A DNA stretch of 64,000 nt from Enterococcus phage AllMyExes. The notes beneath the pieces are model-generated. The model did no database searches. It was given only the letters and a program-made list of their open reading frames with translations, and had not been told where the DNA came from. Numbering within the stretch: the first letter of the stretch is position 1; every line of letters starts with the position of its first letter. The stretch lies in sequence record PV544171.1. One strand, 5' to 3'. Below are positions 1-64,000 of this stretch, piece by piece. Position numbers and translations under genes: made by a program.

Positions 1-3000
1 GTACTTGATGATGATGGCAAACCAGATTTGCACGATTTGCTAATTCATATTAACCCAGATGGTACTTATAGAACTTCTATGATGAACAAAGAAGAGGATT
101 GGCGTACACTATTTGAAATGACACCAGATGGCAGAGTTAAATTAAGAAAACAAGACTCTATTAATATTGATGGTGGCATAGAAATAAGTGAGCTAGGAAT
201 CAACAATGAGGGGTTCGTTTATTTACGTAATGGGGATATGGATTTAGAAGTACGAAAAGATGGTATCTATTCACAAGGGAAACTGTTTACAGCCGATGTA
301 GACCTATCCGATGTATATGACAAACTAAATGGGTTGTCTATACAGATTAAGGAAACAAATGGTCAATTAGAGATTATAGCTAATGGTGTAGAAGAACAAA
401 ATGGAAAAATATCAGAACTTTCTACAGAAATAACAATTGTAGCAGGTAAAGTTGAATCAAAAGTAACAAAGACAGAAGTTCAGGATATGATTGACAGTTC
501 TTTTGTAGATATGTCTGATGCGATTAAAAAAGCACAAGAAGATGCTGACAAAGCAAATAAAGTGATTGCAGATATGTCTAGTGATAACAGGTTGACTCCA
601 AGTGAAAAAATAGATTTATTAAAAGAATGGGATATTATAAAAAATGAATATCCAAGCTATCTTGAACAAGCAGAGACCTACGAGGTTGACAGTAAAGACT
701 ACACTGCTAAGTACAATTCATTAGAGCTATTTGTTACCCCTATATTGGCTGACATGGAATCAACTAGCTCAGTAGACGGAGCAACACTTCGCAAAACGTT
801 TAATTCTTACTATACAGCAAGAATAGCTTTACTAAATTCTATTAGTAAAAAACTAAAAGACGGTATCACAGAGGCTATGAAAAAAGCATCCCAAGCATCA
901 CTAGATGCAACACAAGCAATGGCAGATGCCTCACAAGCTAAGATTGATGCAGATAATGCTAACAAACTTATATCTGATATAGCAAGTGATAATAAGCTGA
1001 CACCTTCTGAAAAATACCAACTTAAAAAGGAATGGGATGTAATTGTTAAGGAATACCCTACAACAATTGCACAAGCAGAGAAGTACGCAGTAGACACAGC
1101 AGAGTATACAGCTAAATATAAAGCCCTAGAGCTGTTTGTAGAGCCTTTGTTTAAAGACATGGATGAAACTAGTATAGTAGATGGAGAACGCCTTAGAGCG
1201 ACATTCTCGGACTATTACGCAAGTAAGATTGCGTTACTAAAAGAAGTAACGGATTCAGCTAAAACAGAGCTAGATGCCTATGGTAATAAAATATCTGTAA
1301 TGGAAACAAACATTACTCAAACGTCAGAAGCTATTACTTTACTAGCTACTAGAGTACAAACTGTAGAAGACGGTGTACAATCAAATAAGGCACAAATCGA
1401 AATACAAGCTGAACAAATTAGTCAAAAAGTAACTGCTAGTGAGGTTAAAGGAATTGTAGACGATTCTATTAACAATCTAACATTAGGTGGAACTAACTTA
1501 TTTGTTATAAAGACACAGACAGCAGGTTTACTAAACGAGAATGATGGAACTGTAGGTACTGCAGTAGACAACTCAGTAGTGTCAGACTACATTAAAGTTA
1601 ATCAAAAAACACCATATATTGCTACACTTTATGGTAACACTGGCACAAACATGATTATAACAGACTGGTACGATAAAAATAGAACATTTATTTCTGGGGA
1701 AGCTGTGGCAGACTCTGGGGATTTTAGTAAAAAGTATGTATCACCCGAGAACGCAGTTTATGCTAGAGTAAGTTATAAGAAAGCAAACTCTGTGAATATC
1801 AAATTCGAGGCAGGTACAAAGGCTACTGATTACAGCCCTTCATGGGAAGACATAAAAGGTGACCAAACTGCTTTAGAGGAATACATTAAAAAAGTAGAAG
1901 AACAAGCCAAGAAAGCTCAACAAGATGCTGAAAATGCTAAAAATGATGCTGAAAATGCAAATAACGCAATAGCTGATATGTCGAATGACAATATGTTAGC
2001 ACCGAATGAGAAAAAACAAATACTCTTACAATGGGAACAGATTAAAACAGAGTATCCAATAAACTTAGACCAAGCAACTAAATTTGGAGTGTCTTCTCAA
2101 CAGTATACAACAGCATATAACGCACTAGACGAGTACTTAAAACCGATACTAGCTGATATGACAACAACTTCTGTAGTAGTTGGTTCTACTTTAAGAAATA
2201 CGTTTAACAATTACTATGACAAAAGAACTACTTTGCTAAACAGAATATCTGACGTAGCAAAAAATGTAGCAGATAAGGCGCAAGAAACTGCAGATACTAT
2301 CAATGATAATTTACAAAATATTGGTGGGTACAACTATGTAGGGTTCTCTTCCGGAGACAATATGTTGCCTAGACTAATGATTAAAAACGTTGGTTACTAC
2401 ACATTAGGTTCGTCAACCACAGAGTTCATTGACAGCATGGTAGCTGTAAAAGGTGATGCAACGACCCAACCTTTCGATTATACTGTAGGTACTTCTGATA
2501 AAGAAATTGCTGGTGGCGGTTTAGCTGATTACCGTATGAAAGAAGTAAAAGAAGGTCAGTGGCTAACAGCTTCTGCAAATGTGCAGGTAATAGGTGGTGG
2601 CTCCGCTAGATTAGCTATCTACACTTTAGAAGGGGATAACTGGGTAGGCTCTAATAGTACACCTATACAAGTAAGTGATGGTTTGAAACGTGTTGTGGCT
2701 CAAAGAAAAGTAACAGGCTTAACAAAAGGTGTGCTAATACGTATTGAGTCAGCAGACACTAATGTTAAAGAGTTTCGATTTGGTAATGTTCAACTAGAAG
2801 TTGGTATTATCCCAACTCCTTGGAAAAAGTCTGATATAGATATTCAAGAGGACATAAACAATGTTGTTCAGAATATAAAAACATACACTGCTTGGGCTAA
2901 CGATTTACAGGGTCTTGATTTTACAAGAGAAAAGGTTGAAGGAAAAACTTACATGTATGTAGGTACCTCTATGAAAGATAGTGATAACTATTCAGATTAT

Positions 3001-4806
3001 ACATGGAGGCTAACTGATGAACATATAGAAGGTCAGATTAATGGTAAGGAAGGCGCATGGATTTATTCTCCAACAGCCCCTACTAATCCATCGCAAGGGC
3101 TTATATGGGTAGACTTGTCAAAAGTACCTAACCAACCTAAGCGTTGGGTAGATTCAGAAACTGGGTGGGTTGCATTAACACCAGAAGAGGTTAAAGATTT
3201 ACCTTGGGGTGAAGATGGCACAAACTTAGCTGACTGGGTAGCACAGGCAGAGCAGAGAATATCTTCCGATAGCATTATAAATACTGTACTAGGTTCTGAG
3301 GATTTTACTAGTGTGTTTGATACAAAGGCTAACACTACTGACCTAGATAACTTAGCTACCTATGAAGATTTAGACTCAATAAAAGAGGACTATAACCGAC
3401 TAATCAAAGAAGGCATAAACGGTATTGATTTTACCCCTTATGTAACTAACTCCGAACTACAACAGCTTAAAGACAGCTTTAACTTCTCTGTTCAACAAGC
3501 CGGAGGAGTTAACATGCTTAAAAACTCTTTAGGATTCTCTGGGTTAGACTTCTGGGATGGTACAGTAGGGAAGAACTTATTACCTAACTCTACTTGGAAT
3601 TTAGGTTTCGGTAGATGGGGTGGCGCTTCAATCGCTAGTTTTGAAATATTACCACCAGAAGACGACAAGCCTACAAGTCATATACTGGGTTCAATAGGTT
3701 CTCGTTCTTCTACTAAAGAAATAGGTAATAGACCCCACCCATTAAAAGTTAACTCTGGTGAAACGTATACAATAAGCTTTGATTATAAAGAAGAGGCATT
3801 GGCTTATGATAAGGACAGACCTATCCTTGTTGTTAGAAACTACCCTGATAAGGACACAGACCAATGGATGGAGTACTCAATAGAAGGTTGGGCAGTAATG
3901 GCTAACGGAAGCACTACTGACTTAACTGTTTGGAGACGTTTTACAAAAACATTTACAATAGGTACTAGTGGCTACTTAGATATTTTACCTAAAACTATAG
4001 TAGAGTCATGGACACACAGGTCTTTTTGGAGAGAGCTAAAAATAGAGGAAGGGTCACAAGCTACTACTTGGGTACCTAACAAGGAAGACGGGGCGTTTAC
4101 CGGTGGTATTGTTGAAACTACCCAAACAGAAGAACTAGCTAACCTCGGGTTCGGTTCGGGATTTGTTAGTTCTAAAAGACCTAGCTCTTCATTAACACAG
4201 TCTGTAGAACTACCTGAAATAGGTGCTAACCTTGAGTATTCACTATCTTTTTATATGAAGGTAACTACAGACAATCCTGTAGCCGACTTTAAATGTGGTA
4301 TTCGGGTTTATGAGGGGGATACTCTAACTTATACATTAGGCATAGAAGATGCAACACAGCCAATACCACTAGGGTTCCAACAATACAAGCTTGTGTTCAC
4401 TCCCACAAGTACCTCTACTAAAATAGAAATGTTTGTAGAGAATGGACAAGAGGCATCTGTTATTATATCAGGTATTATGTATAATATCGGGAATATACCT
4501 CTTAAATGGCAACCATATCCAAGTGAGATATACAATACGAATGTTAAGATTGATATTAATGGGGTAACTGTTAAAAACAATCAAACAGATGGGTACACAA
4601 TGATTACCCCCCAAGAGTTCTCAGGGTATTCTCGTATTGATGGTAACATAGAACGTATTTTCACTTTAAATGGGCAGGTAACAGAAGTTAAAATGCTAAA
4701 GGCTGAAAAACGTATAACTATGGAACCAGTATCTGTGTTTGCTATGAATACAGTAACAGATACAAAAAGAATTAGAGGTTGGGCATTTGTACCATCATTT
4801 GAATAA
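1..4806 (+). CDS. Giant tail/baseplate-associated structural protein (5'-partial). Three internal coiled-coil repeats of about 115 aa plus CBM-like beta domains.
   Basis: The reading frame is open from nt 1, so the gene starts upstream of the window. Three repeats of the unit (DADKANKVIADMS.DN.LTPSEK...EW..I..EYP...AE.Y.V....YTAKY..LE) lie at about nt 520-853, 889-1228 and 1879-2233. The C-terminal half is beta-rich, with modules ending in (K/E)IE.G..aT.W.P. Position is immediately upstream of the baseplate genes. Confidence 0.6.
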   Translation, partial: VLDDDGKPDLHDLLIHINPDGTYRTSMMNKEEDWRTLFEMTPDGRVKLRKQDSINIDGGIEISELGINNEGFVYLRNGDMDLEVRKDGIYSQGKLFTADVDLSDVYDKLNGLSIQIKETNGQLEIIANGVEEQNGKISELSTEITIVAGKVESKVTKTEVQDMIDSSFVDMSDAIKKAQEDADKANKVIADMSSDNRLTPSEKIDLLKEWDIIKNEYPSYLEQAETYEVDSKDYTAKYNSLELFVTPILADMESTSSVDGATLRKTFNSYYTARIALLNSISKKLKDGITEAMKKASQASLDATQAMADASQAKIDADNANKLISDIASDNKLTPSEKYQLKKEWDVIVKEYPTTIAQAEKYAVDTAEYTAKYKALELFVEPLFKDMDETSIVDGERLRATFSDYYASKIALLKEVTDSAKTELDAYGNKISVMETNITQTSEAITLLATRVQTVEDGVQSNKAQIEIQAEQISQKVTASEVKGIVDDSINNLTLGGTNLFVIKTQTAGLLNENDGTVGTAVDNSVVSDYIKVNQKTPYIATLYGNTGTNMIITDWYDKNRTFISGEAVADSGDFSKKYVSPENAVYARVSYKKANSVNIKFEAGTKATDYSPSWEDIKGDQTALEEYIKKVEEQAKKAQQDAENAKNDAENANNAIADMSNDNMLAPNEKKQILLQWEQIKTEYPINLDQATKFGVSSQQYTTAYNALDEYLKPILADMTTTSVVVGSTLRNTFNNYYDKRTTLLNRISDVAKNVADKAQETADTINDNLQNIGGYNYVGFSSGDNMLPRLMIKNVGYYTLGSSTTEFIDSMVAVKGDATTQPFDYTVGTSDKEIAGGGLADYRMKEVKEGQWLTASANVQVIGGGSARLAIYTLEGDNWVGSNSTPIQVSDGLKRVVAQRKVTGLTKGVLIRIESADTNVKEFRFGNVQLEVGIIPTPWKKSDIDIQEDINNVVQNIKTYTAWANDLQGLDFTREKVEGKTYMYVGTSMKDSDNYSDYTWRLTDEHIEGQINGKEGAWIYSPTAPTNPSQGLIWVDLSKVPNQPKRWVDSETGWVALTPEEVKDLPWGEDGTNLADWVAQAEQRISSDSIINTVLGSEDFTSVFDTKANTTDLDNLATYEDLDSIKEDYNRLIKEGINGIDFTPYVTNSELQQLKDSFNFSVQQAGGVNMLKNSLGFSGLDFWDGTVGKNLLPNSTWNLGFGRWGGASIASFEILPPEDDKPTSHILGSIGSRSSTKEIGNRPHPLKVNSGETYTISFDYKEEALAYDKDRPILVVRNYPDKDTDQWMEYSIEGWAVMANGSTTDLTVWRRFTKTFTIGTSGYLDILPKTIVESWTHRSFWRELKIEEGSQATTWVPNKEDGAFTGGIVETTQTEELANLGFGSGFVSSKRPSSSLTQSVELPEIGANLEYSLSFYMKVTTDNPVADFKCGIRVYEGDTLTYTLGIEDATQPIPLGFQQYKLVFTPTSTSTKIEMFVENGQEASVIISGIMYNIGNIPLKWQPYPSEIYNTNVKIDINGVTVKNNQTDGYTMITPQEFSGYSRIDGNIERIFTLNGQVTEVKMLKAEKRITMEPVSVFAMNTVTDTKRIRGWAFVPSFE

Positions 4807-4821
4807 ATAATTCAACTTTTT

Positions 4822-4860
4822 AACCGAAAACTTCACTTACAAGTCGTTTTCGGTTAATTT
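4822..4860 (+). terminator. rho-independent terminator-like hairpin (10-bp perfect stem AACCGAAAAC/GTTTTCGGTT)
   Basis: Read directly. The T-tract is weak. Confidence 0.45.
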
Positions 4861-4905
4861 GTGTTATACTATATAGAGAAGGACACGAAAGGACGATGAG
4901 ACTAT

Positions 4906-7317
4906 ATGGCTTTAAACGGAACAAAGTATACAGCCTTTGCCCGACATAGATTAGTTTTAGAGTGGCGCGCAAATCAAAACATTGCAGGGAACTACTCAAC
5001 AATCAGCGTATGGCTATACCTACAATCTATGGATAAATGGGGTAGACTTGATGCTCCCGCTATCGGTGATGCCAAAGTTACCGTAGAAGGAACTACACAG
5101 ACAGAAAAAGCTTCCTCTATGTTAAATGCTTTCCAAAAGAAACTATTACTAGCTAAAGAGTGGAGAGTTAACCATAATAATGACGGTTCTAAAAGAATAA
5201 CTATTGGAGGTAGCTACTTTGTAAACGTTACTTTTACTGATAACGGTGTACCAACATATTATGGTACGATAACTATACCTAATTTTTCAGTAGACCTAAA
5301 TAGAATACCTAGAAGAAGTTCATTAAACCCTGTCCCTACATTAAATTTACCGGGGAACTTACCAATAACAATAAATAGGCAGAGCTCCACATTCAAACAT
5401 AATCTAACTGCTTGGGTGGCTAACAGAGATAACCCCACATTAAACAATGATGACCATTGGACGTACTTGACAAACCTTAATGATGTAGGCACTAGTGGAG
5501 CGTTTAGTTTTACAGTAGCAAATAACAAAACTATTTTTACTGCATTAAACAAAAGAACTAGTTGGCAAGGCAAGGTTAAACTCTGGACTATAGGGTTAGA
5601 TGATGTAGTTAGTCAGGAAAGAACATACAAGATTGTCCCCCCAATGAATGCACAAGCATCGGGAGGTAAGATAACCTTAAATGTGGGAGAGAAAATCAAT
5701 GTATCACTAAGTAACTATCGGTCTGATGCAAACTTTACTTATGATGGGGTATTTAACATTAGTGGGCTCAACATACCTATTGCTACAAATTCAGCAGGGA
5801 ACACAATGTCGTATACACTAACTCAAACAGATGTAGACAATATATTGAAGAAAATACCAAATGCGGATTCCTCGTGGGGTCAAGTAACTGTAACAAGTAA
5901 GTATAGTGGAGTACAATACAGGACTCCATGGACAGGACAGAGAATAGATATAACTATACCTAAAAACAAGTATGTACCAAGCATTAATGGTACCCCTACT
6001 TATGAAGATACAAGTAATGTCTCTGTCGGGCTTACAGGTAACAATCAGGTAGCCCTTCAAGGTAAGTCTAATATCAAAGTGATTATCCCTGCTAACTTTG
6101 CAACGGCTAATGGTTACTCTACTTTGAAAACAATTGATGTGTCTTTAGGTGGTACATCAAAAACAATCAACTATTCAAATGCAGAAACAGTTGTAGAACT
6201 AGGAGCACCTGCTAACCATACATCAGATACATTAATAGTCACAGTAACTGACAGTCGTGGGTTTAAGTCTAACTGGACAAAACATGTAGACATTTATCCC
6301 TATGAAAATCCAAATATGGACTTTACAGTCGCACGTAGAAATAACTTTGAGACAACGACAGATATTAATGTTAATAGTACATGGTCTCCTATCACTATAG
6401 GTGGTGTAAACAAAAATGCTATCCAATCAGTAACCTACGCAACAAAAGTAGCAGGTGTTGGTACTTATGGAGCAGAAACTGCTTTAAATTTTACAGCTAA
6501 TGGTAGTATGGTAACAGTAAAAAATACACCAATAGAATTAGATAATACCAATACATACGAAGTTAGGTTGAGTGTAACTGATAAGTTTAGTACGTTTACT
6601 AGAACAGCTACTGTTAAACCGGGTAACCCTATCATGTTTATTGATGCCGATAATCGAAGTCTGTTTTTAGGTAATGCCTTTGTTGACAATAACAATAATG
6701 AGCTAAGAGGCTTATTAGAGATAGAAAGAGATAAGTGGCAGGAGAATGGTTTAGTAGGAATATCCTTAAACAACAGTGATATATCAGCAGTCAATGGCAT
6801 ATGGTTCTCGACAGATACATCAAATAACGGAGGTGAAGGAGTTCACTTTATTAAATCAGGTAAACCAAGAAACTCCTTAAAGTGGGAGGACTATGACTAC
6901 GTTTATATGAGGGACAATGGATTCTATGTTAACAATGACTCTAATCCTATATTTGAAGTTTCTGACACTGGTACGATGACGTTTCCTACTAAACAGCTTT
7001 GGAAAGGGGCTGCCTATTTAAATGAGAAACAAGAAGTTTTACCTAGCAAAAAATTAACAGAGTGCCGAAACGGATGGGTTTTGACCTTCTCCGCATATGA
7101 GTCAGGTGCAGGGCAACCTTGGGATATAACTCAGGTATTTATTCACAAGTCTGTACTAGACCAGTTTAACACAAGAGGGTTTAGGGCTATAATAGGTCAT
7201 GGAACTACGATAACATTTAAATATATGTATATAACTGACGGTCGTATTGGTGGTAATGTTAATAATGGGACAGGAGTTAACAATGGCATTGTTATAAGGG
7301 AGGTATCAGAATGGTAG
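4906..7317 (+). CDS. tail fibre / receptor-binding-like structural protein (803 aa, N/T/G-rich, Ig-like beta repeats)
   Basis: Long ORF that follows a hairpin terminator and a 5'UTR. Composition and repeated beta-strand motifs are typical of fibre proteins. No enzymatic motifs seen. Confidence 0.45.
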   Translation: MALNGTKYTAFARHRLVLEWRANQNIAGNYSTISVWLYLQSMDKWGRLDAPAIGDAKVTVEGTTQTEKASSMLNAFQKKLLLAKEWRVNHNNDGSKRITIGGSYFVNVTFTDNGVPTYYGTITIPNFSVDLNRIPRRSSLNPVPTLNLPGNLPITINRQSSTFKHNLTAWVANRDNPTLNNDDHWTYLTNLNDVGTSGAFSFTVANNKTIFTALNKRTSWQGKVKLWTIGLDDVVSQERTYKIVPPMNAQASGGKITLNVGEKINVSLSNYRSDANFTYDGVFNISGLNIPIATNSAGNTMSYTLTQTDVDNILKKIPNADSSWGQVTVTSKYSGVQYRTPWTGQRIDITIPKNKYVPSINGTPTYEDTSNVSVGLTGNNQVALQGKSNIKVIIPANFATANGYSTLKTIDVSLGGTSKTINYSNAETVVELGAPANHTSDTLIVTVTDSRGFKSNWTKHVDIYPYENPNMDFTVARRNNFETTTDINVNSTWSPITIGGVNKNAIQSVTYATKVAGVGTYGAETALNFTANGSMVTVKNTPIELDNTNTYEVRLSVTDKFSTFTRTATVKPGNPIMFIDADNRSLFLGNAFVDNNNNELRGLLEIERDKWQENGLVGISLNNSDISAVNGIWFSTDTSNNGGEGVHFIKSGKPRNSLKWEDYDYVYMRDNGFYVNNDSNPIFEVSDTGTMTFPTKQLWKGAAYLNEKQEVLPSKKLTECRNGWVLTFSAYESGAGQPWDITQVFIHKSVLDQFNTRGFRAIIGHGTTITFKYMYITDGRIGGNVNNGTGVNNGIVIREVSEW

Positions 7318-8036
7318 AAGAAACTCAAAAAATATTTGTAACACTAGATGATAAAGATTTTGTTAGTAACTGGGGAACGTCACTCAATAGTGATGAACCT
7401 GTCTATGAAGTAGATTTGCCAATGGATTCTCCATTCTTTTCACATTACTATTCAAATTGTTTTCAGTATGTAGATGGAGAGCTAGTCTTAAGTGAAGAAA
7501 AGTTATTAAAAGTAGAGCTACTAGCAGTAGCCAGTAAGTTTAAAAGGGACTGTGAAGAGACCTACATATTGCAAAAAGTTCCTTATACAATATCAGGCAC
7601 TACCTACTTATTTGATGTTATTAGCGATGATGAGTTTATTAATAAAATAACTCTACTAGACAATAAAATTCAAGATTATGTTGGGATAACTGCTTATGCT
7701 ACATCAGATGGTTCTCAATCGATACTTAAATTTGATAAGTCCCAATATACTACTATGACTAGATATATTAAAAAAGTAGTTGAGTCTAGGGAAAATAAAT
7801 TAAATAATAAGTTGCTTCCTATGATTGAAAATGCTAAGTCTGTAGAAGAAGCCAAAGAAATTTCTTGGAGTTCTGTGCCCGATGAGTTGCTACCGGAGCA
7901 AGAGAACAATGAACCTCAAGACGAGCAAAGTATAGATAGTTTAATTAAAGAAAATAAAGAATTAAGACAAAAAGTAGAATTTAATGAGCTAGCCTTAATG
8001 GATGCAATAAACATGTTCTCGGAAATGAACAAGTAA
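7311..8036 (+). CDS. putative tail fibre assembly/chaperone-like protein (coiled-coil C-terminus)
   Basis: Overlaps the stop of the upstream fibre gene by 7 nt (translational coupling). 241 aa, with an acidic, coiled-coil C-terminal tail. Confidence 0.3.
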   Translation: MVEETQKIFVTLDDKDFVSNWGTSLNSDEPVYEVDLPMDSPFFSHYYSNCFQYVDGELVLSEEKLLKVELLAVASKFKRDCEETYILQKVPYTISGTTYLFDVISDDEFINKITLLDNKIQDYVGITAYATSDGSQSILKFDKSQYTTMTRYIKKVVESRENKLNNKLLPMIENAKSVEEAKEISWSSVPDELLPEQENNEPQDEQSIDSLIKENKELRQKVEFNELALMDAINMFSEMNK

Positions 8037-8067
8037 GCTACTATTAATTAAAGGAGGTGATATTTCT

Positions 8068-8214
8068 ATGTACCCATACTTATCAATGTTATATGCATCT
8101 TATGTAATCAAAGACCCTGAGAACTATCCTTTAGAGAAGGTTCCGGCACTAATTAGAGAAGATGTGGAGAAAATCGTGGAAGAGATGGCAAAAAAGAACG
8201 AAAAACAAGGATAG
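8068..8214 (+). CDS. small hypothetical protein (48 aa), not in the supplied ORF track
   Basis: ATG at 8068 is preceded by a strong RBS (AAGGAGGTGA, about 8 nt spacer). It is followed by the terminator at 8281-8308. Confidence 0.4.
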   Translation: MYPYLSMLYASYVIKDPENYPLEKVPALIREDVEKIVEEMAKKNEKQG

Positions 8215-8280
8215 TTAATTTAGTAATTGGAGTAACAATAGGTTTAATCATAGGGCTACTAATTTAAACTAATATAAATG

Positions 8281-8308
8281 AGGGTAGTTTGTGCTACCCT
8301 CTTTTTTA
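8281..8308 (+). terminator. rho-independent terminator (AGGGTAG/CTACCCT plus T6)
   Basis: Read directly. Confidence 0.55.
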
Positions 8309-8350
8309 TACTATATTGTACTATATTAAGGAACGAAAGGAGCGGTTACT

Positions 8351-9040
8351 ATGGGACAATCAGATGGTATGGGCGGTACATTAAAACGTATTGCGATTCA
8401 AGTAGGTAACGACCCGAATAAAGGTTGGTATCGATTTCAAGTAAACCCAACTCAATATAAATATAATAAGCCACATCGTGTTACTATATTTAAAACTAAA
8501 TCAAACATTATAACAGAAGACTTTGGTAAAGACATAGAAACTATCCAATTTTCTGGTACAACAGGATTCAGGGTAGACAGCAGAGGTAAAAATGGGGCGG
8601 ACAGACTAAAAGAATTAGAAGAAATAATAGATAATTACGCAAAACAGGGCGGTAATGGTAATAGGTCTAGTGTAGAGATGAAATTTTATAATTTCACAGA
8701 CGATAAATATTTTGTTGTTCATTTAGCACCAGAAGGGCTATCCATTGAACGTTCTGCAGAACAGCCATTATTATTTAATTACACCTTAAGTTTAGTCGTG
8801 TTAAGAGAGGCAGGACAGCCCTCTGAGAGAGCTCAAGTAAGCCCTCAAATAGGTAATGTAAGTCCTAGCATTGGACGGATATACAATGCACAACAGGACA
8901 CTAGAACACCTGCTCAAATACTTCATGATGAATATAGGAGAAGTGTTATGCCAAATACAGCAGTAAATCCTGCAGTAACATCAGGAGCCTATAACTATGG
9001 TGTAAATGAGTTAAAAAAAATAATCGGATATGGAGGGTAG
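8351..9040 (+). CDS. hypothetical baseplate-region structural protein
   Basis: RBS AAAGGAG upstream. Lies in the baseplate cluster, upstream of the gp25-like and J-like genes. Confidence 0.35.
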   Translation: MGQSDGMGGTLKRIAIQVGNDPNKGWYRFQVNPTQYKYNKPHRVTIFKTKSNIITEDFGKDIETIQFSGTTGFRVDSRGKNGADRLKELEEIIDNYAKQGGNGNRSSVEMKFYNFTDDKYFVVHLAPEGLSIERSAEQPLLFNYTLSLVVLREAGQPSERAQVSPQIGNVSPSIGRIYNAQQDTRTPAQILHDEYRRSVMPNTAVNPAVTSGAYNYGVNELKKIIGYGG

Positions 9041-9043
9041 CTC

Positions 9044-9580
9044 ATGGAAAAAGTAGAACAATCCGCAGATTTGCTAAGATTTTTTAGATATTTAAATGTC
9101 GATATTAGCGGTGAAGTTGTAGCTAATGTTATTGACGACCAACCAAACTTTATATCAAGGTTCTACACCCCTCATACACGAGTTAATAAAATATCTAGTA
9201 CACTATTAGATATTGTTCGAGATAACGATATAGGGGAAACAAATAAGGCTTTGTCTAAAGACTCCTTAACCTACAAATTTTTAAAAAGTGGGCTTAAGCT
9301 TTCATCTCCACGTATTTACGAACTAGCACAAATTGTAGTATTAGAATCCTTTGCTCTTATATATGCTATCGAAGAAGAACCAGAGATGTTTAAAATGATT
9401 AACGAATCAGATGTAAAGCAGACTAGAGAAAATGTTAAATACTTAATTGACTGTTTAGGGGGAGCAAAAGACTATACAGACATAGTGATGGACTTACAAT
9501 CTATGGATGTCGCTCTAGGGTATATTCAGGAGCAAGTTCCTTTAATACAAGGAGGTTTACCAGTAAATGGCACGATATAA
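9044..9580 (+). CDS. hypothetical baseplate-region protein
   Basis: RBS GGAGGG. Tightly packed between structural genes. Confidence 0.35.
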   Translation: MEKVEQSADLLRFFRYLNVDISGEVVANVIDDQPNFISRFYTPHTRVNKISSTLLDIVRDNDIGETNKALSKDSLTYKFLKSGLKLSSPRIYELAQIVVLESFALIYAIEEEPEMFKMINESDVKQTRENVKYLIDCLGGAKDYTDIVMDLQSMDVALGYIQEQVPLIQGGLPVNGTI

Positions 9581-10271
9581 AAAGCATTTAATTGTATATG
9601 GGGATACAATGCAATCCATAGCACAAAAAGAAACAGGCTCTGTAGATAATTGGGTAAAAATTGCGGAGTACAACGACTTAGTTTACCCTTACATAGTAGA
9701 TACTATGCAAGAAAAAATGAGCAACTTAGAACATCTAGCTACACTTGGAGACACCCTTTTTATACCTGATGAAGGTAACTTATTGGACATTAACACAAGC
9801 TCGTTAAACCAAAGAGATATGGATTTCTTGTTAGGCTTAGCTTTAGGTAAAGACTTGGATATGACAAGTGACACAGACTATTATGAGAATCATGGAACAA
9901 GTGATGAAGTGTTTGCAATAACACATAATGGGCATGGGGACTTGAAGATAGCTAGTGGGGCGGACAATATTAAGCAAGCCACTATATCAAGATTGATGAC
10001 AGCTAAGGGGTCTCTTATGTTGCATCCAGAGTATGGTAGTGACTTGCACTTAATGTTCGGTAAAACAACAATTGAACAAATGAAAATAATTAGTATAGAA
10101 GTATGTGATACAGTACTTAAAGATACACGAGTAGCAGAATGCGTTCTAGTAAACCACTATATTGAAGAAGACCGATATGTTGGTAACTATAGAGCAACCT
10201 TACAGTCTACTAGAGAGCAATTTGAGTTTGTTGTTCAAAACGATAACTCGGGGGCTCTAATTATTGTATAG
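9567..10271 (+). CDS. baseplate wedge protein: N-terminal LysM-like domain plus gp25/GPW-like domain
   Basis: N-terminus YGDTMQSIAQK...IAEYNDL fits the LysM pattern. C-terminal HPEYGSDLHLMFGK...IEV.D.V fits the gp25/W family motif (EFGS.L..L.F). Sits immediately upstream of the J-like gene. Confidence 0.5.
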   Translation: MARYKKHLIVYGDTMQSIAQKETGSVDNWVKIAEYNDLVYPYIVDTMQEKMSNLEHLATLGDTLFIPDEGNLLDINTSSLNQRDMDFLLGLALGKDLDMTSDTDYYENHGTSDEVFAITHNGHGDLKIASGADNIKQATISRLMTAKGSLMLHPEYGSDLHLMFGKTTIEQMKIISIEVCDTVLKDTRVAECVLVNHYIEEDRYVGNYRATLQSTREQFEFVVQNDNSGALIIV

Positions 10272-10286
10272 AAAGGATAAGGTTTA

Positions 10287-11339
10287 ATGAGACTAAAGAA
10301 AATTTCAGAGATACTAGGTAGACTAATTGATGTAACTATGATAAACACACACGAGATAAACGATTTTTCAGTTGGTTCTACTATTCGTTCTATTTATGAA
10401 GCTGTTTCTATGGAGTTAGAGCAGTACTATATTTTAGGTAGAGAGAATATTTTATGGGGAATTGAACAAGGAGTCCTAAATGCTTTTGACTTTAGGAAAA
10501 GAGAAGCAAAAAGAGCGTATGGTATGGTAACACTAGAGTTCCATACGGTTACTCAGACCCCTGTGTATGTACCAACAGGAACAACATTCGACTCTAGCTT
10601 GTCTGGTGCCCCTAGCACGTTAACATTCCAAACGATGCAAGACTACATAATTCCAGAAGGTGTTATAACAGCAAAGGTAGAAGTTTATTGTACAACTGTA
10701 GGTACAAAAGGGAACATACCTAAAGGAAGAATCAATCGGGTAATTAACAATATATCAAACTTAAAAACCGTGTATAATGAGTTTGATTTTTTAACAGGTA
10801 CTGATGAGGAAAGTATAGAGTCCGTTAAAAAAAGATTTCATGCATTTGTGGAATCACGTGGTAGAGCAACGATAAAAGCCTTAGATTACGGTACACGTCA
10901 AGTAGAGGAAGTTGCAGGAGTTTACATCAAAGAAGAAGTAGGTTACGTTAGAATATACGCACATGATTTAAACGGTGATTTAAAACAAGAAACACTAGAT
11001 AAAATAAAAGTAGCTATTGAGGACTACAGACCTGCAGGCATTAAACTGGATGTATTCCCTGTAATAAAATCCAATGTACAAGTGAGTGCAACTGTTACTA
11101 TAAGTGACAAATCGAGAATAAATAGTAAATTAGAAGAAAGAGTGGAGCTTACAATAAGAAACTACTTAAATAGTCAAGTTGTTTCACAACCATTAATTTT
11201 AGCTGACCTAATTCAGGTTATAATGAATATTGACGATGTTTTAATCTATGACTGTAAAATTAACAACATGGAAGGGAACATGGCTGTTAGGGACGAAGAG
11301 ATAATTCGTGCAGGAGAGGTTATTGTAGAACTGATATAA
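10287..11339 (+). CDS. baseplate J-like protein (gp6/J family)
   Basis: Size (350 aa) and conserved W-then-J synteny. No motif-level verification was possible. Confidence 0.45.
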   Translation: MRLKKISEILGRLIDVTMINTHEINDFSVGSTIRSIYEAVSMELEQYYILGRENILWGIEQGVLNAFDFRKREAKRAYGMVTLEFHTVTQTPVYVPTGTTFDSSLSGAPSTLTFQTMQDYIIPEGVITAKVEVYCTTVGTKGNIPKGRINRVINNISNLKTVYNEFDFLTGTDEESIESVKKRFHAFVESRGRATIKALDYGTRQVEEVAGVYIKEEVGYVRIYAHDLNGDLKQETLDKIKVAIEDYRPAGIKLDVFPVIKSNVQVSATVTISDKSRINSKLEERVELTIRNYLNSQVVSQPLILADLIQVIMNIDDVLIYDCKINNMEGNMAVRDEEIIRAGEVIVELI

Positions 11340-11356
11340 ATTAGGAGGAATATAAT

Positions 11357-13774
11357 GTGAGTAACTTTTATAAAAATATCCACCCTCTGTTGAGACGTGG
11401 TAAGAAACCTAACAAGTATGATGATACTAACTTTGCAGTGCTTAATGCGTTGAACTATGAATTAACTCAGGCAGAGCAGGAGACCATTGCTAGTAAGATT
11501 CATTCTTCATTAGAAACAGCTACAGGTGAGTACCTAGATACTTGGGGGGACTGGTTTGGTGTATATCGTAAAGATGATTGGAATGACGAATATTATAGAA
11601 AAAGAATTATAAGAGAACTTTTACTAAAAAGAGCCACAATTCCTGCTATCATTGATGCGTTATTGGATTTCCTTAACGACAATGATGCAGTCATCCAAAT
11701 ATATGAACCTTGGAGAAACATTTTCTATACAAATAAGTCAAAATTAAACGGTGACGACCATTTAATGGGTTACTACTACCGTTTTGCAATTATCGATATT
11801 TCAATTGATAGACCGTTTCCTCCTGAAATTGTAGAGATTATTAAGGCTTTCAAACCTGCGGGAGTTCTATTCTATCTAAGGCTAGACACAAGCTTAAGTA
11901 AGAATAAAACAACTGTAGAAAGTCCATATGTATACCTAGACGTTACGAATAAGACAGAATTAGAGTTCCTTAACGGTTTATACTATGACCTACGAGGTAG
12001 CATTAACCTGTCTGACCAACGTACACAAGTAGTAGAGAGTAATATCTTCCATACGAATAACTCTATGCTAAACGGGGAAGATGTGCTTGCAGGGGCATTT
12101 GACCACGGAAGAGGTTACATCCACTTAGCAAGTACGACATTGCTTGAGTACACACCAAAACCTACTGACTCTATGAGTGACTTAAAAACAGCTCTAGGAG
12201 AGTCAGGTGCTGACATGTATAATCAAACAAAAGAAAAGGACGGAAGAACAGCTTCTATTCAAGTACCTGCAACAAAGAATATCCACACTTTATACTCAAA
12301 CAGTACAGACTTTAGTGATTACGATTACTCGGGAAACCCTAACGTAATTGTAACAAATGCTAATACATTCAAATCAGGAACTGGCGGAACTCTTACCTAT
12401 AGCAGTGGGGAGTACACTGTTTTGATGGATGGGTCAGATAGATTAAATAAATTTAATACCGATGGGGGAAATAGTGTATACCTAGAAGATAAAGCGACCT
12501 ATACAATTTCTTGTGAAATGTATATCGGTTCTGACTATACTGGGAATGCCGACCAAGTATTTGTTAACTATGCATATCTTGATGGAGGTTACACTTTACT
12601 GCAAACAACAAGACTTCCTGCGGATGCTCCTAGGGATACTTGGATAACAGTAAAAGGAACGTCTACCATGAATTACCAAGGGAGGGTACCTAAAGTATTA
12701 TACTTGAGTTGGCAAACAGTTGCAAGTGATACTAACCCAACCGGTACGCTTAAGATGAGAAATATAAAAATTGAACGTGGGGAAATTAATACTCCGTATC
12801 AACCTAATTTATTAGGGGCACCTTGGTATTTAGGTAAATTTCCATTAGGAAAAAACCTTGCAGACCCTACAGTTAAGTTCCCAATAAACACGAGTGAATA
12901 TAAGTTATATCAAGGTGATATGTCGGAGCCGTTTAGAGTTGGGGAAACGTATACAGTTACTATTGAAGGTATAAAACCTACTAAAAATAAATTTGGTGTG
13001 TATAATGCGGGCACAGTTTTATTAGGATTTTTACATCCTGTAGAGGGTTTACCTAATACATGGACTGGGACATTTAAAGTACCTGCAATAAATGCAGAAT
13101 ACCCTAATAGACTGCAACTATACCAATTATCGAACGATAGTGACTATGGTACTGTTCAAATTGACTGGCTTAAGATTGAAAAAGGAGGTACTAGAACTCC
13201 TAACATTGACTCCTACAACTATGTGGGCACTCTAGTAGAAGATACAGAAAACCCTACAGTAGACCCAACTAAGTACACATGGACAGTATATGGAAGTATA
13301 ACAAATAAAAAAGCATATATAGTATTCGATGTTAAAACTTTTATCGAAGAAAATTATGCTATGGAATTTGAAAAACTTATTGCTGACCTAGGAGAAGACC
13401 AAGCATTAAATACTGTGTTTGAAAACTTTAATATCTCTACAGCACTTAAGGCTCTAGTAAGTCCAAGTTCACCAATTAGTTTCTCGGTTGAACTATACGA
13501 TTTTTCTACGAGTGCATGGCACAAGTTAAACACGGATAGTTTAGACTTACGTATGCGTACATTCAACTTAGTAGCAAACCGTATCACAGACTATCTAAAT
13601 GATTACAAGCTATTATTTGTTCGTTACGTGTTCGATAACGAAACAGATAAAGATGCAACGGTTGAACTAGACATGTTAAATGTACTGTTCAAATACCGTT
13701 TAGGTGAAGGGTACAGTATAGGACTACAATCATCTGTGGAATCACTAACGGAACTCGTTCCTATAGAAGGGTAA
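11357..13774 (+). CDS. baseplate/tail fibre structural protein with two CBM-like beta modules
   Basis: GTG start with AGGAGG RBS. Two modules end ...IKIERGEINTPYQPN and ...LKIEKGGTRTPN, the same module ending seen in the first ORF. Confidence 0.45.
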   Translation: MSNFYKNIHPLLRRGKKPNKYDDTNFAVLNALNYELTQAEQETIASKIHSSLETATGEYLDTWGDWFGVYRKDDWNDEYYRKRIIRELLLKRATIPAIIDALLDFLNDNDAVIQIYEPWRNIFYTNKSKLNGDDHLMGYYYRFAIIDISIDRPFPPEIVEIIKAFKPAGVLFYLRLDTSLSKNKTTVESPYVYLDVTNKTELEFLNGLYYDLRGSINLSDQRTQVVESNIFHTNNSMLNGEDVLAGAFDHGRGYIHLASTTLLEYTPKPTDSMSDLKTALGESGADMYNQTKEKDGRTASIQVPATKNIHTLYSNSTDFSDYDYSGNPNVIVTNANTFKSGTGGTLTYSSGEYTVLMDGSDRLNKFNTDGGNSVYLEDKATYTISCEMYIGSDYTGNADQVFVNYAYLDGGYTLLQTTRLPADAPRDTWITVKGTSTMNYQGRVPKVLYLSWQTVASDTNPTGTLKMRNIKIERGEINTPYQPNLLGAPWYLGKFPLGKNLADPTVKFPINTSEYKLYQGDMSEPFRVGETYTVTIEGIKPTKNKFGVYNAGTVLLGFLHPVEGLPNTWTGTFKVPAINAEYPNRLQLYQLSNDSDYGTVQIDWLKIEKGGTRTPNIDSYNYVGTLVEDTENPTVDPTKYTWTVYGSITNKKAYIVFDVKTFIEENYAMEFEKLIADLGEDQALNTVFENFNISTALKALVSPSSPISFSVELYDFSTSAWHKLNTDSLDLRMRTFNLVANRITDYLNDYKLLFVRYVFDNETDKDATVELDMLNVLFKYRLGEGYSIGLQSSVESLTELVPIEG

Positions 13775-13799
13775 TAGCAAATAATATGTTATAATATAA

Positions 13800-13828
13800 A
13801 TAGGGCACCTAGTTGTGTCCTATTTTTT
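13800..13828 (+). terminator. rho-independent terminator (imperfect stem plus T6)
   Basis: Read directly. Confidence 0.4.
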
Positions 13829-13879
13829 AATAAACATGCTATATTAACAATTGAATGATAAAGAAAAGAGGTAAATAAT

Positions 13880-14425
13880 GTGGCTATTGCAACTAACAAT
13901 TCACGAGTGTATGCCTCACTCCAATTAAAAAATAAACAAGACAGTATGTACCTAGCAATTGGTAAAACCACTCCTTGGACTAATGAAGATGCCCCTCCTG
14001 CACCAGACCCTACTACGACTACTCTAACAGAGGTTATCGGTTATAAAAAGGTAGCAAGAGTATCTTTATGTAGAGAATATCTACCAAGTGACGATTCTAA
14101 ATACCCTGTGGTATCCTATGGTTCAAGAAAATTTACGCTAATTCCAGATGAGGACGGCTATAAAGAGCAAGCGTGGATGGTATATGTAGAAGCAGAAATT
14201 ACAGGAGATGAACTACCAACAGGAACATTTAGGCAAGTAGGTATTCATACTGACTTAGTGTCTAAGGCAAGTTCAGAAAAGAAAGCTTTGTTACCTACAG
14301 ATGTAACAGATGCAGGTATTTTGCAATTTTTTGAAAATAGACAGCAACAAAATAGAACAAGTGATGTAATTTTAAAAGAGAAATTTATTATTACAATGGA
14401 AAATAAGAAGTCAGTTAAACAATAG
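13880..14425 (+). CDS. hypothetical structural-region protein
   Basis: GTG start with AAGAGGT RBS, 181 aa. Confidence 0.35.
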   Translation: MAIATNNSRVYASLQLKNKQDSMYLAIGKTTPWTNEDAPPAPDPTTTTLTEVIGYKKVARVSLCREYLPSDDSKYPVVSYGSRKFTLIPDEDGYKEQAWMVYVEAEITGDELPTGTFRQVGIHTDLVSKASSEKKALLPTDVTDAGILQFFENRQQQNRTSDVILKEKFIITMENKKSVKQ

Positions 14426-14439
14426 GAAGGGTGACATAG

Positions 14440-17400
14440 ATGGCTAAAAATATTACAAATGATGATTTAGGTAAAGAGCCTTATAACAATAGATATTACC
14501 AAGGCAAACGATTTTCAGGTTTACTATTTAAACCAGATAAGCCGTTACAACAAGCCGAGTTAAACGAGTTACAGTCAATTATTCAAGGAGATTTAGGCAA
14601 TGTGGCTGAATCCATATTTAGTGACGGTGATATTCAGACCGGTATGGAATACGTACTACAAGATAAGAAGCTTACTATTAAAAAAGGTAAAGTATTCTTA
14701 GGCGGTAAAATGCGTAACTTTGACGAACAGAGTATCGATATTACCGGAGAGGGTACAGAGTATGTAGGTGTTAAACTTGTACAAAAAGTTATTACAGCAG
14801 AAGACGACCCATCACTGTTAGACCAAACAAGTGGTGTTCCTAGCCATTTCTCAGAAGGGGCTGACCGATTGGACGAAGATGTAGTACTAGCAGTTAACGA
14901 TGATTCTGCATCAAACATTTACCACTTTGTTAACGGTGAGTTATACATTAACCCAGATACTCCTGAGATGGACAAGATTAATAAAATACTAGCAGAAAGA
15001 ACTTATGATGAGTCTGGTTCATATCGTGTTCGTGGTTTTGATATGTACACAGAAGTTCATCCAACAGACCCTAACAATAAAATTCAGTTAGTTGTCGATT
15101 CAGGTCGAGCATATGTTTTAGGTTTTAAAGTAGATAAACCTACAACTACTCGTATTGATATTGAGAAGTCAAGAGAGTTAGAAACAATCAATAACGAAGG
15201 TTTCTACTATAGCAATGCAACTCGTAAAAATAAATTAGGTAATTCCCCAGTATCTTCTGTAGACCGTGTAACCGCACAAGTTGAAGTTGCTAAAGAACAG
15301 GTTTCTCGTGGGGTCGTAGGTGGAGGCACCGATTACCTTAAAAACACCTCTGTAACAAAAGTTATCCGTGTATGGACTGAGGGTTCAGGAGCACAGGAGT
15401 ACAAACAAGGTGAAGACTTCCAATTAGTAAATGGTCAAGCAATATCTTGGGCACCTACAGGGCAAGAACCTCCTGCAGGGGGAACCTACTTCGTTCAATA
15501 TGTTTATAATAAAACAATGATTGAAAATACAGATTACAAAGTTGTAATTACTGGTGAAGGCGATGCTAGGGAATGGTATATTGACTTTAACGAGATGACA
15601 GGTTCTAAACCAGTCGATGAATCACTTGTTAACGTAGACTATAAATACTTCTTAGCTCGTAAAGACCTAATTGTATTAGACCATAACGGGAATTTCACTG
15701 TCCATAAAGGACAACCTAATGCTCTAAGACTAGTAGAGGCACCTAACCATGTAGACCCATTAGTTTTAGCTATTGGTACAGTAGTAGTTTACCCAGACTC
15801 AAATACTGCTGATGCTAAACAATGGACAATCACACGTCTAACAATGGAAGAACTACAGAAGTTATCTGTTCGTGTGGAAAACATGGAGTATAACCAAGCA
15901 GTGTTCTACTTAGACCAACCGGCAATGGCAGGAGAAAACCCTATCTATCTACGTGGAGTATTCTCGGATGCGTTTATCTCACTAGATAAATATGACGTTA
16001 GTCACCCAGATGCCACAATTGCTTTTGACTTTGACACAGCAGAAATAACATTGCCTTATGCAGAAATTAATAAAACAGTTCCAACAATTATCGAAGGTTC
16101 TAGTGAAGCACATGTGTGGGGTAGACTAGTAACAGCACCGTTTACCGAAGAAGTGGGTATTAGACAGCCATTTGCTACGGAAGCAATGAACGTTAACCCA
16201 TACAACACCTTTAACAAACAGGGTGCCTTAAAGCTAAACCCTTCTGCAGATAACTGGATTGAAGATGAGCGTATCACAGTTACCAAAGAAGAAACATCTA
16301 CTATGACTGTTCGTCAATGGTGGAGACATGGTGGAGCATCTTGGACAAACGATGAGATGAACATGGTATCTAACATCACGCTCGACCCCGGACAATCTTG
16401 GGGAGGTGCCTCTGGTACAGAAGACCAACGTAAACAAGGGTTATCCGGTTCTACTTTAACCAGTGGCGGTCAGCAAACCAAAGAATCAATGATTGAGTTT
16501 ATGAGACAAATTGATGTTGAGGTTTACGCAGAGAACTTGCAACCTAATGCTAACAACTTATACGTAACATTCGATGGCTTGAGAGTACCTGTTACCCCAT
16601 CTTCTGGTTACCGTAAAGGTGCCACAGAAGGTACTGGTATGGCAAATGCAGACGGAACATTTAAAGGGGTATTTAAAATACCTGCAGGAGTTCGTTGTGG
16701 TACTCGTGAAGTATCTGTTAGAAACGATACAAACTTAGCAAGTACTACGTTCACTGCGCAAGGTACGTTAAAAACAACTGAGGATATTATCATAAAAACC
16801 CATGTTACTATTAACTTGGTTGACCCTTTGGCACAATCATTCAGTTTTAACACTAACAGAGTTGCAACAAGCTTTGATGTATTCTTTGCATCTAAGGATA
16901 ACAGTACAAATATTATTTGTCAAGTACGTGGAATATCAGAAGGTGGGCAACCTAATAAAACTGTGTATGCTGAAAGAGTGTTAAAACCTTCCGAAATCAA
17001 AGTATCAGATGATGCAAGTGTTCCTACGAAAATCAGTTTTGATGACCCACTAATGTGTAAAGCAGGTCAAGAATACTGTTTGGTATTCATTACTGACTCT
17101 GATAAATACACAATGTGGATTGCAACTATGGGTCAAAATAGAGTAGACGAACCAACACAAACAGTAACATCAAACCCTTACTTGGAAGGTGTCCTATACA
17201 GTTCATCTAACGCAAGTGCATGGTCTATTCACCAACTGTCTGATTTGAAGTTCACTGTATACACGGCTAAATTTAACGAAGAAGCTGTACTTGAGTTCGA
17301 TGTTATGAAGAACGTTAATGTAGACCGTATAGTGTTAATGTCTACCTACCTAACACCTGCAAACACTGGTTGTAGATGGGATATGAAACTAGTCCTTGAT

Positions 17401-17904
17401 AATGAGCCTGCAGGTACAACAGTAGATGATAAACCTTGGTTACCTATTGCTAACTACGTAGACTTAGATGTTAACCAGTTAGCTCGTGAGGCTAAGCTTA
17501 GAGCAACATTTAAAGCTAACCAATACATCTCACCAATGCTATCCTTGGACGACATTATGTTCGCAGGATTTTTAACAGCATTGAAAGGTAGCTATGTATC
17601 TCGTACAATAGATTTAACAGAGGCTCCATACAACACGGTTAAAATGTCATATGAACAATTTACACCTGCCGGAACTGTTGTGACTGCTAAATATAGTACA
17701 GATGAAGGTAAAACATGGAAGACATTTACAGTACAGCCTACAACAACACAACGTACACAAGACTTTGTTCGTGTAGACTATGTTGAAAAGATTAATACGG
17801 GTGGGACATTTAAGTCCATTAAATTCCGTCTTGATATGACGACCCAAAACTCCTTCCTCCGTCCAAGAGTAAGAAGACTTATGACTAACATGACAGATAA
17901 ATAG
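14440..17904 (+). CDS. large tail fibre / adsorption-associated structural protein (1154 aa)
   Basis: It is the last large structural ORF before the replication module, which is the position of the adsorption-associated tail protein in K/A511-like genomes. A strong terminator follows. Confidence 0.45.
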   Translation: MAKNITNDDLGKEPYNNRYYQGKRFSGLLFKPDKPLQQAELNELQSIIQGDLGNVAESIFSDGDIQTGMEYVLQDKKLTIKKGKVFLGGKMRNFDEQSIDITGEGTEYVGVKLVQKVITAEDDPSLLDQTSGVPSHFSEGADRLDEDVVLAVNDDSASNIYHFVNGELYINPDTPEMDKINKILAERTYDESGSYRVRGFDMYTEVHPTDPNNKIQLVVDSGRAYVLGFKVDKPTTTRIDIEKSRELETINNEGFYYSNATRKNKLGNSPVSSVDRVTAQVEVAKEQVSRGVVGGGTDYLKNTSVTKVIRVWTEGSGAQEYKQGEDFQLVNGQAISWAPTGQEPPAGGTYFVQYVYNKTMIENTDYKVVITGEGDAREWYIDFNEMTGSKPVDESLVNVDYKYFLARKDLIVLDHNGNFTVHKGQPNALRLVEAPNHVDPLVLAIGTVVVYPDSNTADAKQWTITRLTMEELQKLSVRVENMEYNQAVFYLDQPAMAGENPIYLRGVFSDAFISLDKYDVSHPDATIAFDFDTAEITLPYAEINKTVPTIIEGSSEAHVWGRLVTAPFTEEVGIRQPFATEAMNVNPYNTFNKQGALKLNPSADNWIEDERITVTKEETSTMTVRQWWRHGGASWTNDEMNMVSNITLDPGQSWGGASGTEDQRKQGLSGSTLTSGGQQTKESMIEFMRQIDVEVYAENLQPNANNLYVTFDGLRVPVTPSSGYRKGATEGTGMANADGTFKGVFKIPAGVRCGTREVSVRNDTNLASTTFTAQGTLKTTEDIIIKTHVTINLVDPLAQSFSFNTNRVATSFDVFFASKDNSTNIICQVRGISEGGQPNKTVYAERVLKPSEIKVSDDASVPTKISFDDPLMCKAGQEYCLVFITDSDKYTMWIATMGQNRVDEPTQTVTSNPYLEGVLYSSSNASAWSIHQLSDLKFTVYTAKFNEEAVLEFDVMKNVNVDRIVLMSTYLTPANTGCRWDMKLVLDNEPAGTTVDDKPWLPIANYVDLDVNQLAREAKLRATFKANQYISPMLSLDDIMFAGFLTALKGSYVSRTIDLTEAPYNTVKMSYEQFTPAGTVVTAKYSTDEGKTWKTFTVQPTTTQRTQDFVRVDYVEKINTGGTFKSIKFRLDMTTQNSFLRPRVRRLMTNMTDK

Positions 17905-17921
17905 CAACAGAATAAGTATAA

Positions 17922-17968
17922 TAGACTCTATATGTTATAATAGACATATAGAGTCTATTTTTTTTGTT
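17922..17968 (+). terminator. strong rho-independent terminator (13-bp perfect stem plus T8)
   Basis: TAGACTCTATATG...CATATAGAGTCTA followed by TTTTTTTT. Confidence 0.7.
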
Positions 17969-17981
17969 AGGAGGAATAAAA

Positions 17982-18188
17982 TTGCCAGAAACACATAGAC
18001 AAACAAGCTCAGGTGCACTTATATTTAAACCAACTATAGCTGAACAAGAGCATAAAAATGCTATGGAATCTATAAAACAAGAGAGAACAGAGCTAGAGAA
18101 AGAACTAGCTAATGTTAAAGCTATCAAAGATGAGTTGTCAAAAGAGCTAGCAGATATTAAACAACTGAAAGACGAATTATCAAAATAG
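17982..18188 (+). CDS. small coiled-coil protein
   Basis: TTG start 6 nt after AGGAGG. The track start at 17964 would include the RBS in the coding region. Heptad-like ELEKELANVKAIKDELSKELADIKQLKDEL. Confidence 0.35.
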   Translation: MPETHRQTSSGALIFKPTIAEQEHKNAMESIKQERTELEKELANVKAIKDELSKELADIKQLKDELSK

Positions 18189-18337
18189 TTTCTAAATTGT
18201 CCTATTTAGGATTTCTGGTTCCCTTATATTATTAACTAATATATTTAAATAACTATATATAAAATATATAATATATAAATAATATATAATAAGACTACGA
18301 AAAACATAAAATAGGACAAATCAACTCTGTATACACC

Positions 18338-18365
18338 TTGACAATTACCTGCTATGTGATATAAT
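18338..18365 (+). promoter_or_regulatory. sigma-A-type promoter TTGACA-N16-TGaTATAAT (extended -10), downstream of an AT-rich tract at 18230-18300
   Basis: Consensus hexamers read directly. Drives the helicase/replication module. Confidence 0.6.
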
Positions 18366-18442
18366 GAATATATTGATTATACTAAGGTGGGTATGTCAAG
18401 GAGCATGTATACTAATCTAACTTAAAGGAGATTTATTAATAA

Positions 18443-20215
18443 ATGAGACTAGTAGTAGATATTATGCATACTCAGATAAGGTATGAAGATTCGGAAAATT
18501 ATCTTAGACCAGAAATCCATAAGGTAATGCATTCAGAATTAGGTGTTAAAGCAGATGGATACCAATTCAGCCCTGCGTATAAAGCGGGTTACTGGGATGG
18601 TATTATTGATTTTTTTGATAAAGAAAATGATACGTTCCCCACAGGGTTACTACCCCATGTAGAGACAATATTAGGGAATCTCCAATCAACTTTATCAAAG
18701 TCAGGTTATATTTTTCAGTTTGAAATAATTGATGATAGACCTGATGAGTTCATGTCAGTAGAGGACATGGATAAGGAGATAGTACTTAATGGAGATAACA
18801 ATGACAAGATAACATTAAGAGACTATCAATATGAATCTGTGGAGCAAGTTATTAAGAACAGAATAGGTATTGTAAACGTTAGTACTGGTGGAGGTAAAAC
18901 AGAAATAGCATCAGGGCTTATACAACAAATAACCCCTTACTTAGAGTCAGGAGAGCGTATTGCATTTTTTACGAATAGTTCTTCTATTTTTTCACAGTCA
19001 ATTGACCGTATTGAGAAAAGACTTGGAATAAAAGTAGGTGCTTTTGGTGCAGGTAAGAAGGACATTCAGCAAGTTACTTTTGTAATGATACCTACGATTG
19101 TATCTGCAATATCTGCAGACCCAGAGGCTAAGCTTAAGCTGACTGCTAAAGAAAGAATGTACAAGAAAATTGCTAAGGATATAGCTCCAAAATTTGAAAG
19201 AGGGTTTAACCAAAGGAGTTTGCTTGAAGGATACCTAAATAACTTTCAAGTTAAGACAAAAGCAGACTTGCAGTTGAAACATGAACTAGAAGAAATTTTT
19301 TATTCATGTGGTACGAATAAGCAGGTTATTATGAAAATGAAAGGGTATCAAGCAGAATACCAAAAGATTGTTGAAAAGAAAAATGGTAAAGTTCTTAAGA
19401 AGTACAATGAGGCTATGGAGTTTTTAGATTCCATATCTGTAATGATTGTGGATGAGGCTCACCATACGAGTTCAGATACTTGGTATAAAGTGTTAACATC
19501 TTGTAATAACGCTCAGTATAGAATGGCACTTACTGGTTCGATTGACCGTACAAATCATGTGCTTTGGCAAAGACTTCAAGCTATATTCGGGGAGATTACG
19601 ACCAAGGTGTCTAACAACACACTCATTGAATTAGGTCACTCAGCTAAACCTAAAATAACAATATTTCCTATTATAGCCCCTGTAGATATTCAAACCACTA
19701 CGTATATGGATGCCTATCAAAAAGGTATAGTAGACAACGAATATAGAAATTCTCTTATTGCAAAGTTGACTAAGAAGATGTATGATAAAGGTAATGGGAT
19801 TTTAATTATAATTAATCGTATAGAGCACGGAGAGGCTATTAGTAACTTGCTAAAAGAAGAGGGAGTAGCTCACTACTTTATCAATGGACAACTTGAAAAT
19901 GATTTAAGGGATGAAAAAATTCAGGACATGCGTGATGGGGCACTTAAAGTAATGATTTCTTCTACGATTATAGATGAAGGTGTTGACATTTCAGGGATTG
20001 ACACATTAATTCTTGGTGCAGGAGGTAAGTCCTTAAGGCAGACACTACAACGTGTTGGTCGGGGCTTACGTAAGAAAAAAACAGGAGAAAACAAAGTAGA
20101 AGTATTCGATTTTTATGATTTAACAAACAAACATTTGAAAAAACATTCAGAGCAGAGAAGAAAAATATATGAAGATGAGCAATTTGAAATTGTTGATATT
20201 CCTATTCCTAAATAA
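18443..20215 (+). CDS. SF2 DEAH-box DNA helicase
   Basis: Motif I NVSTGGGKTEIA, motif II MIVDEAHH, motif VI QRVGRGLR. LRDYQYESV Q-motif-like region. Confidence 0.7.
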   Translation: MRLVVDIMHTQIRYEDSENYLRPEIHKVMHSELGVKADGYQFSPAYKAGYWDGIIDFFDKENDTFPTGLLPHVETILGNLQSTLSKSGYIFQFEIIDDRPDEFMSVEDMDKEIVLNGDNNDKITLRDYQYESVEQVIKNRIGIVNVSTGGGKTEIASGLIQQITPYLESGERIAFFTNSSSIFSQSIDRIEKRLGIKVGAFGAGKKDIQQVTFVMIPTIVSAISADPEAKLKLTAKERMYKKIAKDIAPKFERGFNQRSLLEGYLNNFQVKTKADLQLKHELEEIFYSCGTNKQVIMKMKGYQAEYQKIVEKKNGKVLKKYNEAMEFLDSISVMIVDEAHHTSSDTWYKVLTSCNNAQYRMALTGSIDRTNHVLWQRLQAIFGEITTKVSNNTLIELGHSAKPKITIFPIIAPVDIQTTTYMDAYQKGIVDNEYRNSLIAKLTKKMYDKGNGILIIINRIEHGEAISNLLKEEGVAHYFINGQLENDLRDEKIQDMRDGALKVMISSTIIDEGVDISGIDTLILGAGGKSLRQTLQRVGRGLRKKKTGENKVEVFDFYDLTNKHLKKHSEQRRKIYEDEQFEIVDIPIPK

Positions 20216-20242
20216 CTATAATAAAGAAAGGGTGGCATACAA

Positions 20243-21871
20243 TTGCAAAGTCCATGCCTAAATATTGAATTAAAAGAAAAATTTAAATTAAACAAAGGTA
20301 TAACAGACTTTTTAGAGAGAGTTGCAGATAAATCTCAGAGATGGGGTGAAACAGTAGCCTCCCCTATCCGTAAAACGGATATGGCAAAAGAGACTGGAAA
20401 AAACCCTAGAACAATTACAAGATATATTAATCAATTAGAGGAACTAGGTTTAATAAAAACCGAAACAAAAAGAGGAATGAATGGAGGGACTTTAGTCGTG
20501 TTTAACACAGATATGCTTAATTTTGAGCCAAAGGAAAATCCTATCACGTCTGATACTAAACAAGCAAAGGAGATTAGAGAACAAGTCTTCCCTAAAGCCC
20601 CAACTAAAGTACCAAAACGCAGATATAGAACAAAAGCGGAGATAGCTGAGGCACGTATACTTAGTGAAAAACTTAAAAAACGTGAAGACATTTTAAATGA
20701 TAAAATTGAGTTTAACGTTGTTACTAGAAGTTTTTTCGACAGTTTTGACGAACCAGAAGCGTACTTTAAAGGCTATTTAATTTCAAGAATGTATAATGCT
20801 TATGTGACAATCATTCCTTATGAAAAATATAATAGACTGAAAAATTTAGATGAGAAAAAGGCTAAGCAACAACTACGAGCATACGAAAGCTCTTACAATT
20901 ACGATGTGTTGCCTAGAAGATTTGTTGGGACACCTCAGTACAAAAAATTTGTAGAGCTAGCTAAATATTGTGAAGAGAATAATATCAATCCTTTAGTTTA
21001 TTTAACAGTTCAATTTGATAGAACAGAGTTTTTGATTTCTGTAGGTAAAGCACGGGTAGGGGCTACACCCTATGTAAATACTTTGTTATGTGCAGAGGCT
21101 AAAGAGGCTTACACAAATAGAAAACTGTTCTACAGAATGTTACAGAACCAATATGGATTGTATACGTCTATCAATTCAGAAGCTACTTATTATGGTGCAA
21201 CTTATCCAATTATTTCAGGACTATTGAATGCTTACAATATGCCACAGAAGGACTTGTCACAGTTAGACACTGCTATTTGTGACTTAGAATATAAAAAAGA
21301 TATTGACAAAAAAGCAGGTACGTTGTACTCTTATTATACAGCAACACTTAAATCGTTAGATGAATCTGACGTATCTAGTGAAGCTAAAGAAAGTATTGCT
21401 AACTTCTTGAAAGAACAAGTTGCAAACTTTTCTAGTAAACGTGGACTAACTTCAACACAGTATGCCTTAGCATTCCCTATTCAGATAAACTCTGCACGCA
21501 GTTTATTAATGAATGAGGAAGACGAAGAACTACTTTATTTATTGTTAGGTAACCAGTCACGATTATCTAATGTAACAAATGATGAAGCTGAAATGTTTAT
21601 TAAACAAGGTAGAAAATTAAGTATGTCTTGGTGGGGCTCACAGAACTTCTCAAGAACAATGTTCATGTTAGCGGACTACTATGGGTTTAAAACAAATATA
21701 TCTAAGTTAGGTATGTACATTAAAGAATTTGGTGAGGAGAAAATTCCTTTAGATTCTGTAGGTATGTTAGATGTAAATAGAATCTATGATGTCTTAATGA
21801 CTGAACAAGAGATTTTAGAGATTGACAAAAGTAACTGGGAGAACCAAAAAGATATGCGTGACGACAAATAA
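20243..21871 (+). CDS. replication initiation (Rep)/helicase-loader-like protein with N-terminal winged HTH
   Basis: HTH-like RTITRYINQLEELGLIKTETKRGMNGG. Sits between two helicase genes, as the Rep gene does in K-like phages. Confidence 0.35.
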   Translation: MQSPCLNIELKEKFKLNKGITDFLERVADKSQRWGETVASPIRKTDMAKETGKNPRTITRYINQLEELGLIKTETKRGMNGGTLVVFNTDMLNFEPKENPITSDTKQAKEIREQVFPKAPTKVPKRRYRTKAEIAEARILSEKLKKREDILNDKIEFNVVTRSFFDSFDEPEAYFKGYLISRMYNAYVTIIPYEKYNRLKNLDEKKAKQQLRAYESSYNYDVLPRRFVGTPQYKKFVELAKYCEENNINPLVYLTVQFDRTEFLISVGKARVGATPYVNTLLCAEAKEAYTNRKLFYRMLQNQYGLYTSINSEATYYGATYPIISGLLNAYNMPQKDLSQLDTAICDLEYKKDIDKKAGTLYSYYTATLKSLDESDVSSEAKESIANFLKEQVANFSSKRGLTSTQYALAFPIQINSARSLLMNEEDEELLYLLLGNQSRLSNVTNDEAEMFIKQGRKLSMSWWGSQNFSRTMFMLADYYGFKTNISKLGMYIKEFGEEKIPLDSVGMLDVNRIYDVLMTEQEILEIDKSNWENQKDMRDDK

Positions 21872-21903
21872 GAAATATAAATGGGAGAGGGACGGATAGT
21901 AAG

Positions 21904-23376
21904 ATGAGTCAAATTCAAAAACAAGTTATTTATAGAGCATTAAGTGAGCCATTCTTTGCAAAGGAAATTCTAAGTAAAATTCCAATGGATGAGTTTAAAG
22001 ATTCTGGATATGAGATGATTGTTTCTACAATCAACTTATATTACAGAACACATGATGAGAGCTTAGAGGAACAGAGTTTATTAACACTAGTAGAAGATAA
22101 GATGTTAAAACAAAACAAAAGTTTGGAAGCTCAAAACAAAGTCTTTGAGGTAGTTAGCGACTTATACGAACTAGAGAACGAAGATGTAGACTCAGAAGTT
22201 ATCAGTGAGAACATTCAGAACTACGTTCGTAAGGTACTAACACGAGAAGCAATCATGAAATCTGTAACAAATGAAGGCACACTAGGCTCTGATAGTAATA
22301 TTCAACAGCTAATGGATGACTTGAGAGACATTCTTACTATCGAGACAGCAGGCAATAATTCAGAATTGCTAGACTTCTTCGATGACGTAGATAAAAAGAT
22401 GGAGTTACTTGCAAACTTGCAACAAAACAAATACCCAACTGGCTTCACAGCCATTGATGCTATTTCCGATGGTGGGCTAGCTCGTGGAGAAGTCGGGATG
22501 GTTGTTGCGCCTACTGGTGGTGGTAAAACTACTTGGGCAGTTAACCAAGCTAGAAACTATGTTGTACGTGGTTTAAATGTTCTTTATGTTCCTTTAGAGG
22601 AAAAAGTAGACCGTATGATTGTTCGTTTTGAACAATTATTATCACAACAAAGTAAGAAGAACATCTTAGTTGATGGTGAATTGAATAAAGACTTGTATAC
22701 CCAAATCCAACAGGCGTATGGAGCAGGTAAAGAACAGATGAATTGGGGTAACCTTTGGATTCGTAAATATAAACCACAAGAGCTAACACCTAGCGGTTTA
22801 TCTCAGTTAATCTCCGATGTAATGATTCGTAAAGGACAGCAAATTGATGTTGTCATTATTGACTACCCAGATTTAATGAAAAACCCTCATGCAAGCGGAA
22901 GCAATGGTGAATCAGATGCAGGAGGTAAACTGTATGAAGATATTCGTGCGATTGCACAAGAATATGATTTTGTTTGTTGGACGTTATCCCAGTTGAACCG
23001 AGCAAGCTATGGTCAAGATATTAAAAATGCAGGAGCTATCGAAGGTTCTAAACGTAAAATGAACGCAGTAGAACTTATTTTTACATTAAACCAAACATCA
23101 GAGGAGTTTAGTAACGGATATTTGAGAGCTTATGTAGATAAGTTACGTAATAATAGTGGGATTGCCTATGATAAAATGTTGTATTTTAAAGTACTCCCAG
23201 AAACTATGACTATTAGAGATGAAACACCAGAAGAACGAGCAGAACATGAAGCACTGTTAGCAGATAATGCGATGAATAGAGCAAGTAGCCATTCTGATGA
23301 GAATAACTACACAGCAAACGATGTTAATAAAAAGATAAGTAATTTGAATAATACCCTTTCAGGAGGTTGGAATTAA
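21904..23376 (+). CDS. DnaB-family replicative helicase
   Basis: Walker A GMVVAPTGGGKTTWAVNQA, Walker B VVIIDYPDLM (DnaB has LIVIDYLQLM), SQLNR (DnaB has SQLSR). Confidence 0.7.
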   Translation: MSQIQKQVIYRALSEPFFAKEILSKIPMDEFKDSGYEMIVSTINLYYRTHDESLEEQSLLTLVEDKMLKQNKSLEAQNKVFEVVSDLYELENEDVDSEVISENIQNYVRKVLTREAIMKSVTNEGTLGSDSNIQQLMDDLRDILTIETAGNNSELLDFFDDVDKKMELLANLQQNKYPTGFTAIDAISDGGLARGEVGMVVAPTGGGKTTWAVNQARNYVVRGLNVLYVPLEEKVDRMIVRFEQLLSQQSKKNILVDGELNKDLYTQIQQAYGAGKEQMNWGNLWIRKYKPQELTPSGLSQLISDVMIRKGQQIDVVIIDYPDLMKNPHASGSNGESDAGGKLYEDIRAIAQEYDFVCWTLSQLNRASYGQDIKNAGAIEGSKRKMNAVELIFTLNQTSEEFSNGYLRAYVDKLRNNSGIAYDKMLYFKVLPETMTIRDETPEERAEHEALLADNAMNRASSHSDENNYTANDVNKKISNLNNTLSGGWN

Positions 23377-24431
23377 TGAAACATATTATTAATTTTTCAG
23401 ATTTTCATATGCACTTTTTTAAAGATTTTTCAAAACCAGACCCAGAGTATGGAACTGATAGGGCAAAAGAGCAAATTACTATATTAGACAACTTGATGAA
23501 CTATGCACGAAACAAAAATGGGGATGTTTTATTTAATGGGGACATGTTCCATAAACGAGTATCTATTGATGTTAGAATATTTAATATGTTATTTCAAGTA
23601 ATTAGTAGTTACCCCGATGTCGATGTTATCATGGTCAGTGGTAATCATGATAAGGTAACTAACTCTCTATATTCAGATAGTGCTTTAGCACCATTTAGTG
23701 CTTTACCAAATGTTACAGTTTGTTCTACGTTAAACAAGATTGTGAAAGATGATTATACGTTGTATGCTGTTAGCTATGGGGAAGAGGTCGAAGAGATGAA
23801 AGCTTGGATAAAAGAACAAGCTGACAATTTAGACCATGAAACAGTTAATATTCTAAGTGCACACATTGGTGTAGATGGTTCATCTACTGGGAAGTACTCC
23901 CATACACTTGGTGGTGCTTTTAAAGTAGCTGATTTATACCCTGACAAGTTTGACATAGTTACATTGGGTCACTATCATAAACGACAATTTTTGGGAAACC
24001 TATCTAATGTGTTTTATGTGGGCAATACCTTACAGACTTCTTTTGCGGATGAAGGTCAAGAAAAAGGTTTTTATGATATTACTATAGAGGGTAAGAAGTG
24101 GGAACAAAAATTTATTAAAACTGACTATACTCCGTTTGAAACAGTAACAGCTGATAGTCCATCAACAACAGGTTCTATGGAGAAATCTTATATCCAGTTT
24201 ATCGGTAATGTGGACGAGGTTGAGGCTGTGAAGAGAATAAAAGAAGAGAACAACTTAAGTAATATTAGAATAAAAGTTCAGAAGGACTATCATGTTGAGC
24301 CACGTATAAACATAACAGCAGGTTCGACACCTAGTGAAGTTGTCAATGCATTTATTAGTAAAAAGTACCCTAACGCAAAAATAATTAAAGAAAAAGCTCT
24401 CGACTGTTTGAGAGAAGCAATGGAAGTGTAA
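23367..24431 (+). CDS. SbcD/Mre11-like nuclease (calcineurin-like metallophosphatase)
   Basis: MVSGNHD and GHYH motifs. Overlaps the upstream stop. Followed by an SbcC-like gene. Confidence 0.65.
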   Translation: MELMKHIINFSDFHMHFFKDFSKPDPEYGTDRAKEQITILDNLMNYARNKNGDVLFNGDMFHKRVSIDVRIFNMLFQVISSYPDVDVIMVSGNHDKVTNSLYSDSALAPFSALPNVTVCSTLNKIVKDDYTLYAVSYGEEVEEMKAWIKEQADNLDHETVNILSAHIGVDGSSTGKYSHTLGGAFKVADLYPDKFDIVTLGHYHKRQFLGNLSNVFYVGNTLQTSFADEGQEKGFYDITIEGKKWEQKFIKTDYTPFETVTADSPSTTGSMEKSYIQFIGNVDEVEAVKRIKEENNLSNIRIKVQKDYHVEPRINITAGSTPSEVVNAFISKKYPNAKIIKEKALDCLREAMEV

Positions 24432-24440
24432 TAATTGTTC

Positions 24441-24467
24441 AGCCTAGATATATCTAGGCTTTTTTGC
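24441..24467 (+). terminator. rho-independent terminator (AGCCTAGATA/TATCTAGGCT plus T6)
   Basis: Perfect palindrome. Confidence 0.65.
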
Positions 24468-24476
24468 GTTGTACTA

Positions 24477-24505
24477 TTGACTTTATTAGTATTTTGAAGT
24501 ATAAT
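24477..24505 (+). promoter_or_regulatory. sigma-A-type promoter TTGACT-N17-TATAAT
   Basis: Directly after the terminator at 24441-24467 and upstream of the SbcC-like gene. Confidence 0.55.
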
Positions 24506-24546
24506 ATGTTTATTGAAATAATTAATTAATATTTTGGGAGGAAAAG

Positions 24547-26439
24547 ATGTTAAAGTTTAAACGAGTTAGCGCAGAGAACTATATGTCCATTGGCTCTGTA
24601 TCTATTGATTTAGACAACCAAGGACTCGTACTTATCGAAGGTATAAATGATACAAACGAAACATTTCAGAGTAATGGCTCAGGTAAAAGTACTTTACTGT
24701 CTACCGTTACTTATGCATTGTATGGAGCTACCCCTAGTGGTTTGAAAGCTGATGCTGTAATTAATAAACAAGCAAAGAAAAATATGTCAGTGATTTTAGA
24801 ATTTGAAAAAGATGGGGTACCATATCGTATCGAACGTTATCGTAAACACTCTAAACATAAAAATACTACTAGATTTTTCCAAGGAACAAATGATATAACT
24901 CAGAAATCTGTAGCAGACACCGACAAAAAGATTCAAGATGTGTTCGGTATTGACTACCTGACTTATGCTAATAGTATCATGTATGGTCAGGGTAACGTAG
25001 AAATATTTGCTACAGCGACTGATAAGGGTAAAAAACAAATCTTAGAGAATTTAGCTGATATTGGTGTTTACCGATATGCACAGGATGTTGCTAAAGAAAG
25101 AGCACAAAAAGCACTAGCTCTTGCAGAAGAGCTGAACAGACAGTACATTGCTAAGACATATGAAAAAGATGGGTTAACTCAATCTTATAATAGTGCTTTA
25201 CAACAATACGAGAATACAGAAAAGCTGATTCAACAAAAAGAGAGTGAGTTAGCTAATGCAGAATTAGCTATTAAACAAAGTGAGAAGAATTTATCAGAGG
25301 GAAGAGCACTACGTGAACCCGAATTAGAAAAGCTAAGAGAGCAGATGGCACAACTAACTTCCCCTGCAGACGTTCGTGAAATTGATGTAGAAGTTGAAAC
25401 ACAGTATTCTAACGTTAGTAGATTGTCTAGTGCAAAAACACAGAATGATACTGCTATTGAGAAATTAAAAAAAGAACTAGAAGATGTTAAAACAAATACA
25501 AATTGCTACCTATGTGGTGCTTTATTGAGTCCACAGCATAGAGAACAAGAAATTCAACGCATTCAAAGAGAAATAGCGGATAAAGAAGTGTTTATCGAAA
25601 AGCTTAATAGTGCATTAGCAGTGTATTCCCCTCTGTTAGAGCAAGCAAGAGCTAAACAAGAGGAAGCAAGAAAAGCTATTCAAGAACATACTAATATTTA
25701 TCATAAACTTAATGGTGAAATGAATGCGTTGTATCATGAGATAGATACATTAGAGAACACATTGAACACCTCTATTAATAATAGGGACAGCATTAAGGAT
25801 ATGTTAGCAAGACTACAAGAAATACCTAAACCTCAGTATGACTATGACAAAGACCGAGAAATAGAAGATGAACTAAATAACATTAATCAATTAAAGTTAG
25901 ATGCCGAAGAAGAAGCTAGTCAATATAAAACTATTGCACAAGAAATTTTCTCCAATAAAGGCATACGCTCTGAGGTACTTGACCTAGTTACACCTTTCTT
26001 AAATGAAAGAGCAAACCATTACTTATCTACCCTTTCAGGTTCAGATATTGAAATAAACTTTAGTACCCAAACAGAGAAAGCAGATGGTAGTTTAGCTGAT
26101 AAGTTTGACTTAGAGGTAGTGAATGGCTCTGGTGGAAACACATATCAAGCAAACTCCGAGGGAGAGAAGAAGAGAATTGATTTAGCAATATCTTTTGCTA
26201 TTCAAGATTTAGTTCAGTCAAAAGCAAACATTGCTGTTAATTTAGGTTTGTACGATGAGTGTTTTGATGGTTTAGATGCAATTGGTTGTGAGAACGTTAT
26301 TAAAATATTGAAAGAACGCCAAAAGAACATTAGTAGTATTTTCGTAATAACTCACTCGGAGAACTTGAAGCCATTGTTTGAGAACGTAATCACTATGAAA
26401 AAAGTTCAAGGTCGTTCTTACCTTGAAGAAAGTAAATAG
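24547..26439 (+). CDS. SbcC/Rad50-like ATPase
   Basis: Walker A SNGSGKST, central coiled coil with a CYLCG zinc-hook CxxC, C-terminal LYDECFDGLD (Walker B/D-loop). Confidence 0.7.
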   Translation: MLKFKRVSAENYMSIGSVSIDLDNQGLVLIEGINDTNETFQSNGSGKSTLLSTVTYALYGATPSGLKADAVINKQAKKNMSVILEFEKDGVPYRIERYRKHSKHKNTTRFFQGTNDITQKSVADTDKKIQDVFGIDYLTYANSIMYGQGNVEIFATATDKGKKQILENLADIGVYRYAQDVAKERAQKALALAEELNRQYIAKTYEKDGLTQSYNSALQQYENTEKLIQQKESELANAELAIKQSEKNLSEGRALREPELEKLREQMAQLTSPADVREIDVEVETQYSNVSRLSSAKTQNDTAIEKLKKELEDVKTNTNCYLCGALLSPQHREQEIQRIQREIADKEVFIEKLNSALAVYSPLLEQARAKQEEARKAIQEHTNIYHKLNGEMNALYHEIDTLENTLNTSINNRDSIKDMLARLQEIPKPQYDYDKDREIEDELNNINQLKLDAEEEASQYKTIAQEIFSNKGIRSEVLDLVTPFLNERANHYLSTLSGSDIEINFSTQTEKADGSLADKFDLEVVNGSGGNTYQANSEGEKKRIDLAISFAIQDLVQSKANIAVNLGLYDECFDGLDAIGCENVIKILKERQKNISSIFVITHSENLKPLFENVITMKKVQGRSYLEESK

Positions 26440-26447
26440 GTGATTAC

Positions 26448-27113
26448 ATGAAGATTTATACATTAAGTAGAGAGTTAAACGAAGGTACTATATTTGTACC
26501 TACAAGTAGTAGTAATGAAGGGAAACTATTTAGCTTCCCGTTAGAGACACTGTTCGATTGGTACCCTTGTTGCCCAAGATATGAGTATCAGTATAGTACT
26601 TCTCGAAAAAAACTATATTTGAGATTGTTAGACTCAGACAAAACATTAGTAGCTAGATACGGTGTTGTGGATAATAAAAAGAGAGTTATTTCAAAAATAG
26701 CTTGCTTTAATGAGAATGAATGGTATAATGAAGAAGTGGCAAATGAGAATGCAGAGTTGTTTAACTTTGCTGAACAATATGACATTGTTACACCTTTAAA
26801 AGACGATTATACATTAAAAGAAGTAGATGATAGCATTTCTAAAGTACTGGATATTCTTGATTTACTTTATACAAACCAAAAAGTTAAAGTAGAGGAAGAG
26901 CTCATAAATAAAGTGGATACTCTACAATTGAGCAAGCCAGACTCAGATGAACTTAAACAAGCGTATAAGGACATATCTGAGTATATGCGATTAGACAGAG
27001 AGGAAAAGGCTACTTATGTGTTAAGCAGGTCACTAGACTCTTTAAATAGTGTTTATGAAAAATTTGGTAATGTGTATACAATGTTAAATATTATGAGGAA
27101 AGTAGTGGCTTAA
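26448..27113 (+). CDS. hypothetical protein
   Basis: ORF with RBS AGGTGA. Confidence 0.3.
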   Translation: MKIYTLSRELNEGTIFVPTSSSNEGKLFSFPLETLFDWYPCCPRYEYQYSTSRKKLYLRLLDSDKTLVARYGVVDNKKRVISKIACFNENEWYNEEVANENAELFNFAEQYDIVTPLKDDYTLKEVDDSISKVLDILDLLYTNQKVKVEEELINKVDTLQLSKPDSDELKQAYKDISEYMRLDREEKATYVLSRSLDSLNSVYEKFGNVYTMLNIMRKVVA

Positions 27114-28172
27114 ATGTTTACAGACTTGTTATCTAACGAATTAGGTTCACCTAAATATGCAGTAAGGGACTACAGGTACAATTGCCCTTTTTGCGACTAC
27201 GATACTAAGTATAAGTTTTATGTTAGGGTAGAAGAAGGACACCCAAAGAATAACTTATGGCATTGTTTTAAGTGTGGTAGTTCAGGTAACCCAGTATCTT
27301 TTGTAATGAAGTATTACAACGTGTCTTTTAAAGAAGCGCTAGAGATATTAGAAGAATATGGCTATAGGTTTAATAATAAAAATTATGTGCCTAAATCAGA
27401 TAAGTTAACTGATGAGGAATACTTATTACTTCTTCTAGGTTCGTTAGGTAAGCCAAAAGAAGAAACTAAACAAGCTAAAAAAGAGTTAGTAGCACCCCCA
27501 CTGCCAGATGGTTTTAAACTACTAAGCCAGAACCTGAGAGAGCCAGAAGCGTACCCTTTCTTATTATACTGTAATAAGAGGGGGTTTACATTGAATGATA
27601 TTTATATGCACAATATTGGATATGTAAAAGATTCTTGGGTACCCTTAGAAAATGGTAAGTCAGTCAGACTCAAAGACCACTTAGTTTTTTTAACTCATGG
27701 AAAAGATGGTAAGTATCAATATTGGAATACTAGAGCTATTGGGGAAAGCTTTATTAAGTCTTTGAACGCTCCAAGTAAAGAGGGTGAGCATTCAAAAAAG
27801 GATACTATATTTAATATTAATAGAGCTAGTCAAACCCCTCAGATAGTTATAACAGAAGGTGTTCCAGATGCATTAACAATTGGTGAGTCTGGTGTAGGTA
27901 CTTTTGGTAAACAAGTGACTGACGAGCAAGTTGAACTTATTTTAGATAGTGTGAATGAAGAGCAAAAAATATTTATCTATTTAGATAAAGATGCTAAAAA
28001 AGAAATTAAGAAGTTAGCAGAGAAACTATATAAGAGACATAACGAGACTTATGTAGTTATAAGCCCAACAACTCAAGATGCAAATAGTCTAGGGAGAGAA
28101 GAAGCTTGGAATATTATAAATAACTACTCTGTAAAAGCAGATGGAGTAGGGTTAATAAAATTAATGTTATAG
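27114..28172 (+). CDS. DnaG-type DNA primase (zinc finger plus Toprim)
   Basis: CPFCDYD...HCFKCG zinc-binding motif, Toprim ITEGVPDALT, YLDKDAKKE. Confidence 0.65.
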   Translation: MFTDLLSNELGSPKYAVRDYRYNCPFCDYDTKYKFYVRVEEGHPKNNLWHCFKCGSSGNPVSFVMKYYNVSFKEALEILEEYGYRFNNKNYVPKSDKLTDEEYLLLLLGSLGKPKEETKQAKKELVAPPLPDGFKLLSQNLREPEAYPFLLYCNKRGFTLNDIYMHNIGYVKDSWVPLENGKSVRLKDHLVFLTHGKDGKYQYWNTRAIGESFIKSLNAPSKEGEHSKKDTIFNINRASQTPQIVITEGVPDALTIGESGVGTFGKQVTDEQVELILDSVNEEQKIFIYLDKDAKKEIKKLAEKLYKRHNETYVVISPTTQDANSLGREEAWNIINNYSVKADGVGLIKLML

Positions 28173-28188
28173 ATAGGAGAGGGAAAAA

Positions 28189-28821
28189 ATGAGGTATACA
28201 CTAGAAGATTTACATGCAGGTATGAAACTACGCTGTACAGATGATAAAGAGTTTAGCCATTGGACTACTGGTAAAATCTATGAGCTAAAGGAAGACCCTG
28301 CAGGTCGCATGTATATTAGGGACGACAACGGAGGGAAAGTCTGTGATACAAGCATCTTATCACGTTTAAATGGCAACACAGGGAACGCAGAATTTGAGGT
28401 TGTTGCTAAGGTGATAAAGGATACAGGTTACACAGAAGAAGACCTTGAAGAAGGGATGTTACTTCACTGTAAAGATGATATGAACCTCCCATGGTGGGCT
28501 ACAGGGCAAACCTATGAAATCTATAAGGGTGAAAAAGGAATTTTATTTACTAAGTCAGGAGACGGTAACCAATACTGTGCTAAAGAAATAGTAGCTCGAT
28601 TAAATGGTGGTGCAAGCGGGTCTTTTGAATTACTAGAAAGACCACATAAAGCAGAGTTGGAAAAGAAAGTAGAAGCAAGAATTAAGGAACTAGAAAAAGA
28701 GAAACGGCGTTTATTCGACAAGCAACAGCAACTTAAGGTGGAAGAAAGTGAAGTAGCTGTAGAAATCAGTAAACTACGTGAAGCATTAAAAGCAATTGAC
28801 ATACTAAGAGAATTTGAATAA
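28189..28821 (+). CDS. hypothetical protein with tandem beta-domains of about 65 aa and a C-terminal coiled coil
   Basis: Two internal copies of (LxxGMxLxCxDD...W.TGx.YE...). A paralog begins at 63416. Confidence 0.4.
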   Translation: MRYTLEDLHAGMKLRCTDDKEFSHWTTGKIYELKEDPAGRMYIRDDNGGKVCDTSILSRLNGNTGNAEFEVVAKVIKDTGYTEEDLEEGMLLHCKDDMNLPWWATGQTYEIYKGEKGILFTKSGDGNQYCAKEIVARLNGGASGSFELLERPHKAELEKKVEARIKELEKEKRRLFDKQQQLKVEESEVAVEISKLREALKAIDILREFE

Positions 28822-28846
28822 GAATCACTATAGGAGGCTAACAAGG

Positions 28847-29731
28847 ATGGGAAGAGTATCAGTATATTTTCTAAATAGCAGAAATATTATGGATGAGGAT
28901 GAGACAAAGCGTACTTATCATGGAACATTTAACTCGATGAAAGAAGCAGAGCAGTCAGTTCGTGACTGGTGGAAAGCAAATGACTTTAAGTGTAGTACCC
29001 TTAGAATTATTGAAGGTACTGAGGATGGGATTGTTCGTTGGGACTACGGAAACCATACTGGGTTCTATCTATTTGTACCAGAAGGTGCTGTAGTAAAATA
29101 CACAATCCGTGAAGGCGCTAAGAAACCAAAACGAGGAAGAGAAAATGATGTAGCACATGACTTATTTACAGCAGACGATGGGGTGGTTATTCCCGGGAGA
29201 TTAGGTTCAAATGTTATTTCTACTGGAATAAAAACATCGTTTGACCCCAAACAATATGGTTTATTCATTAACCCTCGAGGTGGTATGATGAAATACCCAA
29301 TCACTTTAGGAAACACACAAGGTGTAGTGGAAGGGGAATATCGTGGAGAGGTTGGTTTGCCACTTAAAAATACGTTCTCTTTACAATTAGATGCAAGAGC
29401 TGTTTCTAAGAACGTTTTAACAATCAATGAAGAAGGTAAACTTATTAACATCCCAGTAACAGTAGCTCGGTCAATGTATCCAAGCTTCAATACTCTTTAT
29501 GAAAAACAGCTAGAGAAGCTAAGTGAGGAACTACAGCTAGTCTATGGAGGAGAAGTTAGAATATCTAATGCTGATGAGTATGTGGTTGCGGGAACACTAT
29601 TTATCCCAAAAGGCACTCGTTTATGCCAAGCTTTCTTACTACCACGATACGACACACAGTTTGTTGAAGTATCAGCGTTAGGCACAACTGAACGAGGAGA
29701 AGGCGCATATGGTTCATCTGGGGTGGTATAG
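28847..29731 (+). CDS. dUTPase-fold (dUTPase/dCTP-deaminase superfamily) protein with an insertion
   Basis: VAHDLF (motif 1-like), NPRGGM (motif 2), GVVEGEYRGEV (motif 3, consensus GvIDxDYRGE), GTRLCQAFL (motif 4, consensus RIAQ). Start moved to the ATG at 28847, 9 nt after AGGAGG. Confidence 0.5.
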   Translation: MGRVSVYFLNSRNIMDEDETKRTYHGTFNSMKEAEQSVRDWWKANDFKCSTLRIIEGTEDGIVRWDYGNHTGFYLFVPEGAVVKYTIREGAKKPKRGRENDVAHDLFTADDGVVIPGRLGSNVISTGIKTSFDPKQYGLFINPRGGMMKYPITLGNTQGVVEGEYRGEVGLPLKNTFSLQLDARAVSKNVLTINEEGKLINIPVTVARSMYPSFNTLYEKQLEKLSEELQLVYGGEVRISNADEYVVAGTLFIPKGTRLCQAFLLPRYDTQFVEVSALGTTERGEGAYGSSGVV

Positions 29732-29733
29732 CC

Positions 29734-29964
29734 ATGCTCATCCCAGAATTTAAACCACCATTATTGTACGTTATGGGTAGCTTTTCTGTTATGTTAGAAA
29801 AACACCAGTGCAGTGTAACTTTTGATTTAAGAGAGCCTTATTTAGGTACCTCTTACGATAAAATAGTGAAGCTTATTAAAATGACTTACCCAAACTACAG
29901 CTTAACTTATGTAGGGATGACAGATAATAAATATAAGTTCACATTAAAGAATAAGGAGGACTAG
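29734..29964 (+). CDS. hypothetical protein
   Basis: ORF only. Confidence 0.3.
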   Translation: MLIPEFKPPLLYVMGSFSVMLEKHQCSVTFDLREPYLGTSYDKIVKLIKMTYPNYSLTYVGMTDNKYKFTLKNKED

Positions 29965-29965
29965 C

Positions 29966-30274
29966 ATGTACACCAAGAAAGAAGAAGTAGTAACAGTTAA
30001 ACACCTAGTTGATAAAGAGCAAATTAGAGTAGGGGACATAGTAGGTTACAAAAAGATTATTAGAGGGTTCGATGCAAAAAGAGTAAAAGACACACTCTCA
30101 GTAACAAATCAAATAGGTGTAGTTTCTCGTGTATGTGACGAGTATATTACTGTTCATGACTTTTTTGATAAATGCTCACGAGAAATATGGGCAAAGACAT
30201 TTGAAAATTTAGAAGTTCGCAAAATAGAGGACGGCAACAGCCTACTACGGAGGTACGAAAATGAATTTCGTTGA
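29966..30274 (+). CDS. hypothetical protein
   Basis: ORF only. Confidence 0.3.
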   Translation: MYTKKEEVVTVKHLVDKEQIRVGDIVGYKKIIRGFDAKRVKDTLSVTNQIGVVSRVCDEYITVHDFFDKCSREIWAKTFENLEVRKIEDGNSLLRRYENEFR

Positions 30275-30572
30275 TTATTTTAATCAGATGCAGAATTTAG
30301 TGATTGAAGAAAAAACAGATGAGTATGTTTTACTAGAGAAAGAACATGGTCAAAAGTATGTGACATATCAAGAGCTAGAAGGAGCGTTAAGCACAGTAGC
30401 ACGCAACACTGCATTTATGGTAGAGAATTATAACCTTATGCAAGATATTAATTTAAAAATTGTATTGAAAAAATTAAAAGACAGTGGTACAATTACAGAA
30501 GAGCTTGAAAAAGAGATTCTTAAAGAGTTCAAAAATATTGAAAGTTTAATGGAGGACGAAACATATGAGTAA
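30261..30572 (+). CDS. hypothetical protein
   Basis: ORF only. Confidence 0.3.
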   Translation: MNFVDYFNQMQNLVIEEKTDEYVLLEKEHGQKYVTYQELEGALSTVARNTAFMVENYNLMQDINLKIVLKKLKDSGTITEELEKEILKEFKNIESLMEDETYE

Positions 30573-30936
30573 AGAGAGTAAACGCAACAAACGTATCGGG
30601 GAGTTATCGGAAGCAGACATGAGAGTGTGGGCTGAGTGGTTAGCCACAGGGCAGGTTCATGATAAAAACCACCAAAAACAGTTAGAACGCTTAAGTAAAC
30701 GTTCAGTATCATTATCTGATGTAACTACTATTGTCGAATTTATGGGCAAACGGAATGATGGTTATATTTCTTCTTTAATTGAACAGCAGGCTGTATTTGA
30801 CAATTTATTAACAAAACTAGGTGTAACGGAAGAAAACCGCTTAGAGGCTAAGGCAGAGTATGAAAAAGAGTTGAATGCTATTCAAGAAAAAATCCAAAAA
30901 GAGTTAGAGTCTATTAAAGAAAATAAAGAAAAATAA
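30565..30936 (+). CDS. hypothetical coiled-coil protein
   Basis: ORF only. Confidence 0.3.
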   Translation: MSKESKRNKRIGELSEADMRVWAEWLATGQVHDKNHQKQLERLSKRSVSLSDVTTIVEFMGKRNDGYISSLIEQQAVFDNLLTKLGVTEENRLEAKAEYEKELNAIQEKIQKELESIKENKEK

Positions 30937-30955
30937 TATGAAAGAGGTTAGCTGA

Positions 30956-31624
30956 ATGACAGACTACAGCGCAGTAGGCAAGAAAAGTCGTAACAAAGGC
31001 GGACGTTTTGAACGTCAAATGGCTAAAGAACTCACAGAGTGGTGGGGATATGAGTTTAACCGAGTACCTGCTTCTGGGGGGCTTCACTGGGCTTCTAGTA
31101 ATAACGTTGCCGGGGACATTGTAGTCCCTAGCGATGCTAACTTCCCATTTGTTATAGAATGTAAAAATCGTGAAGACTGGACGATTGAAAACTTGTTCTT
31201 AAATAACAAAGAAATTAAGAACTGGTGGGCGCAAGTTGTGGGGGATGCAAAAGAAACGAAAAATATCCCACTACTTATATTTACTAGAAACAGAGCAAAG
31301 AATTTTGTTACTATGGCATATAATGAAAAACTTGTTAATGAGATTGAAAAAAGAGGTTACCCTTTGATGGTCTCTAACATAACATATGTAGACGACTACA
31401 AGGATACTCATTGTTACAAGACATTTACTACAGTTTTAGATGCAATAACTAGCTTTAAGCCTTATGGTAGCAAAGACAAAGACTACTTTTTATTTTATTT
31501 TCCTAGTGACTATAACTGGGAAGATAGTCTAGTTTATGAAACAACCATAATGGATGATGCTAAACAAATGGATGCAGAGGATTCACTAGATGCACTAGTT
31601 AATTCTTATTTAGGAGGAGAATAG
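30956..31624 (+). CDS. Hjc-like (archaeal-type) Holliday junction resolvase / PD-(D/E)xK nuclease
   Basis: KGGRFERQ...RVPASGG...GDIVV...FVIECKNRED matches the Hjc pattern G..ER...R..SG...DI...E.K. Confidence 0.45.
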   Translation: MTDYSAVGKKSRNKGGRFERQMAKELTEWWGYEFNRVPASGGLHWASSNNVAGDIVVPSDANFPFVIECKNREDWTIENLFLNNKEIKNWWAQVVGDAKETKNIPLLIFTRNRAKNFVTMAYNEKLVNEIEKRGYPLMVSNITYVDDYKDTHCYKTFTTVLDAITSFKPYGSKDKDYFLFYFPSDYNWEDSLVYETTIMDDAKQMDAEDSLDALVNSYLGGE

Positions 31625-31625
31625 T

Positions 31626-31925
31626 ATGGCTAAAACATATCAGGAAGCTCTAGCAACAGTACAGTCGTATCTCGAATCAGATAGTGTAATGAAAGAAACC
31701 TCAAGTATATCTGTTAGTTTCTCAGCTAACTGGACAGGTGAGCGGGAAGACTACGTTATTGATACATTGACATACGACATTGATTTACGAGTATTCAGCT
31801 TAGAAACTGCACATGTTGTAGCTATAGGGAAGAAACTACCTCAAGATAGCAATGAGCATGCTGAACTCCTTAAAAGACTTAAAAAAGAATTTAAACAAGC
31901 TTCTAAAAAACTACGGGAGGACTAG
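31626..31925 (+). CDS. hypothetical protein
   Basis: ORF only. Confidence 0.3.
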   Translation: MAKTYQEALATVQSYLESDSVMKETSSISVSFSANWTGEREDYVIDTLTYDIDLRVFSLETAHVVAIGKKLPQDSNEHAELLKRLKKEFKQASKKLRED

Positions 31926-31930
31926 AGTAG

Positions 31931-32410
31931 ATGATAGACAACGTTAATAGCCCTAGTCATTATACGCAAGGAGAAATAGAGGTAATAGAGGTTATAGAAT
32001 ATATTACTGCTAAGTACCCTGCGGAAATTAGATACCATTTAGGAAATGTTATTAAGTATATTTGTCGAGCACCTTTCAAGGGAAAGCTACAAGAAGACCT
32101 TAACAAAAGTTCTTGGTACTTGAAACGAGCACAACTGGTTTTAACACAGTCACCAAGTAGCTATACAGGTAAGTGTAAGAAATTTTTAGAGAATTTCCTA
32201 TTTAAGAATAGCCATATCAGAGATGCTCAGCTAATAGAAATTCCAGAAGAACCTATTATTGAGAAATTTTTATTTCAAACAGCACAGAGTTACAATAAAG
32301 AACAGCAAAACTATATTATTTCAGCCTTAATGGAATTAAACAGTAGGTCAGGTGATGTGAAAACTGTTCTTGAAAATACAGAAAACTATTTAAAATTTAT
32401 TACAACTTAG
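31931..32410 (+). CDS. hypothetical protein
   Basis: ORF only. Confidence 0.3.
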   Translation: MIDNVNSPSHYTQGEIEVIEVIEYITAKYPAEIRYHLGNVIKYICRAPFKGKLQEDLNKSSWYLKRAQLVLTQSPSSYTGKCKKFLENFLFKNSHIRDAQLIEIPEEPIIEKFLFQTAQSYNKEQQNYIISALMELNSRSGDVKTVLENTENYLKFITT

Positions 32411-32502
32411 TACAATATAATGCTCTTTCTACGAAAAGCTATCTTTTATATTTATGGTATAATAGAGATAGGGAAATTAAAAAGTAGAAGGAGCATTTTA
32501 TA

Positions 32503-33297
32503 ATGACAAAAGCACCCAGAGTGAAAAGACTTAATATTTATAACACTGACCGGTACTTTAATATTAATTTAATGAAAAAAGAAGATATAGCAAAAAAAAT
32601 TAAAGTTAACCGATTGAATGAAGAAGAGATAGAGAGGGAGATGGATGAACTAGCAAACAACCCATTGAAGACCCCTATAGGTTACATGGATAGAACAAAT
32701 GAAAAATCTTATATACTTTATCAAGAAAAGTATACGAACGACAGACTTATTCAGAAATTATTTAAACATGCGGGCTCTGTGTCCTATTACACAGATACAA
32801 TCGTACCATACTACATAATTGAGCAAATATCTAAGAATTTAACAAGTGAAGTAATCTATCCTACAAAAAATAGCTATGAGAACAGAGAGATTGAAAATGT
32901 TCAACTAGCTTTCACTGCCTGCCCTGTAACGATTGATTGCCCAGTAGTGCTACCTGATGTTAGCCCGTATGATGTGTTATTTGCACTACACCCTCTAAAA
33001 ACAAATGTAGACAAGATTCAAATATCGTTTCCTTGTCTTACAGAAGAAGAGTTCGATACTAGACATGAAGAATACTACCACAAAGTAGGTAACCACTATG
33101 AGGTTAAATCAGAGTACAAATATAAATTCTTTAAGTATGTACAAACTTCCTTATCTATTTGGGCTATGAACATTTGGTTAGTGTGCGATAGTGATGAGGA
33201 CTACAATAAAATAGACAGATATATTCAGAAAGAAAAAATTAAACGTAATGCTAACAGAGAGCGTGCATTAAAGAGAAAGGGTAATCAGGATGAGTAA
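32503..33297 (+). CDS. hypothetical protein
   Basis: ORF with RBS GAAGGAG. Confidence 0.3.
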   Translation: MTKAPRVKRLNIYNTDRYFNINLMKKEDIAKKIKVNRLNEEEIEREMDELANNPLKTPIGYMDRTNEKSYILYQEKYTNDRLIQKLFKHAGSVSYYTDTIVPYYIIEQISKNLTSEVIYPTKNSYENREIENVQLAFTACPVTIDCPVVLPDVSPYDVLFALHPLKTNVDKIQISFPCLTEEEFDTRHEEYYHKVGNHYEVKSEYKYKFFKYVQTSLSIWAMNIWLVCDSDEDYNKIDRYIQKEKIKRNANRERALKRKGNQDE

Positions 33298-33601
33298 AGA
33301 TAAAACGATTAACCGAACAGACATAGCTCGAACAATCTCTCACCATACTGGTTATCGAATGAAAGATATATTGAAGATTTTAGAAGTAGAAGATGAAGTA
33401 GTAGCTCAAGCAGTATCACAAGGTATCTCTGTAAAGAATCACAAATTATGGAAACTAAACATTAAAAAAAAGCCAGAGAAGGTAGCATGGGATGGTATAA
33501 ACTCTAAAAGTTTTATACAACCTGAGAAATATGTAGTTAAATTTGTACCATTATCTAAGTTGAAAGAGTCAATAGACACTTATAATAAAGAGAGCAAATA
33601 A
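33290..33601 (+). CDS. HU/IHF-like DNA-binding protein (compare SPO1 TF1), tentative
   Basis: 103 aa. N-terminal helices and GISVKN-KLWKL...KV..V.F resemble the HU pattern (GDKV.L.GFG.F...). The arm region is divergent. Confidence 0.3.
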   Translation: MSKDKTINRTDIARTISHHTGYRMKDILKILEVEDEVVAQAVSQGISVKNHKLWKLNIKKKPEKVAWDGINSKSFIQPEKYVVKFVPLSKLKESIDTYNKESK

Positions 33602-33614
33602 AGCTCTCTTTTTT
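33587..33614 (+). terminator. rho-independent terminator (AAGAGAGC/GCTCTCTT plus T5)
   Basis: Read directly. Confidence 0.6.
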
Positions 33615-33625
33615 GCTCTTTCTAT

Positions 33626-33654
33626 ATTGACAAATAACATAATACAAAGTATAC
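33626..33654 (+). promoter_or_regulatory. sigma-A-type promoter TTGACA-N17-TATACT upstream of polA
   Basis: Read directly. Follows a terminator. Confidence 0.55.
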
Positions 33655-33690
33655 TAGTGTCATAGAGCAACAGAGAGGAGAAAAGTGTAA

Positions 33691-36066
33691 TTGAAAATTC
33701 TATTCTTACAAGAGTATATTAGAGAAAATCATGTCCATAATGGAAAGAACGGACAAACAGTTGATTTTAAAAGAACAGAAATGGGTAAAAAACTCACGGG
33801 TCTGTTAAATACAATAGGGCTGACAGGTAGGGACTATGCTGTAGACTATGTGTACGACATGATTCCGGAAGTACAGAAAGTTAACCCTAGAACAGGTAAA
33901 CCAATTAAGTATAAGACACCTACGTTAAGACAGCGTAAAGAACCAGAGGAACGGTTACTCAGACGTTTAATGAAATACAAACCAGATATTATCATCCCAA
34001 TGGGGGAGATGGGTTGTAAAAATTTATTAGGAAGTACTTCTATCACAAAGAATAGAGGAGTACCAACTAAGAAAACAATTACGAATGAGAACATACTGAG
34101 AACGGCTGATGAGCAAGGACTTGAGGTAGACGAAGTAGTAGACTCTTTTGAAACTTGGGTACTACCTATGTTTAGTATGGAATACTGGACAGCTAACCCA
34201 AACATTGAGAACTTTATCATGGCGGATATTGATACATTGGGTAAGTTTGTTCAAGAAGGGGAACAAGCATTTATACCTAAAAAAGTAGATTACGAATTTG
34301 TTGATAACATTGAACGTGTAAGACAAATTTTCGGTTTTTTAGACAAAACGAAGCCAGTAACTGCATGGGACTTGGAGACAAATAGTTTACGTGGTGACTT
34401 ATTAGGAGCTAAGCCTCTTGTAATGTCTATGAGTTGGCTAGAGGGGCAAGGTGTGACTATACCGTTAGAACACCATGAAGCTAAATGGAGCCCAGAAGAA
34501 CTTAACGAAATATATGACTTATTTGAGAAGTTTTTAGCGGACAGACAGCAACCAAAAGTAGGACAAAATATCCAGTTCGATATTAGATTCTTAATGAACA
34601 CAAAAGGATTTACAGAGTTTGAAGACAACAGAGATACAAAAATTGCTTACTATCTAATTGTTTCTCAGAAAGTAGACACTTCAAAACGACTATCCGATAT
34701 TGCATATGAATTAACAGATATGGGAGGCTATGACGAACCGTTAGAGCAGTATAAAAAACAGTATAAAGAGGACTATATTGCTCGTAAGAAAGCAGAGATT
34801 GATGCTTTCAAAGAAGCTGAAAAAGAACGAGTAGAGGGTGAGTTCAAGATAGCAATGGATAGATATAAGCAAGAAGTTAAAGAAGCTAAGCTTATTGGTA
34901 AACCTACTAAGTCCATTATTAAACCAGTAAAAGAAAAAGTTGTAGTACCTAAGAAATCGGATATTAAACTTATTAATGAGATTGACGGTGGTAACTTTAA
35001 CTACGACTGGATTCCATTAGAAATTATGCACCCATATGCTAGTGGAGATGTCGATTGCTGTCTACGTATCTATAATGTTCTATATAAACGAATTGAGGAA
35101 CATCCTAAGATGTTGGGATTATGGTTGGGCTTTTATCCTAGACTAACAGCAACATTAGCACACATCGAGGCTTCTGGTGTTCTATTAGACTCTGAATACG
35201 CAGAATTAGTAGAGAACATCTATACAGAAGAAGAACATCGGTTGCTTAATGAAATTAGAAAGTTACCAGAAGTAAAAGAAGTAGAAGATGAACATATGAT
35301 GTTCTACAAAGAGGGGCTTAAAGAAATGACAAAGCCTGTCAAAGATAGAGATGCCTCTGTTGCCAGACTACGAGATAAATATAAAATTACTGATAGTGAG
35401 AACAAAGTACATTTTAAACCAAGTTCGTCTGAACATAAGGGTAGACTGCTATTTAAAGTAATGGGACTTACACTACCTTATGATAAAGAATCTATTAAAA
35501 AAGAAACTTTTGACAATGGGGTACCAGAACATCAGCTAACATGGAGAGATTATAAAACAGATAAACATGCACTAGCTTATATTGCAGAAAATTATCCAGA
35601 GGCTAAACATGTTGCTGAACTTTTGCTAGAGTATTCTAAAGTAAACACACTAAAAAATAACTTTGCTCAAAAGTTACCTAAATTAGCATCTAACAAAGAT
35701 GGCATGATTCATGGTTCATATAACAGTACAGGTACAGAATCTACACGATTGAGTGCAAACAACCCGAATATGCAACAATTAAGTAGTAAGGTTGGAGACC
35801 CTAGACGTTTTGACTATAAATATCCAATTAAACGTTTATTTAGAACAAGATTTGAGGGAGGCGGAATGCTACAACTAGACTACTCCGCCCTAGAAATGCG
35901 TATTTTAGGTTTGATTGCAAAAGATAAAGCAATGACACAAGCATTTATTAATGGTGAAGATATGCATGAGGCAACTGCATCTCTTGTATGGAAGTTACCT
36001 AAAGATAATGTACCAAAAGATATGCGACAACGTGCGAAGAGTGTCAACTTCGGCATCGCTTACGGT
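33691..36066 (+). CDS. family-A DNA polymerase, exon 1 (3'-5' exo plus polymerase through motif B)
   Basis: Motif A LQLDYSALEMRIL, motif B RQRAKSVNFGIAYG. The 5' splice site is placed after the U at 36066 (tacggU), which pairs with the intron segment GCCGU at 36077-36081 to form P1. Confidence 0.7.
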
Positions 36067-36505
36067 AAACACAATTGCCGTCTTGTAGCGTAAGCTACTC
36101 GATTAAACTTACCTAAACGGGCATAGCTGAATAATCAATAAGCTGATAAGAGAACCTAAGTCCTGAAAAGGATAGAGGCAATCCCGTGCTAAGTTGCTAT
36201 AGTAAAAGAAGAGTGTAGGTAGCTAGAATACTTACAGGGTAGTGACGTATGTGGTGTACTGGTAAGCACTGCATATCTGAACCTTTATAGGGTTATGTGT
36301 GAACTCCTCAAACCAGTAAAGAAAACACACTATAGCATAAATGCCGAACGACTATCGAAAAGTGAGTAGCTGTCGAGAGGACACCTACAATATAACTGAG
36401 TAGAGTACACCAACAGGTGGAAATGGTAAGGCTCCTAGAGTAACGACTAGGAGCGTGATATAGTCTAAGCCCCTAATAAATATCGGGAAACCGAGGGTAT
36501 AACTG
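36067..36505. other. group I self-splicing intron (IA2/T4-td-like core), 439 nt, no ORF
   Basis: It interrupts polA between motifs B and C. P1 is ACGGU with GCCGU. It ends in G (36505). Core-like stretches ACCTAAACGGG, CAATCCCGTGCTAAGTTG and AAATGCCGAACGACTATC resemble, as I recall them, conserved td-intron elements. No ORF of 60 aa or more lies inside. Confidence 0.65.
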
Positions 36506-37201
36506 GAAAGTCCTTTTTCAATTGCACCTAAGTTAGGTGTAACTGTAGAAGAAGCAGAGCGTATTTTTGAAGAGTACTTTGCAAGTAAGCCAAGTATTAA
36601 ACAATTTATTGAAGAGACACATCAATTTGCTCAACGTTATGGCTACGTAGAAACACTACAAGGACATCGTAGACTATTGCGTGACTCATTCTCTAAAGAT
36701 AAGAAAGTATTTAATGGCGCAATGCGTAAATCAGTAAATACAATCATTCAAGGAACTGGTGCCTACTTAACTAACCTATCAATGGTATACATTGACGAGT
36801 ATATCAGAAAACACAATAAGCGTTCACGTATTGTTATCACTGTACATGACTCACTTGTTATTGATTGCCCACGTGATGAAGTGGACGAGATGGCAAAAGT
36901 GGCTAAATATATTATGGAGAACTTGCCAATTGATTTCTTAATGATTGAGTGGGAAGGTAAAGAGATGCGTTACCCTATTGTGGCAGATGTAGAGATTGGG
37001 GAGAATTACAATGATATGGTTGATTATGATGCAGAAATTATCAACGAGTTTGCTTCTTACCGAGGATACGTAAAATACTTCAAAGACCAAGCTAAGATTA
37101 AAGATTACTATGATAACAAACTTATCTCAGAAGAGCAAAAAGACCAAGGTATCAAAGTTATCCAAGATGCAATAGAGTCATATAAACAAATGACAATTTA
37201 A
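36506..37201 (+). CDS. family-A DNA polymerase, exon 2 (motif C, C-terminus)
   Basis: After splicing the junction reads YG|ESPFSIAPKLGVTVEEA, the same 17-aa spacing to EEA as E. coli and Taq (YGMSAF..). Motif C VHDSLVIDCPRDE. An in-frame stop at 36500-36502 rules out any splice site further upstream. Confidence 0.65.
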   Translation, partial: ESPFSIAPKLGVTVEEAERIFEEYFASKPSIKQFIEETHQFAQRYGYVETLQGHRRLLRDSFSKDKKVFNGAMRKSVNTIIQGTGAYLTNLSMVYIDEYIRKHNKRSRIVITVHDSLVIDCPRDEVDEMAKVAKYIMENLPIDFLMIEWEGKEMRYPIVADVEIGENYNDMVDYDAEIINEFASYRGYVKYFKDQAKIKDYYDNKLISEEQKDQGIKVIQDAIESYKQMTI

Positions 37202-37222
37202 TAAAAAAATGTTAAAAATAGC

Positions 37223-37254
37223 TTGACTATTGACGTATAGTATGTTATTATAAT
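37223..37254 (+). promoter_or_regulatory. possible promoter (TTGACT / TATAAT, non-optimal spacing)
   Basis: The TTGACTATTGACG and TATAAT hexamers are present, but the spacer is 20 nt or 13 nt. Confidence 0.3.
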
Positions 37255-37303
37255 ATGGCAGACAAGTTTTCTGTATTAATACAAGAAGGGGGAGTTAGAG
37301 AGT

Positions 37304-37846
37304 GTGCTTAATTTACGAGTAGATGATTTAGAGTTCAAAACAATTAAAATTATTGATGATAACGGAGAAGTTGTGACACATGATTTACAAACAGAGTTAC
37401 AAGTCAATGAATTTAATGTGAGAACAGCATTTTTAGAGCAACCTGCTAAGTATACTTATTGGACTTCGATACTAGAGCGCTTGCGCATGTATCAAGAAAA
37501 CTATGAGTTAAAAGCAGAGAAGAAGAAAGCAGAACTATATGAGCCTTCTCGGGTTGCCTTAATCAATCAAGGAGTAGCTAAACCTACAAAAGACCAGATT
37601 GAGGCACAGATTATGTTAGATGAAGACTATTACAAACTTAGACAGAGTATAGTTAACCTATCATTTAACGTGAGACAACTGCAATATATAGTTAAAGCTT
37701 TTGAACAAAGAAAAGATATGCTTATTCAGTATGGAGCAGACCTTCGTAGGGAATATGAGTATAGCCAAAAGGTTAGTATGCCAGACCCAATGAAAAATAA
37801 GGTAAATAATGGTTTCTCAGACTTTCAATGGAATTTAGAACAGTAA
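37304..37846 (+). CDS. hypothetical protein
   Basis: ORF only. Confidence 0.3.
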   Translation: MLNLRVDDLEFKTIKIIDDNGEVVTHDLQTELQVNEFNVRTAFLEQPAKYTYWTSILERLRMYQENYELKAEKKKAELYEPSRVALINQGVAKPTKDQIEAQIMLDEDYYKLRQSIVNLSFNVRQLQYIVKAFEQRKDMLIQYGADLRREYEYSQKVSMPDPMKNKVNNGFSDFQWNLEQ

Positions 37847-37901
37847 AATTAGTGATAAAAAAAATAATATAATATAAAAAAATAGAAATGGAGAAATTTA
37901 A

Positions 37902-39191
37902 ATGAATTTTCAAGAACAATTACAACAACAATTAAAACAACAAAATATTGGAGAACGTGAAGCGGTAGACTACCCATCAAATCATTTAAAACATAAAGAA
38001 TTATACTTCCCTAAAGCAGAAAATGGTCAACCATCAACTCTATATGTACGTGTGTTACCTCCTGCAGTACCGGGAGAAAACTATAATGTTAGCGCTCGTG
38101 AGGCATTCTTAACAACTCGTAATCGTAATGGTAAAGATTTAAAGAGCAACTTTATCTTTTCAGAACACCCTAATGCAGAAGACATCTTAGAACAAGCTAT
38201 GATTCGTTGGAACGCAGAAAATCGTGTACCAAACCCTTATAGCCGTAATACAAAACCTCGTCAACGTTACTACGTTAACGTAGTGCAGTTAATTATTAAC
38301 CAACAAACAGGAGAAGTTAGCTACGAAACAGATTCTAATGGTCAGCTAATGGTTCGTTTACTTAAGTTACCACAAACAGCTTGCATGGCTATTAATGAGA
38401 GCTTAAGTAACCCAATGTTACGTCCACAGTTTTCACCTGATGTACCAGAAGAAGTAGCACAATACAGCTTCATCTCTTCTGCAGATGCGTTCCCTATTTC
38501 AATTACAAAACCACCACGTAGTAACAAACCTACTTCGTACAATGTACAAGTGATTAGTAATCGTAGCTTAGGTGCATTACCACAAGGTTGGGAAAACTTA
38601 TTAGAAGACTTGAAATACCAAGCTACACCTTCTGTAGAGTATAATCGTGAGTTTATTGAGTACTTTATTGATGTAGTAGACGGGAAAGAACCTGTGCATC
38701 AAGGAGCTCAAAGTCAAGGAACCCAAGCTCCACAATTTAATCAGCAACCAGTACAGCCTCAATTTAATCAACAGCCTGTACAACCACAATTTAACCAACA
38801 ACCTGTACAACCAATGCAACAAAATACTGGTTGGTCGCCACAGCAAAGCCAACCACAACAACCTGCTACAGGTTTTAACGCAACGAACATGGGGACACCT
38901 CCAAACATTAATGGAGGGTTTAACCAACAACCTGTACAACAACCTGTACAACAGCAACAACCGATGGGTTCTTTCAATGAACAACCAGTGACAGACCCTT
39001 CCACCATTTCTGATGCGGATATGCCTTTCAATATGCAGTCCATGCCTGATGTATCACCACAACAAAATGCTGTACCTGAGCAACCTGTGACTAATACACC
39101 AGAGCCAGTCAGCCAACCAGTTGTTAACCAACAGCCAAATAACACACCTAGTGTAGACGACCTATTAGCAGGTATGGTAGGCAACGTTTAA
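37902..39191 (+). CDS. hypothetical protein with Q/P-rich repeat linker (QFNQQPVQP x3) and C-terminal acidic/hydrophobic tip; SSB-like architecture, unproven
   Basis: Folded N-terminal region of about 290 aa, then a low-complexity Q/P/G region, ending DDLLAGMVGNV. Position after polA and before RecA. Confidence 0.35.
   Translation: MNFQEQLQQQLKQQNIGEREAVDYPSNHLKHKELYFPKAENGQPSTLYVRVLPPAVPGENYNVSAREAFLTTRNRNGKDLKSNFIFSEHPNAEDILEQAMIRWNAENRVPNPYSRNTKPRQRYYVNVVQLIINQQTGEVSYETDSNGQLMVRLLKLPQTACMAINESLSNPMLRPQFSPDVPEEVAQYSFISSADAFPISITKPPRSNKPTSYNVQVISNRSLGALPQGWENLLEDLKYQATPSVEYNREFIEYFIDVVDGKEPVHQGAQSQGTQAPQFNQQPVQPQFNQQPVQPQFNQQPVQPMQQNTGWSPQQSQPQQPATGFNATNMGTPPNINGGFNQQPVQQPVQQQQPMGSFNEQPVTDPSTISDADMPFNMQSMPDVSPQQNAVPEQPVTNTPEPVSQPVVNQQPNNTPSVDDLLAGMVGNV
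38733..38813 (+). repeat. 3 x 27-nt in-frame tandem repeat encoding QFNQQPVQP; codons differ between copies
   Basis: cag caa cca gta cag cct / caa cag cct gta caa cca / caa caa cct gta caa cca. Confidence 0.6.
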
Positions 39192-39209
39192 CAATAATGA
39201 AACAGTTAG

Positions 39210-39232
39210 GAGGGGCATACTGCCCCTTTTAA
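39210..39232 (+). terminator. rho-independent terminator (AGGGGCA/TGCCCCT plus T4)
   Basis: Read directly. Confidence 0.5.
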
Positions 39233-39275
39233 TTCTGTGTTAACTATCCAAAATATTTAGTAGGAGTGAATAATA

Positions 39276-40523
39276 TTGGCAAGAAAAAGAAAAAGTGAAG
39301 AAATAGATTTTGGAACTATCGATTTGACAAAAGAGGTAGGGCTAACTACATTTACGGACACAAAGTTCTCTAATGTATCAGACAGACTACCAACAATGAT
39401 TCCACAACTTGATTACATTTTAGGTGGAGGATTGCCATTTGGACGTATGGTCGAGGTCTTTGGTAAGAACTCTAGTGGTAAGTCCACTTTAGCAGTTCAT
39501 CTGACAAAGGTAGCACAGATGCTAGATGTACCAACTGTATGGATTGACGTTGAGGGTACCGCAGACCCAGAACGCTTAGCAGAATTAGGAGTAGACTTTA
39601 GTGCAGGCGGGGTATTCATGGTAGAACCTAAACAGAACAAAGACGGTAGTAAGGATACAATCACGGTAGAACGTGTAGCAGAAGAGTTACAACGACTTCT
39701 ACCAGTATTCAGTAAGCTTGGAAAACCTGTATTAATTATTTGGGACTCGGTAGCGCAAACAGCTTCTGAGAAAGAGTTAGAAAAAGGTGTAGGTAACCAA
39801 CAGCCCGGAATTAAGGCAAAAGCAATGGCACAGTTTGCTCAAATCATTGCACCTTTAATGACAAACTCAAAAGCATTATTTATTGCTATTAACCAAGCAC
39901 GTGATGAGCTAGGTAGTATGTTTGGTGGAGTAGATTCCCCCGGAGGACACGCCTTACATCACTGGGCTAGCTTACGATTAGAAGTAGTTAAAGCAAGTCA
40001 GATTAAGAATAAAGAGCTGAATGCATTCGGTGCGGAGGAAGAGACTTATGTAGGGCATATTCTACGTGTTAAAACGGCAAAATCAAAAGTGTCTCGTCCT
40101 AATCAAAAAGCGGAAATGTATTTAATGTCAGATACAGGTCTGAACTTAGAGGAAAACATTTATCGTTCATGTTTTGCAACTAATAAGCAGTATGCTTTGA
40201 TTAGTGGAGGCACATGGAAGTCTTATACAACGGATGCAGGACAAGAGATTAAATTCAATTCAGACAAAGCTTGGGTGGCTTATTTACGTTCAGAAGAGGG
40301 AAGACCTGTTCGAGACGAACTATTTGCTAAAATGATGGTACGCTCATTCCCACATCGTTATGCCCCATTTAATAATGAGGACGTGGACGTATGCAAAATT
40401 CCATTATATGAATTTACTAAAGAATATATGGAAAATCATAAGGAACAACCTAACCAAGCTACTAAAGAAGAAGTCCCCGAAACAGGAACAGATGTTTCAG
40501 ATTTACTTAAACAGGTAGACTAA
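39276..40523 (+). CDS. RecA/UvsX-like recombinase
   Basis: IPQLDYILGGGLPFGRMVEVFGKNSSGKSTLAV (Walker A), LIIWDSVAQ (Walker B), FIAINQARD (RecA has FINQIR). Confidence 0.65.
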   Translation: MARKRKSEEIDFGTIDLTKEVGLTTFTDTKFSNVSDRLPTMIPQLDYILGGGLPFGRMVEVFGKNSSGKSTLAVHLTKVAQMLDVPTVWIDVEGTADPERLAELGVDFSAGGVFMVEPKQNKDGSKDTITVERVAEELQRLLPVFSKLGKPVLIIWDSVAQTASEKELEKGVGNQQPGIKAKAMAQFAQIIAPLMTNSKALFIAINQARDELGSMFGGVDSPGGHALHHWASLRLEVVKASQIKNKELNAFGAEEETYVGHILRVKTAKSKVSRPNQKAEMYLMSDTGLNLEENIYRSCFATNKQYALISGGTWKSYTTDAGQEIKFNSDKAWVAYLRSEEGRPVRDELFAKMMVRSFPHRYAPFNNEDVDVCKIPLYEFTKEYMENHKEQPNQATKEEVPETGTDVSDLLKQVD

Positions 40524-40528
40524 CAGAT

Positions 40529-40553
40529 AAGGGGGCAATTAGCCCCTTTATTA
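40529..40553 (+). terminator. terminator-like hairpin (AAGGGGGC/GCCCCTT)
   Basis: Weak T-tract. Confidence 0.35.
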
Positions 40554-40576
40554 GCTATAAAGGAGAGGAACTTATT

Positions 40577-40963
40577 TTGCGCAAAGGACTAGCACCTAAC
40601 CCATTTTTTGAAATATTAGAAAAACATCAAGACTCCTCTAAACGTACTATGACTATGAACAACAGTGGTACACCTAGTTCACTACAACCAATAAGAGATA
40701 TGTTCTTAAAGGCAATGAGAGAAGGTAAGAGAGTCCTAATAGAGAACTCTGACTTAAGTAGTGCGAACTCTGTTGTTATAGAGATAGAATATGTAGGTAA
40801 TCGTTGGTGTTTAGGTTATCAACGAGTCTTATTTTATGGTATGGAGTTAAAAATACCACACACTATCCACTTCTGCGATGTATATGGAGCCTACGGGCAC
40901 GATGCTCAGAAGGTTAAGAGACAAGTTAAGGTAGTGTTCGAGGGGGACAACCCTTTTGAGTAG
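40577..40963 (+). CDS. hypothetical protein, possible partner of the late regulator (SPO1 gp33-like position)
   Basis: Overlaps the downstream sigma-like gene by 8 nt. Confidence 0.25.
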   Translation: MRKGLAPNPFFEILEKHQDSSKRTMTMNNSGTPSSLQPIRDMFLKAMREGKRVLIENSDLSSANSVVIEIEYVGNRWCLGYQRVLFYGMELKIPHTIHFCDVYGAYGHDAQKVKRQVKVVFEGDNPFE

Positions 40964-41570
40964 AGATGTTCAAAAAGAGGAAAAAGAAATACGTAATGGT
41001 AATCGGTTTATTACAGAGACTCATGGAAAAGGAGTGTTTCCTAGAGATGTAGACCGATTGTATCATAAGTATAGTAACCTTAGATATAAAGTCTATAACA
41101 CTCATAAAGATTCGTTCAATAGTGAGGCTTCACGTAAGGAGCTCAAGAGCTATATTGATGAGCAATTTATAAAGTTAACAAAAGAGTATGATATAAATGG
41201 AGAGGTAGACTTTCCGGGATATATTAAAAAAGCTCTGAATTTACGAGTAAGGCACAGCTATGTAAAAGGACGGTTCCGAGATACCGCTAGAGAACGTCTA
41301 GGCACCCAAGATAACGAAGTAGAGTTATTGTTAGGGATTGACGATAGCTCTCAGGCAGATATTGAGGATGCAGAACTTATTGAATCGTTATTATCAAAAG
41401 CCAATTTTTCAGAAATTGAATTAGCAGTATTTCAGCAGTTAATTCAAGGAACAGTAAGGGATGCTCGTATTATTACTGAATTGTCAGAAAACTACGGGGT
41501 GTCTAAGAAAGCCGTAAAAGATGCTATAAAAAATGTTCGTGAGTTTGTCTTAATAAATTTAACAGATTAG
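40956..41570 (+). CDS. sigma-factor-like late transcription regulator (sigma-70 region 4-like HTH)
   Basis: C-terminal IELAVFQQLIQG...ITELSENYGVSKKAVKDAIKNVREF looks like a region 4 HTH. Sits after the RecA-like gene, as in K/SPO1-type genomes. Confidence 0.4.
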   Translation: MSRDVQKEEKEIRNGNRFITETHGKGVFPRDVDRLYHKYSNLRYKVYNTHKDSFNSEASRKELKSYIDEQFIKLTKEYDINGEVDFPGYIKKALNLRVRHSYVKGRFRDTARERLGTQDNEVELLLGIDDSSQADIEDAELIESLLSKANFSEIELAVFQQLIQGTVRDARIITELSENYGVSKKAVKDAIKNVREFVLINLTD

Positions 41571-41574
41571 AGTA

Positions 41575-41630
41575 ATACCTCCTTTATGTCTGCTATATTA
41601 GCAGTAGAAACATAAAGGAGGTATTTTTTA
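41575..41630 (+). terminator. strong rho-independent terminator (14-bp stem TACCTCCTTTATGT/ACATAAAGGAGGTA plus T6); the loop contains CTGCTATATTAGCAG
   Basis: Read directly. Confidence 0.65.
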
Positions 41631-41906
41631 GTGGAACAAAACAACACTGGCAAGTATGCACCATTTATTCGTTTAATTGTGATGGGAATCTCATTTGTAG
41701 CAACTGGTTTGACTACAATATTTGGTTGGGAACCTTTACCATTCACAGACGAACAAATGAACCAAGGTTTAATGTTAGTACTATCTGTAGGTCTTGCCAT
41801 CTACAACTGGTACAAAAACAACGCTGTAACTTCTTATGGTAAAGCAAAAGAAGAAGCAGGAAAAGAAGTAGTCGGAACTAGACAAGACTTCAAAAACAGA
41901 GACTAA
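41631..41906 (+). CDS. small membrane protein (2 TM)
   Basis: GTG start after AGGAGGT. Two hydrophobic segments. Confidence 0.4.
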   Translation: MEQNNTGKYAPFIRLIVMGISFVATGLTTIFGWEPLPFTDEQMNQGLMLVLSVGLAIYNWYKNNAVTSYGKAKEEAGKEVVGTRQDFKNRD

Positions 41907-41953
41907 GTACGAGGGGTGTAACCCCTCCTTAGTTAATACAAAGGAGCTTCGAC

Positions 41954-42916
41954 ATGAAGATAGACGAGATAAGCAAATTAGAATTGCCTAATCTATTTGG
42001 AAAATTCCTTGTGGTAGAGACTATTTCGGATGGGTACACTGGAACCGTATCTGGTCACTATAACTACGAGATAGACCAAAAATCTGAGGAAACTTATATT
42101 TACCCTGTATTTTGGAATGATAAGCTTAACAAATTTATTAGGTCAGATGAATTAGTTGTATACACTAATAAAAATAAAGTATACTATGTTTGTAAAACAA
42201 CTATAGACCCATATAATCATGCAGTAGTAGATGAGCTCACAGTAGAGGAAGGTATGGACAAAGATAAGCGTACCCTTCAAGCGTTTAAACTTTTTGTAAA
42301 TGACCTATTCTCATTTGGTAGCTACAATATCTTTCTAACAGGTAACCTATCATTAGAAAATAACCCTGATATTGTTCTAGTTAGTAGTGTATCATTAAAC
42401 AAACAGACCGCTAAAATGTACACAGAACGGACATTAGAACTAACTGCTACGATTCTACCAGAGGGTGCTACAAACAAAAAAGTTAGTTTCTCAGTAGATA
42501 AACCAGAACTATTAGGGTTAACAGTCTCTGACAATAAAGCAACTGTCACAAGTAAAGATAAGGCAGGTACTGCAATTGTTACCGTAACTACTGAGGACGG
42601 AGACCACACTGACAAGTGTACAATTCAGATAGAAGAATACATAAAAGTTACAGGAATTAATGTTAGTGGAGAATCTGCTTTAGAAAAAGGCAAGACGTAC
42701 AAATTTACTGCTAGTATTGTACCTGATACTGCAACGAATCCTAAATTTACTTGGTCTTCTAGTAATGACACCATAGCTAGTGTTAACGCAAGTGGTGACG
42801 TTGTAGCTTTAGCATTAGGTGAAGCAGACATTATAGCAACAACTGAGGAAGGTAGCCATGTAGGTAAGGTACATGTTACCGTATCAGACCCAGAACCAGT
42901 AGAACCAACTGAATAA
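41954..42916 (+). CDS. Ig-like (Big_2) domain structural/decoration protein
   Basis: Two Big_2-like modules (LTATILPEGATNKKVSFSV...ATVTSKDKAGTAIVTVTTEDG and FTASIVPDTATNPKFTWSS...). The N-terminal domain is paralogous to 42937..43380. Confidence 0.5.
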   Translation: MKIDEISKLELPNLFGKFLVVETISDGYTGTVSGHYNYEIDQKSEETYIYPVFWNDKLNKFIRSDELVVYTNKNKVYYVCKTTIDPYNHAVVDELTVEEGMDKDKRTLQAFKLFVNDLFSFGSYNIFLTGNLSLENNPDIVLVSSVSLNKQTAKMYTERTLELTATILPEGATNKKVSFSVDKPELLGLTVSDNKATVTSKDKAGTAIVTVTTEDGDHTDKCTIQIEEYIKVTGINVSGESALEKGKTYKFTASIVPDTATNPKFTWSSSNDTIASVNASGDVVALALGEADIIATTEEGSHVGKVHVTVSDPEPVEPTE

Positions 42917-42936
42917 CATAGAAAAGAGGAAAGAAA

Positions 42937-43380
42937 ATGGCTAAAGAAATATTAAATATTGAAGACCTGTTAAAACCAGAGACACTAGAAGTAGCAATAG
43001 ATGGTAAATACCTTATTGTACCAACATTGTCGGATGGGTTTACAGGTACAGTAGCAGGTGGATATGCATATGCTGTTACAAAAAAAGGAACAGACTATAC
43101 AGTTAACGAATTAATTTATAACAAAAAGGATAATACATTTAAACCTTCTGATGAACCGATTATTATAACTGATGATAATGAAATATTCTTCATTACTCGT
43201 ACATTAGAAGACCCATATAATTACCCTGTAGTTGCTACAGAGAAACTTAAAACTAAAGATGTAAAAGAAAAACAAGTTTTACAAGCGTTCTTAGCATTTG
43301 CTGATGACAGATTTAAGTTAGGTGTTTACAATGTGTTCTTAGCAGATGAACCATTTGTGTATGGGGACAAAACAGAATAG
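42937..43380 (+). CDS. paralog of the N-terminal domain of the Big_2 protein
   Basis: Shares LxVxT(I/L)SDG(Y/F)TGTV(S/A)G.Y.Y and DPYN(H/Y).VV...L...(K/V).K..LQAF..F..D.F..G.YN(I/V)FL with 41954..42916. Confidence 0.45.
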   Translation: MAKEILNIEDLLKPETLEVAIDGKYLIVPTLSDGFTGTVAGGYAYAVTKKGTDYTVNELIYNKKDNTFKPSDEPIIITDDNEIFFITRTLEDPYNYPVVATEKLKTKDVKEKQVLQAFLAFADDRFKLGVYNVFLADEPFVYGDKTE

Positions 43381-43390
43381 TTTCATTATA

Positions 43391-43420
43391 AGAGACCCGT
43401 TAAGGTCTCTTTTTTTTTGT
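43391..43420 (+). terminator. rho-independent terminator (AGAGACC/GGTCTCT plus T9)
   Basis: Read directly. Confidence 0.65.
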
Positions 43421-43428
43421 ATATAGTG

Positions 43429-43457
43429 TTGACAATGTTGTAGTTTAGTTATATACT
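43429..43457 (+). promoter_or_regulatory. sigma-A-type promoter TTGACA-N17-TATACT
   Basis: After the terminator at 43391-43420 and before the gene at 43487. Confidence 0.55.
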
Positions 43458-43486
43458 ATACTTATACTGTATAAGGAGGTAACCAC

Positions 43487-43792
43487 ATGAACGACAATAA
43501 GGAAAAATGTATTAAACAAGGAATACGAAATACTTATAAAGGGTACGATATTTTATTAGATGAAGAGAATGGATTTTTCTATGTTAGCGTACTTGACCCA
43601 GATGGCAAAGAAATCATTAGTGGGTTTGTAGAGGCGGATAAACCTATTGAAGAATACTATAAAGAGCTCCTAAGTAAATGCGACCAAGACATATTATTCA
43701 AAGACCTTTTAAGACCCTTAAATGGACGTAGAGACACTGAACGTACAGACATACGTTTTTTTAAAAAGAGATGGTGGGGTATAAGTAAATGA
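43487..43792 (+). CDS. hypothetical protein
   Basis: Preceded by promoter and terminator signals. Its last codons lie within copy A of the 44-bp repeat. Confidence 0.35.
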   Translation: MNDNKEKCIKQGIRNTYKGYDILLDEENGFFYVSVLDPDGKEIISGFVEADKPIEEYYKELLSKCDQDILFKDLLRPLNGRRDTERTDIRFFKKRWWGISK

Positions 43793-43817
43793 CAAAGATA
43801 AAACTTATTACAAAAAA
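43774..43817 (+). repeat. 44-bp direct repeat, copy A (gtggggtataaGtaaatgacaaagataaaacttattacaaaaaa)
   Basis: 43/44 identical to copy B at 44587-44630. Together they bracket the methyltransferase gene. Confidence 0.7.
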
Positions 43818-44577
43818 AAATAAGAGAGGTCAGCACAATATGGGAAAAAAGTTAGAATTAAATAAGATTCACAAAATTTCTTGGGAGAAGGGGTTTTCAA
43901 GCCTAGACGACGGTTCAATAGACCTAATTATAACGTCACCTCCATATAATCTAGGAGGCAGATTTCATACAGGTAACACTGTATATAAAGCTTACAACAC
44001 ATACAATGATAATATCCCAGAAAAAGAATATCAGCAAAACCAGATAGATTTCTTAAATGCTTGTTACGACAAATTAGAGGAAAATGGGAGCTTGTTTTAC
44101 AACCATAAACCTAGAATAAAAAATGGGGTGTGTACTCACCCATTGGAGTGGATACTTCAATCAAAATTTATTTTGAAACAAGAGATTGTTTGGAGGAATG
44201 GAGGTCAGAATTTCGATAAAATAAGATTTTACCCTCTAACCGAGAGAGTATATTGGCTAGTTAAGAATCCAAAAACAAAACTGCATAATGCTTTAGGTTT
44301 ATCTGATATATGGGAGTTTAAGAACAGAAAGAGACATAAAATCCATAAAGCAACATTCCCAATTGAGCTACCCAAATCAATAATTTCATGTTTTCCTAAC
44401 GCTAAAACAATACTAGACCCATATATGGGTGTTGGTACGACTGCAAAAGCTGTAATTGAATTGAATAAGCAAGATGGTGGAAACAGAGATTTCTTAGGAT
44501 TTGAAATTGACGAACTTTATATAAATGATTTTTATAAAGAAATTACAGAAGATAACAAACTTATTGATAATAACTAG
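43789..44577 (+). CDS. beta-class DNA methyltransferase (N6-adenine or N4-cytosine), orphan
   Basis: Motif IV DLIITSPPY precedes motif I DPYMGVGTT. The conserved core probably starts at the ATG at 43840 (MGKKLELNKI), with a GAGAGG RBS. The upstream in-frame extension MTKIKLITKKN is copied from the next gene. Confidence 0.6.
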   Translation: MTKIKLITKKNKRGQHNMGKKLELNKIHKISWEKGFSSLDDGSIDLIITSPPYNLGGRFHTGNTVYKAYNTYNDNIPEKEYQQNQIDFLNACYDKLEENGSLFYNHKPRIKNGVCTHPLEWILQSKFILKQEIVWRNGGQNFDKIRFYPLTERVYWLVKNPKTKLHNALGLSDIWEFKNRKRHKIHKATFPIELPKSIISCFPNAKTILDPYMGVGTTAKAVIELNKQDGGNRDFLGFEIDELYINDFYKEITEDNKLIDNN

Positions 44578-44586
44578 AGATAAACA

Positions 44587-44630
44587 GTGGGGTATAATTA
44601 AATGACAAAGATAAAACTTATTACAAAAAA
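44587..44630 (+). repeat. 44-bp direct repeat, copy B (RBS plus first 10 codons of gene 44602)
   Basis: See copy A. Confidence 0.7.
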
Positions 44631-45555
44631 GAACACCCAAGGCTATGTCATGAACACGCTGTTACGCAGGTTCTATAAGGACATTGTAGATGTAGAATTT
44701 CTTAATAAATTCAATCTACCTGATATTCACAACCATATAGGAGAATATGATGCTGTTATTATAGCAGGGTTTCCTTTCTTTGAAAGCCAACGAGGTGCAT
44801 TAGATACAGCATTATCATCTATGGATAACCCATTTAGCAAGGTGTACCATTTAGCAACATTTGGAGACACCTATCGTAATGAGGGTAGTTTTCGTTCATT
44901 TGTAGATGAAGTTGTAAGCCCTGTTGGACACTTTTCAGAGTTGATAATCGACTTAGTTAAGTTCACTAACACAGGTACAAAAGAGGACGAGGATAAGGTA
45001 ATAGCGCTTGCTAAAACTATGCTAGACTTTTCTAAAGATATTATAGAAGAGACAGACAACTACAATCGTTATGAAGTAACAGACAGAACTATCTCTTGGG
45101 TTCTTCTTGTAGATTTGCTTGGAGAAAATCTTTATAAGGTAGCAGAACCTTGTAAAGAGCTAGGCACTATCTTGAAAGAACAAGAAGTACTTGTAGATGC
45201 CTTGAACATAAATATGCAGGACTATGTGCTAAGAACAATAGGGAAGATGTCTGCAAACGTCATTAATGGAACAGTGGTTTGTTTTGGTTATGCAGAACAG
45301 CATGTTAACGAAGTAGCCCATAAATTAATTAATTTTTATAAGTCACATAACTATCAAAAAGTTATTGTCTTTATTGGTAGACACACAAAAGGTGACGACA
45401 TGTTTAGTGTAAGGAGCTATGGTGTGAATGCCGGAGAGGTTGTCTATAAAGTTCATAATGGTAAAGGGAAAGATACAACGGCAACCGTCTTCTTAGGTAA
45501 ACCTAGTGAAGCTGTAAATAACACACTGTTAAGTGTGCTTTCTGAAATCTTATAG
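44602..45555 (+). CDS. hypothetical protein (the N-terminus and RBS are duplicated upstream of the MTase)
   Basis: Starts MTKIKLITKKN, identical to the first 11 codons of the 43789 ORF. Confidence 0.4.
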   Translation: MTKIKLITKKNTQGYVMNTLLRRFYKDIVDVEFLNKFNLPDIHNHIGEYDAVIIAGFPFFESQRGALDTALSSMDNPFSKVYHLATFGDTYRNEGSFRSFVDEVVSPVGHFSELIIDLVKFTNTGTKEDEDKVIALAKTMLDFSKDIIEETDNYNRYEVTDRTISWVLLVDLLGENLYKVAEPCKELGTILKEQEVLVDALNINMQDYVLRTIGKMSANVINGTVVCFGYAEQHVNEVAHKLINFYKSHNYQKVIVFIGRHTKGDDMFSVRSYGVNAGEVVYKVHNGKGKDTTATVFLGKPSEAVNNTLLSVLSEIL

Positions 45556-45565
45556 TTTAACTTTG

Positions 45566-45574
45566 TGGTATAAT
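45566..45574 (+). promoter_or_regulatory. extended -10 element TGgTATAAT
   Basis: Upstream of the TTG-start gene at 45609. The -35 is weak. Confidence 0.35.
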
Positions 45575-45608
45575 AAAGATAGATAAATTTTGATAGGAGT
45601 GTAAATTT

Positions 45609-46892
45609 TTGAAAAACAACGAACCTTTAGAGAAGTTATTAGACAAATTAGATGAACCAAGAATTTTACAAACAATTATTATAGGTAGTTTACAACGGAG
45701 CTTTAATCGAGTACACGTTGGTAAATTTAATAAACTAGCACAGGAGTTTGACTTAGATAAGGAGAACCTGTATAGCTTAAAGGCACTAGTTAAGGAAATT
45801 GAAGAAGATAAAGAGTTACACGAACTTTACGAAGCTAGCATGGCAGGCAAAATTACGCTAGAGGCTGTTCGTAAAGTATTGTTACAAGATGATAAATCAT
45901 CGTTTGATGTACTGTCTTCTTACGTAGTAGAGAATCAAGCAGTGCTAGCCCGTAACCGAGAGTTCGGTAAGTTACAACGTGAGGGAGCTTATCTTGACCA
46001 TTTAATTAGTGGTTTGAAAACATACTTATTAGCTGAACTAAAAGACATGTCTAGTTTAAAATATATCAATAAAAATTTAAAGGCACCGAAAGTATCCTCA
46101 GACCGAGAACTTATTCTGTGCCTATCCGACTGGCATATTGGTGCTTTTGTTAATAACATTGACACAGGTGGATACAACTTTGAAATCTTTAAAGAACGAC
46201 TTGAAAAGTTATTAGAAGAAGTATTCCAAGTGGCTATGGAACAGGATATTAAGAAAATTCATGTTTACCATATTGGGGATATTATTGAACACATTAATAT
46301 GCGTAATGTTAACCAAGCATTTGAAGCGGAGTTTCCTGCTACGGAACAGATTGCTAAAGGAATTAGAGTTCTTGCTGATACACTTAATTTACTAGCTAAG
46401 GCAGAATTTGAAGTGTCTTTCGGTATGGTTGGTGGTAACCACGACCGTTTCCAAGGTAACAAAAATGATAAAATTCATAATGATAATGTGGCTTATCTTG
46501 TAGTAGACCAACTTCATTTCTTACAAGAATTAGGGGCGTTAAACAAAGATATTAAACTTGTAGACAACAGAAGTGATGTTTATAGTTTTAAAGATACAGT
46601 TGCAGGGAAACGTATTAAAGTAACGCATGGTGACACTGAGGGCAAAAAAGTAGATGTTAAAATCCCTAAACATATCAAAGATGAAGTTATTGACTACCTA
46701 ATCATGGGACACATTCATACAACACGTATTATTCAAGAAGACTTTTCAAGATTCCATGTGTATGTTGGCTCTCCTATGGGGGCAAATAACTACTCAGCAG
46801 AGAATAACTTGCCAACAACAAGCCCTGCACAGCTAATTATGGTATTAGACCCTGAGCGTGATACACCACAATTCATGCCAGTATTCTTATAG
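45609..46892 (+). CDS. calcineurin-like metallophosphoesterase (Mre11/SbcD-like fold)
   Basis: LSDWHIG, GDIIEH, GNHDR and GHIHT motifs. Confidence 0.55.
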   Translation: MKNNEPLEKLLDKLDEPRILQTIIIGSLQRSFNRVHVGKFNKLAQEFDLDKENLYSLKALVKEIEEDKELHELYEASMAGKITLEAVRKVLLQDDKSSFDVLSSYVVENQAVLARNREFGKLQREGAYLDHLISGLKTYLLAELKDMSSLKYINKNLKAPKVSSDRELILCLSDWHIGAFVNNIDTGGYNFEIFKERLEKLLEEVFQVAMEQDIKKIHVYHIGDIIEHINMRNVNQAFEAEFPATEQIAKGIRVLADTLNLLAKAEFEVSFGMVGGNHDRFQGNKNDKIHNDNVAYLVVDQLHFLQELGALNKDIKLVDNRSDVYSFKDTVAGKRIKVTHGDTEGKKVDVKIPKHIKDEVIDYLIMGHIHTTRIIQEDFSRFHVYVGSPMGANNYSAENNLPTTSPAQLIMVLDPERDTPQFMPVFL

Positions 46893-46903
46893 GAGGTACC
46901 TGT

Positions 46904-47278
46904 ATGGAAGGTAATTTAGTTTATATTTTATTGGCTATTGCATATGTAGGTGAAGGTATAACTGCCTTTACTAATACTAAGCGTAAAGAAAGATACATGA
47001 TTGAAGAAGGAGAGGCTCCTTTGCCACGTAGCTCTTATGTATTTTTAGGTATTAACTACCTTTTAAGAATAGCTATAGCAATTTCTCTTATCTTCATCAT
47101 ACCAACTAGCTTGCAACTTAACGTAACAGGTATTGCTTTGTTCACACTAATGGTATTTGTAGTTCCTTTTATAGCAAGAATTATCGAAGTTGTTATTAGA
47201 ACTGCAATTGTTCGTTATGTTCAAAAACAATATATTAAGCAGTTAGAAGAACGAAAAGGTAAAAGAGAGACTAACTAG
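46904..47278 (+). CDS. small membrane protein
   Basis: Several hydrophobic segments. A terminator follows. Confidence 0.4.
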   Translation: MEGNLVYILLAIAYVGEGITAFTNTKRKERYMIEEGEAPLPRSSYVFLGINYLLRIAIAISLIFIIPTSLQLNVTGIALFTLMVFVVPFIARIIEVVIRTAIVRYVQKQYIKQLEERKGKRETN

Positions 47279-47288
47279 TCTCTTTTTT
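47265..47288 (+). terminator. rho-independent terminator (GAGAGACT/AGTCTCT plus T6)
   Basis: Read directly. Confidence 0.55.
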
Positions 47289-47316
47289 GCTATATTGAAT
47301 AATGAGGTGACTAAGT

Positions 47317-47937
47317 ATGAATTTTACAGAAGTAATAAGCCCTAATGGGGAGACATCATTAATAGATGTAAACAACCCACCAACATTAATCAGACGTGGG
47401 GTCTTATCTATTAAAACAAAGGTTAATAATGAAGTGAAGGAAACCCCTGTCTATATTGTTGAACTAGCTGAGGAGCTAACGGGTACTGATGTAGTATCTG
47501 TCTATAAAGTAAAAGAGATTGGAGATTCTATCCAAAAAGACTACATTGAAGAAAAAGTGACCCCTAGGTTCAAAAGCACAACATATCTGGGTGAACTAGC
47601 GCAAAAGATTAAAGGACGGTCGATAAAGGAACAACGAAGAGTTGAAACAAAACCACCGTTATTCCTAGCCCCAGTAGTTAATGGAATTGATACATTCACA
47701 GGAATCGAAGGTAAGGGTTTCTACGAACGTGAAGAGGACAGACATATTCTACTACCTGATGGAAAACCGGGCATAGCCTATGGAGATAATACAGGGGTTT
47801 TTATCGGTTTGAGCTCGATTAAGTGGGACAAGGCATATGTAGACGTGGAGTCTATAACAAAGGGTTACTTGTCGCAGAAACAGATATGGTTTAACCTAGA
47901 TGGTCAAAGACCACAATTTAGAAGTGAGACACTATAA
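47317..47937 (+). CDS. hypothetical protein
   Basis: ORF only. Confidence 0.3.
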   Translation: MNFTEVISPNGETSLIDVNNPPTLIRRGVLSIKTKVNNEVKETPVYIVELAEELTGTDVVSVYKVKEIGDSIQKDYIEEKVTPRFKSTTYLGELAQKIKGRSIKEQRRVETKPPLFLAPVVNGIDTFTGIEGKGFYEREEDRHILLPDGKPGIAYGDNTGVFIGLSSIKWDKAYVDVESITKGYLSQKQIWFNLDGQRPQFRSETL

Positions 47938-48677
47938 TGACAGATAAACAATTTTATGAGGCAGATATTCAAGAATTAATTTTAAATAAGCAAAGAATAT
48001 TCGGAGACATAGGAAAGAGTGCTATCGTTTTTGAGAAAGCAATCATGCAAGGTAATACAATATGCGATTGCCTAGTCTTCACAGAAAAACGAGGGCTCAT
48101 TGGCATAGAGATAAAAACTGAGCGTGACTCGACAAAAAGATTAAATAAACAACTATCTGATTATGAAAAGGTGTGTGACTATGTATATGTATTATGCCAC
48201 GACAACCATGTACCTAAAGTAGAACAAATACTTACTAGACATAATCATAAGCACGTAGGTATTCTAGCTTACACAGAGTTCATGGGAGAGGCAATGTTAG
48301 GTGAGTATAAACAACCTAGCCGTTCCCCTAAAAAATCAGCTTATCATATGTTAAATATCTTGTGGAAAGAAGATTTAATAAGAATGCTTGGTACATTCAG
48401 ACGGTATGGTGATAGGCTAGAAGCTAATGGAGCTAAGGTTATGAAAACAAACAGCCGTTCTGGTGGGGTATCTGGGCTTTATGTTAAATCTACGACTGCT
48501 AGAAGAATGACTAAACCTGAACTCATTAATAATTTAATAAATAGAGTAGGCGGTACCGAAGAGGCTACGAGAGTGTTCTGTGATGTGTTTATCCATAATA
48601 GGAATCACCCAGAGAAAGCAATTAAGTTAAGACATTTTAAAGCAAAAGAGAATAGGGGTGACCTAGATGGGGTTTAA
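47937..48677 (+). CDS. PD-(D/E)xK nuclease-like protein (tentative)
   Basis: CDCLVF...GLIGIEIKTE resembles a D...(D/E)xK core (VRR-NUC/RecB-like). Confidence 0.3.
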   Translation: MTDKQFYEADIQELILNKQRIFGDIGKSAIVFEKAIMQGNTICDCLVFTEKRGLIGIEIKTERDSTKRLNKQLSDYEKVCDYVYVLCHDNHVPKVEQILTRHNHKHVGILAYTEFMGEAMLGEYKQPSRSPKKSAYHMLNILWKEDLIRMLGTFRRYGDRLEANGAKVMKTNSRSGGVSGLYVKSTTARRMTKPELINNLINRVGGTEEATRVFCDVFIHNRNHPEKAIKLRHFKAKENRGDLDGV

Positions 48678-49173
48678 AGGTGCAAAATATGGTTCTTGGA
48701 ATACTGTAGTTGGTAAGAACTATGTAGGTACTGGGGGCAGAACAAGTGGTAGTAACACAAAACGGCTGTCCACAAAAGGCTACTACCAAGTAGGATTTGT
48801 TAAAGAATATCAGAACTTGACAGAAAAAGATATTATGTTAAAATTAGAGTATGGAAAAGACTTAGTGTCTAGTTACACTGGTGTACCTGCAGATATGATT
48901 AAGCTACGTAAGAAGAAAGAGGAGCAAACCCTAGCATCTTTAGACACAGTTTATTATGTTAGCATTGGTAAGGAACCTGTAGGTAAGCTGTCTATACGAG
49001 CTCAGAGACGTTTTAGAGAGGTAGGGTTAACATTTATATACCTAGAGAAGAACTACGTACAGAGGAAGCTTAGAGGCGGTAATGTACGTAGTGTAGGGTA
49101 TACTAACGCAACCAAATCTCAGAAACGTAAAGCAGATAGACGGAAGAGCAATAAGTCTAAAACAACTAGATAG
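48667..49173 (+). CDS. basic hypothetical protein (K/R-rich C-terminus)
   Basis: ORF only. Confidence 0.3.
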   Translation: MGFKGAKYGSWNTVVGKNYVGTGGRTSGSNTKRLSTKGYYQVGFVKEYQNLTEKDIMLKLEYGKDLVSSYTGVPADMIKLRKKKEEQTLASLDTVYYVSIGKEPVGKLSIRAQRRFREVGLTFIYLEKNYVQRKLRGGNVRSVGYTNATKSQKRKADRRKSNKSKTTR

Positions 49174-49186
49174 ATGGAGGACTACT

Positions 49187-49537
49187 ATGAGTATTTATGA
49201 TGAGCTAATTGGTAAAAGTGTTATAGCCCTAGAATATGCGGAGGATGGATGTGAGGCAAGCCTTGTACTAAATGATGGGTCATGCTTAAAAGTATCTTGT
49301 AACCCAGAGCCAGACTGTTGTGGTTATAACGATTTTGAAGTTATTCTTCCAGATGGTTTTGATTTCACAGATAACATTATTACAAAAGTTGAAGATAATA
49401 GTGAAGAATGTTACGGTGGTTCAACAGTTAGGATAGGTATTTTTACCAATGATGCACGGATAGCTATTGAAGGGGACTACGGAAGTGGTTCTGGGTGGAA
49501 CTATGGAGAGTATGTAGACGTAGAAATTGTAAAATAA
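49187..49537 (+). CDS. hypothetical protein
   Basis: ORF only. Confidence 0.3.
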   Translation: MSIYDELIGKSVIALEYAEDGCEASLVLNDGSCLKVSCNPEPDCCGYNDFEVILPDGFDFTDNIITKVEDNSEECYGGSTVRIGIFTNDARIAIEGDYGSGSGWNYGEYVDVEIVK

Positions 49538-49561
49538 TTTACTATTAGATGGAGGTAAGCT

Positions 49562-50419
49562 ATGCTTAAAAAAGGGAAAGAAGTAACACTAAGAAAATTT
49601 TATAATATTATCACAGATAAGGAATCAGTATTACTAGGGGCACGCTACACAAGCTCAATAATGACTACAGATATTCCTATTACAACAACTTTTGAAGATG
49701 TTGAGGTAGACCTTAAGAAAGAAACAGTTGCAGGAACTATTTCATTCAGACCAGTAGGAGAAAGACAGATTAATGCATTAAGTTTACTAAAAGAAGCAAG
49801 CACAGCTTATGGAGGTTATGGAGAGTTCCTAGATGATACTATTGAGAAACCTTTAATCAATAGTGATTTTGCAGTAGATGTTAGCCTAGCAGACTCTGCT
49901 TTCTCTAACCTACAAGAGATTCCATTTAACCTATATATGTCCTCTCCAAAAGTTTTTTATACAGAAGTATCAATTAGAGGGCGTAAACATATGCAATATG
50001 TATTAGAGGATGAGTCTTCTAGCGGTGTAACAAGTACGTTAGCACTGGTATTCCGTAAAAAATTGTATGATGGGGAAACATTGCTAGGTGTGCATACTTA
50101 CACCGAAGCACTAGCAAGAGTAGAGGGAATTAAAGTATTACAGTTTATCGCAAACGGTTCTGTACTAGAACAAGTAGTCGGTGCAGTGTCTGTTTTAGGG
50201 GGTAGCACAGGAACAACCCTGTTCCCTATGTTTGACGATATGGTGATGCAATTTGTGATGATTGAGTCTGTTCCTTGGGTGCACATTTCTTGTGATACAG
50301 GAGCAATTGCTTTTAAGGAGGAAGACATCCGCAATGTAACCATTAAGTCAGCTAGACCGGGAGAATATAAGGTGACTATCTACTTGCTAGACGAAAAAGT
50401 TACATTATTAATTGGATAA
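49562..50419 (+). CDS. hypothetical protein
   Basis: ORF only. A terminator follows. Confidence 0.3.
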   Translation: MLKKGKEVTLRKFYNIITDKESVLLGARYTSSIMTTDIPITTTFEDVEVDLKKETVAGTISFRPVGERQINALSLLKEASTAYGGYGEFLDDTIEKPLINSDFAVDVSLADSAFSNLQEIPFNLYMSSPKVFYTEVSIRGRKHMQYVLEDESSSGVTSTLALVFRKKLYDGETLLGVHTYTEALARVEGIKVLQFIANGSVLEQVVGAVSVLGGSTGTTLFPMFDDMVMQFVMIESVPWVHISCDTGAIAFKEEDIRNVTIKSARPGEYKVTIYLLDEKVTLLIG

Positions 50420-50426
50420 AATTTTA

Positions 50427-50465
50427 AAGGAAGTTGACAATATATGTTGACTTCCTTTTTTGTAT
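50427..50465 (+). terminator. rho-independent terminator (AAGGAAGT/ACTTCCTT plus T6)
   Basis: Read directly. Confidence 0.5.
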
Positions 50466-50522
50466 ATGCTAAGATAACTACAGTTGGATAAAAAATAAAT
50501 GGTATAGAGGGAGAGATTTAAC

Positions 50523-51368
50523 ATGGACTACAAAACAAAGGTATATGTAGGAGCGCTTAGTTGGTTAGGTACTTTAGGAGAGAAACGATATTTAGGGCAA
50601 ATGCGTGATGTATTAGCTGTGTACGAGCTAGGTAGTCGATACGCAGGTTACTATACAGAAGATAGTGATTATGACTATATGGTTGTATACATGCCGTCCC
50701 CTTATGATTTAATGCATCCTACAACAATCTATAAACAGGAAACAGAGATTGATGGAAATAAGGTAGAGGTAAAATATATGTCTATCGTGGAATATGTTTA
50801 CCGTATTGAAAATGGAGATTTAGAGGCTTTACAAATGCTAAATGCCACAAGCTCCCAAAGTTTCTTCGGAGAGTCTATTGAAGGTATTGACAATAAGCGT
50901 ACTCGTTTAGTTACGTATATGAAAGAGCTAGAATACAGAAGAGAAACATTTACTTATTTAGCACCAGAGAAATTGTTTAGAGGAATTAATGGTCGTATTA
51001 AAGCCACAAAAGCACGTATGGATAAGGCTATTGAGAATGACGATATGGAAGTAGCGGTAAAATGTGCTATCCTTATTCGTTATTTTATGGACTTACTAGT
51101 TGTGCTAGCGGACGGGGAATCTATTCGTGAAGGTCTTACGTTCTCTCCTATTATTGCAAATATCATTAGAGAGTTTAGGGAAGACTGTGAGTCAGCACAG
51201 GCTAAGACACTTATCAGTACTGCACAAGTGCTATTAGAGGCGGATAGAGAAGAGATTTTAAATAGTATTAAAGACCATGGGTTATCAGATGGTTACGCTC
51301 AATCAGTTAGACAATATAGTTTAACAGGTCGATTGATAGATGTACTATTAGGAGGATATTATGATTAA
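50523..51368 (+). CDS. minimal nucleotidyltransferase-fold protein (Pol-beta-like NTase superfamily)
   Basis: N-terminal LAVYELGSRYAGYYTEDSDYDYMVVY fits the (GS...DxD) signature. Confidence 0.4.
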   Translation: MDYKTKVYVGALSWLGTLGEKRYLGQMRDVLAVYELGSRYAGYYTEDSDYDYMVVYMPSPYDLMHPTTIYKQETEIDGNKVEVKYMSIVEYVYRIENGDLEALQMLNATSSQSFFGESIEGIDNKRTRLVTYMKELEYRRETFTYLAPEKLFRGINGRIKATKARMDKAIENDDMEVAVKCAILIRYFMDLLVVLADGESIREGLTFSPIIANIIREFREDCESAQAKTLISTAQVLLEADREEILNSIKDHGLSDGYAQSVRQYSLTGRLIDVLLGGYYD

Positions 51369-52998
51369 GTTAGAACAAAATAAAGAAATCTTAGATATAT
51401 TTAATAGAAAAGGAAAAGTAACAGATAAAGTAGAAGAATCTGCCAAAATTATGCTAGAATTAGACCACGATTATGACTTTGGTACAGGAGACATTGCTTA
51501 TACAGAGCGTGGCACAGATAAGAAAGGACGTTTCTACCTAGAAAGTCACTTGTTTATCCATAAGATTATGCCTTATGGGTTCATCTTAAATGCGGTAGTA
51601 AGTAAAGTACACTATGGAGACCAAGAGGAGACCTTAGAACGAGAGGTATCTCGTGTATATGAGCTAGAATATAACCTACGAGATAAGGTAGCTGTGCTGA
51701 TTAAGAATGGTAAACCACTAAACTTCTCAGAAAATAACATTAGTAACATGTTTTCTGGGCACGTAGCAAAGAATATTCTTGAACAATTAGATACAATGTC
51801 TGGTTCAGATATGTATGTGTCCGTGTATGAACGAGTTAGTCGGGTGAAAGACGAACAAATCGGTAAAGTATCTCGTTTCTTTGACCGATTGATGAAGTAT
51901 AACAAGATTGAATTAATTTACAAGAGCGGTGTTCCTAAAGACTTTGCTTTGGCTTACGCTTATCGAGTAGTTGTTGTAGGTGAAGGGAAAAGTAGAAATA
52001 AATGGTATGAACCTATAAAGAATGTGAACTATTTAGACAAGGAACAAACAAATCCGACTAAGCACTTAGGTATCCCAAAGTCTATCTTCAAGATTATTTG
52101 TGAAGGCGGACTAGAGTGGACATTCTACCAAAAAATGGCTAGTCGTTTCCATAAGTCAGTGGATAACAGAAGTATTGTAAAAACCCCTGAATCTCCTACT
52201 GCTATGAAGAAGGCAGAGAAAGAGGTTGCTAAGCTACGACAAGCCTATGCTCGTTTTGGTGGGGTATTGTACAACCTTTATCAGTTTACTAAAGAACTAG
52301 ACGAACAATATGGTATCTCTCGTAGTAAAGATATTATCCAAATAGAGTGGGAACCTATATACGACCATATTATTGCAGGAGTAGTTAACGATGAATATAA
52401 CAGTACAACTACTTATGATATTTCTATGGTTGCAAACCTAGACTTCTATAGAACTGTTCGTTATCTCTACTATCAAGTATACGTTGAGCAAGGACTTACT
52501 TCACAAGCAGAGGCTAGGTACACATACAGAGACTACTTGAGAGCACACCATTATATGAATGCGGTACCTGTTAAGTACCCTAAAGCTCTTAAGACTGCTC
52601 ATGACATTATTAATATGAATTACCGAACAATGAAAGATGAGGTATTGAATAATAACTTTGCAAGTAGCGTAGCTAAATATAAAGATTTAGAAGAAGTATC
52701 AGTTAGAGGTAACTATATTGTTAAAGTTCCTGATAGTGTGGAAGACTTAACTAAAGAAGGTTCTAGTTTACACCACTGTGTTGCTACTTATGCTCGTCAA
52801 GTGGCAGAAGGTTCTACTCGTATTTTGTTTATGAGAGACAAGCAAGAGCCAGACACTAGTCTAGTTACTTTTGAGGTAAAAAATAATAAACTAGTACAAG
52901 CAAGGGGACTAGCTAACCGTGAATTGACAAATAAGGAGCAAGAGTTCTTAGACAAATGGCTAGTCAAAGCAGAAATTGGTAAGTACTCATTTGTTTAA
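51361..52998 (+). CDS. hypothetical protein (545 aa)
   Basis: Overlaps the upstream NTase stop. No confident motif. Confidence 0.3.
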   Translation: MIKLEQNKEILDIFNRKGKVTDKVEESAKIMLELDHDYDFGTGDIAYTERGTDKKGRFYLESHLFIHKIMPYGFILNAVVSKVHYGDQEETLEREVSRVYELEYNLRDKVAVLIKNGKPLNFSENNISNMFSGHVAKNILEQLDTMSGSDMYVSVYERVSRVKDEQIGKVSRFFDRLMKYNKIELIYKSGVPKDFALAYAYRVVVVGEGKSRNKWYEPIKNVNYLDKEQTNPTKHLGIPKSIFKIICEGGLEWTFYQKMASRFHKSVDNRSIVKTPESPTAMKKAEKEVAKLRQAYARFGGVLYNLYQFTKELDEQYGISRSKDIIQIEWEPIYDHIIAGVVNDEYNSTTTYDISMVANLDFYRTVRYLYYQVYVEQGLTSQAEARYTYRDYLRAHHYMNAVPVKYPKALKTAHDIINMNYRTMKDEVLNNNFASSVAKYKDLEEVSVRGNYIVKVPDSVEDLTKEGSSLHHCVATYARQVAEGSTRILFMRDKQEPDTSLVTFEVKNNKLVQARGLANRELTNKEQEFLDKWLVKAEIGKYSFV

Positions 52999-53249
52999 AA
53001 AGGTGAAATATGAGGTGTGTATAGACCAATTCACAATGAAAAAAGTACACTAAACAGTTGTTATTTCATTATTAGGTAAAACAACTTATTTTAGATAGCT
53101 GATATTGACCGACAAATATTTCATAATGATTTAGCTGTTAAAGTTACAAAAACCCTACTAATATGTGGGGTTTTTGCTTGTTTCAATTACATATGAAATT
53201 TTACAGATGTTCTGCTATATTAGTTACAGAAGCTAATAAAACAAAGGGT

Positions 53250-53280
53250 TTCGACCCTTAAAAATGATATTTCATATAAT
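53250..53280 (+). promoter_or_regulatory. possible promoter (-10 TATAAT at 53275-53280)
   Basis: At the end of the 288-bp intergenic region. The -35 is poor. Confidence 0.3.
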
Positions 53281-53307
53281 TAAAAGTTGAAGGAGTTTAT
53301 AACTAAA

Positions 53308-53997
53308 ATGGCTAAAAAAGAAGTGAATAACAGTTCAGTATTACTGAATCTATACAATAATAAATTGCTTGTATCTAAGGTAGACGAGGCGTTAGACGAG
53401 GGTAAACCATACGATTTCATTATTGCTTTTTGTAAAGAGAAGTTCGATTTTGAAATTAATAAACCCGCATTATCTAGGTACAAAGAGAAACGAAGAGAGT
53501 CTTTAGAAACAGGAGTAGACTTGGAATCACTACTTGACAAACGTAGAAAATCAGGTAAAATTATTGATATTAAGTCTAAAGAGGTAACCCCACTTCCTAA
53601 TGAAACATACGATAACACATTTGGACAAGTGGAACAGATATACAATGATGTAGAGGTGTTAGACACAATCATACAAAAAGGTTTTAACTCTCTAAAAGAG
53701 GTAGACTATGTTGAAGCCCCACTTGCTATGAAAGCAATTGAAGTAAAAGCTAAGATAACAGCTAACCAGTTCCAAGGTCTAAGTCTAACAGGTTTAAGAG
53801 AGCTAAGATTAAGACAGTCTGCTAAAGAACAAGCAATGACTGAGATTATTCTACAGTTTATTCCAGAAGAACAGCATGAAGAGGTATTCAACGCAATTGA
53901 ATCAGCAGAGAAAGAGTTCTATGAAAACTTAGATTTAACAGAGGAAGACCAAAGAATCACTAAAGCGTTGCAAGCATCAGGTATGGATATAATTTAG
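53308..53997 (+). CDS. hypothetical early protein
   Basis: ATG at 53308 with a GAAGGAG RBS. The track start at 53287 (TTG) would overlap the RBS. Lies downstream of a 288-bp intergenic region. Confidence 0.35.
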   Translation: MAKKEVNNSSVLLNLYNNKLLVSKVDEALDEGKPYDFIIAFCKEKFDFEINKPALSRYKEKRRESLETGVDLESLLDKRRKSGKIIDIKSKEVTPLPNETYDNTFGQVEQIYNDVEVLDTIIQKGFNSLKEVDYVEAPLAMKAIEVKAKITANQFQGLSLTGLRELRLRQSAKEQAMTEIILQFIPEEQHEEVFNAIESAEKEFYENLDLTEEDQRITKALQASGMDII

Positions 53998-54007
53998 GAG
54001 GGTTATA

Positions 54008-54475
54008 ATGGTTGAAAATTTGAGAGAGGTAAATTATAAAACGTTAACCTTAGAAGAAAGTTTACATGCATTACTTGAAGGGAAGACCCTTATTGTAAAA
54101 GGGCTAGAACAAAGACGTAAGTTAGATGTGCTAGTAAGGATTTTCTCAGAAGGTGTTGTACCTGTTACGCAGATAAGTTATGATACAACCCCTGCGGATG
54201 GTTATTGGAGAACAGGATATTGGCAGATATACGATTTGCCAATTAATGCCCTTAGCACATACCCATGTTTTATCTATGATGATTTAAATACGGATGAACT
54301 CCCTAAATTTATGATAGGGGACACTGTTTACTACACAAGTAAAGAGGACTCTATCAAAGATTCCGCCATTGTAATCAGTGTATACAAAGACGATGCTAAC
54401 AATAAGTGGTACTACAAGTTAAGTAGAGATAACGAAATATATGCAGAGAGTGAGATTAGAAGAGACAGGTTGTAA
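54008..54475 (+). CDS. hypothetical protein
   Basis: ORF only. A terminator follows. Confidence 0.3.
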   Translation: MVENLREVNYKTLTLEESLHALLEGKTLIVKGLEQRRKLDVLVRIFSEGVVPVTQISYDTTPADGYWRTGYWQIYDLPINALSTYPCFIYDDLNTDELPKFMIGDTVYYTSKEDSIKDSAIVISVYKDDANNKWYYKLSRDNEIYAESEIRRDRL

Positions 54476-54493
54476 GCCTGCCTCTTTTTTTTT
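54460..54493 (+). terminator. rho-independent terminator (GAGACAGG/CCTGCCTC plus T10)
   Basis: Read directly. Confidence 0.55.
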
Positions 54494-54502
54494 AAATTTA
54501 TT

Positions 54503-54531
54503 GTTGACAAATATCTATAACTTTGTTATAG
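54503..54531 (+). promoter_or_regulatory. sigma-A-type promoter TTGACA-N17-TATAGT
   Basis: After the terminator at 54460-54493 and before the acidic protein gene. Confidence 0.5.
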
Positions 54532-54572
54532 TATAAATATCAAGGATATTGATAATAAATTTTGGAGGTGCC

Positions 54573-56849
54573 ATGATGGCAAATATTTTAGACACATTAA
54601 AGTGGTTAGATAAAGGGGACAAAGTTACTATTGAATTTGATAAAGAGCGGTCGAAGTATGCAAAACTGACTTTGCACGATTCATCAGCTAAGACAAATAT
54701 TGTCCGTAACATTGTTTTTTATGATTTAGACAAAGGAGTGTATGCTTACACTGGTGAATACACCCCTGTATGGGATAACTTATTAGATGATATGCGTAAG
54801 ACACAAGGCGCAGAACCTGAAATTAAGACTACAAAAGTAAATCAGTTAGCTACCTATGAAGATGCCTTAAAGTTTATTGAAACAAATGGTACGTTTTATG
54901 TAATTGGTGAGGAAGTAATTGTTAAGGTTAAAGATGCAAAAGAGCTAGCATTGATGTTAATGTACTTTAGAGATGCTATTGAAGAACTAAGAGGAGAATA
55001 CGACCCTAAAAAACATCATGTAGATATGACAATTGAATTATCAAAAGATGTTTTGAAAAAAATGGCAGTACCTAGACATGAATTAGACTTATCTTTAGGT
55101 GGCTTAATGAGAGCTGTATCACATAATGTTGGAGAAGACCTTTTTGAAACTCTTGGGTTTGACTACATGAAGCAAGCTTGGGAAGTCTTAGTTAATTGCT
55201 TGTCACTAGACACTATCCATGAGGTACCTTTCCGTGTGCTAGACGAATTAGAGAAAGTAACAGATAGCATGTCTACTACAGACCATATTGTTACCTTGTA
55301 TGCCGGTAGAGAACTTAAAAAATTCTATTCAGAGGAAGAGTACTTTGATGTAATCACACACAATTTAGCTGATGTGATTATGGATTGGTCAACTATTTTT
55401 ACTACAGCTGTTCTTAATAATACAGAAGATGATGAACACCTTAAAGAGTTACAGCTTAACTTTGAGAGATTCAAGTTAGATGTAGCAGAGGTTCTATTAG
55501 GTAATGTTGCAAGACATTTGCTATATGCAGGAGTTACCGATAGCTTTAACGAAGTTAACCATTATGTTGTCGGAGCAGGTAACCTGATTAGAACAGAAGG
55601 TTTGGTTAGAATAGAAGAATTAACTGGGACATTAGACGACTCTAAAGACGGAGATAGCTCTGAAACAGATAATAAAGAGTCATTAGATGACATCTTTACA
55701 AATACAGGTGATGATGGTGTTGAAGACTTTACAAAAGAAGTAGACGAGCTTGCCATGTTTGAGAACGAACATGCTGAGGAACTTTTGGAAGTCAATAACA
55801 AATTAAAAGATAATCAAGAGTTATTACGTAAAACTGTGGAGGCGATGGGTATGGCTTCTTACTCTACTATTGATTCATCATTTGAACAAGAGGAAGAAAC
55901 AGATAGCAACCACACAGAGACTTGTGAGGATACCAGAGCTTTCCAAATGTTAAGCTATGCAGTACGTTCAGGAGACAAATTACTTGAACGTGTAGAGAAT
56001 CACCCACAAACTGAAAAAGGGTTGAGAATGGCTAAAGATTCTCTAAAAGAGTTTGACCATACAGTTAAACCAGAATTAGAAGCTTATTTAAAAGCAGAAG
56101 AGTTAGCGGAAGACGTTGATAGACATGCAATTGTAACTACAATTATCCGTATCAAGGACACTATGGAAGCAGATATGGACGGCTGTACCGACCCAGTAGA
56201 GCAAGGTTTATTCTACGCAGGAAGCCTAAATATGTTAGAAGAAATGGAATCATTGTTACGGGCTAGCAATAGAGGTTATGGTTGGGACGTAACAGCTATC
56301 TATCTTATCTTGTCCATTGAACTAGCTTATGGGACTTACGGGTTGTCTGATTTAGACTTTACAATTAAAAATAAAGAGGAAACTCGTAAAGAAGAACAAG
56401 ATGCAATTAATGGCATTGTAAACTTCTTAGCCAATCTTTTAAATACAGTACTAGAAGAAGAATCAGAATCAGAAGAAACAACTGTAGTAGTCGAAGAGGA
56501 AGAAGAGGGTAAGGATGACTTCTCACTATCTACAGAAGACACTGCTAAGCTATTGGCAGACTGGTCAAATGGTCTACCTACGTATGTCGTTACTCGTAAA
56601 TACGGAATTAGTATGGGAGCTTTATACTCTATCTTATATGCAAATGGGGCAGACGTTAAATCTTCTAAAGTAGCAGAACGAGTGGCTCATGTGGAAAATG
56701 ACAAAGATATGTTAAACGCAGTCATTCGAGACTACAAGAAAGGTACTCGTTTAGTAGATATTTATACTAAATACAAATTATATAAAAATGGTTTGTTCTA
56801 TCTTTTAGATAAATATCGAGTTCCACGTAGAGGACATACAAAGAAATAA
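54573..56849 (+). CDS. large, strongly acidic (D/E-rich) early protein with C-terminal HTH-like repeats
   Basis: GGAGGTG RBS before the ATGATG at 54573/54576. It is driven by the promoter at 54503. D/E-rich tracts such as EESESEETTVVVEEEEEG. Confidence 0.4.
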   Translation: MMANILDTLKWLDKGDKVTIEFDKERSKYAKLTLHDSSAKTNIVRNIVFYDLDKGVYAYTGEYTPVWDNLLDDMRKTQGAEPEIKTTKVNQLATYEDALKFIETNGTFYVIGEEVIVKVKDAKELALMLMYFRDAIEELRGEYDPKKHHVDMTIELSKDVLKKMAVPRHELDLSLGGLMRAVSHNVGEDLFETLGFDYMKQAWEVLVNCLSLDTIHEVPFRVLDELEKVTDSMSTTDHIVTLYAGRELKKFYSEEEYFDVITHNLADVIMDWSTIFTTAVLNNTEDDEHLKELQLNFERFKLDVAEVLLGNVARHLLYAGVTDSFNEVNHYVVGAGNLIRTEGLVRIEELTGTLDDSKDGDSSETDNKESLDDIFTNTGDDGVEDFTKEVDELAMFENEHAEELLEVNNKLKDNQELLRKTVEAMGMASYSTIDSSFEQEEETDSNHTETCEDTRAFQMLSYAVRSGDKLLERVENHPQTEKGLRMAKDSLKEFDHTVKPELEAYLKAEELAEDVDRHAIVTTIIRIKDTMEADMDGCTDPVEQGLFYAGSLNMLEEMESLLRASNRGYGWDVTAIYLILSIELAYGTYGLSDLDFTIKNKEETRKEEQDAINGIVNFLANLLNTVLEEESESEETTVVVEEEEEGKDDFSLSTEDTAKLLADWSNGLPTYVVTRKYGISMGALYSILYANGADVKSSKVAERVAHVENDKDMLNAVIRDYKKGTRLVDIYTKYKLYKNGLFYLLDKYRVPRRGHTKK

Positions 56850-56859
56850 CAATGATTAA

Positions 56860-56892
56860 GGTAGTGGTGTTCAACTACTACCTAATCTTTTA
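56860..56892 (+). terminator. terminator-like hairpin (GGTAGT/ACTACC) plus T-rich tail
   Basis: Read directly. Confidence 0.35.
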
Positions 56893-56908
56893 TTAGGGAG
56901 GAACTTAA

Positions 56909-57115
56909 TTGATTCTTTTTATATTTAGCATTATTACAATGCTATCCATGTTCTTACTATATTTGTTTGGGATGGCTTCCGTAGCTCTACTTCAACTAGG
57001 ACTCCTTATAGGTAGTCAAAATGATATAGCTAAAGGCATGCACTCTTTGCTTTTCACAGGTGTCGCACTTACTGTAGTCACCGAAATAACTAAGCAGTGT
57101 TTACTATTATTTTAA
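56909..57115 (+). CDS. small membrane protein
   Basis: TTG start after AGGGAGGA. Hydrophobic. Confidence 0.35.
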   Translation: MILFIFSIITMLSMFLLYLFGMASVALLQLGLLIGSQNDIAKGMHSLLFTGVALTVVTEITKQCLLLF

Positions 57116-57137
57116 AAAAAAAATTGGAGGATTTAGC

Positions 57138-57644
57138 ATGTTGTTTTTTATTGTTTTAGCAGTATTTATAGGCGGGCTTGCTTTATGGGGAATGTATGAT
57201 AGTTATGGGTACCTAGACTGGACTTCATGGTTATTTAGTATTGTGGTAGGCTCTGCTGTAGCTACTTTTTTCACACTGGCAGTGGTCGGAATTACTTTCG
57301 ATGTTGCACCAAGTCATGGGGTAACGAAAAGCTATGAACTACACCCTATCTATGAGAACAGTAAAGTAGCTGTAGAGGCTAAAAAAGACCAGTTTGAGAT
57401 TAATGTAGATGGCGGTTTGACAGCTATCGATGCAGAAGGCACTACTATCTTATCTACTAAAGGAGAGATTAAACCTAAAATTGTGTTTACAGAGAACTAT
57501 ATAAACACCAACTGGTGGACTCGTTTCCTAGGTATAGCAGATAAGGTAAAAGACACCTCATCAGTTCTTTATTTAGACTCAGATACCTTAGTGTACAATA
57601 AGCCGGAAAAGAACAGTAGCGCACCAGATTTAAAAATTAAATAA
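57138..57644 (+). CDS. membrane-anchored hypothetical protein (two N-terminal TM segments)
   Basis: GGAGG RBS. Hydrophobic N-terminus. Confidence 0.4.
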   Translation: MLFFIVLAVFIGGLALWGMYDSYGYLDWTSWLFSIVVGSAVATFFTLAVVGITFDVAPSHGVTKSYELHPIYENSKVAVEAKKDQFEINVDGGLTAIDAEGTTILSTKGEIKPKIVFTENYINTNWWTRFLGIADKVKDTSSVLYLDSDTLVYNKPEKNSSAPDLKIK

Positions 57645-57654
57645 ATAATTTAGA

Positions 57655-57684
57655 AAAGGGGCTTGCATAAAGCCTCTTTTTATG
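57655..57684 (+). terminator. rho-independent terminator (AGGGGCTT/AAGCCTCT plus T5)
   Basis: Read directly. Confidence 0.5.
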
Positions 57685-57717
57685 TTAGTATGTATTTATA
57701 GATAGGAGGTAAGCAAT

Positions 57718-57888
57718 ATGTCTTATACGAAAAGAGCGTTAGGAGCTAGAGGATATGACTTTGACACAATGTCTATGCTAGAGAAGATGAATGCTTTACT
57801 AGAACTATTAGAAGAACCAGAATTTCAAGAACAGATGAGGAAAGAGTATGAAGAGTTTTCTAAGGAGTGTGCTACAAATGGAGAATGA
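57718..57888 (+). CDS. small hypothetical protein (56 aa), not in the ORF track
   Basis: ATG with an AGGAGGT RBS, located after a terminator. Confidence 0.35.
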   Translation: MSYTKRALGARGYDFDTMSMLEKMNALLELLEEPEFQEQMRKEYEEFSKECATNGE

Positions 57889-58153
57889 AAAGTTGGAGTC
57901 TTACTTTATGAAAGAGATTGCACCTATTTTAGATGAAATAGAGATGAGTGAAGAGTTGATAAAGGGAATGGAGGAGAACAACAACCCATCCGATATGATT
58001 ACAGTCTCTTTTACAAAAGAGGAAGTAAACATACTTGTGGCAATGTTAGACCTTGAGTTACCTAGATTAGACAGTGGTTCTGAATTGTTTAGCCCTAATC
58101 TGGTAAGGGAAGCTAAACTACAATTAATTAAGAACAAGCTAACTTCAAAATGA
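57878..58153 (+). CDS. hypothetical protein
   Basis: Likely start is MENEK (ATG at 57878), 10 nt after AAGGAG. It overlaps the end of the upstream small ORF. Confidence 0.35.
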   Translation: MENEKLESYFMKEIAPILDEIEMSEELIKGMEENNNPSDMITVSFTKEEVNILVAMLDLELPRLDSGSELFSPNLVREAKLQLIKNKLTSK

Positions 58154-58197
58154 TTTCTCACTAGAATTAATTAGTGAGAAAAAAATTAAATAAAACT

Positions 58198-58256
58198 ATT
58201 GACAAATAACAAAACATGATGTAAACTAAGTTTATAAGATAAAGAAGAGGAGAGAT
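58198..58256 (+). promoter_or_regulatory. early promoter/5'UTR cassette copy 1 (TTGACA-N17-TAAACT, palindrome AAACTAAGTTT, RBS GAGGAGAG)
   Basis: 59 nt identical to copy 2. Confidence 0.6.
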
Positions 58257-58260
58257 ACAC

Positions 58261-58512
58261 ATGAATGAACAAAAGAAAGTATATGCAAAATTAACAGAGG
58301 ACGAGGCAGTATTTGCTTGTGAACTAGGAGATAAAATTAAACAAATTAGAGAGAGCCAAGAGCTATCTCGATTAGAACTTGCAAAACGAGCAAAAGTAGA
58401 CCACTCAACATTAATCTTAATTGAACAAGGTAAACGACTACCAACATTACGTATTATGATGAAGTTGAGCAAAGCGCTACACCGAGAACTAGCTATTAGC
58501 TTTACAGATTAA
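58261..58512 (+). CDS. XRE/Cro-family HTH transcriptional regulator
   Basis: LSRLELAKRAKVDHSTLILIEQGKRLPTLRIMMKLSKAL is a classic HTH_XRE. It sits directly downstream of cassette copy 1 and its palindrome. Confidence 0.6.
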   Translation: MNEQKKVYAKLTEDEAVFACELGDKIKQIRESQELSRLELAKRAKVDHSTLILIEQGKRLPTLRIMMKLSKALHRELAISFTD

Positions 58513-58523
58513 GGAGGGGCATC

Positions 58524-58811
58524 ATGAAAGGGAGCCTAGATTATTACAACTATTTGTACCAAACAATTGAAAATCGACCTACGGAGGAGCTAGATGTCCT
58601 TTATGATGGTCTTTATAAAAAAGCCGGTGACCTGTTTGCAATAGATAACTTCCAAGGAGTTAAAGAAGGCAGACTAATTTTAAAAATATTAAAGGCTATT
58701 AGAGAAGAAATTAATAGTAGAATTGATGAAGAAATTGACATTTACTTGTATAATATCTATGACAGTGTATCAGATGAAGACAAACGAGTAAATTGGCTAT
58801 ATGAGGTGTAA
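58524..58811 (+). CDS. hypothetical protein
   Basis: ORF only. Confidence 0.3.
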   Translation: MKGSLDYYNYLYQTIENRPTEELDVLYDGLYKKAGDLFAIDNFQGVKEGRLILKILKAIREEINSRIDEEIDIYLYNIYDSVSDEDKRVNWLYEV

Positions 58812-58813
58812 GT

Positions 58814-59602
58814 ATGTTTAGTGTTGTTAAGGCTGACAGCTATGTTAAATCAGACATAGAAATGTATGAATTTAAGAATGTAAAAAGTTTGGCATTGACT
58901 AAGAAAGAGAAAGAACTATGGTCAGGCAAAATTGCTAAATATGCTAATGAGTTTATTGTAGATGCTTATGGAGACTACCATGGTAATAAAATACCTGAAA
59001 TAGATGTTGTAATCAATGGTAAGCTAAGAAGAACCCTAGGTTCTTTTGTCCAATTCACTAACACAAACAAACACTGTATAGAGATAAATGGTAGGTTTGT
59101 TAAAGAAGTTATTCTATTACAAGAAACACCCTTAGCTCAAAGAGCGCTTGATATTTTAATGGATGTAGCCAGACATGAAGCTATCCACTATACACTTTGT
59201 TATTTAAATAGTTTAAGTGGGGGAGACCTACCAACGTTCAACTACCATGACGGTGGGGAAGACTTTGAAAAAGATTTATGTTTGACAGGAACTTCACCTA
59301 GTGGCGCTACGAAAGAAGAGTATATTTATAGTTCTTTTACACTAGGAGCCATCAGATGCCGACACCATAGTACTTGCCCTGAATGTGGGTTGGAAACATA
59401 CATGTATACACGAGGACGGTACTATTGCTATAATGGGTGTGTAGGGGATAACGGTAGAAAAATTATATTTAGACCACAAGGTGATATTGCAATTTATATT
59501 GATGAACCAAAATCTAAAGCTAAACCAAAAGTAGAGGAAGCTCTGAAAGACTATAAAGGAGCGTTAAAGCTACCTTATACAGGTACAGAAGAAATAAAAT
59601 AA
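58814..59602 (+). CDS. SprT-like zinc metalloprotease domain protein with Zn ribbon
   Basis: HEAIH (HExxH), then CPECG...CYNGC (Cys4 ribbon). Confidence 0.4.
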   Translation: MFSVVKADSYVKSDIEMYEFKNVKSLALTKKEKELWSGKIAKYANEFIVDAYGDYHGNKIPEIDVVINGKLRRTLGSFVQFTNTNKHCIEINGRFVKEVILLQETPLAQRALDILMDVARHEAIHYTLCYLNSLSGGDLPTFNYHDGGEDFEKDLCLTGTSPSGATKEEYIYSSFTLGAIRCRHHSTCPECGLETYMYTRGRYYCYNGCVGDNGRKIIFRPQGDIAIYIDEPKSKAKPKVEEALKDYKGALKLPYTGTEEIK

Positions 59603-59618
59603 AAAAATAGTTAAATGT

Positions 59619-59677
59619 ATTGACAAATAACAAAACATGATGTAAACTAAGTTTATAAGATAAAGAAGAGGAGAGAT
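59619..59677 (+). promoter_or_regulatory. early promoter/5'UTR cassette copy 2 (identical to copy 1)
   Basis: Exact 59-nt repeat. Confidence 0.6.
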
Positions 59678-59682
59678 TTATT

Positions 59683-60756
59683 ATGGCATACGTAACAAAT
59701 ATTGATGTAGTAGCAGATGGGTTAGATTTATATAATGGGAACTATGTGGTAGAACGAGGTCAAGTAGTTACTTTTAAACTACATGTAGCGACATGGAACA
59801 ATGAGCCTACACCCGAAAATGCTTATGCGATTATTCGTAATAATGGAATAGATTATAAGAGTAAGGTTGATGAATTTGGCAATGCAGAGGTTACCTTCCC
59901 AGTTAATGGTCGTCCTGACCAAGTAACAACTAGCATCTTTGCATTAACTTCTGGATATGAGGGGGATATGCCTCGTGTAATGTCAGCTATCTTTAGTGAC
60001 GAAACAGAAATTAAACAAACTGTAATGAACGTTACAGCATCTATTAATGGGGAGCCAGTTAGTCGTGAAGGTGTATTTTTAGAACGAGACCAAGTAGTCA
60101 CTGTAGATGTTAAAGCAACATTATCTACAGGTAAGTTCTGGGAAGGCGCACAGGTAGGCGTGTACAATAACAACACGGAATACTTAGGTGACCTAGATGC
60201 AGATGGTTATGGTTCAGTAACTTTCCAAGTAAAAGGAAAACAAGGGATGGACACATCAGCTATCTACGTATTCGTTAAAGACCATGAACGAGAAGCTACA
60301 CTAACAGTTCCTGTGAAGTTCACTAATACTACTGCTACTACAGAAACTTCTACAGAAGAGTCGTCTACTGTTGATACGACTACAGGAACAGAGGAGCCTT
60401 CTACTACGGATACAACAACTGTAGAAAGCTCTACAACGGATTCTACGTCCTCTACAGTAGATTCTACAGAAAGTACAGTAGAAAGCTCTACAGAGCAAAC
60501 AGTGACCAATGAAGACACTTCTACTGATTCAGAGGTAGTTGAAACTACAGAAACTTCCCAAGTAGCAGGCTACACAGAGTCTACTTCTAGTTCTACAGAG
60601 TCTAAAGAAGTTAAGGAAACTCATACTAGCACTACAGAACCTGCTAAAGAGTTGCCATCTACAGGCACAGAGGTAGATTATGGGCTTGTTGGGTTCGGTG
60701 GTGTAACATTAACAGTTGTAGTGGCACTAGTAATTAAAAAATTGTTGAATAAGTAA
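59683..60756 (+). CDS. Ig-like, Ser/Thr-rich protein with a C-terminal LPXTG-type cell-wall sorting signal (LPSTG + TM + KKLLNK) and no N-terminal signal peptide
   Basis: C-terminus ...KELPSTGTEVDYGLVGFGGVTLTVVVALVIKKLLNK. An S/T-rich stalk precedes it. The N-terminus MAYVTNIDVVADG has no hydrophobic leader. Confidence 0.5.
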   Translation: MAYVTNIDVVADGLDLYNGNYVVERGQVVTFKLHVATWNNEPTPENAYAIIRNNGIDYKSKVDEFGNAEVTFPVNGRPDQVTTSIFALTSGYEGDMPRVMSAIFSDETEIKQTVMNVTASINGEPVSREGVFLERDQVVTVDVKATLSTGKFWEGAQVGVYNNNTEYLGDLDADGYGSVTFQVKGKQGMDTSAIYVFVKDHEREATLTVPVKFTNTTATTETSTEESSTVDTTTGTEEPSTTDTTTVESSTTDSTSSTVDSTESTVESSTEQTVTNEDTSTDSEVVETTETSQVAGYTESTSSSTESKEVKETHTSTTEPAKELPSTGTEVDYGLVGFGGVTLTVVVALVIKKLLNK

Positions 60757-60824
60757 GAAACACAATATTGCGACCCTCATTAATTGGGGGTTGCAAATTA
60801 TATTATTTTTTTTAAATAAACCTA

Positions 60825-60881
60825 TTGACATTTAACAAACTATAAGGTAAACTAAGTTCATAAGATAAAGGAGGGAAACAA
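60825..60881 (+). promoter_or_regulatory. early promoter cassette copy 3 (TTGACA-N17-TAAACT, AAACTAAGTTC, diverged)
   Basis: Same architecture, about 75% identical. Confidence 0.5.
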
Positions 60882-61184
60882 ATGAGTCAAGTAAGCAAAC
60901 ATGGAGAAAAACGTGTACGTGAACGTGTAGGAGTGAATAAGAGTTCGGTAGACCGTCAGTTTTACTTAGCGTTAGAACGAGGATACCGACAACATGAGCT
61001 AACAGGACGTTTAAAGAAATGGGTAGTATCAAGAGTATTTAACTCTAAGTACCCTCAAACATGTATTTTATATAATGGTAAATGCTTCATTGTTAGCAGT
61101 GAAGGTACACTAGTTACTGTGTTAAACATCCCAAGTAATTTACTAAAAGATTTTGCAAAATTATCTAAGAAAAGAGGAAAATAA
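60882..61184 (+). CDS. basic hypothetical protein
   Basis: Driven by cassette copy 3. Confidence 0.35.
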   Translation: MSQVSKHGEKRVRERVGVNKSSVDRQFYLALERGYRQHELTGRLKKWVVSRVFNSKYPQTCILYNGKCFIVSSEGTLVTVLNIPSNLLKDFAKLSKKRGK

Positions 61185-61185
61185 A

Positions 61186-61488
61186 ATGGATATTATGGAT
61201 ATTGAGTTTTTAGAAGAACATAAACAATTAGTAAAAGAACATGTAGAACAAGAATTAAAATTAATGCACCCTCTTAAGAAGTTACAAGTAATGACAGACT
61301 GGTTAGGAGATACAGAAGACAAGCTTTCTCAAGGAGACTTAGATTACTTCAATGACTTAACAGAAACAGAGCTAATAGAGGCAATGGATGCTAGTGAGAT
61401 TGTAGAGTTTTATTCAGATAACTTGTTAGATTTTATTGACTACTACAATATTGATTTAACTGGTTTAGAGGAACAGCTAGGTGTGTAA
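61186..61488 (+). CDS. acidic hypothetical protein
   Basis: ATG at 61186, 7 nt after GAGGA. This avoids the 32-nt overlap the track start would create. Confidence 0.35.
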   Translation: MDIMDIEFLEEHKQLVKEHVEQELKLMHPLKKLQVMTDWLGDTEDKLSQGDLDYFNDLTETELIEAMDASEIVEFYSDNLLDFIDYYNIDLTGLEEQLGV

Positions 61489-61490
61489 CC

Positions 61491-61775
61491 ATGGATAAGG
61501 CTGAAAAGGTAGATAACATTGTAAGACAGGTCGCAGGGGCTATTATTAAAACAACTGCAAAAGCAGCTTTTATTGTTTTTGTTTTAACCTTTGCAGGTGT
61601 TTTAGTAAGTTATTGTAGTTATTCATTTTTAACAAATGTAGGCTGGTTTACCCTACCTATGGTGGTATCAGTAGACTTGCTGTATGTTGCAATACTGTTA
61701 GGTGGACTAGCTTTTATATTTGTAGAGGTATACAAGGTAGTTTTAGAAGTGAAAAAGATAGTTAAACGAGGTTAG
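61491..61775 (+). CDS. small membrane protein
   Basis: Two hydrophobic helices. Confidence 0.35.
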   Translation: MDKAEKVDNIVRQVAGAIIKTTAKAAFIVFVLTFAGVLVSYCSYSFLTNVGWFTLPMVVSVDLLYVAILLGGLAFIFVEVYKVVLEVKKIVKRG

Positions 61776-61796
61776 AAAATATAGGAGGAACTTATT

Positions 61797-62150
61797 ATGA
61801 ATAAAAAAGTAGAGGAAATGACAATGGAAGAAAAGGATAAAGCGCTAATTGCAATGGGACTTATTGATGTAACACAAGAATTGGACTGGTTAGTGTTAGC
61901 TACTTGTGAAGACTGTGGGGAAGAGTATGAAGAAGAAGACTGTGCAGAGTGTGAGCATTGTGGTGGAGAAGACTTTATGATTGAAACAGGACTAGAGGGT
62001 ACTCGTTGTGGACGTTGTGATAGCTACTTTGAGATGTGGGATGACTACTTTGAGTTTGAGAACGAAGGTAACCCATACAAAGATAAGCGTATCTGTGAAC
62101 ATTGTCATGATGAACTAGTATCTATGGGAATGGAAGAAAAGAAATTTTAA
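61797..62150 (+). CDS. zinc-ribbon protein (four CxxC pairs), acidic
   Basis: CEDCGEEYEEEDCAEC, CGRCDSY, CEHCHDE. Confidence 0.4.
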   Translation: MNKKVEEMTMEEKDKALIAMGLIDVTQELDWLVLATCEDCGEEYEEEDCAECEHCGGEDFMIETGLEGTRCGRCDSYFEMWDDYFEFENEGNPYKDKRICEHCHDELVSMGMEEKKF

Positions 62151-62176
62151 AATATTACTAAGAAGGAGACTTAATC

Positions 62177-62554
62177 ATGAACGAATTAGAGGAACTTAAG
62201 AATACGCTGACTAGGCAAAAGCTTTCAATGTTGGAAAGTTACGAAATGAGAGAAGCATCATTTTGGATAATGTTTAATGGGACAATGCGTACTATCATGT
62301 CAGTAGCTGTAGTAGCCTTTGTGAGCTACGCTAAGCATGTAAGACCAGATAATGTAGCCACATGGTTTCTAGCTCTGATTTGGGTTATTTTCCTAGCAGA
62401 AGGTGCTAAAGGTGCTTATGATGCTATTGCATTCGGTATTCACCGCAAAAAATTTGCTAAACATATTAAAAATATGCGTGGAATAATCACAATCACACAA
62501 TTACTTATTAAAGAAGACGAAGAGAAATTAAACGAGGGTAAACTAGATGAGTAA
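62177..62554 (+). CDS. membrane protein
   Basis: Hydrophobic segments. Confidence 0.35.
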   Translation: MNELEELKNTLTRQKLSMLESYEMREASFWIMFNGTMRTIMSVAVVAFVSYAKHVRPDNVATWFLALIWVIFLAEGAKGAYDAIAFGIHRKKFAKHIKNMRGIITITQLLIKEDEEKLNEGKLDE

Positions 62555-62777
62555 AGATGAGAAATTAGTTGAGTGGTTTGTAGTTGCTTTAATGGTGATT
62601 ATGTGGTTGCTTATCACGTTTAGTATCCTGTACACAATAGTTTCCTTACCTTTCATGGTACATGAAGGGGACTGGCTAGGGATTGTACGAAACGTACTAC
62701 TGGACATTATAGTATTGGTAATTGGGGTTGTCGCTACATGGTTGCAATTAAGATTTAAAAAAGGAATGGAGGAATAA
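62547..62777 (+). CDS. small membrane protein
   Basis: Two TM segments. Overlaps the upstream stop. Confidence 0.35.
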   Translation: MSKDEKLVEWFVVALMVIMWLLITFSILYTIVSLPFMVHEGDWLGIVRNVLLDIIVLVIGVVATWLQLRFKKGMEE

Positions 62778-62780
62778 TTA

Positions 62781-63155
62781 ATGGGATATTTAGAGAGTGC
62801 AATTGAAGAAATTGAACGAGTACTACTAGGAAATAAAAGTCGTGACACCGAAGAAGTTTATTTAAACAATGCAATTCGGTATATCAAAAAAGAGTTAAAG
62901 AAAAAAGAGGTAGAGCCAACGTGGTTAAATGAACCACAGACATTGTTCCTTAATTGGTTTAACGAATTATACGCAGTAGGTGGTTTAACTCATGTAACAG
63001 AGGCAGTAGGTTTTTTAGAATCCACAGGAGGTAGAATTAAGTATCCAGAAGCATATTCTGCTTTCAGTAATTTAAGTGAGAATGAATTGCTTGAGGTTTA
63101 CAGTAAATTTTATACAGGGTTATTCTTAAAAGCACAAGGAGGTGAATTAGAATGA
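62781..63155 (+). CDS. hypothetical protein
   Basis: ORF only. Confidence 0.3.
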   Translation: MGYLESAIEEIERVLLGNKSRDTEEVYLNNAIRYIKKELKKKEVEPTWLNEPQTLFLNWFNELYAVGGLTHVTEAVGFLESTGGRIKYPEAYSAFSNLSENELLEVYSKFYTGLFLKAQGGELE

Positions 63156-63409
63156 ACTTTCATGGTAAAGTATTTCATGATAAAGTATTTGACATTCTTT
63201 CTCGTGATTACCCTGATTGGCAGAGGTATCAGACAGAGAAACGACCACATCCCAATGAGCTTAGAAAAGACTTTGCCATTGATAGTACAGATAGTAGATA
63301 TGAAGAGTATGTTATGGGAGAGTTTAATGTAGAAACGGCTAGCGGAGATGTTAAAGTATACGCAGTAGGAATTAGAAGAGTAGTTCATAAAAGAGCTGAG
63401 GAGGAGTAA
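63152..63409 (+). CDS. hypothetical protein
   Basis: ORF only. Confidence 0.3.
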   Translation: MNFHGKVFHDKVFDILSRDYPDWQRYQTEKRPHPNELRKDFAIDSTDSRYEEYVMGEFNVETASGDVKVYAVGIRRVVHKRAEEE

Positions 63410-63415
63410 ATCAAG

Positions 63416-64000
63416 TGGAGTACACAGAGAAAGACATTAAAGAAGGTATGAAGTTACGTTGCACAGATAATAGTAATGTAGGTTACTGGGAAGTTGATAA
63501 GGTTTACGAGGTAACACGTAATAAAGACCTTGGCTTAGTTATCGCAGGGGAAGGTGAAAGGAGTCACAGAACCGTAAAGTATATTTTAGGGGTGTTAAAT
63601 GGTGACAGCAAAATTAAATTTGAAGTTGTAGAGGAAAAGCCTGTACGATTTGCTAAGGTAACTTGTGTATACCCTCCTGATAGAGGTCTTGTAGAGGTTG
63701 GGCATTGTTACAAAGTACTTAAAGAGTTCCCTGAGGGACGTGTGCGTATTTACCTTAATAGTAAACTAGGGAACCATGTGTTACTCCCAGACCAGTTTGT
63801 CTTTGTAGATGAGCCATCAAATGATGGAGAAAAAGACGTAGAAGAGCTAGATGTAGAAGCTAAGATTCTAGCCAAGATTGAACAGTTAACAGCAGAAGCA
63901 GAACAACTGTTTGCTAAACGTGACCGTGTAAATGAGCAAGCACTTAACTTAAATGCAAAAGCTCGTAAGTTAGAAGAATCTTTAGAGGTACTAAGGGAGT
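63416..64000 (+). CDS. paralog of 28189..28821 (3'-partial): beta-domain (GMKLRCTDN...W..DK.YE) plus coiled coil
   Basis: GTG at 63416 after GGAGGAG. The frame is open to the window end. Shares EGMKLRCTD..W.....YE and a C-terminal heptad-rich tail with 28189. Confidence 0.4.

Follow-up and report, generated by a model that had tools for sequence, protein, structure and literature searches.

A group I intron that interrupts an Enterococcus phage's DNA polymerase gene carries a drum RNA in its P6a loop

Introduction

In Enterococcus phage AllMyExes (PV544171.1) the gene for the family-A DNA polymerase (polA) breaks off shortly after motif B and is taken up again further on in another frame, and GenBank annotations list two 'DNA polymerase I' CDSs at this place. 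What separates the two parts, and does the separating sequence carry anything of its own? We addressed these questions in a window of 64,000 nt from this genome, whose plus strand holds the exons, helices and RNA elements described below. Around the split (35500-37300) the sequence agrees at 99.9% identity with that of Enterococcus phage MDA2 (Herelleviridae, Brockvirinae, Kochikohdavirus), and dozens of related phages of Enterococcus match it as well. An intron alone is routine, group I introns being already textbook for the polymerase genes of Herelleviridae; the one studied here joins the well-known IA2 phage polA introns (SPO1, Bastillevirinae, Twortvirinae). An earlier note on this DNA had described such an intron but missed its cargo, an RNA of the drum class, which is the unusual part of the intron.

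Results

The polymerase gene is interrupted by 439 nt

The upstream polA ORF (33691..36093) passes motif B at NFGIAYG, reads eight extra codons (KHNCRLVA) and stops, as the earlier note had reported. From the ORF list, the match to phage Ef2.3 and Pfam, exon 1 occupies 33691..36066 (792 codons, ending ...NFGIAYG, with U as its last base). An in-frame TAA, which the note had also pointed out, occupies 36500-36502; immediately behind it, from 36503, the downstream frame opens and reads LESPFSIAPKLGVTVEEA...HDSLVIDCPRDE, with motif C; exon 2 (36506..37201) starts with ESPFSIAPKLGVTVEEA, contains motif C as HDSLVIDCPRDE and ends at a stop. The resumption of polA in another frame was thus correctly seen, and the frames of the two exons differ because the length of the interruption is 439 = 3x146+1. 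Removal of 36067-36505 (439 nt) yields a family-A polymerase of 1023 aa that is matched by both DNA_pol_A_exo1 and DNA_pol_A of Pfam. Comparison of this spliced product with polymerase profiles, a check that the note had proposed, gave a single DNA_pol_A match over residues 611-961, which spans the junction at residues 792|793.

The note had placed the splice junction at 36066/36506 to the nucleotide, and an allele without the intron confirms it. In Enterococcus phage Ef2.3 polA is uninterrupted, and positions 35500-36066 plus 36506-37300 of the window (1362 nt) align to it without gaps and with 1351/1362 identities; shifting the boundary by +/-1 nt breaks the match. A junction-spanning peptide of 121 aa is encoded by one colinear piece of 363 nt in Listeria LP-124 and Bacillus Goe8, whose polymerases are uninterrupted, and single-piece matches were found for its residues 1-118 (354 nt) in Staphylococcus K-like phages and for residues 1-120 (360 nt) in Twort. 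Since the Ef2.3 allele, the colinear polymerases and the single Pfam match all span the junction, the intron is 36067-36505, 439 nt long, and its boundaries are, at the level of sequence, independently proven.

The interruption is a group I intron of the phage IA2 lineage

In order to verify that the segment is a group I intron, the earlier note had suggested a search with the Rfam model Intron_gpI (RF00028). This search gave no match in the window at the gathering threshold, and zero matches on 35900-36700 even at E<=10. As controls, three introns from the Twort orf142 region scored 63.6-100.9 bits with the same model, and the cargo-free homologue of the window intron in SIOphi only 20.1 bits (E 0.35). 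Because this cargo-free homologue itself scores so low, the negative is uninformative. RF00028 is insensitive to the sub-lineage of the window intron and to its 127-nt insert, and the negative is a sensitivity failure; as evidence against an intron it was rejected after the Twort and SIOphi controls.

Direct comparison with other phages was more productive. Relatives of the intron core were found by BLASTN in 468 phage records. They occur in phages of Staphylococcus, Listeria, Bacillus and Brochothrix, within genes for terminase, recombinase and polymerase, and one of them lies inside the Twort orf142 intron to which Rfam gives 100.9 bits. A profile built with nhmmer from 14 other phage introns matched 36106-36200 (1e-22) and 36328-36506 (1e-33), on either side of the insert, and a profile made from the three Twort introns alone matched the window intron at 4e-8. 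The note had pointed to a likeness of several interior strings to the T4 td/IA2 core, and this is confirmed: CUAAACGGG, CAAUCCCGUGCUAAAUUG and AUAAAUGCCUAACGACUAUC occur near-verbatim in T4 td, and CAAUCCCGUGCUAA, AUAAAUGCCNAACGACUAUC, AUAUAGUCU and AACGACUA are, like CUAAACGGG, common to the two introns. As judged from these alignments, the window intron is unambiguously homologous to the IA2 introns of Twort orf142 and T4 td.

The hallmarks of the class are also present. The intron ends in a guanosine (G36505), as had been stated, at a boundary set by the Ef2.3 allele. The P1 helix that the note had drawn can be formed (36062..36081), with exon ACGGU (36062-66) facing the internal guide GCCGU (36077-81) and the wobble pair U36066.G36077 at the 5' splice site. 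Between P7 and the 3' strand of P3 there are two covarying extra helices, P7.1 and P7.2; because this pair is present we assign the intron to the IA2-type phage lineage, in line with the homology to Twort and T4 td. The remaining sequence statements of the note all hold, and its group I call is borne out by homology and by the covariation-tested fold described below. Its description of the intron as 'ORF-less' stands insofar as there is no ORF of 60 aa or more (the largest, on the minus strand, has 32 aa), and so no intron-encoded endonuclease ORF of the kind carried by mobile introns; but the intron is not empty, since a complete drum RNA lies in its P6a loop. Homology and predicted structure together show the segment 36067-36505 to be a group I intron from the IA2 lineage of phages, lying in the essential family-A DNA polymerase gene of an Enterococcus phage of the genus Kochikohdavirus (Herelleviridae).

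The predicted fold is supported by covariation

The fold (P1, P2, P3, P4, an extra hairpin, P5/P5a, P6/P6a, P7, P7.1, P7.2, P8 and P9) was drawn by hand with Twort I2/I3 as the guide; a crystal structure exists for the Twort I2 ribozyme. An initial P3 pairing, ACUUAC/GUGAGU, was replaced by CUUACC/GGUAAG after the comparison with Twort I2/I3. Pairs were then counted on an unbiased MAFFT alignment (A1) of 15 introns and 75 pairs. In A1, 86.9% of the cells are paired, a value that drops to 34-42% if the partners are shifted by 1-3 columns; double changes are seen in 47/75 pairs, whereas the shifted controls have 17-25. The covariation score reaches 0.347 compared with <=0.115, and 0/500 shuffles reached the observed values. 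The predicted P1-P9 fold, including the P3/P7 pseudoknot, is therefore strongly supported by covariation across the 15 introns.

The best-supported helices are P3 and P8, with P7 being invariant. P3 is formed by the 5' strand CUUACC (36108..36113) and its partner GGUAAG (36425-36430), which make a pseudoknot with P7 (double changes in 5/6 pairs, 92.9% paired), and P8 (GCUCCUAG-AGUAACGA-CUAGGAGC, 36431..36454) shows double changes in 8/8 pairs with 96% paired. P7, the guanosine-binding helix, consists of GACUAU (36350..36355) and AUAGUC (36460-36465), and the P7 strings AACGACUA and GAUAUAGUCU are invariant in 15/15 introns, Twort orf142 I1-I3 included. Upstream, the P2 hairpin GUAGC-GUAA-GCUAC (36085..36098) has double changes in 4/5 pairs and 94% of cells paired. 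P4, ACGGG/CCCGU (36117-21 / 36183-87, region 36117..36187), encloses the extra hairpin (36125-36144) and P5/P5a with its GAAA loop (36155-36178); these helices are all backed by A1 covariation, being 79-93% paired with double changes in each. P6, GC/GC (36188-89 / 36343-44), is 100% paired, with double changes, and P6a, UGCUAUAG/CUAUAGCA (36195-36202 / 36330-36337), is a perfect 8-bp stem. The IA-type extra helices P7.1 (36366-36388, inner stem 36371-83) and P7.2 (36408-36419) contain the covarying stems GUAG/CUAC, GCUC/GAGU, GUUC/GAAU and GUAU/AUAC. The 3' end (36470..36505) folds into P9, with CCC (36470-72) facing GGG (36495-97) around an inner stem UCGG-GAAA-CCGA, and closes with the tail UAUAACU and the terminal G36505.

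The P6a loop contains a drum RNA

The terminal loop of P6a holds an insert of 127 nt (36203..36329) that is unique among the 15 introns of A1 and is flanked by the two nhmmer matches. A search with Rfam identified in it a drum RNA (RF02958) at 36237..36333, full-length over model positions 1-112. It scores 46.5 bits where the gathering threshold is 43, an excess of just 3.5 bits (E=1.5e-5 across the 64-kb window). It belongs to a short subtype without the 15-nt inner hairpin present in drums that score 100 bits. A match to RAGATH-9 (E=3.6) was dismissed as noise. The 23 nt directly before the drum (36214..36236) form a hairpin, UGUAGGUA-GCUAGAA-UACUUACA. Such a hairpin lies outside the Rfam model and was found directly 5' of drum in all clades examined (Listeria phage LMSP-25, Enterococcus plasmids and prophage-like contigs of IMG/VR). 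Its stem is GUAGAUA/UAUCUAC in plasmids of E. faecium and E. hirae, identical to the copy in a metagenomic intron, ACAAAUG/CAUUUGU in the Listeria phage and GAUAGC/GCUAUC at the IMG/VR loci.

To follow the pairing of the drum itself, 11 drum units from five contexts were aligned with MAFFT. Its P1 is 88.6% paired, with double changes in 3/4 pairs, and its P2 91.4%, with double changes in 9/12. The 58% pairing of the 5' hairpin in this alignment is an underestimate, the hairpins being out of register between clades, and they were read sequence by sequence instead. The window drum thus combines a score over the gathering threshold with covarying P1 and P2 and a conserved 3' domain. Related units in other phages score similarly, with 47.5 bits in Enterococcus phage LG1 and 45.8 bits in a divergent metagenomic phage (L156). 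The polymerase of the latter has clearly diverged, and it carries the same intron and drum, with a U-A -> C-G double change beside helix 3. Drum-related sequence at the P6a place was found only in 9 Enterococcus phage records and in 1 metagenome contig. Compared with phages ECP3 and CUB-FS, 10/12 differences in the window intron lie inside the insert; six of the ECP3 differences fall in stems predicted for the 5' hairpin, for drum P1 and for drum P2, and they keep the pairing except at the terminal pair of the hairpin.

Described drum RNAs are free-standing, with a terminator and a partner gene, whereas the window copy is nested in a ribozyme and has neither; it resembles them in being full-length, over the gathering score and covarying in P1 and P2. 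No terminator was found inside the intron (35900-36700 searched), as is required for a drum that sits inside an essential mRNA. Of the own promoter and Rho-independent terminator of a free-standing gene, only a -10-like TGCTATAGT is left in the insert, where it aligns with the TGnTATAAT of free-standing drum promoters. The protein PBECR4, which accompanies drum elsewhere (see below), was not found by tblastn in the 64-kb window or in 50,697 phage records. The comparisons show that the cargo of the P6a loop is a complete predicted drum unit, 5' hairpin plus drum, minus the terminator.

Related phages carry other alleles at the same site

Comparison of sister phages revealed an allelic series. 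Ef2.3 has no intron at the polA site. EFLK1 and many others have the intron at the identical site, in EFLK1 with 5' and 3' intron parts identical to those of the window, but differ in the P6 cassette, which holds a 220-aa I-HmuI-like HNH gene (PF22083 in EFLK1). The drum cassette is present in the window, MDA2, ECP3, CUB-FS and others (9 records). In LG1 a drum-bearing intron is found 12 nt upstream (NFG|IAYG), at a site that is also used in Bacillus phage SIOphi and Listeria phage cka8. The internal guide of LG1 and cka8, GCCGA, fits the exon sequence UCGGU, just as the window guide GCCGU fits ACGGU, and by this match the guide change in LG1 is compensatory to the exon change. Of the 11 mismatches between the window and Ef2.3, four are synonymous changes that lie close together within the final 13 nt of exon 1, which ends GGC ATC GCT TAC GGT in the window and GGT ATT GCA TAT GGT in Ef2.3. 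Through one of these changes a CGGU site further upstream is lost, and a second makes P1 stronger at the site that is used; they may reflect either co-conversion or adaptation.

These sister polA introns (EFLK1, SIOphi Pol intron 3, cka8 and LG1) belong to the same lineage and interrupt the same motif B-C segment; SIOphi Pol intron 3 is 79% identical to the window intron but has no cargo and lies at the site 12 nt upstream. Further afield, the P6a terminal loop measures 4-7 nt (e.g. GCAA, GUAA or AGUAA) in Twort I1/I2, AG20 and A9; in Listeria phage cka8 it is occupied by an ORF and in T4 td by I-TevI. The Twort orf142 introns I1-I3 have a homologous core (80% identity over 73 nt by BLAST), the same invariant P7 strings and the same order of P2, P3, P4, P6/P6a, P7.1, P7.2 and P8. 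They differ in their host gene and in a P6a loop of 4-5 nt where the window has the 127-nt drum cargo; the window intron has the extra P4-P5 hairpin and a short P9, and the Twort introns have 3' extensions. The T4 td intron, from another host gene and another phage family, likewise carries its cargo in the P6a loop, but there the cargo is the GIY-YIG homing endonuclease gene I-TevI and in the window it is a non-coding RNA.

Outside the intron, drum precedes PBECR4 and AbiD genes

The passage on drum in Weinberg 2017 (PMC5737381) presents it as a free-standing RNA with a Rho-independent terminator, a nearby gene for a partner protein and a likely 'sophisticated biochemical function'; we found no later functional paper on it in the searchable literature. 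We looked for the neighbours of drum in viral, plasmid and metagenomic sequences. A loose drum pattern gave mostly chance matches on IMG/VR and was tightened, which left 19 loci; drum was present in 13 of the 18 that were scanned, at 93-102 bits and with a sigma-70 promoter, the 5' hairpin and a terminator. At 8/10 examined loci a PBECR4 gene (204-219 aa) follows directly after the drum, within ~50 nt. PBECR4 (PF18813) is a predicted BECR-fold endoRNase whose toxicity is a prediction only (PMC5512222). A search that started from the protein found drum exactly 53 nt upstream of PBECR4 at 3/3 loci, one of them chromosomal and two in a defence island beside QatB/TatD and an MmeI-type enzyme. The exact drum core of the window subtype gave no match in IMG/VR. 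A combined drum and P7 pattern gave none in IMG/VR, one true copy in metagenomes (L156) and chance matches only in genomes, and BLAST of the gut-type drum against phages returned 1 record.

The same association was found in the host genus of the phage. All PBECR4 matches among 72,556 plasmids (19/19) are in Enterococcus, and so are the 30/30 plasmid BLASTN matches to the window insert, the best of them in E. faecalis. Drum and PBECR4 are adjacent and co-oriented in 19/19 PBECR4-bearing plasmids, with the drum ~55 nt upstream. In 3/3 plasmids examined Rfam scores the drum at 50-52 bits, and it is of the short subtype, as in the window; the 3' domain is near-identical to that of the window drum (...AGGGUUNUGUGUGNACNCCUCAAACCAG...AAAACAC). 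The layout on these plasmids is promoter, RNA, terminator, ribosome-binding site and effector: in pKUB3006-2 PBECR4 has its ribosome-binding site immediately next to the terminator and is followed by AbiH, and E. hirae pDY27-poxtA has an AbiD gene downstream of its drum. The sequence comparisons show that, outside phages, the closest relatives of the window drum are the Enterococcus plasmid copies near PBECR4 or AbiD. A second protein search with the E. faecalis PBECR4 retrieved its own cluster only, and PADLOC contains no PBECR4 model. Listeria phages carry a free-standing drum in a tRNA array, for which the plasmid matches included no matching PBECR4 or drum.

Discussion

Does the intron splice? 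Group I introns are excised when exogenous guanosine attacks the 5' splice site and the freed 3'-OH of the exon then attacks the 3' site. In the window, guanosine would attack after U36066 in P1, and the 3'-OH of exon 1 would then attack after G36505, joining ...IAYG to ESPF... and restoring the 1023-aa polymerase. The relatives give a mixed picture of the chemistry: only spliced SIOphi pol transcripts are seen in vivo, and in vitro the SIOphi polymerase fragment shows no self-splicing (PMC11878797). Given that inactivity in vitro, splicing may depend on a cofactor from the host or the phage, and it is from the homologues that we infer splicing of the window intron itself. The contrary reading, in which the gene is never spliced and the polymerase is made as two polypeptides or is a pseudogene, would agree with the two annotated CDSs and with the silence of Rfam on group I introns. 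We regard such an unspliced, split polymerase as effectively excluded: at the conserved junction exon 2 offers neither a start codon nor a ribosome-binding context, the interruption separates motifs B and C within a single Pfam domain match, the fold is supported by covariation and homologous to introns of proven splicing, and a 99% identical phage has an uninterrupted gene.

Spliced, the intron would deliver more than a polymerase. The drum would be transcribed within the polA pre-mRNA, possibly also from the vestigial internal -10 element, and would be freed inside the excised intron, from where it may act in trans. As a whole, this account (an IA2 polA intron, a drum cargo and the release of the latter) is in our judgement probably correct, the role of the drum as a decoy being a separate question. 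We found no description, in the searchable literature, of a structured RNA in the homing-endonuclease slot of an intron; what is new here is this placement of a structured non-coding RNA and the link between drum and PBECR4/AbiD.

What could a phage gain from such an RNA? Type III toxin-antitoxin systems offer a parallel. In such systems the RNA neutralises an endoRNase, and for ToxIN a phage-encoded pseudo-ToxI RNA is known that allows escape. The drum-PBECR4 loci, with promoter, structured RNA, terminator and a gene for a predicted endoRNase, look like a type III toxin-antitoxin or abortive-infection module, and the lytic phage, as in the pseudo-ToxI case, has the RNA half alone. The two differ in that drum is a single structured unit with no tandem repeat array, and the likeness is one of gene layout. 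By this analogy we tentatively suggest that the intron drum may be an orphan version of the RNA that partners PBECR4 or AbiD in host drum modules, and so act as decoy or antitoxin mimic against an abortive-infection-type response; early transcription of the polymerase gene followed by splicing would release the RNA. It is from architecture and the matching of hosts only that we infer this role. About equally tentative is the full scenario, in which a lytic phage copied the RNA half of a drum-PBECR4/AbiD module from a host plasmid into its P6a loop and splicing now frees a decoy that disarms the module.

The main rival to the decoy reading accepts the intron and takes its insert to be inert, a decaying captured fragment or a selfish hitch-hiker in a permissive loop, of no benefit to the phage. 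P6a loops do accept any cargo, from 4-7 nt up to ORFs of ~0.7 kb, the drum score is near the threshold, the insert is more variable than the intron core (10/12 of the ECP3 differences) and the partner protein is absent from the phage. Against this, the unit is whole, with a full-length model match and its 5' hairpin, the ECP3 stem changes keep pairing save for one terminal pair and there is one U-A -> C-G double change. Further, 9 database records from several countries retain the unit, which is found at two insertion sites and also in a phage with a clearly diverged polymerase. On balance we find an inert insert rather unlikely. An allosteric ribozyme, in which the drum is a cis sensor that gates the folding of P4-P6 and so regulates splicing of the polymerase, has a precedent in the tandem of a c-di-GMP-II riboswitch and a group I intron in Clostridioides difficile. 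The drum is grafted directly onto P6a, its pattern of conservation is that expected for a 'sophisticated' RNA (Weinberg 2017), and free-standing copies are placed like a leader with a terminator before an effector gene, all of which would suit a sensor. The perfect 8-bp P6a stem, however, insulates the drum from the core, sister alleles with the same core have an ORF as cargo or, in SIOphi, none, and the free-standing drum in the Listeria phage tRNA array points to a trans-acting or self-contained unit; regulation in cis thus seems improbable to us.

Whichever role the cargo has, the series of intron-less, HNH-bearing and drum-bearing alleles, together with the shifted site and its guide change, constitutes a compact natural experiment on intron mobility and on the co-adaptation of exon and guide. 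The orphan drum motif now has a concrete, testable context as the RNA upstream of PBECR4 and AbiD genes, in Enterococcus plasmids, defence islands and prophages, with phages of the same host genus carrying the RNA alone. If the decoy reading is true, drum would belong, as the RNA partner, to a new family of RNase-based defence modules, and the homing-endonuclease slot would have been repurposed for an anti-defence RNA. This would represent an RNA-based anti-defence strategy and a new use of intron cargo loops, and it would be relevant to the choice of therapeutic Enterococcus phages.

Exon 1 end and modular variation of the polA intron

The intron-bearing and intron-less polA alleles differ at four synonymous third positions, and these are clustered in the final 13 nt of exon 1 (window 36052-36066, compared with the intron-less allele of Enterococcus phage Ef2.3). 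The exon sequence of Enterococcus phage LG1 is of the intron-less type, yet the intron is present there, 12 nt upstream, and its guide, the internal strand that pairs with the end of exon 1 in P1, is altered from GCCGU to GCCGA, compensating for this position. The P4-P5 hairpin of the LG1 intron is also about 35 nt longer and matches the version found in Brochothrix phage A9, and two alternative P6 cassettes occur in this intron family. Taken together, the hairpin expansion and the alternative cassettes show modular recombination among the introns of the family.

The large terminase gene of A9 is fragmented by four tandem Twort-type group I introns (1040-2830), across which its GenBank record annotates many small ORFs.

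Several 'hypothetical proteins' of 30-50 aa are annotated in GenBank on both strands inside the polA intron of Enterococcus phages MDA2 (3733-4248) and CUB-FS (420-1059). The underlying sequence is structured RNA, and the calls are almost certainly spurious. Downstream in the window, the ORF of a single-strand DNA-binding protein (37902-39191) encodes a Q/P-rich C-terminal tail with three copies of the tandem repeat QPQFNQQPV (38700-39000), which is ordinary low-complexity sequence.

The drum cassette and free-standing drum genes

In an alignment with free-standing drum genes such as L144 (TGCTATAAT-atttat-AGAGGATAGC), the P6a 5' strand and linker of the window intron (36195-36219, TGCTATAGT-aaaaga-AGAGTGTAGG) fall where those genes have their extended -10 and transcript start. 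At the -35 position upstream, only three of six bases match. The segment may be the remnant of a captured drum promoter, or an active internal promoter.

In Listeria phage LMSP-25, a free-standing drum RNA (2978-3076, 50.2 bits) lies within the phage tRNA array, 2.4 kb from a ROOL-like RNA (5465-6016) whose score of 88.5 bits is slightly below the gathering score of 99.1.

In metagenome contigs L160-L163, the drum-PBECR4 pair belongs to a defence island that also holds QatB/TatD genes, a resolvase and a restriction-modification enzyme of the MmeI type; in prophage-like IMG/VR contigs, its place is between the portal and terminase large subunit genes. In E. hirae plasmid pDY27-poxtA (approximately 1957-3558), the gene downstream of drum is AbiD (PADLOC, 240 bits), separated from it by about 470 nt without PBECR4. 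The junction TTTTTTTTTAGGAGAAA stands before the start of AbiD here and before PBECR4 in E. faecalis pKUB3006-2, suggesting that the effectors behind drum are interchangeable.

Follow-up and report, generated by a model that had tools for sequence, protein, structure and literature searches.

Phages are known to carry orphan DNA methyltransferases against host restriction, among them the Dam enzymes of T4 and P1 and the methyltransferases of the Bacillus phages SPbeta and phi3T; the lactococcal phage phi50 reportedly captured the methylase domain of LlaI. The morons of lambdoid phages are independent transcription units that lie between genes and bring their own promoter and terminator. In T4, the PeSLs form a dispersed family of promoter stem-loop modules, and deletions between short direct repeats occur in both T7 and T4. 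We describe here a methyltransferase gene in an Enterococcus Kochikohdavirus (EF24C-like Herelleviridae) that is flanked by two copies of the translation start of the gene downstream. The window analysed is a 64-kb stretch of this phage's DNA, to which all coordinates refer. A literature search found no description of the cassette, and the paper on phage 3e, which also carries it, never mentions methylation.

Anatomy of the gp070-gp071 junction

The locus comprises the following features:

43390..43411, + strand: intrinsic-terminator-like hairpin and T-run (8-bp stem with 4 GC pairs, then TTTTTTTGTA), ending the upstream gp069 unit
43429..43457, + strand: sigma-70-type promoter-like site (TTGACA-17-TATACT, 11/12), unmatched by any other promoter candidate in 42800-47400
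43487..43792, + strand: gp070 homologue, 101 aa, function unassigned (phrog_20613)
43774..43820, + strand: left repeat copy (T1), with the duplicated RBS (GTGGGG), ATG 43789 and first 10 codons of gp071
43812..43820, + strand: A9 homopolymer at the left junction, phage ...ACAAAAAA / cassette AAATAAGAG...
43821..44586, + strand: unique insert, 766 bp (leader with SD, methyltransferase ORF, short trailer)
43840..44577, + strand: orphan beta-class DNA methyltransferase, 245 aa, predicted to be N4-cytosine-specific (TSPPY motif IV)
44533..44565, + strand: possible third, degenerate copy of the repeat core in the methyltransferase 3' end (27/33 match to 44593-44622, 2 gaps)
44572..44586, + strand: 15-nt 'B patch' AACTAGAGATAAACA (last methyltransferase codon, TAG stop, trailer)
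44587..44633, + strand: right repeat copy (T3), with the functional RBS, ATG 44602 and first 10 codons of gp071
44602..45555, + strand: gp071 homologue, 317 aa; core gene conserved in Herelleviridae, carrying the annotation 'exopolyphosphatase' (phrog_1850; DHHA1 match weak)
45609..46892, + strand: gp072 homologue, a metallophosphoesterase-type exonuclease and the operon's next gene

A first-pass annotation had placed a 44-bp direct repeat at 43774-43817 and 44587-44630, and direct reading of the window bore this out: the two copies, GTGGGGTATAA(G/T)TAAATGACAAAGATAAAACTTATTACAAAAAA, agree at 43 of 44 positions and are spaced 813 nt apart. They can be extended to 47 nt at 45/47 identity (43774-43820 and 44587-44633), and the ORFs 43789-44577 and 44602-45555 both open with MTKIKLITKKN, as had also been noted. 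Allowing up to three mismatches, the repeat occurs at two places only in the 64-kb window, with zero matches in 100 dinucleotide-preserving shuffled controls; the possibility raised with the annotation, that it is a general promoter or RBS motif present at many sites, is therefore ruled out. We also dropped an RNA-element hypothesis for the repeat, since 42500-46000 gave no Rfam match at E<=1 and the repeat regions showed no significant fold. Elsewhere in the window, at 58180-60882, lies a distinct family of dispersed promoter repeats.

The repeat consists of the RBS and first 10 codons of gp071. Homologues of gp071 align from residue 1 (Schiekvirus) or residues 3-4 (Listeria and Bacillus Herelleviridae), which indicates that the ATG within the repeat is the genuine gp071 start; this corrects the phage 53 record, where the start is annotated 16 codons too late. 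The insertion point is the stop/start overlap of gp070 and gp071, the TGA stop of gp070 overlapping the left-copy ATG (ATGA). In relatives the 3' end of gp070 is hypervariable, giving proteins of 97, 98 or 101 aa and, in phage BG143, one of 90 aa; a 15-billion-protein collection held lengths of 97, 98 or 101 aa and no 90-aa gp070 besides that of BG143.

The promoter-like site at 43429..43457 likely drives a gp070-methyltransferase-gp071 operon, and a consensus scan found no + strand terminator between it and gp071. By the same kind of scan no promoter or terminator flanks the cassette, the sole strong promoter and the sole + strand terminator both sitting upstream of gp070. Comparison with EF24C, from which the insert is absent, gave a 47-nt overlap at the junction, and across the 49 kb compared no other indel had a long flanking duplication. 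The insert holds a single ORF, with no additional one on the + strand and none above 48 aa on the − strand; it has no transposase, integrase, recombinase or endonuclease ORF, and we found neither terminal inverted repeats nor a self-splicing RNA (no Rfam match at E<=1 over 42500-46000). Its GC content is 32.5% against 35.8% overall (7th percentile of GC), so that in composition the cassette is no outlier. The leader, AATAAGAGAGGTCAGCACAATATG, contains an SD (AAGAGAGG) at 43822-43829. Derivation of leader or trailer from elsewhere in the window was rejected, as both are unique within it.

Empty and filled sites among related phages

The first-pass annotation had predicted that some relatives would have one copy of the 44-mer and no methyltransferase. 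Such empty sites were found in 35 of 37 related GenBank records (29 distinct phage names) and are exactly 812-813 bp shorter than filled ones, which account for the remaining 2/37; the contrary expectation, that all relatives would carry both copies in diverged form, does not hold. The junction is likewise uninterrupted in the outgroups Schiekvirus EFGrKN and Listeria phage LP-083-2 (Pecentumvirus), where a small gene overlaps the gp071 homologue and no methyltransferase is present. Because the single-copy state is shared by these 35 relatives and the outgroup genera, presence of the cassette is a gain and not the ancestral state, in line with the earlier suggestion of insertion directly upstream of gene 44602. 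In all, five filled genomes were available (the window, phage 53, OJJD01000051, 3e and Logan ERR11509239), and these independent assemblies have identical junctions. A scan of IMG/VR with the repeat core returned one unrelated 8-kb contig and no Kochikohdavirus.

The right junction is less simple than the left. In all five filled genomes the B patch lies upstream of the right repeat copy, where it takes the place, at equal length, of the 15 nt that directly precede the repeat in empty sites, and it is 9/15 identical to the common empty-site allele TTTTAAAGAGAGACA. Among empty sites the patch occurs in BG143 only, a close relative in which it may be either the scar of a cassette loss or the original target allele, the latter making the duplication about 62 nt long. 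A metagenome scan for filled genomes with a left-side B patch, or for further B-type empty sites, gave only another ordinary filled genome. The possible third copy of the repeat core has a local alignment score of 33; the highest value was 29 among 1467 windows of the same genome and 32 among 3000 shuffled sequences. Its region encodes part of a C-terminal extension (TEDNKLI) that is absent from the aligned homologues. These scores are no more than suggestive of a third, degenerate copy, and the 5' third of the region is native methyltransferase sequence. The right junction thus appears complex, with no clean duplication edge, and because of the B patch and the possible third copy a simple one-step model fails to explain it. 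Precise loss of the cassette between the repeat copies is plausible, although its support is indirect because BG143 is ambiguous.

In all 10 pairs of filled genomes, divergence of the cassette is well below that of the flanks. The window and OJJD differ at 0/769 cassette positions, compared with 46/1408 and 22/1900 in the flanks (p=6e-7), and by linkage the left flank is mosaic and the right flank one haplotype. Since the cassette is so much less diverged than its surroundings, we conclude from these comparisons that it spread horizontally among phage backbones by recombination; purifying selection could partly account for its low divergence. The cassette has a single origin.

Just one other close copy of the methyltransferase gene turned up in the GenBank phage collection, and it lies at a different site, in the Schiekvirus EfsSzw-1. 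There a related enzyme (81% aa identity) is inserted at a TAATG gene junction with a 10-nt flanking duplication; the insertion is absent from 30/31 relatives, and a homing endonuclease gene lies ~2 kb downstream. Homology between the window and EfsSzw-1 cassettes is limited to the ORF body, their ends not being shared, and the EfsSzw-1 insertion is independent of the Kochikohdavirus event.

The methyltransferase and its predicted specificity

Translated from ATG 43840, the ORF matches Pfam PF01555 (N6_N4_Mtase) at E 1.3e-30 and 107.5 bits against a cut-off of 26.7, over profile positions 1-219 of 221, and it also matches phrog_67 at 5e-37. The TSPPY motif (IV) falls at residues 32-36, towards the N terminus, and DPYMGVGTT (I) at residues 193-201, towards the C terminus. 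Together with the PF01555 match, this permuted order agrees with the earlier assignment of a beta-class enzyme with motif IV before motif I. Nine residues are invariant across 18 homologues (S33, P35, Y36, D193, P194, G197, G199, T200 and T201), and the window enzyme keeps every one of these, indicating that its catalytic core is intact.

The proposal that the enzyme starts at its own RBS and ATG at 43840 proved sound, because homologues start there and because the left-copy ATG is out of frame in phage 53 or mutated, to ATT, in 3e and Logan; the same 738-nt, 245-codon ORF is kept in all five filled genomes. At the left junction the homopolymer is A9, A8 or A7 among filled genomes, differences that may be sequencing or assembly errors. 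Whether translation from the left-copy ATG runs on into the methyltransferase depends on this tract's length, which alters only an optional upstream start or uORF. In the window the two are in frame, giving a potential 262-aa isoform; exact look-up found no such isoform in the records, whereas the 245-aa enzyme was returned from phage 53 and OJJD only.

Among solved structures the best relative is N4CMT (E 4e-26, residues 8-236), followed at a distance by MboIIA (2e-7) and CcrM (9e-7). Motif IV reads SPPY in N4CMT and DPPY in CcrM (PMC10406627). The window enzyme combines an SPPY-type motif IV with N4CMT as its closest characterised relative, and for these reasons it is more likely to be N4-cytosine-specific than adenine-specific. 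Its NCBIfam matches are to adenine enzymes, and these are weak and far below their cut-offs. This reading amends the phage 53 record a second time, since the enzyme is labelled there as adenine-specific and MboIIA-like. The gene has the anatomy of an orphan, the insert containing one ORF only and its neighbours gp070 and gp071 being adjacent in all empty-site relatives and outgroups. A search of 185,579 bacterial species genomes for a donor found no close homologue (best 51%). Because no donor was found and the closest copy in a phage has only 78.5% DNA identity, the original joining event is not reconstructable.

Competing explanations and known systems

Our account, which we hold with considerable confidence, is that an orphan methyltransferase was inserted at gp070-gp071 with duplication of the repeat, spread by recombination and probably serves an anti-restriction role. 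In this scheme 766 bp of foreign DNA would have entered where gp070 and gp071 are translationally coupled (through the ATGA overlap in EF24C-type genomes), duplicating the 44-47-nt translation-initiation region of gp071 with its SD, ATG and 10 codons. The right copy would keep gp071 expressed, and the left copy would be placed ahead of the methyltransferase. The cassette has no promoter of its own; the operon promoter ahead of gp070 would drive its transcription, and the enzyme would be translated from the SD and ATG at 43840, in the window possibly also from the left-copy ATG as an N-extended 262-aa form. Both junctions resemble illegitimate, microhomology-type joins, the left within an A-run and the right complex. 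The cassette arose once and then moved between diverged backbones by homologous recombination, presumably at co-infection through the phage's UvsX-type machinery, with homology supplied by the flanks and perhaps also by the repeat copies. Genes for a UvsX-like recombinase, SSB, exonucleases and a RusA-like resolvase are present in the phage. The same homology would make the cassette losable. Methylation of the phage DNA would allow escape from a host restriction system of the same specificity. The comparisons show the anatomy, the gain, the single origin and the horizontal spread, while the way the DNA was joined, the activity and specificity of the enzyme and its benefit against restriction are inferences.

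Could the methyltransferase and both repeat copies instead be ancestral to Kochikohdavirus, the empty sites having arisen by repeated deletion? Recombination between the 47-nt repeats would yield exactly the single-copy site observed, these phages encode recombination enzymes and BG143 is possibly a loss derivative. The reading is nevertheless strongly disfavoured, and we give it hardly any credence, for the junctions of the sister genus Schiekvirus and of Listeria Pecentumvirus are uninterrupted and overlapping, only 2/37 GenBank records are filled, the cassette is far more recent than the flanks and the repeat copies are near-identical, not diverged. The first-pass annotation had also suggested an on/off switch for methylation, in which the gene might be reversibly excised and re-inserted between the repeats, or the A7-A9 tract might slip. 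Direct repeats do lie on both sides of the gene, and the tract after the left copy both varies and sets whether the left ATG reads into the enzyme. This part of the annotation did not survive: the enzyme has an SD and ATG of its own downstream of the tract, which therefore cannot turn it off as in slipped-strand phase variation, deletion is irreversible in any one genome, and no site-specific recombinase or invertible element was found in the insert. Moreover, the left ATG is simply ATT in 3e and Logan, and the homopolymer differences may be assembly errors. We consider a switch quite improbable.

A transposon-like or homing-type element, with the repeat as target-site duplication or homing site, would account for the directly duplicated target, for the related, duplication-flanked gene at a second site in another genus and for the homing endonuclease gene near the EfsSzw-1 copy. 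The absence from the 766-bp insert of transposase, integrase or endonuclease ORFs and of terminal inverted repeats, and the confinement of homology between the two cassettes to the ORF body, make it very improbable; the length of the duplication, excessive here and inconsistent between the two sites (47 versus 10 nt), speaks against a transposase footprint. Transposon, homing and moron identities were accordingly rejected on anatomy, the last for want of a promoter and terminator of its own. A different objection concerns function. With the same anatomy and history, the enzyme might serve gene regulation, packaging or another counter-defence, or be a neutral passenger. Orphan methyltransferases are regulatory in some systems, these data identify no cognate host restriction system and the gene is dispensable in most relatives. 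We think this unlikely, since an intact ORF that passes so rapidly from backbone to backbone suggests positive selection, and anti-restriction methyltransferases typically show a sporadic, host-range-like distribution.

A broader reading, offered tentatively and as rather unlikely, is that the duplicated initiation region provides portable homology arms, that the methyltransferase is a recombinase-free cassette and that insertion at translationally coupled gene junctions, with the junction duplicated, is a general route of accessory-gene exchange in Herelleviridae. If so, any co-infecting single-copy relative could gain the cassette, and any carrier lose it, by UvsX-type recombination; the Schiekvirus insertion, the identity tract confined to the cassette and BG143 would then all be traces left by this route. 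The locus offers an unusually clean natural case in which a strictly lytic, tightly packed genome gains an operon gene with both neighbours unbroken, and sequenced phages provide the filled allele, the empty one and possibly a scarred one. Enterococcus Kochikohdaviruses are used in phage therapy; a methyltransferase gained and lost by recombination could alter their host range against restricting strains and could pass between cocktail members at co-infection.

We regard the event as a clean instance of a familiar type, not as a new system. Like transposon target-site duplications it has target sequence duplicated directly on both sides of inserted DNA, but it differs from them in lacking a transposase and inverted repeats and in its lengths, 47 nt being far above the typical and 10 nt applying at the second insertion. 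Its short direct repeats flank an accessory gene and supply homology for gain and loss, with exchange of the cassette among backbones, as with T4 PeSLs and the repeat deletions of T7 and T4; unlike PeSLs, the repeat duplicates, at one specific site, the RBS and 10 codons of a single gene and is found nowhere else in the window. As with morons, an extra gene of likely benefit to the phage lies between two genes adjacent in relatives, yet this cassette has no promoter or terminator, sits inside an operon and is embedded through a second copy of the translation start that belongs to the gene downstream. The enzyme shares the SPPY motif IV and circularly permuted order of Adineta vaga N4CMT (PDB 8S9M/8S9N; PMC10406627), although the homology is only moderate, aligned over most of the length (residues 8-236). 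Compared with phage anti-restriction orphan methyltransferases, it is of a predicted N4-cytosine type less commonly discussed than Dam or 5mC enzymes, and no bacterial donor was found; like them it is solitary, with no cognate endonuclease, sporadic among close relatives, carried by a virulent phage and intact in its core.

The repeat and the genes it brackets

The two copies of a 44-mer given by the first-pass annotation, 43774-43817 and 44587-44630, lie where it placed them and differ at one position; the ORFs that begin in them share the N-terminus MTKIKLITKKN, as it had also noted. The repeat runs on to 47 nt (45/47 identical) with its copies 813 nt apart. A search for the 44-mer at ≤3 mismatches turned up no further copy in the 64-kb window (0 in 100 dinucleotide-preserving shuffles), so it is not a general promoter/RBS motif, and no other long repeat in the window brackets a gene. 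The window is from an Enterococcus Kochikohdavirus, EF24C-like (Herelleviridae, Brockvirinae), and phage 53 (OQ420427) is 98.9% identical to it across 42900-45600.

Features around the methyltransferase (MTase) cassette
43390-43411, +, terminator-like hairpin upstream of gp070
43429-43457, +, sigma-70-type promoter (11/12) upstream of gp070
43487-43792, homologue of EF24C gp070, upstream ORF; function not known; phrog_20613
43774-43820, left repeat copy
43840-44577, MTase ORF, 245 aa
44572-44586, 15-nt patch AACTAGAGATAAACA preceding the right copy; holds the last MTase codon and TAG stop
44587-44633, right repeat copy
44602-45555, gp071 homologue, downstream ORF; phrog_1850, annotated 'exopolyphosphatase'; weak DHHA1 match
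directly after gp071, gp072, metallophosphoesterase-type exonuclease

The Schiekvirus homologue of gp071 (53%) aligns from residue 1 and those of Listeria, Staphylococcus and Bacillus Herelleviridae from residues 3-4; the ATG within the repeat is therefore the true gp071 start. gp071 is a core gene, and its shorter form in the phage 53 record, starting 16 codons 3' of the conserved start, is an annotation error. Ahead of the repeat, the 3'-terminal 15-16 nt of gp070 (window 43758-43773, with equivalents in loci L001-L017) are hypervariable among phages otherwise 97-99% identical; three alleles of this 3' end yield proteins of 101, 98 or 90 aa, the stop shifting relative to the gp071 start.

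The MTase matches PF01555 with all family-invariant residues kept, and its motif IV is TSPPY. Its best solved relatives are N4CMT (N4-cytosine; E 4e-26), with adenine enzymes at 2e-7 or worse, and the SPPY of N4CMT has been set against the DPPY of CcrM (PMC10406627). The motif and this relative therefore favour N4-cytosine specificity over the label 'adenine-specific MboIIA' that the phage 53 record gives. Several product names in that record look wrong, including that of the MTase as adenine-specific and MboIIA-like; a homologue of the EF24C sigma factor is named 'asparagine synthetase'. Relatives in the family (56-81% identity among those aligned) occupy various replication and nucleotide-metabolism settings in phages, and no close bacterial homologue was found in 185,579 bacterial species genomes (best 51%).

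Gain and spread of the cassette

Relatives with a single repeat copy and no MTase had been predicted, and such empty sites were found in 35 of 37 related GenBank records (29 distinct phage names), with 812-813 bp missing and a span of 1885-1888 bp versus 2701 bp in the query; the opposite case, all relatives carrying both copies in diverged form, is not what was seen. Direct comparison with EF24C gave a 766-bp insert in the window and a junction overlap of 47 nt. Filled sites, with the MTase and two copies, number five, and their junctions are identical: the window, phage 53, vB_Efa29212_3e (3e), the Logan assembly ERR11509239 and metagenome contig OJJD01000051 (identical with ERZ1743127 NODE_51 and counted once). 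Two outgroups, Schiekvirus EFGrKN and Listeria phage LP-083-2, are without MTase, and in both a small upstream gene directly overlaps the gp071 homologue; the empty, overlapping junction is therefore ancestral and the cassette a gain. Insertion at this coupled gene junction duplicated the initiation region of the downstream gene.

Each of the 10 pairings of filled genomes shows less divergence in the cassette than in its flanks. Between the window and OJJD01000051 the differences are 0/769 in the cassette, 46/1408 in the left flank and 22/1900 in the right (p=6e-7); between the window and 3e they are 6/769 versus 80/1407 and 43/1900. All filled genomes share one right-flank haplotype with BG143 and Riverwalk (97.4-99.3% among themselves, 93-95% to others), and the left flank is mosaic as far as the repeat itself. 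The low divergence and the mosaic flank thus show that one cassette recently moved onto different backbones by homologous recombination, after a single origin. The phage has its own genes for a UvsX-like recombinase, an SSB, exonucleases of gp46/47 type and a RusA-like resolvase.

An MTase 81% identical in protein and 78.5% in DNA lies at another site, in the replication module, of the Schiekvirus EfsSzw-1 (MH791397; 3441-4244 of locus L005), where homology to the window cassette is confined to the ORF body. It is missing from 30 of 31 relatives as an indel of ~793 bp, inserted exactly at a TAATG stop/start overlap with a 10-nt duplication, GGTACACTAA, on both sides, each copy differing at ~3 positions from the empty-site sequence GGTGTCAAATAA. 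This insertion is an independent event.

Junctions, translation starts and BG143

The left junction falls in an A-run (phage ...ATTACAAAAAA / cassette AAATAAGAGAGG...), the right one is complex, and duplication length differs between the two independent events; the original join would for these reasons have been illegitimate or microhomology-mediated. Just 5' of the patch, 44533-44565 resembles the repeat core (27/33, two gaps), scoring 33, where 1467 same-genome windows reached at most 29 and 3000 shuffles at most 32. Some of a C-terminal extension (TEDNKLIDNN) that 17 aligned homologues lack is encoded here; the first third of the stretch (FYKEI) is native MTase sequence, so the stretch may mark microhomology used in the original join, a suggestion only. 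The duplication would have been kept because no other insertion at an overlapping junction leaves gp071 functional.

The poly-A tract (43812-43820 in the window; equivalents in loci L001, L002, L008 and L018) varies in length, which may reflect real slippage or homopolymer sequencing error.

A-tract and starts at the left junction of filled sites
Window and OJJD01000051: A9; left-copy ATG in frame with the MTase, 262-aa N-extended form
Phage 53: A8; left-copy ATG, 21-codon upstream ORF overlapping the MTase start
Logan ERR11509239: A9; left-copy ATT, without upstream start
3e: A7; left-copy ATT, without upstream start

Because the MTase's own SD (AAGAGAGG) and ATG, recognized in the first reading, are intact in all five filled genomes, the A-tract cannot turn the MTase on and off. 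The on/off switch once proposed is not supported.

The patch matches in position and length the 15 nt 5' of the single copy at empty sites, which are TTTTAAAGAGAGACA in most phages (9/15 identical to the patch); an EF24C-type variant also occurs. Among junction identity classes of the 35 records and seven empty sites read, only BG143, the closest empty relative, has AACTAGAGATAAACA, which cuts its gp070 to 90 aa. The 12 gp070 cluster representatives have 98 or 101 aa and 19 variants listed from three of these clusters 97, 98 or 101; the exact 90-aa protein had no match in a 15-billion-protein collection.

We lean slightly towards BG143 descending from a filled genome that lost the MTase, with the patch as scar: patch and 90-aa gp070 were seen nowhere else in these comparisons, BG143 clusters with the window, phage 53 and OJJD01000051 on the MTase-linked right flank, and there it lies nearer phage 53 (14 differences/1950 nt, counted from a variable-site table) than does the filled 3e (35/1900 nt). 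Such a loss would however need a deletion precisely in register with the allele common at empty sites, and the recombination patches that can be seen make the tree argument weaker. Exact register is expected if the patch is instead the allele native to the original target; the true duplication would then have been ~62 nt, its left patch later replaced by recombination.

Other elements of the window and known systems

Elsewhere, the DNA polymerase gene (ORFs 33691-36093 and about 36677-37201) is split by 436 nt (36070-36505) missing from EF24C, with a 3-nt junction overlap; this is probably an intron-like element, and inside it lies a match to Rfam RF02958 'drum RNA' (36237-36333, +; 46.5 bits versus gathering score 43, E 2e-7). 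In the baseplate gene region (EF24C gp039), 1528 nt (12134-13661) stand where EF24C has 511 nt, making this a replacement and not just an insertion. At 38730-38810 a 27-nt coding unit occurs three times in tandem (CCACAATTTAATCAGCAACCAGTACAG and variants, 81-85% identical). A 77-nt direct-repeat family (58180-58256, 59601-59677 and 60806-60882; the other two match the first at 94% and 73%; 1.2-1.4 kb spacing) carries in each copy a TTGACA...TAAACT promoter-like site and a AAGAGGAGAG RBS. These promoter/5'-UTR modules, repeated ahead of successive genes, recall the PeSL-type regulatory cassettes of T4.

We found no earlier description of the MTase cassette in the literature, yet it belongs to known kinds and is not a new system. 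It is no transposon: apart from the MTase the insert has no + strand ORF and no − strand ORF >48 aa, and no terminal inverted repeats were found. Nor is it a homing element, the MTase being its sole ORF of note and the repeat regions showing no significant RNA fold and no Rfam match, or a phase-variable methyltransferase, given the intact SD and ATG. It resembles morons, yet the promoter and hairpin precede gp070 and no + strand terminator was found between MTase and gp071, so it is without the transcription signals of its own that define them. The MTase would shield phage DNA from a host restriction enzyme, which would put the cassette in the functional class of phage orphan anti-restriction methyltransferases; it also resembles the repeat-flanked accessory genes of T4-type phages.

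Follow-up and report, generated by a model that had tools for sequence, protein, structure and literature searches.

A 357-aa protein encoded by a Kochikohdavirus (phiEF24C/ECP3-like) Enterococcus faecalis phage was shown, as judged from homology, to belong to a small family of phage proteins of the sortase-substrate type and to be a derived, leaderless form of it. In this family a signal peptide is followed by an Ig-like domain, an acidic stalk and an LPXTG anchor. In the Kochikohdavirus version approx. 45 N-terminal residues, corresponding to the predicted signal peptide and linker, are missing, the promoter/RBS cassette abuts the predicted first strand of the mature domain, and the Ig domain has been duplicated. 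The leaderless form is old and is maintained by purifying selection. Sortase display is held to need two signals, an N-terminal Sec leader and a C-terminal LPXTG; other members of the family have both, and here selection has long kept the second without the first. The LPXTG-motif label for this gene is already present in several GenBank records. What is new here is the descent from a signal-peptide-bearing phage family and the finding that the leaderless form is, by its substitution pattern, under purifying selection.

Gene, transcription signals and domain organisation

The following features were assigned in the window, i.e. the whole analysed stretch of 64,000 nt of Enterococcus phage AllMyExes (PV544171.1).

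59618..59677, + strand: promoter and 5'-UTR cassette (-35 TTGACA at 59620-59625, 17-nt spacer, -10 TAAACT at 59643-59648, leader to the RBS)
59666..59675, + strand: ribosome-binding site AAGAGGAGAG, 7 nt 5' of the ATG
59683..60756, + strand: CDS of the leaderless LPXTG protein, 357 aa (PHROG 26080; purifying selection)
59683..60006, + strand: Ig-like beta-sandwich domain 1, residues 1-108 (AlphaFold2; homologous to the single domain of P0009, P0011, P0012 and P0013)
60007..60321, + strand: Ig-like beta-sandwich domain 2, residues 109-213 (AlphaFold2; internal duplicate of domain 1)
60322..60651, + strand: disordered acidic Ser/Thr-rich stalk, residues 214-323 (AlphaFold2 and composition; omega 0.4-0.6)
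60652..60666, + strand: LPSTG pentapeptide, residues 324-328 (L, P, T and G invariant in all lineages; x = S or A)
60685..60735, + strand: hydrophobic segment LVGFGGVTLTVVVALVI, residues 335-351 (sole transmembrane-grade segment in the protein)
60736..60756, + strand: basic tail KKLLNK, residues 352-357, and stop codon (KK..NK invariant)
60768..60815, + strand: intrinsic terminator (12-bp GC-rich hairpin at 60768-60796, then a T-run)

The ORF (59683-60756, + strand) starts with ATG, and its product matched the profile of PHROG 26080, a family of unknown function, with E 3e-238 over residues 1-357 of 357. The gene is confined to one genus and was intact in all phage records holding it (37/37). 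It is located among small genes with sigma-A-type promoters, distant from the structural genes, and several small membrane proteins are encoded beside it. The SprT-like gene upstream (58814-59602) encodes a C-terminal LPYTG, which was considered as part of a two-gene sortase theme and rejected as a chance occurrence, since no hydrophobic tail follows it and lineage L006 has LPFLG instead. Our literature search found no paper on the Kochikohdavirus LPXTG gene, none tying LPXTG to EFLK1, EF24C or Herelleviridae phages, and no transcriptome for the genus.

The gene has a sigma-A-type promoter and a terminator to itself and is thus a separate transcription unit. The first-pass annotation had placed it under a repeated early promoter. 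The repeat was confirmed: 59618-59677 is an exact 60-nt copy of 58197-58256, which precedes an HTH regulator gene, and a third, similar copy of the cassette is present at 60825. The attribute "early" is something we infer from the sigma-A-like type of the promoter only. The layout TTGACA-17-TAAACT/TAAGAT is kept in the relatives L003, L006 and L013, GGAGAGATTTATT-ATG is kept in all lineages, and the terminator stem is preserved in relatives via compensatory changes.

AlphaFold2 predicted two tandem beta-sandwich domains (residues 1-106 and 111-214 in the model) of seven to nine strands each, with block pLDDT values of 56-91, mostly ~70-90. The second domain is 26% identical to the first (E 3e-8), which points to an internal duplication. 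Using Foldseek, tandem Ig and Big-1 proteins were matched with E 1e-5 to 1e-8; against the PDB and BFVD the matches were generic Ig/Big-1 ones only. None of the Pfam families Big_1, Big_3_5, Big_6 and bMG3 exceeded its gathering threshold, the best being bMG3 with 21.3 bits (cut-off 34.9) and Big_6 with 17.6 bits (cut-off 27.6). Weak sub-threshold matches to bMG3, Big_6 and CBM30 were obtained for domain 2, and no Pfam match for domain 1. A distant sequence match, P0010, consists of Big_3_5 repeats.

Taken as the stretch between the domain-2 "KFT" motif and LPSTG, the stalk comprises 109 aa, with 54% Ser+Thr, 23% Asp+Glu and a net charge of -21. The C-terminal sequence then reads KELPSTG-TEVDYG-LVGFGGVTLTVVVALVI-KKLLNK. 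LPSTG ends 29 residues before the C-terminus, within the ~35 residues taken as the limit for an LPXTG signal. A single 19-residue Kyte-Doolittle window exceeded 1.6 (residues 333-351, value 2.18), and the hydrophobic segment spans 17-19 residues depending on how its boundaries are set. The C-terminal 41 aa alone scored 18.4 bits with TIGR01167 (cut-off 15.9) and 24.9 bits with PF00746 (cut-off 20). With the full-length protein PF00746 gave 19.6 bits, marginally below the cut-off of 20, and TIGR01167 was not reported at E<=0.1. In the relatives TIGR01167 gave 19.1-24.3 bits, and the sorting signal exceeded the cut-offs of both models in 3/3 lineages tested. Thus the sorting signal, the S/T-rich stalk of about 100 residues and the Ig-like beta domains, all of which had been read from the sequence in the first-pass annotation, were substantiated.

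The same annotation had noted the lack of a Sec leader, and this was corroborated as well. We searched the N-terminus for a Sec-type signal peptide and detected neither a basic n-region nor a hydrophobic h-region. The first Lys/Arg does not occur before residue 25, three acidic residues are found among the first 20, and the maximal Kyte-Doolittle mean over 12 residues is 0.84, compared with 1.9-2.2 in the signal peptides of the homologues. In the AlphaFold2 model domain 1 opens with strand A, made up of residues 3-11. A signal peptide hidden by an upstream start or by a sequencing error was rejected: stop codons are present in all three upstream frames within the 80-nt intergenic spacer, which makes an in-frame N-terminal extension impossible, and the same start is found in 37 phage records and in four divergent metagenomic lineages. 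The T7SS, accessory-Sec and Tat routes were likewise rejected, as the N-terminus is without WXG/LXG helices, a specialised leader or an RR motif. Features of serine-rich repeat glycoproteins (SecA2/Y2) were sought and not found, since there is no signal of any kind and the T/S/E-rich stalk lacks SxSx dipeptide repeats. The exclusion of cysteine as a sign of export was uninformative (P = 0.12-0.23, given the Cys-poor proteome).

Relationship to signal-peptide-bearing phage proteins and selection on the leaderless form

Homologues of the same architecture were found only among phage proteins, from Enterococcus-siphophage-like (P0009, P0012 and P0013) and Lactococcus-skunavirus-like (P0011) contigs, and all four carry classical Sec signal peptides. 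Domain 1 matched signal-peptide-bearing phage proteins in phmmer with E 2.7e-5 and 9e-4. With hhalign the probability was 97.9% (E 4e-13), and residue 2 of the Kochikohdavirus protein was aligned to residue 46 of P0009, whose PHROG match also supports the homology of domain 1. The proteins share, besides the homologous Ig-like domain, the order of domain, acidic stalk and LPxTG anchor, and their genes are accessory genes in non-structural regions. In contrast to the Kochikohdavirus protein, which begins at their mature domain and has two Ig domains, the homologues have only one Ig domain, which follows a classical signal peptide and a linker of ~12 residues; their stalks measure 90-141 aa and their tails contain Arg.

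A host origin of the Ig domain was rejected: HMMER against 1.84 billion representatives gave only three weak matches besides the family, none of them Enterococcus chromosomal. The family could not be widened by a profile search with alignment A2, nor were matches obtained in IMG/VR scanned with A2, the Kochikohdavirus protein and A3, or in GTDB genomes scanned with P0009. In JGI metagenomes only two near-identical copies were found.

Among the four divergent Kochikohdavirus lineages synonymous divergence is near-saturated (dS ~0.6-1.0). At this distance omega of the Ig domains was 0.02-0.25, demonstrating purifying selection, and omega of the anchor was about 0.3. The stalk diverged in sequence (omega 0.4-0.6) while its length was held at 108-111 aa by compensating indels. 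The LPxTG motif was invariant while its neighbours and x varied, for which the chance probability is about 0.005-0.045. In all four lineages the protein begins with M-A/T-Y/H-V, equally placed relative to the conserved GGAGAGATTTATT; the common ancestor of the lineages sampled was thus already leaderless.

Location of the protein in the infected cell

The first-pass annotation had offered non-canonical export, release at lysis, an anchor facing the cytoplasm and a sortase decoy as mechanisms; our analysis narrowed this menu, and did not reduce it to one entry. The active site of sortase lies outside the membrane, and a decoy would thus meet the same export obstacle as anchoring. The protein has no N-terminal signal, and just 6 residues separate the end of its only hydrophobic segment from the stop codon, as is characteristic of the tail-anchored class. 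In Gram-positive bacteria and in E. coli, proteins without a leader are known that are targeted through a C-terminal transmembrane domain (PMC3087755; PMC6794478). For sortase substrates, export by Sec requires an N-terminal signal (PMC9863714).

We prefer, tentatively and with somewhat less than even confidence, a reading in which the protein is tail-anchored after translation and its Ig domains face the cytoplasm. It is favoured because there is neither a signal peptide nor room for one, residues 3-11 being the first strand, because only 6 residues follow the single hydrophobic segment, and because the leaderless state is maintained by selection in four lineages and the mature domains of the homologues align from residue 2. 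The absence of any export signal predicts an N-in orientation. The gene would be transcribed early by the host sigma-A polymerase. Ending so close to the stop codon, the hydrophobic segment would leave the ribosome only after termination, and the finished protein would be targeted to the membrane after its translation, in the manner of bacterial tail-anchored proteins; by then the two beta-sandwich domains would have been free to fold. The N-terminal part of 330 residues would most likely be cytoplasmic, on a flexible tether of ~109 aa, and LPSTG would be out of the reach of sortase during infection. The protein may act on the inside of the membrane, or not until holin-endolysin lysis exposes it on membrane debris. 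One may speculate that the Ig domains recognise a ligand from the envelope or a phage, e.g. excluding competitors or sparing progeny from being wasted on debris.

Four observations argue against tail-anchoring with the N-terminus inside. An invariant LPxTG with a variable x is hard to explain if sortase never meets the motif. The residues preceding the hydrophobic segment, towards LPXTG, carry a charge of -3 and those of the tail one of +3, from which the positive-inside rule predicts the opposite, N-out topology. The stalk length of 108-111 aa is kept as if it were a fixed-span spacer, such as a wall-crossing region, and the Big/E-set Ig-like fold class is typically extracellular or virion-borne.

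The same conservation of motif, charge asymmetry and stalk length would be expected of a true sortase substrate that is exported without a signal peptide by a non-canonical route, cleaved by SrtA at LPST/G and linked to peptidoglycan, which we regard as somewhat unlikely. One such route would be translocation of the N-tail with the help of YidC or Sec, driven by the very acidic stalk; others would depend on a membrane protein encoded by the phage or on changes that the phage induces in the membrane. On insertion of the C-terminal hydrophobic segment the basic tail would remain inside and the N-terminal 330 residues would come to lie outside, and the Ig domains would be displayed on the infected cell for receptor masking, phage exclusion or adhesion, as presumably in the signal-peptide-bearing homologues. 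Sorting-signal scores above the TIGR01167/PF00746 cut-offs in the lineages tested, the canonical exported LPXTG architecture of the homologues and the small membrane proteins encoded next to the gene are in line with such export. There is also preliminary evidence of outward orientation for the leaderless C-terminal-TM protein SCO2900 of Streptomyces (PMC3087755). Against it, the post-translational emergence of the hydrophobic segment means that the Ig domains can fold first, and the N-terminus has no Tat RR signal. Folded domains are not moved by Sec, and Tat requires such an N-terminal RR signal; we know of no bacterial pathway that moves a foldable N-terminal region of 330 residues led only by a C-terminal segment. 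That the C-terminal sorting signal alone, perhaps aided by the acidic stalk, YidC/Sec or a phage membrane protein, drives N-out insertion and sortase anchoring in infected E. faecalis is rather doubtful in our estimate.

It is improbable that the protein interferes from inside, the leaderless sorting signal clogging or engaging SecYEG/YidC-sortase foci and so disturbing host surface display or envelope assembly, with the Ig domains and stalk serving as bulk or for targeting. The conserved C-terminal signal, the early-type promoter and the position among other small membrane proteins would agree with this, but the strongest constraint is on the Ig domains rather than on the anchor, and an LPXTG facing the cytoplasm cannot titrate a sortase whose active site is extracellular. 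To our knowledge there is no precedent for such interference by a leaderless sorting signal.

An evolutionary relic, i.e. a surface-protein gene captured in part, with its 5' end lost, and expressed without being of use, is very improbable. The truncation coincides with the repeated promoter cassette, as expected of a recombination accident, and the gene is confined to one genus; strong purifying selection at dS ~0.6-1.0 in four lineages nevertheless largely refutes a relic, and the intact gene in every record holding it, the conserved promoter, RBS and compensated terminator, and the internal duplication of the Ig domain also speak against it. A virion or decoration protein is hardly credible: Ig-like domains are common on virions and the Foldseek matches include phage Big-1 structural proteins, but the gene lies away from the structural genes, the protein has a membrane-grade C-terminal segment with a sortase motif, and it shows no similarity to known structural PHROGs. 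The published Ig-domain proteins of vB_EfaM_A2 are structural Big_2 proteins from a different genus.

Implications and comparison with known systems

If the protein reaches the wall, it would do so by an unknown Gram-positive export route, and its C-terminal signal would be a compact tag of biotechnological interest; a lytic phage would then remodel the surface of a cell that it is about to kill. If the protein stays inside, a surface-display module would have been converted to a tail-anchored intracellular or post-lysis factor, and labels such as "LPXTG cell wall anchor" in phage genomes may misstate location. The analysis also brought out a small, unstudied family of LPXTG-anchored Ig-like proteins in virulent phages of Enterococcus-like and Lactococcus-like hosts, whose members are candidates for receptor masking or exclusion. 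The family is of relevance to phage-therapy cocktails, in which phiEF24C-like phages are widely used. A role of the Kochikohdavirus protein in host takeover or superinfection exclusion, as the first-pass annotation proposed, is a conjecture.

Canonical sortase A substrates (TIGR01167/PF00746) have the same tripartite C-terminal signal, preceded by a Ser/Thr/acidic stalk and Ig-like passenger domains. Unlike them, the Kochikohdavirus protein is without a Sec signal peptide in all lineages and is encoded by a virulent phage, and its cleavage and anchoring by sortase are putative. SasX of S. aureus is a prophage-borne LPXTG surface protein with a signal peptide; it is carried by a temperate element and serves the lysogen. 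Both are sortase-type surface proteins on phage genomes, but the Kochikohdavirus gene is leaderless and belongs to a strictly lytic myovirus.

Bacterial tail-anchored proteins (Craney et al. 2011, PMC3087755; Peschke et al. 2019, PMC6794478) likewise lack an N-terminal signal and have their one hydrophobic segment at the very C-terminus, a layout that implies targeting after translation. They differ in that the tail of the phage protein is a bona fide sortase signal with N-out charges and its passenger has an extracellular-type Ig fold, and the two are unrelated in sequence.

Streptococcus TP-J34 Ltp and lactococcal Sie2009 are phage envelope-anchored exclusion proteins. Llp of T5 is a lipoprotein that blocks FhuA (PMC9863714). 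These three have lipoprotein or N-terminal anchors with proper export signals and show no sequence or fold similarity to the Kochikohdavirus protein, for which PHROG and Pfam also gave no similarity to any annotated exclusion protein. By analogy, as phage-encoded proteins that are tethered to the host envelope before lysis, they may nevertheless offer the most plausible functional parallel for the whole family.

Anatomy of the protein and its transcription unit

The leaderless LPXTG gene is an ORF of 357 aa on the + strand (59683-60756) with an ATG start and AAGAGGAGAG located 7 nt 5' of it. The window belongs to a Kochikohdavirus (Herelleviridae, Brockvirinae; host Enterococcus faecalis; kin phiEF24C, ECP3 and EFLK1), and the gene was found in 37 GenBank phage records at a protein identity of at least 95%. 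Its LPXTG label is already known from GenBank, where 'LPXTG-motif cell wall anchor domain protein' is used for EFLK1, phage 156, vB_EfaH_149 and EF1TV; most other records read 'hypothetical', and its protein group, PHROG 26080, has no assigned function. A literature search found no paper treating the gene and no Kochikohdavirus transcriptome.

The first-pass annotation had described an LPXTG-type sorting signal behind an S/T-rich stalk of about 100 residues and Ig-like beta domains, in a protein with no Sec leader, and each of these elements was recovered. The C-terminus reads ...KE-LPSTG-TEVDYG-LVGFGGVTLTVVVALVI-KKLLNK. The last 41 residues alone passed the curated cut-offs of two profile models of the sorting signal, TIGR01167 (18.4 bits, cut-off 15.9) and PF00746 (24.9, cut-off 20); the full-length protein scored 19.6 on PF00746, because the low-complexity stalk depresses the score. 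The sole membrane-grade hydrophobic segment covers residues 333-351 (Kyte-Doolittle hydropathy over 19 residues 2.18) and ends 6 residues before the stop. The stalk, from domain 2 to LPSTG, measured 109 aa, with 54% Ser+Thr, 23% Asp+Glu and a net charge of -21. In the AlphaFold2 prediction residues 1-106 and 111-214 each fold as a beta-sandwich domain (pLDDT per block 56-91, for the most part about 70-90), and the chain is disordered throughout after residue 217. At 26% identity (E 3e-8), the second domain is an internal duplicate of the first. Foldseek matched the Ig-like domains to generic tandem Ig and Big-1 proteins only, and the Pfam matches (bMG3, Big_6, CBM30) were all sub-threshold. 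Inspection of the N-terminus (MAYVTNIDVVADGLDLYNGNYVVER...) revealed neither a basic n-region nor a hydrophobic core; residues 3-11 form the first beta-strand of the folded domain in the AlphaFold2 model. The absence of Cys was dropped as uninformative.

Features around the gene
54549-56849, +, 766-aa ORF with TTG start and very acidic stretches, directly upstream of the small-gene block
56909-57644 and 61491-63332, +, cluster of small predicted membrane proteins, PHROGs unannotated
58814-59602, +, SprT-like gene (262 aa, PHROG 9897), directly upstream of the leaderless LPXTG gene
59620-59648, +, promoter TTGACA-17-TAAACT of the leaderless LPXTG gene, within a 60-nt exact repeat
60768-60815, +, terminator of the leaderless LPXTG gene, a 12-bp hairpin and T-run in the sequence

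All three frames stop in the 80-nt spacer behind the preceding gene, and the ORF therefore has no in-frame extension; an upstream signal peptide in frame, named beforehand as the finding that would speak against a leaderless protein, is absent. The repeated promoter reported earlier is also real: 59618-59677 repeats exactly the 60 nt at 58197-58256 that hold the HTH-regulator gene's promoter and leader, and a third, similar copy lies at 60825-60858. The cassette of promoter and 5'-UTR is laid out as TATTGACA-17-TAAACTAAGTT...AAGAGGAGAG, identical over 60 nt in two copies. Such cassettes before successive gene blocks suggest duplication or gene conversion. Divergent relatives keep the promoter, ribosome-binding site and terminator, with compensatory changes in the terminator stem, and the gene forms a transcription unit of its own. 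In phages of the SPO1 type, early promoters are served by host sigma-A, and by analogy early expression is plausible here.

The SprT-like protein carries a HEAIH zinc-metalloprotease motif and a Cys-rich zinc-ribbon-like region (SprT-like Pfam match 14.4 bits, sub-threshold). Its end, ...LKLPYTGTEEIK, holds a second LPxTG of the window, LPYTG, which is probably due to chance, since it is unconserved (LPFLG in the divergent metagenomic lineage L006) and has no hydrophobic tail. The 766-aa ORF has a near-consensus promoter at 54504 (TTGACA-17-TATAGT with TG extension). The small predicted membrane proteins are of 68 aa, 168 aa (two N-terminal TM), 94 aa (two TM), 125 aa, 76 aa (two TM) and 56 aa; that they could help export the LPXTG protein is pure speculation. 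The G+C content of the leaderless gene was 0.397, compared to 0.358 for the window and 0.347-0.352 for the neighbours, compatible with either a foreign origin or the codon composition of the Thr/Ser/Glu stalk.

Signal-peptide-bearing homologues in other phages

An exhaustive HMMER scan with residues 1-215 against 1.84 billion representative proteins gave only three matches outside the protein's own family, namely P0009 at E 2.7e-5, P0011 at E 9e-4 and an adhesin-like protein with Big_3_5 repeats; P0012 and P0013 came from a further search. All four P proteins are built alike: behind a classical Sec signal peptide comes a single copy of the Ig-like domain found in the window protein, then 90-141 aa of acidic stalk, and last an anchor, LPKTG or LPETG, to which TIGR01167 gives 23-35 bits. 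In these signal peptides 2-4 Lys/Arg precede a hydrophobic core (hydropathy over 12 residues 1.9-2.2), which is followed by VYA, VHA or VKA. Profile-profile comparison with these homologues gave a probability of 97.9% (E 4e-13), and P0009 matched PHROG 26080 at E 3.5e-9; as judged from these alignments the homology is solid. Residue 2 of the Kochikohdavirus protein (AYVTNIDV) aligned opposite residue 46 of P0009 (LYVGNIDV), and the homologues' first 45 residues, signal peptide and short linker, have no counterpart. The homologues combine a leader with a single Ig-like domain, whereas the Kochikohdavirus protein has two domains and no leader.

The P0009 and P0013 genes adjoin glutaredoxin and are divergent from a lysis cassette of amidase, holin and XhlA; their contigs (one of 45.5 kb) have lysis and tail modules like those of IME_EF3-type E. 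faecalis siphophages. The contig of P0011 is Lactococcus skunavirus-like, and the genes around P0011 are small and non-structural. Canonical LPXTG genes, with signal peptide and Ig-like domain, were located on three virulent-phage-like contigs:

L008, 114-1091
L010, 2051-2917
L011, 4788-5624

Their neighbours were glutaredoxin and the lysis cassette (Enterococcus-siphophage-like) or a Mom-like gene (Lactococcus-skunavirus-like). They are apparently an undescribed accessory gene family; named Efquatrovirus-type relatives in GenBank had no LPXTG gene at the corresponding position. As the homologues are phage genes of shared architecture, we concluded that a small family of phage-encoded LPXTG proteins with canonical export signals exists, and that the Kochikohdavirus gene derives from it, without the leader. 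Loss of the 5' end by recombination between promoter cassettes is suggested by the exact repeat of 60 nt that abuts the start codon. The NCBIfam model NF053819 ('EF2685/EF0750 family sortase-dependent surface protein', E. faecalis) matched the C-terminal halves of P0009 and P0011 and residues 273-353 (stalk, anchor) of the window protein at a sub-threshold 13-35 bits (cut-off 47), which hints at an anchor module borrowed from host surface-protein genes.

Selection on the leaderless form

Three divergent metagenomic lineages keep the gene order HTH, 95-aa gene, SprT-like gene, leaderless LPXTG gene and two 100-aa genes; scans of profiles and collections (IMG/VR, GTDB, JGI metagenomes) yielded two close copies and no other new lineage. 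Identity to the window protein was 75% for L003 (N-terminal query) and 90% for L004. For L006 it was 96% over the Ig domains and about 81% at full length, because stalk and anchor diverge. Synonymous divergence between lineages was about 0.6-1.0, near saturation, and omega, the selection ratio, was 0.02-0.25 for the Ig domains, 0.4-0.6 for the stalk and about 0.3 for the sorting signal. The sorting signal keeps L, P, T and G unchanged in every lineage, with S or A at x and variable flanks; set against how often columns nearby are invariant, this has a chance probability of about 0.005-0.045. Stalk length is held at 108-111 residues despite several mutually cancelling indels, and the start codon has the same position in all lineages, behind a conserved GGAGAGATTTATT. 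From selection, sorting signal, stalk length and common start we concluded that the gene is functional without a leader and that the leaderless form is old.

Topology and possible roles

Lying 6 residues from the stop, the hydrophobic segment is still in the ribosome when translation ends, and membrane targeting would therefore have to be post-translational. Such targeting is what defines tail-anchored proteins. By its sequence the protein falls under their operational definition, oriented either N-in or N-out. Tail-anchored proteins exist in bacteria, Gram-positives included (PMC3087755; PMC6794478).

We tentatively prefer the N-in topology, because sortase substrates require an N-terminal signal, which is established secretion biology (PMC9863714), and because folding of both beta-sandwiches can precede the emergence of the anchor. 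Ig domains and stalk would stay cytoplasmic while the anchor is inserted post-translationally, and the protein would act at the membrane inner face, or on membrane debris once lysis exposes it.

Alternatively, the passenger could leave by a non-canonical route and then be anchored by sortase, N-out. Four features argue for this: LPxTG is invariant, the charges are asymmetric (-3 on the outside-type flank, +3 in the tail), the stalk keeps its length, and the Ig-like fold is of extracellular type. However, a passenger of 330 residues matches no known pathway, and we know of none that translocates one from a C-terminal segment in this manner. A weak precedent is one Streptomyces leaderless C-terminal-TM protein that appeared outward-facing (PMC3087755). 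We consider the N-out orientation somewhat unlikely, and export independent of a signal peptide with wall anchoring doubtful. Interference with the host sorting machinery is improbable, a selectively neutral relic, contradicted by the omega values, very improbable, and a virion role hardly to be expected.

The protein carries every C-terminal feature of a canonical sortase substrate and lacks the N-terminal one, and is therefore not classed as such. What appears undescribed in searchable sources is that the lack of a leader is genuine, ancient and kept by selection, that the gene descends from a signal-peptide-bearing family, and that such an LPXTG family exists in virulent phages. As candidate roles, members of the family may mask receptors, mediate exclusion or adhesion, or protect progeny from debris. 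A functional analogy to T5 Llp, Ltp and Sie2009 is conjecture only.
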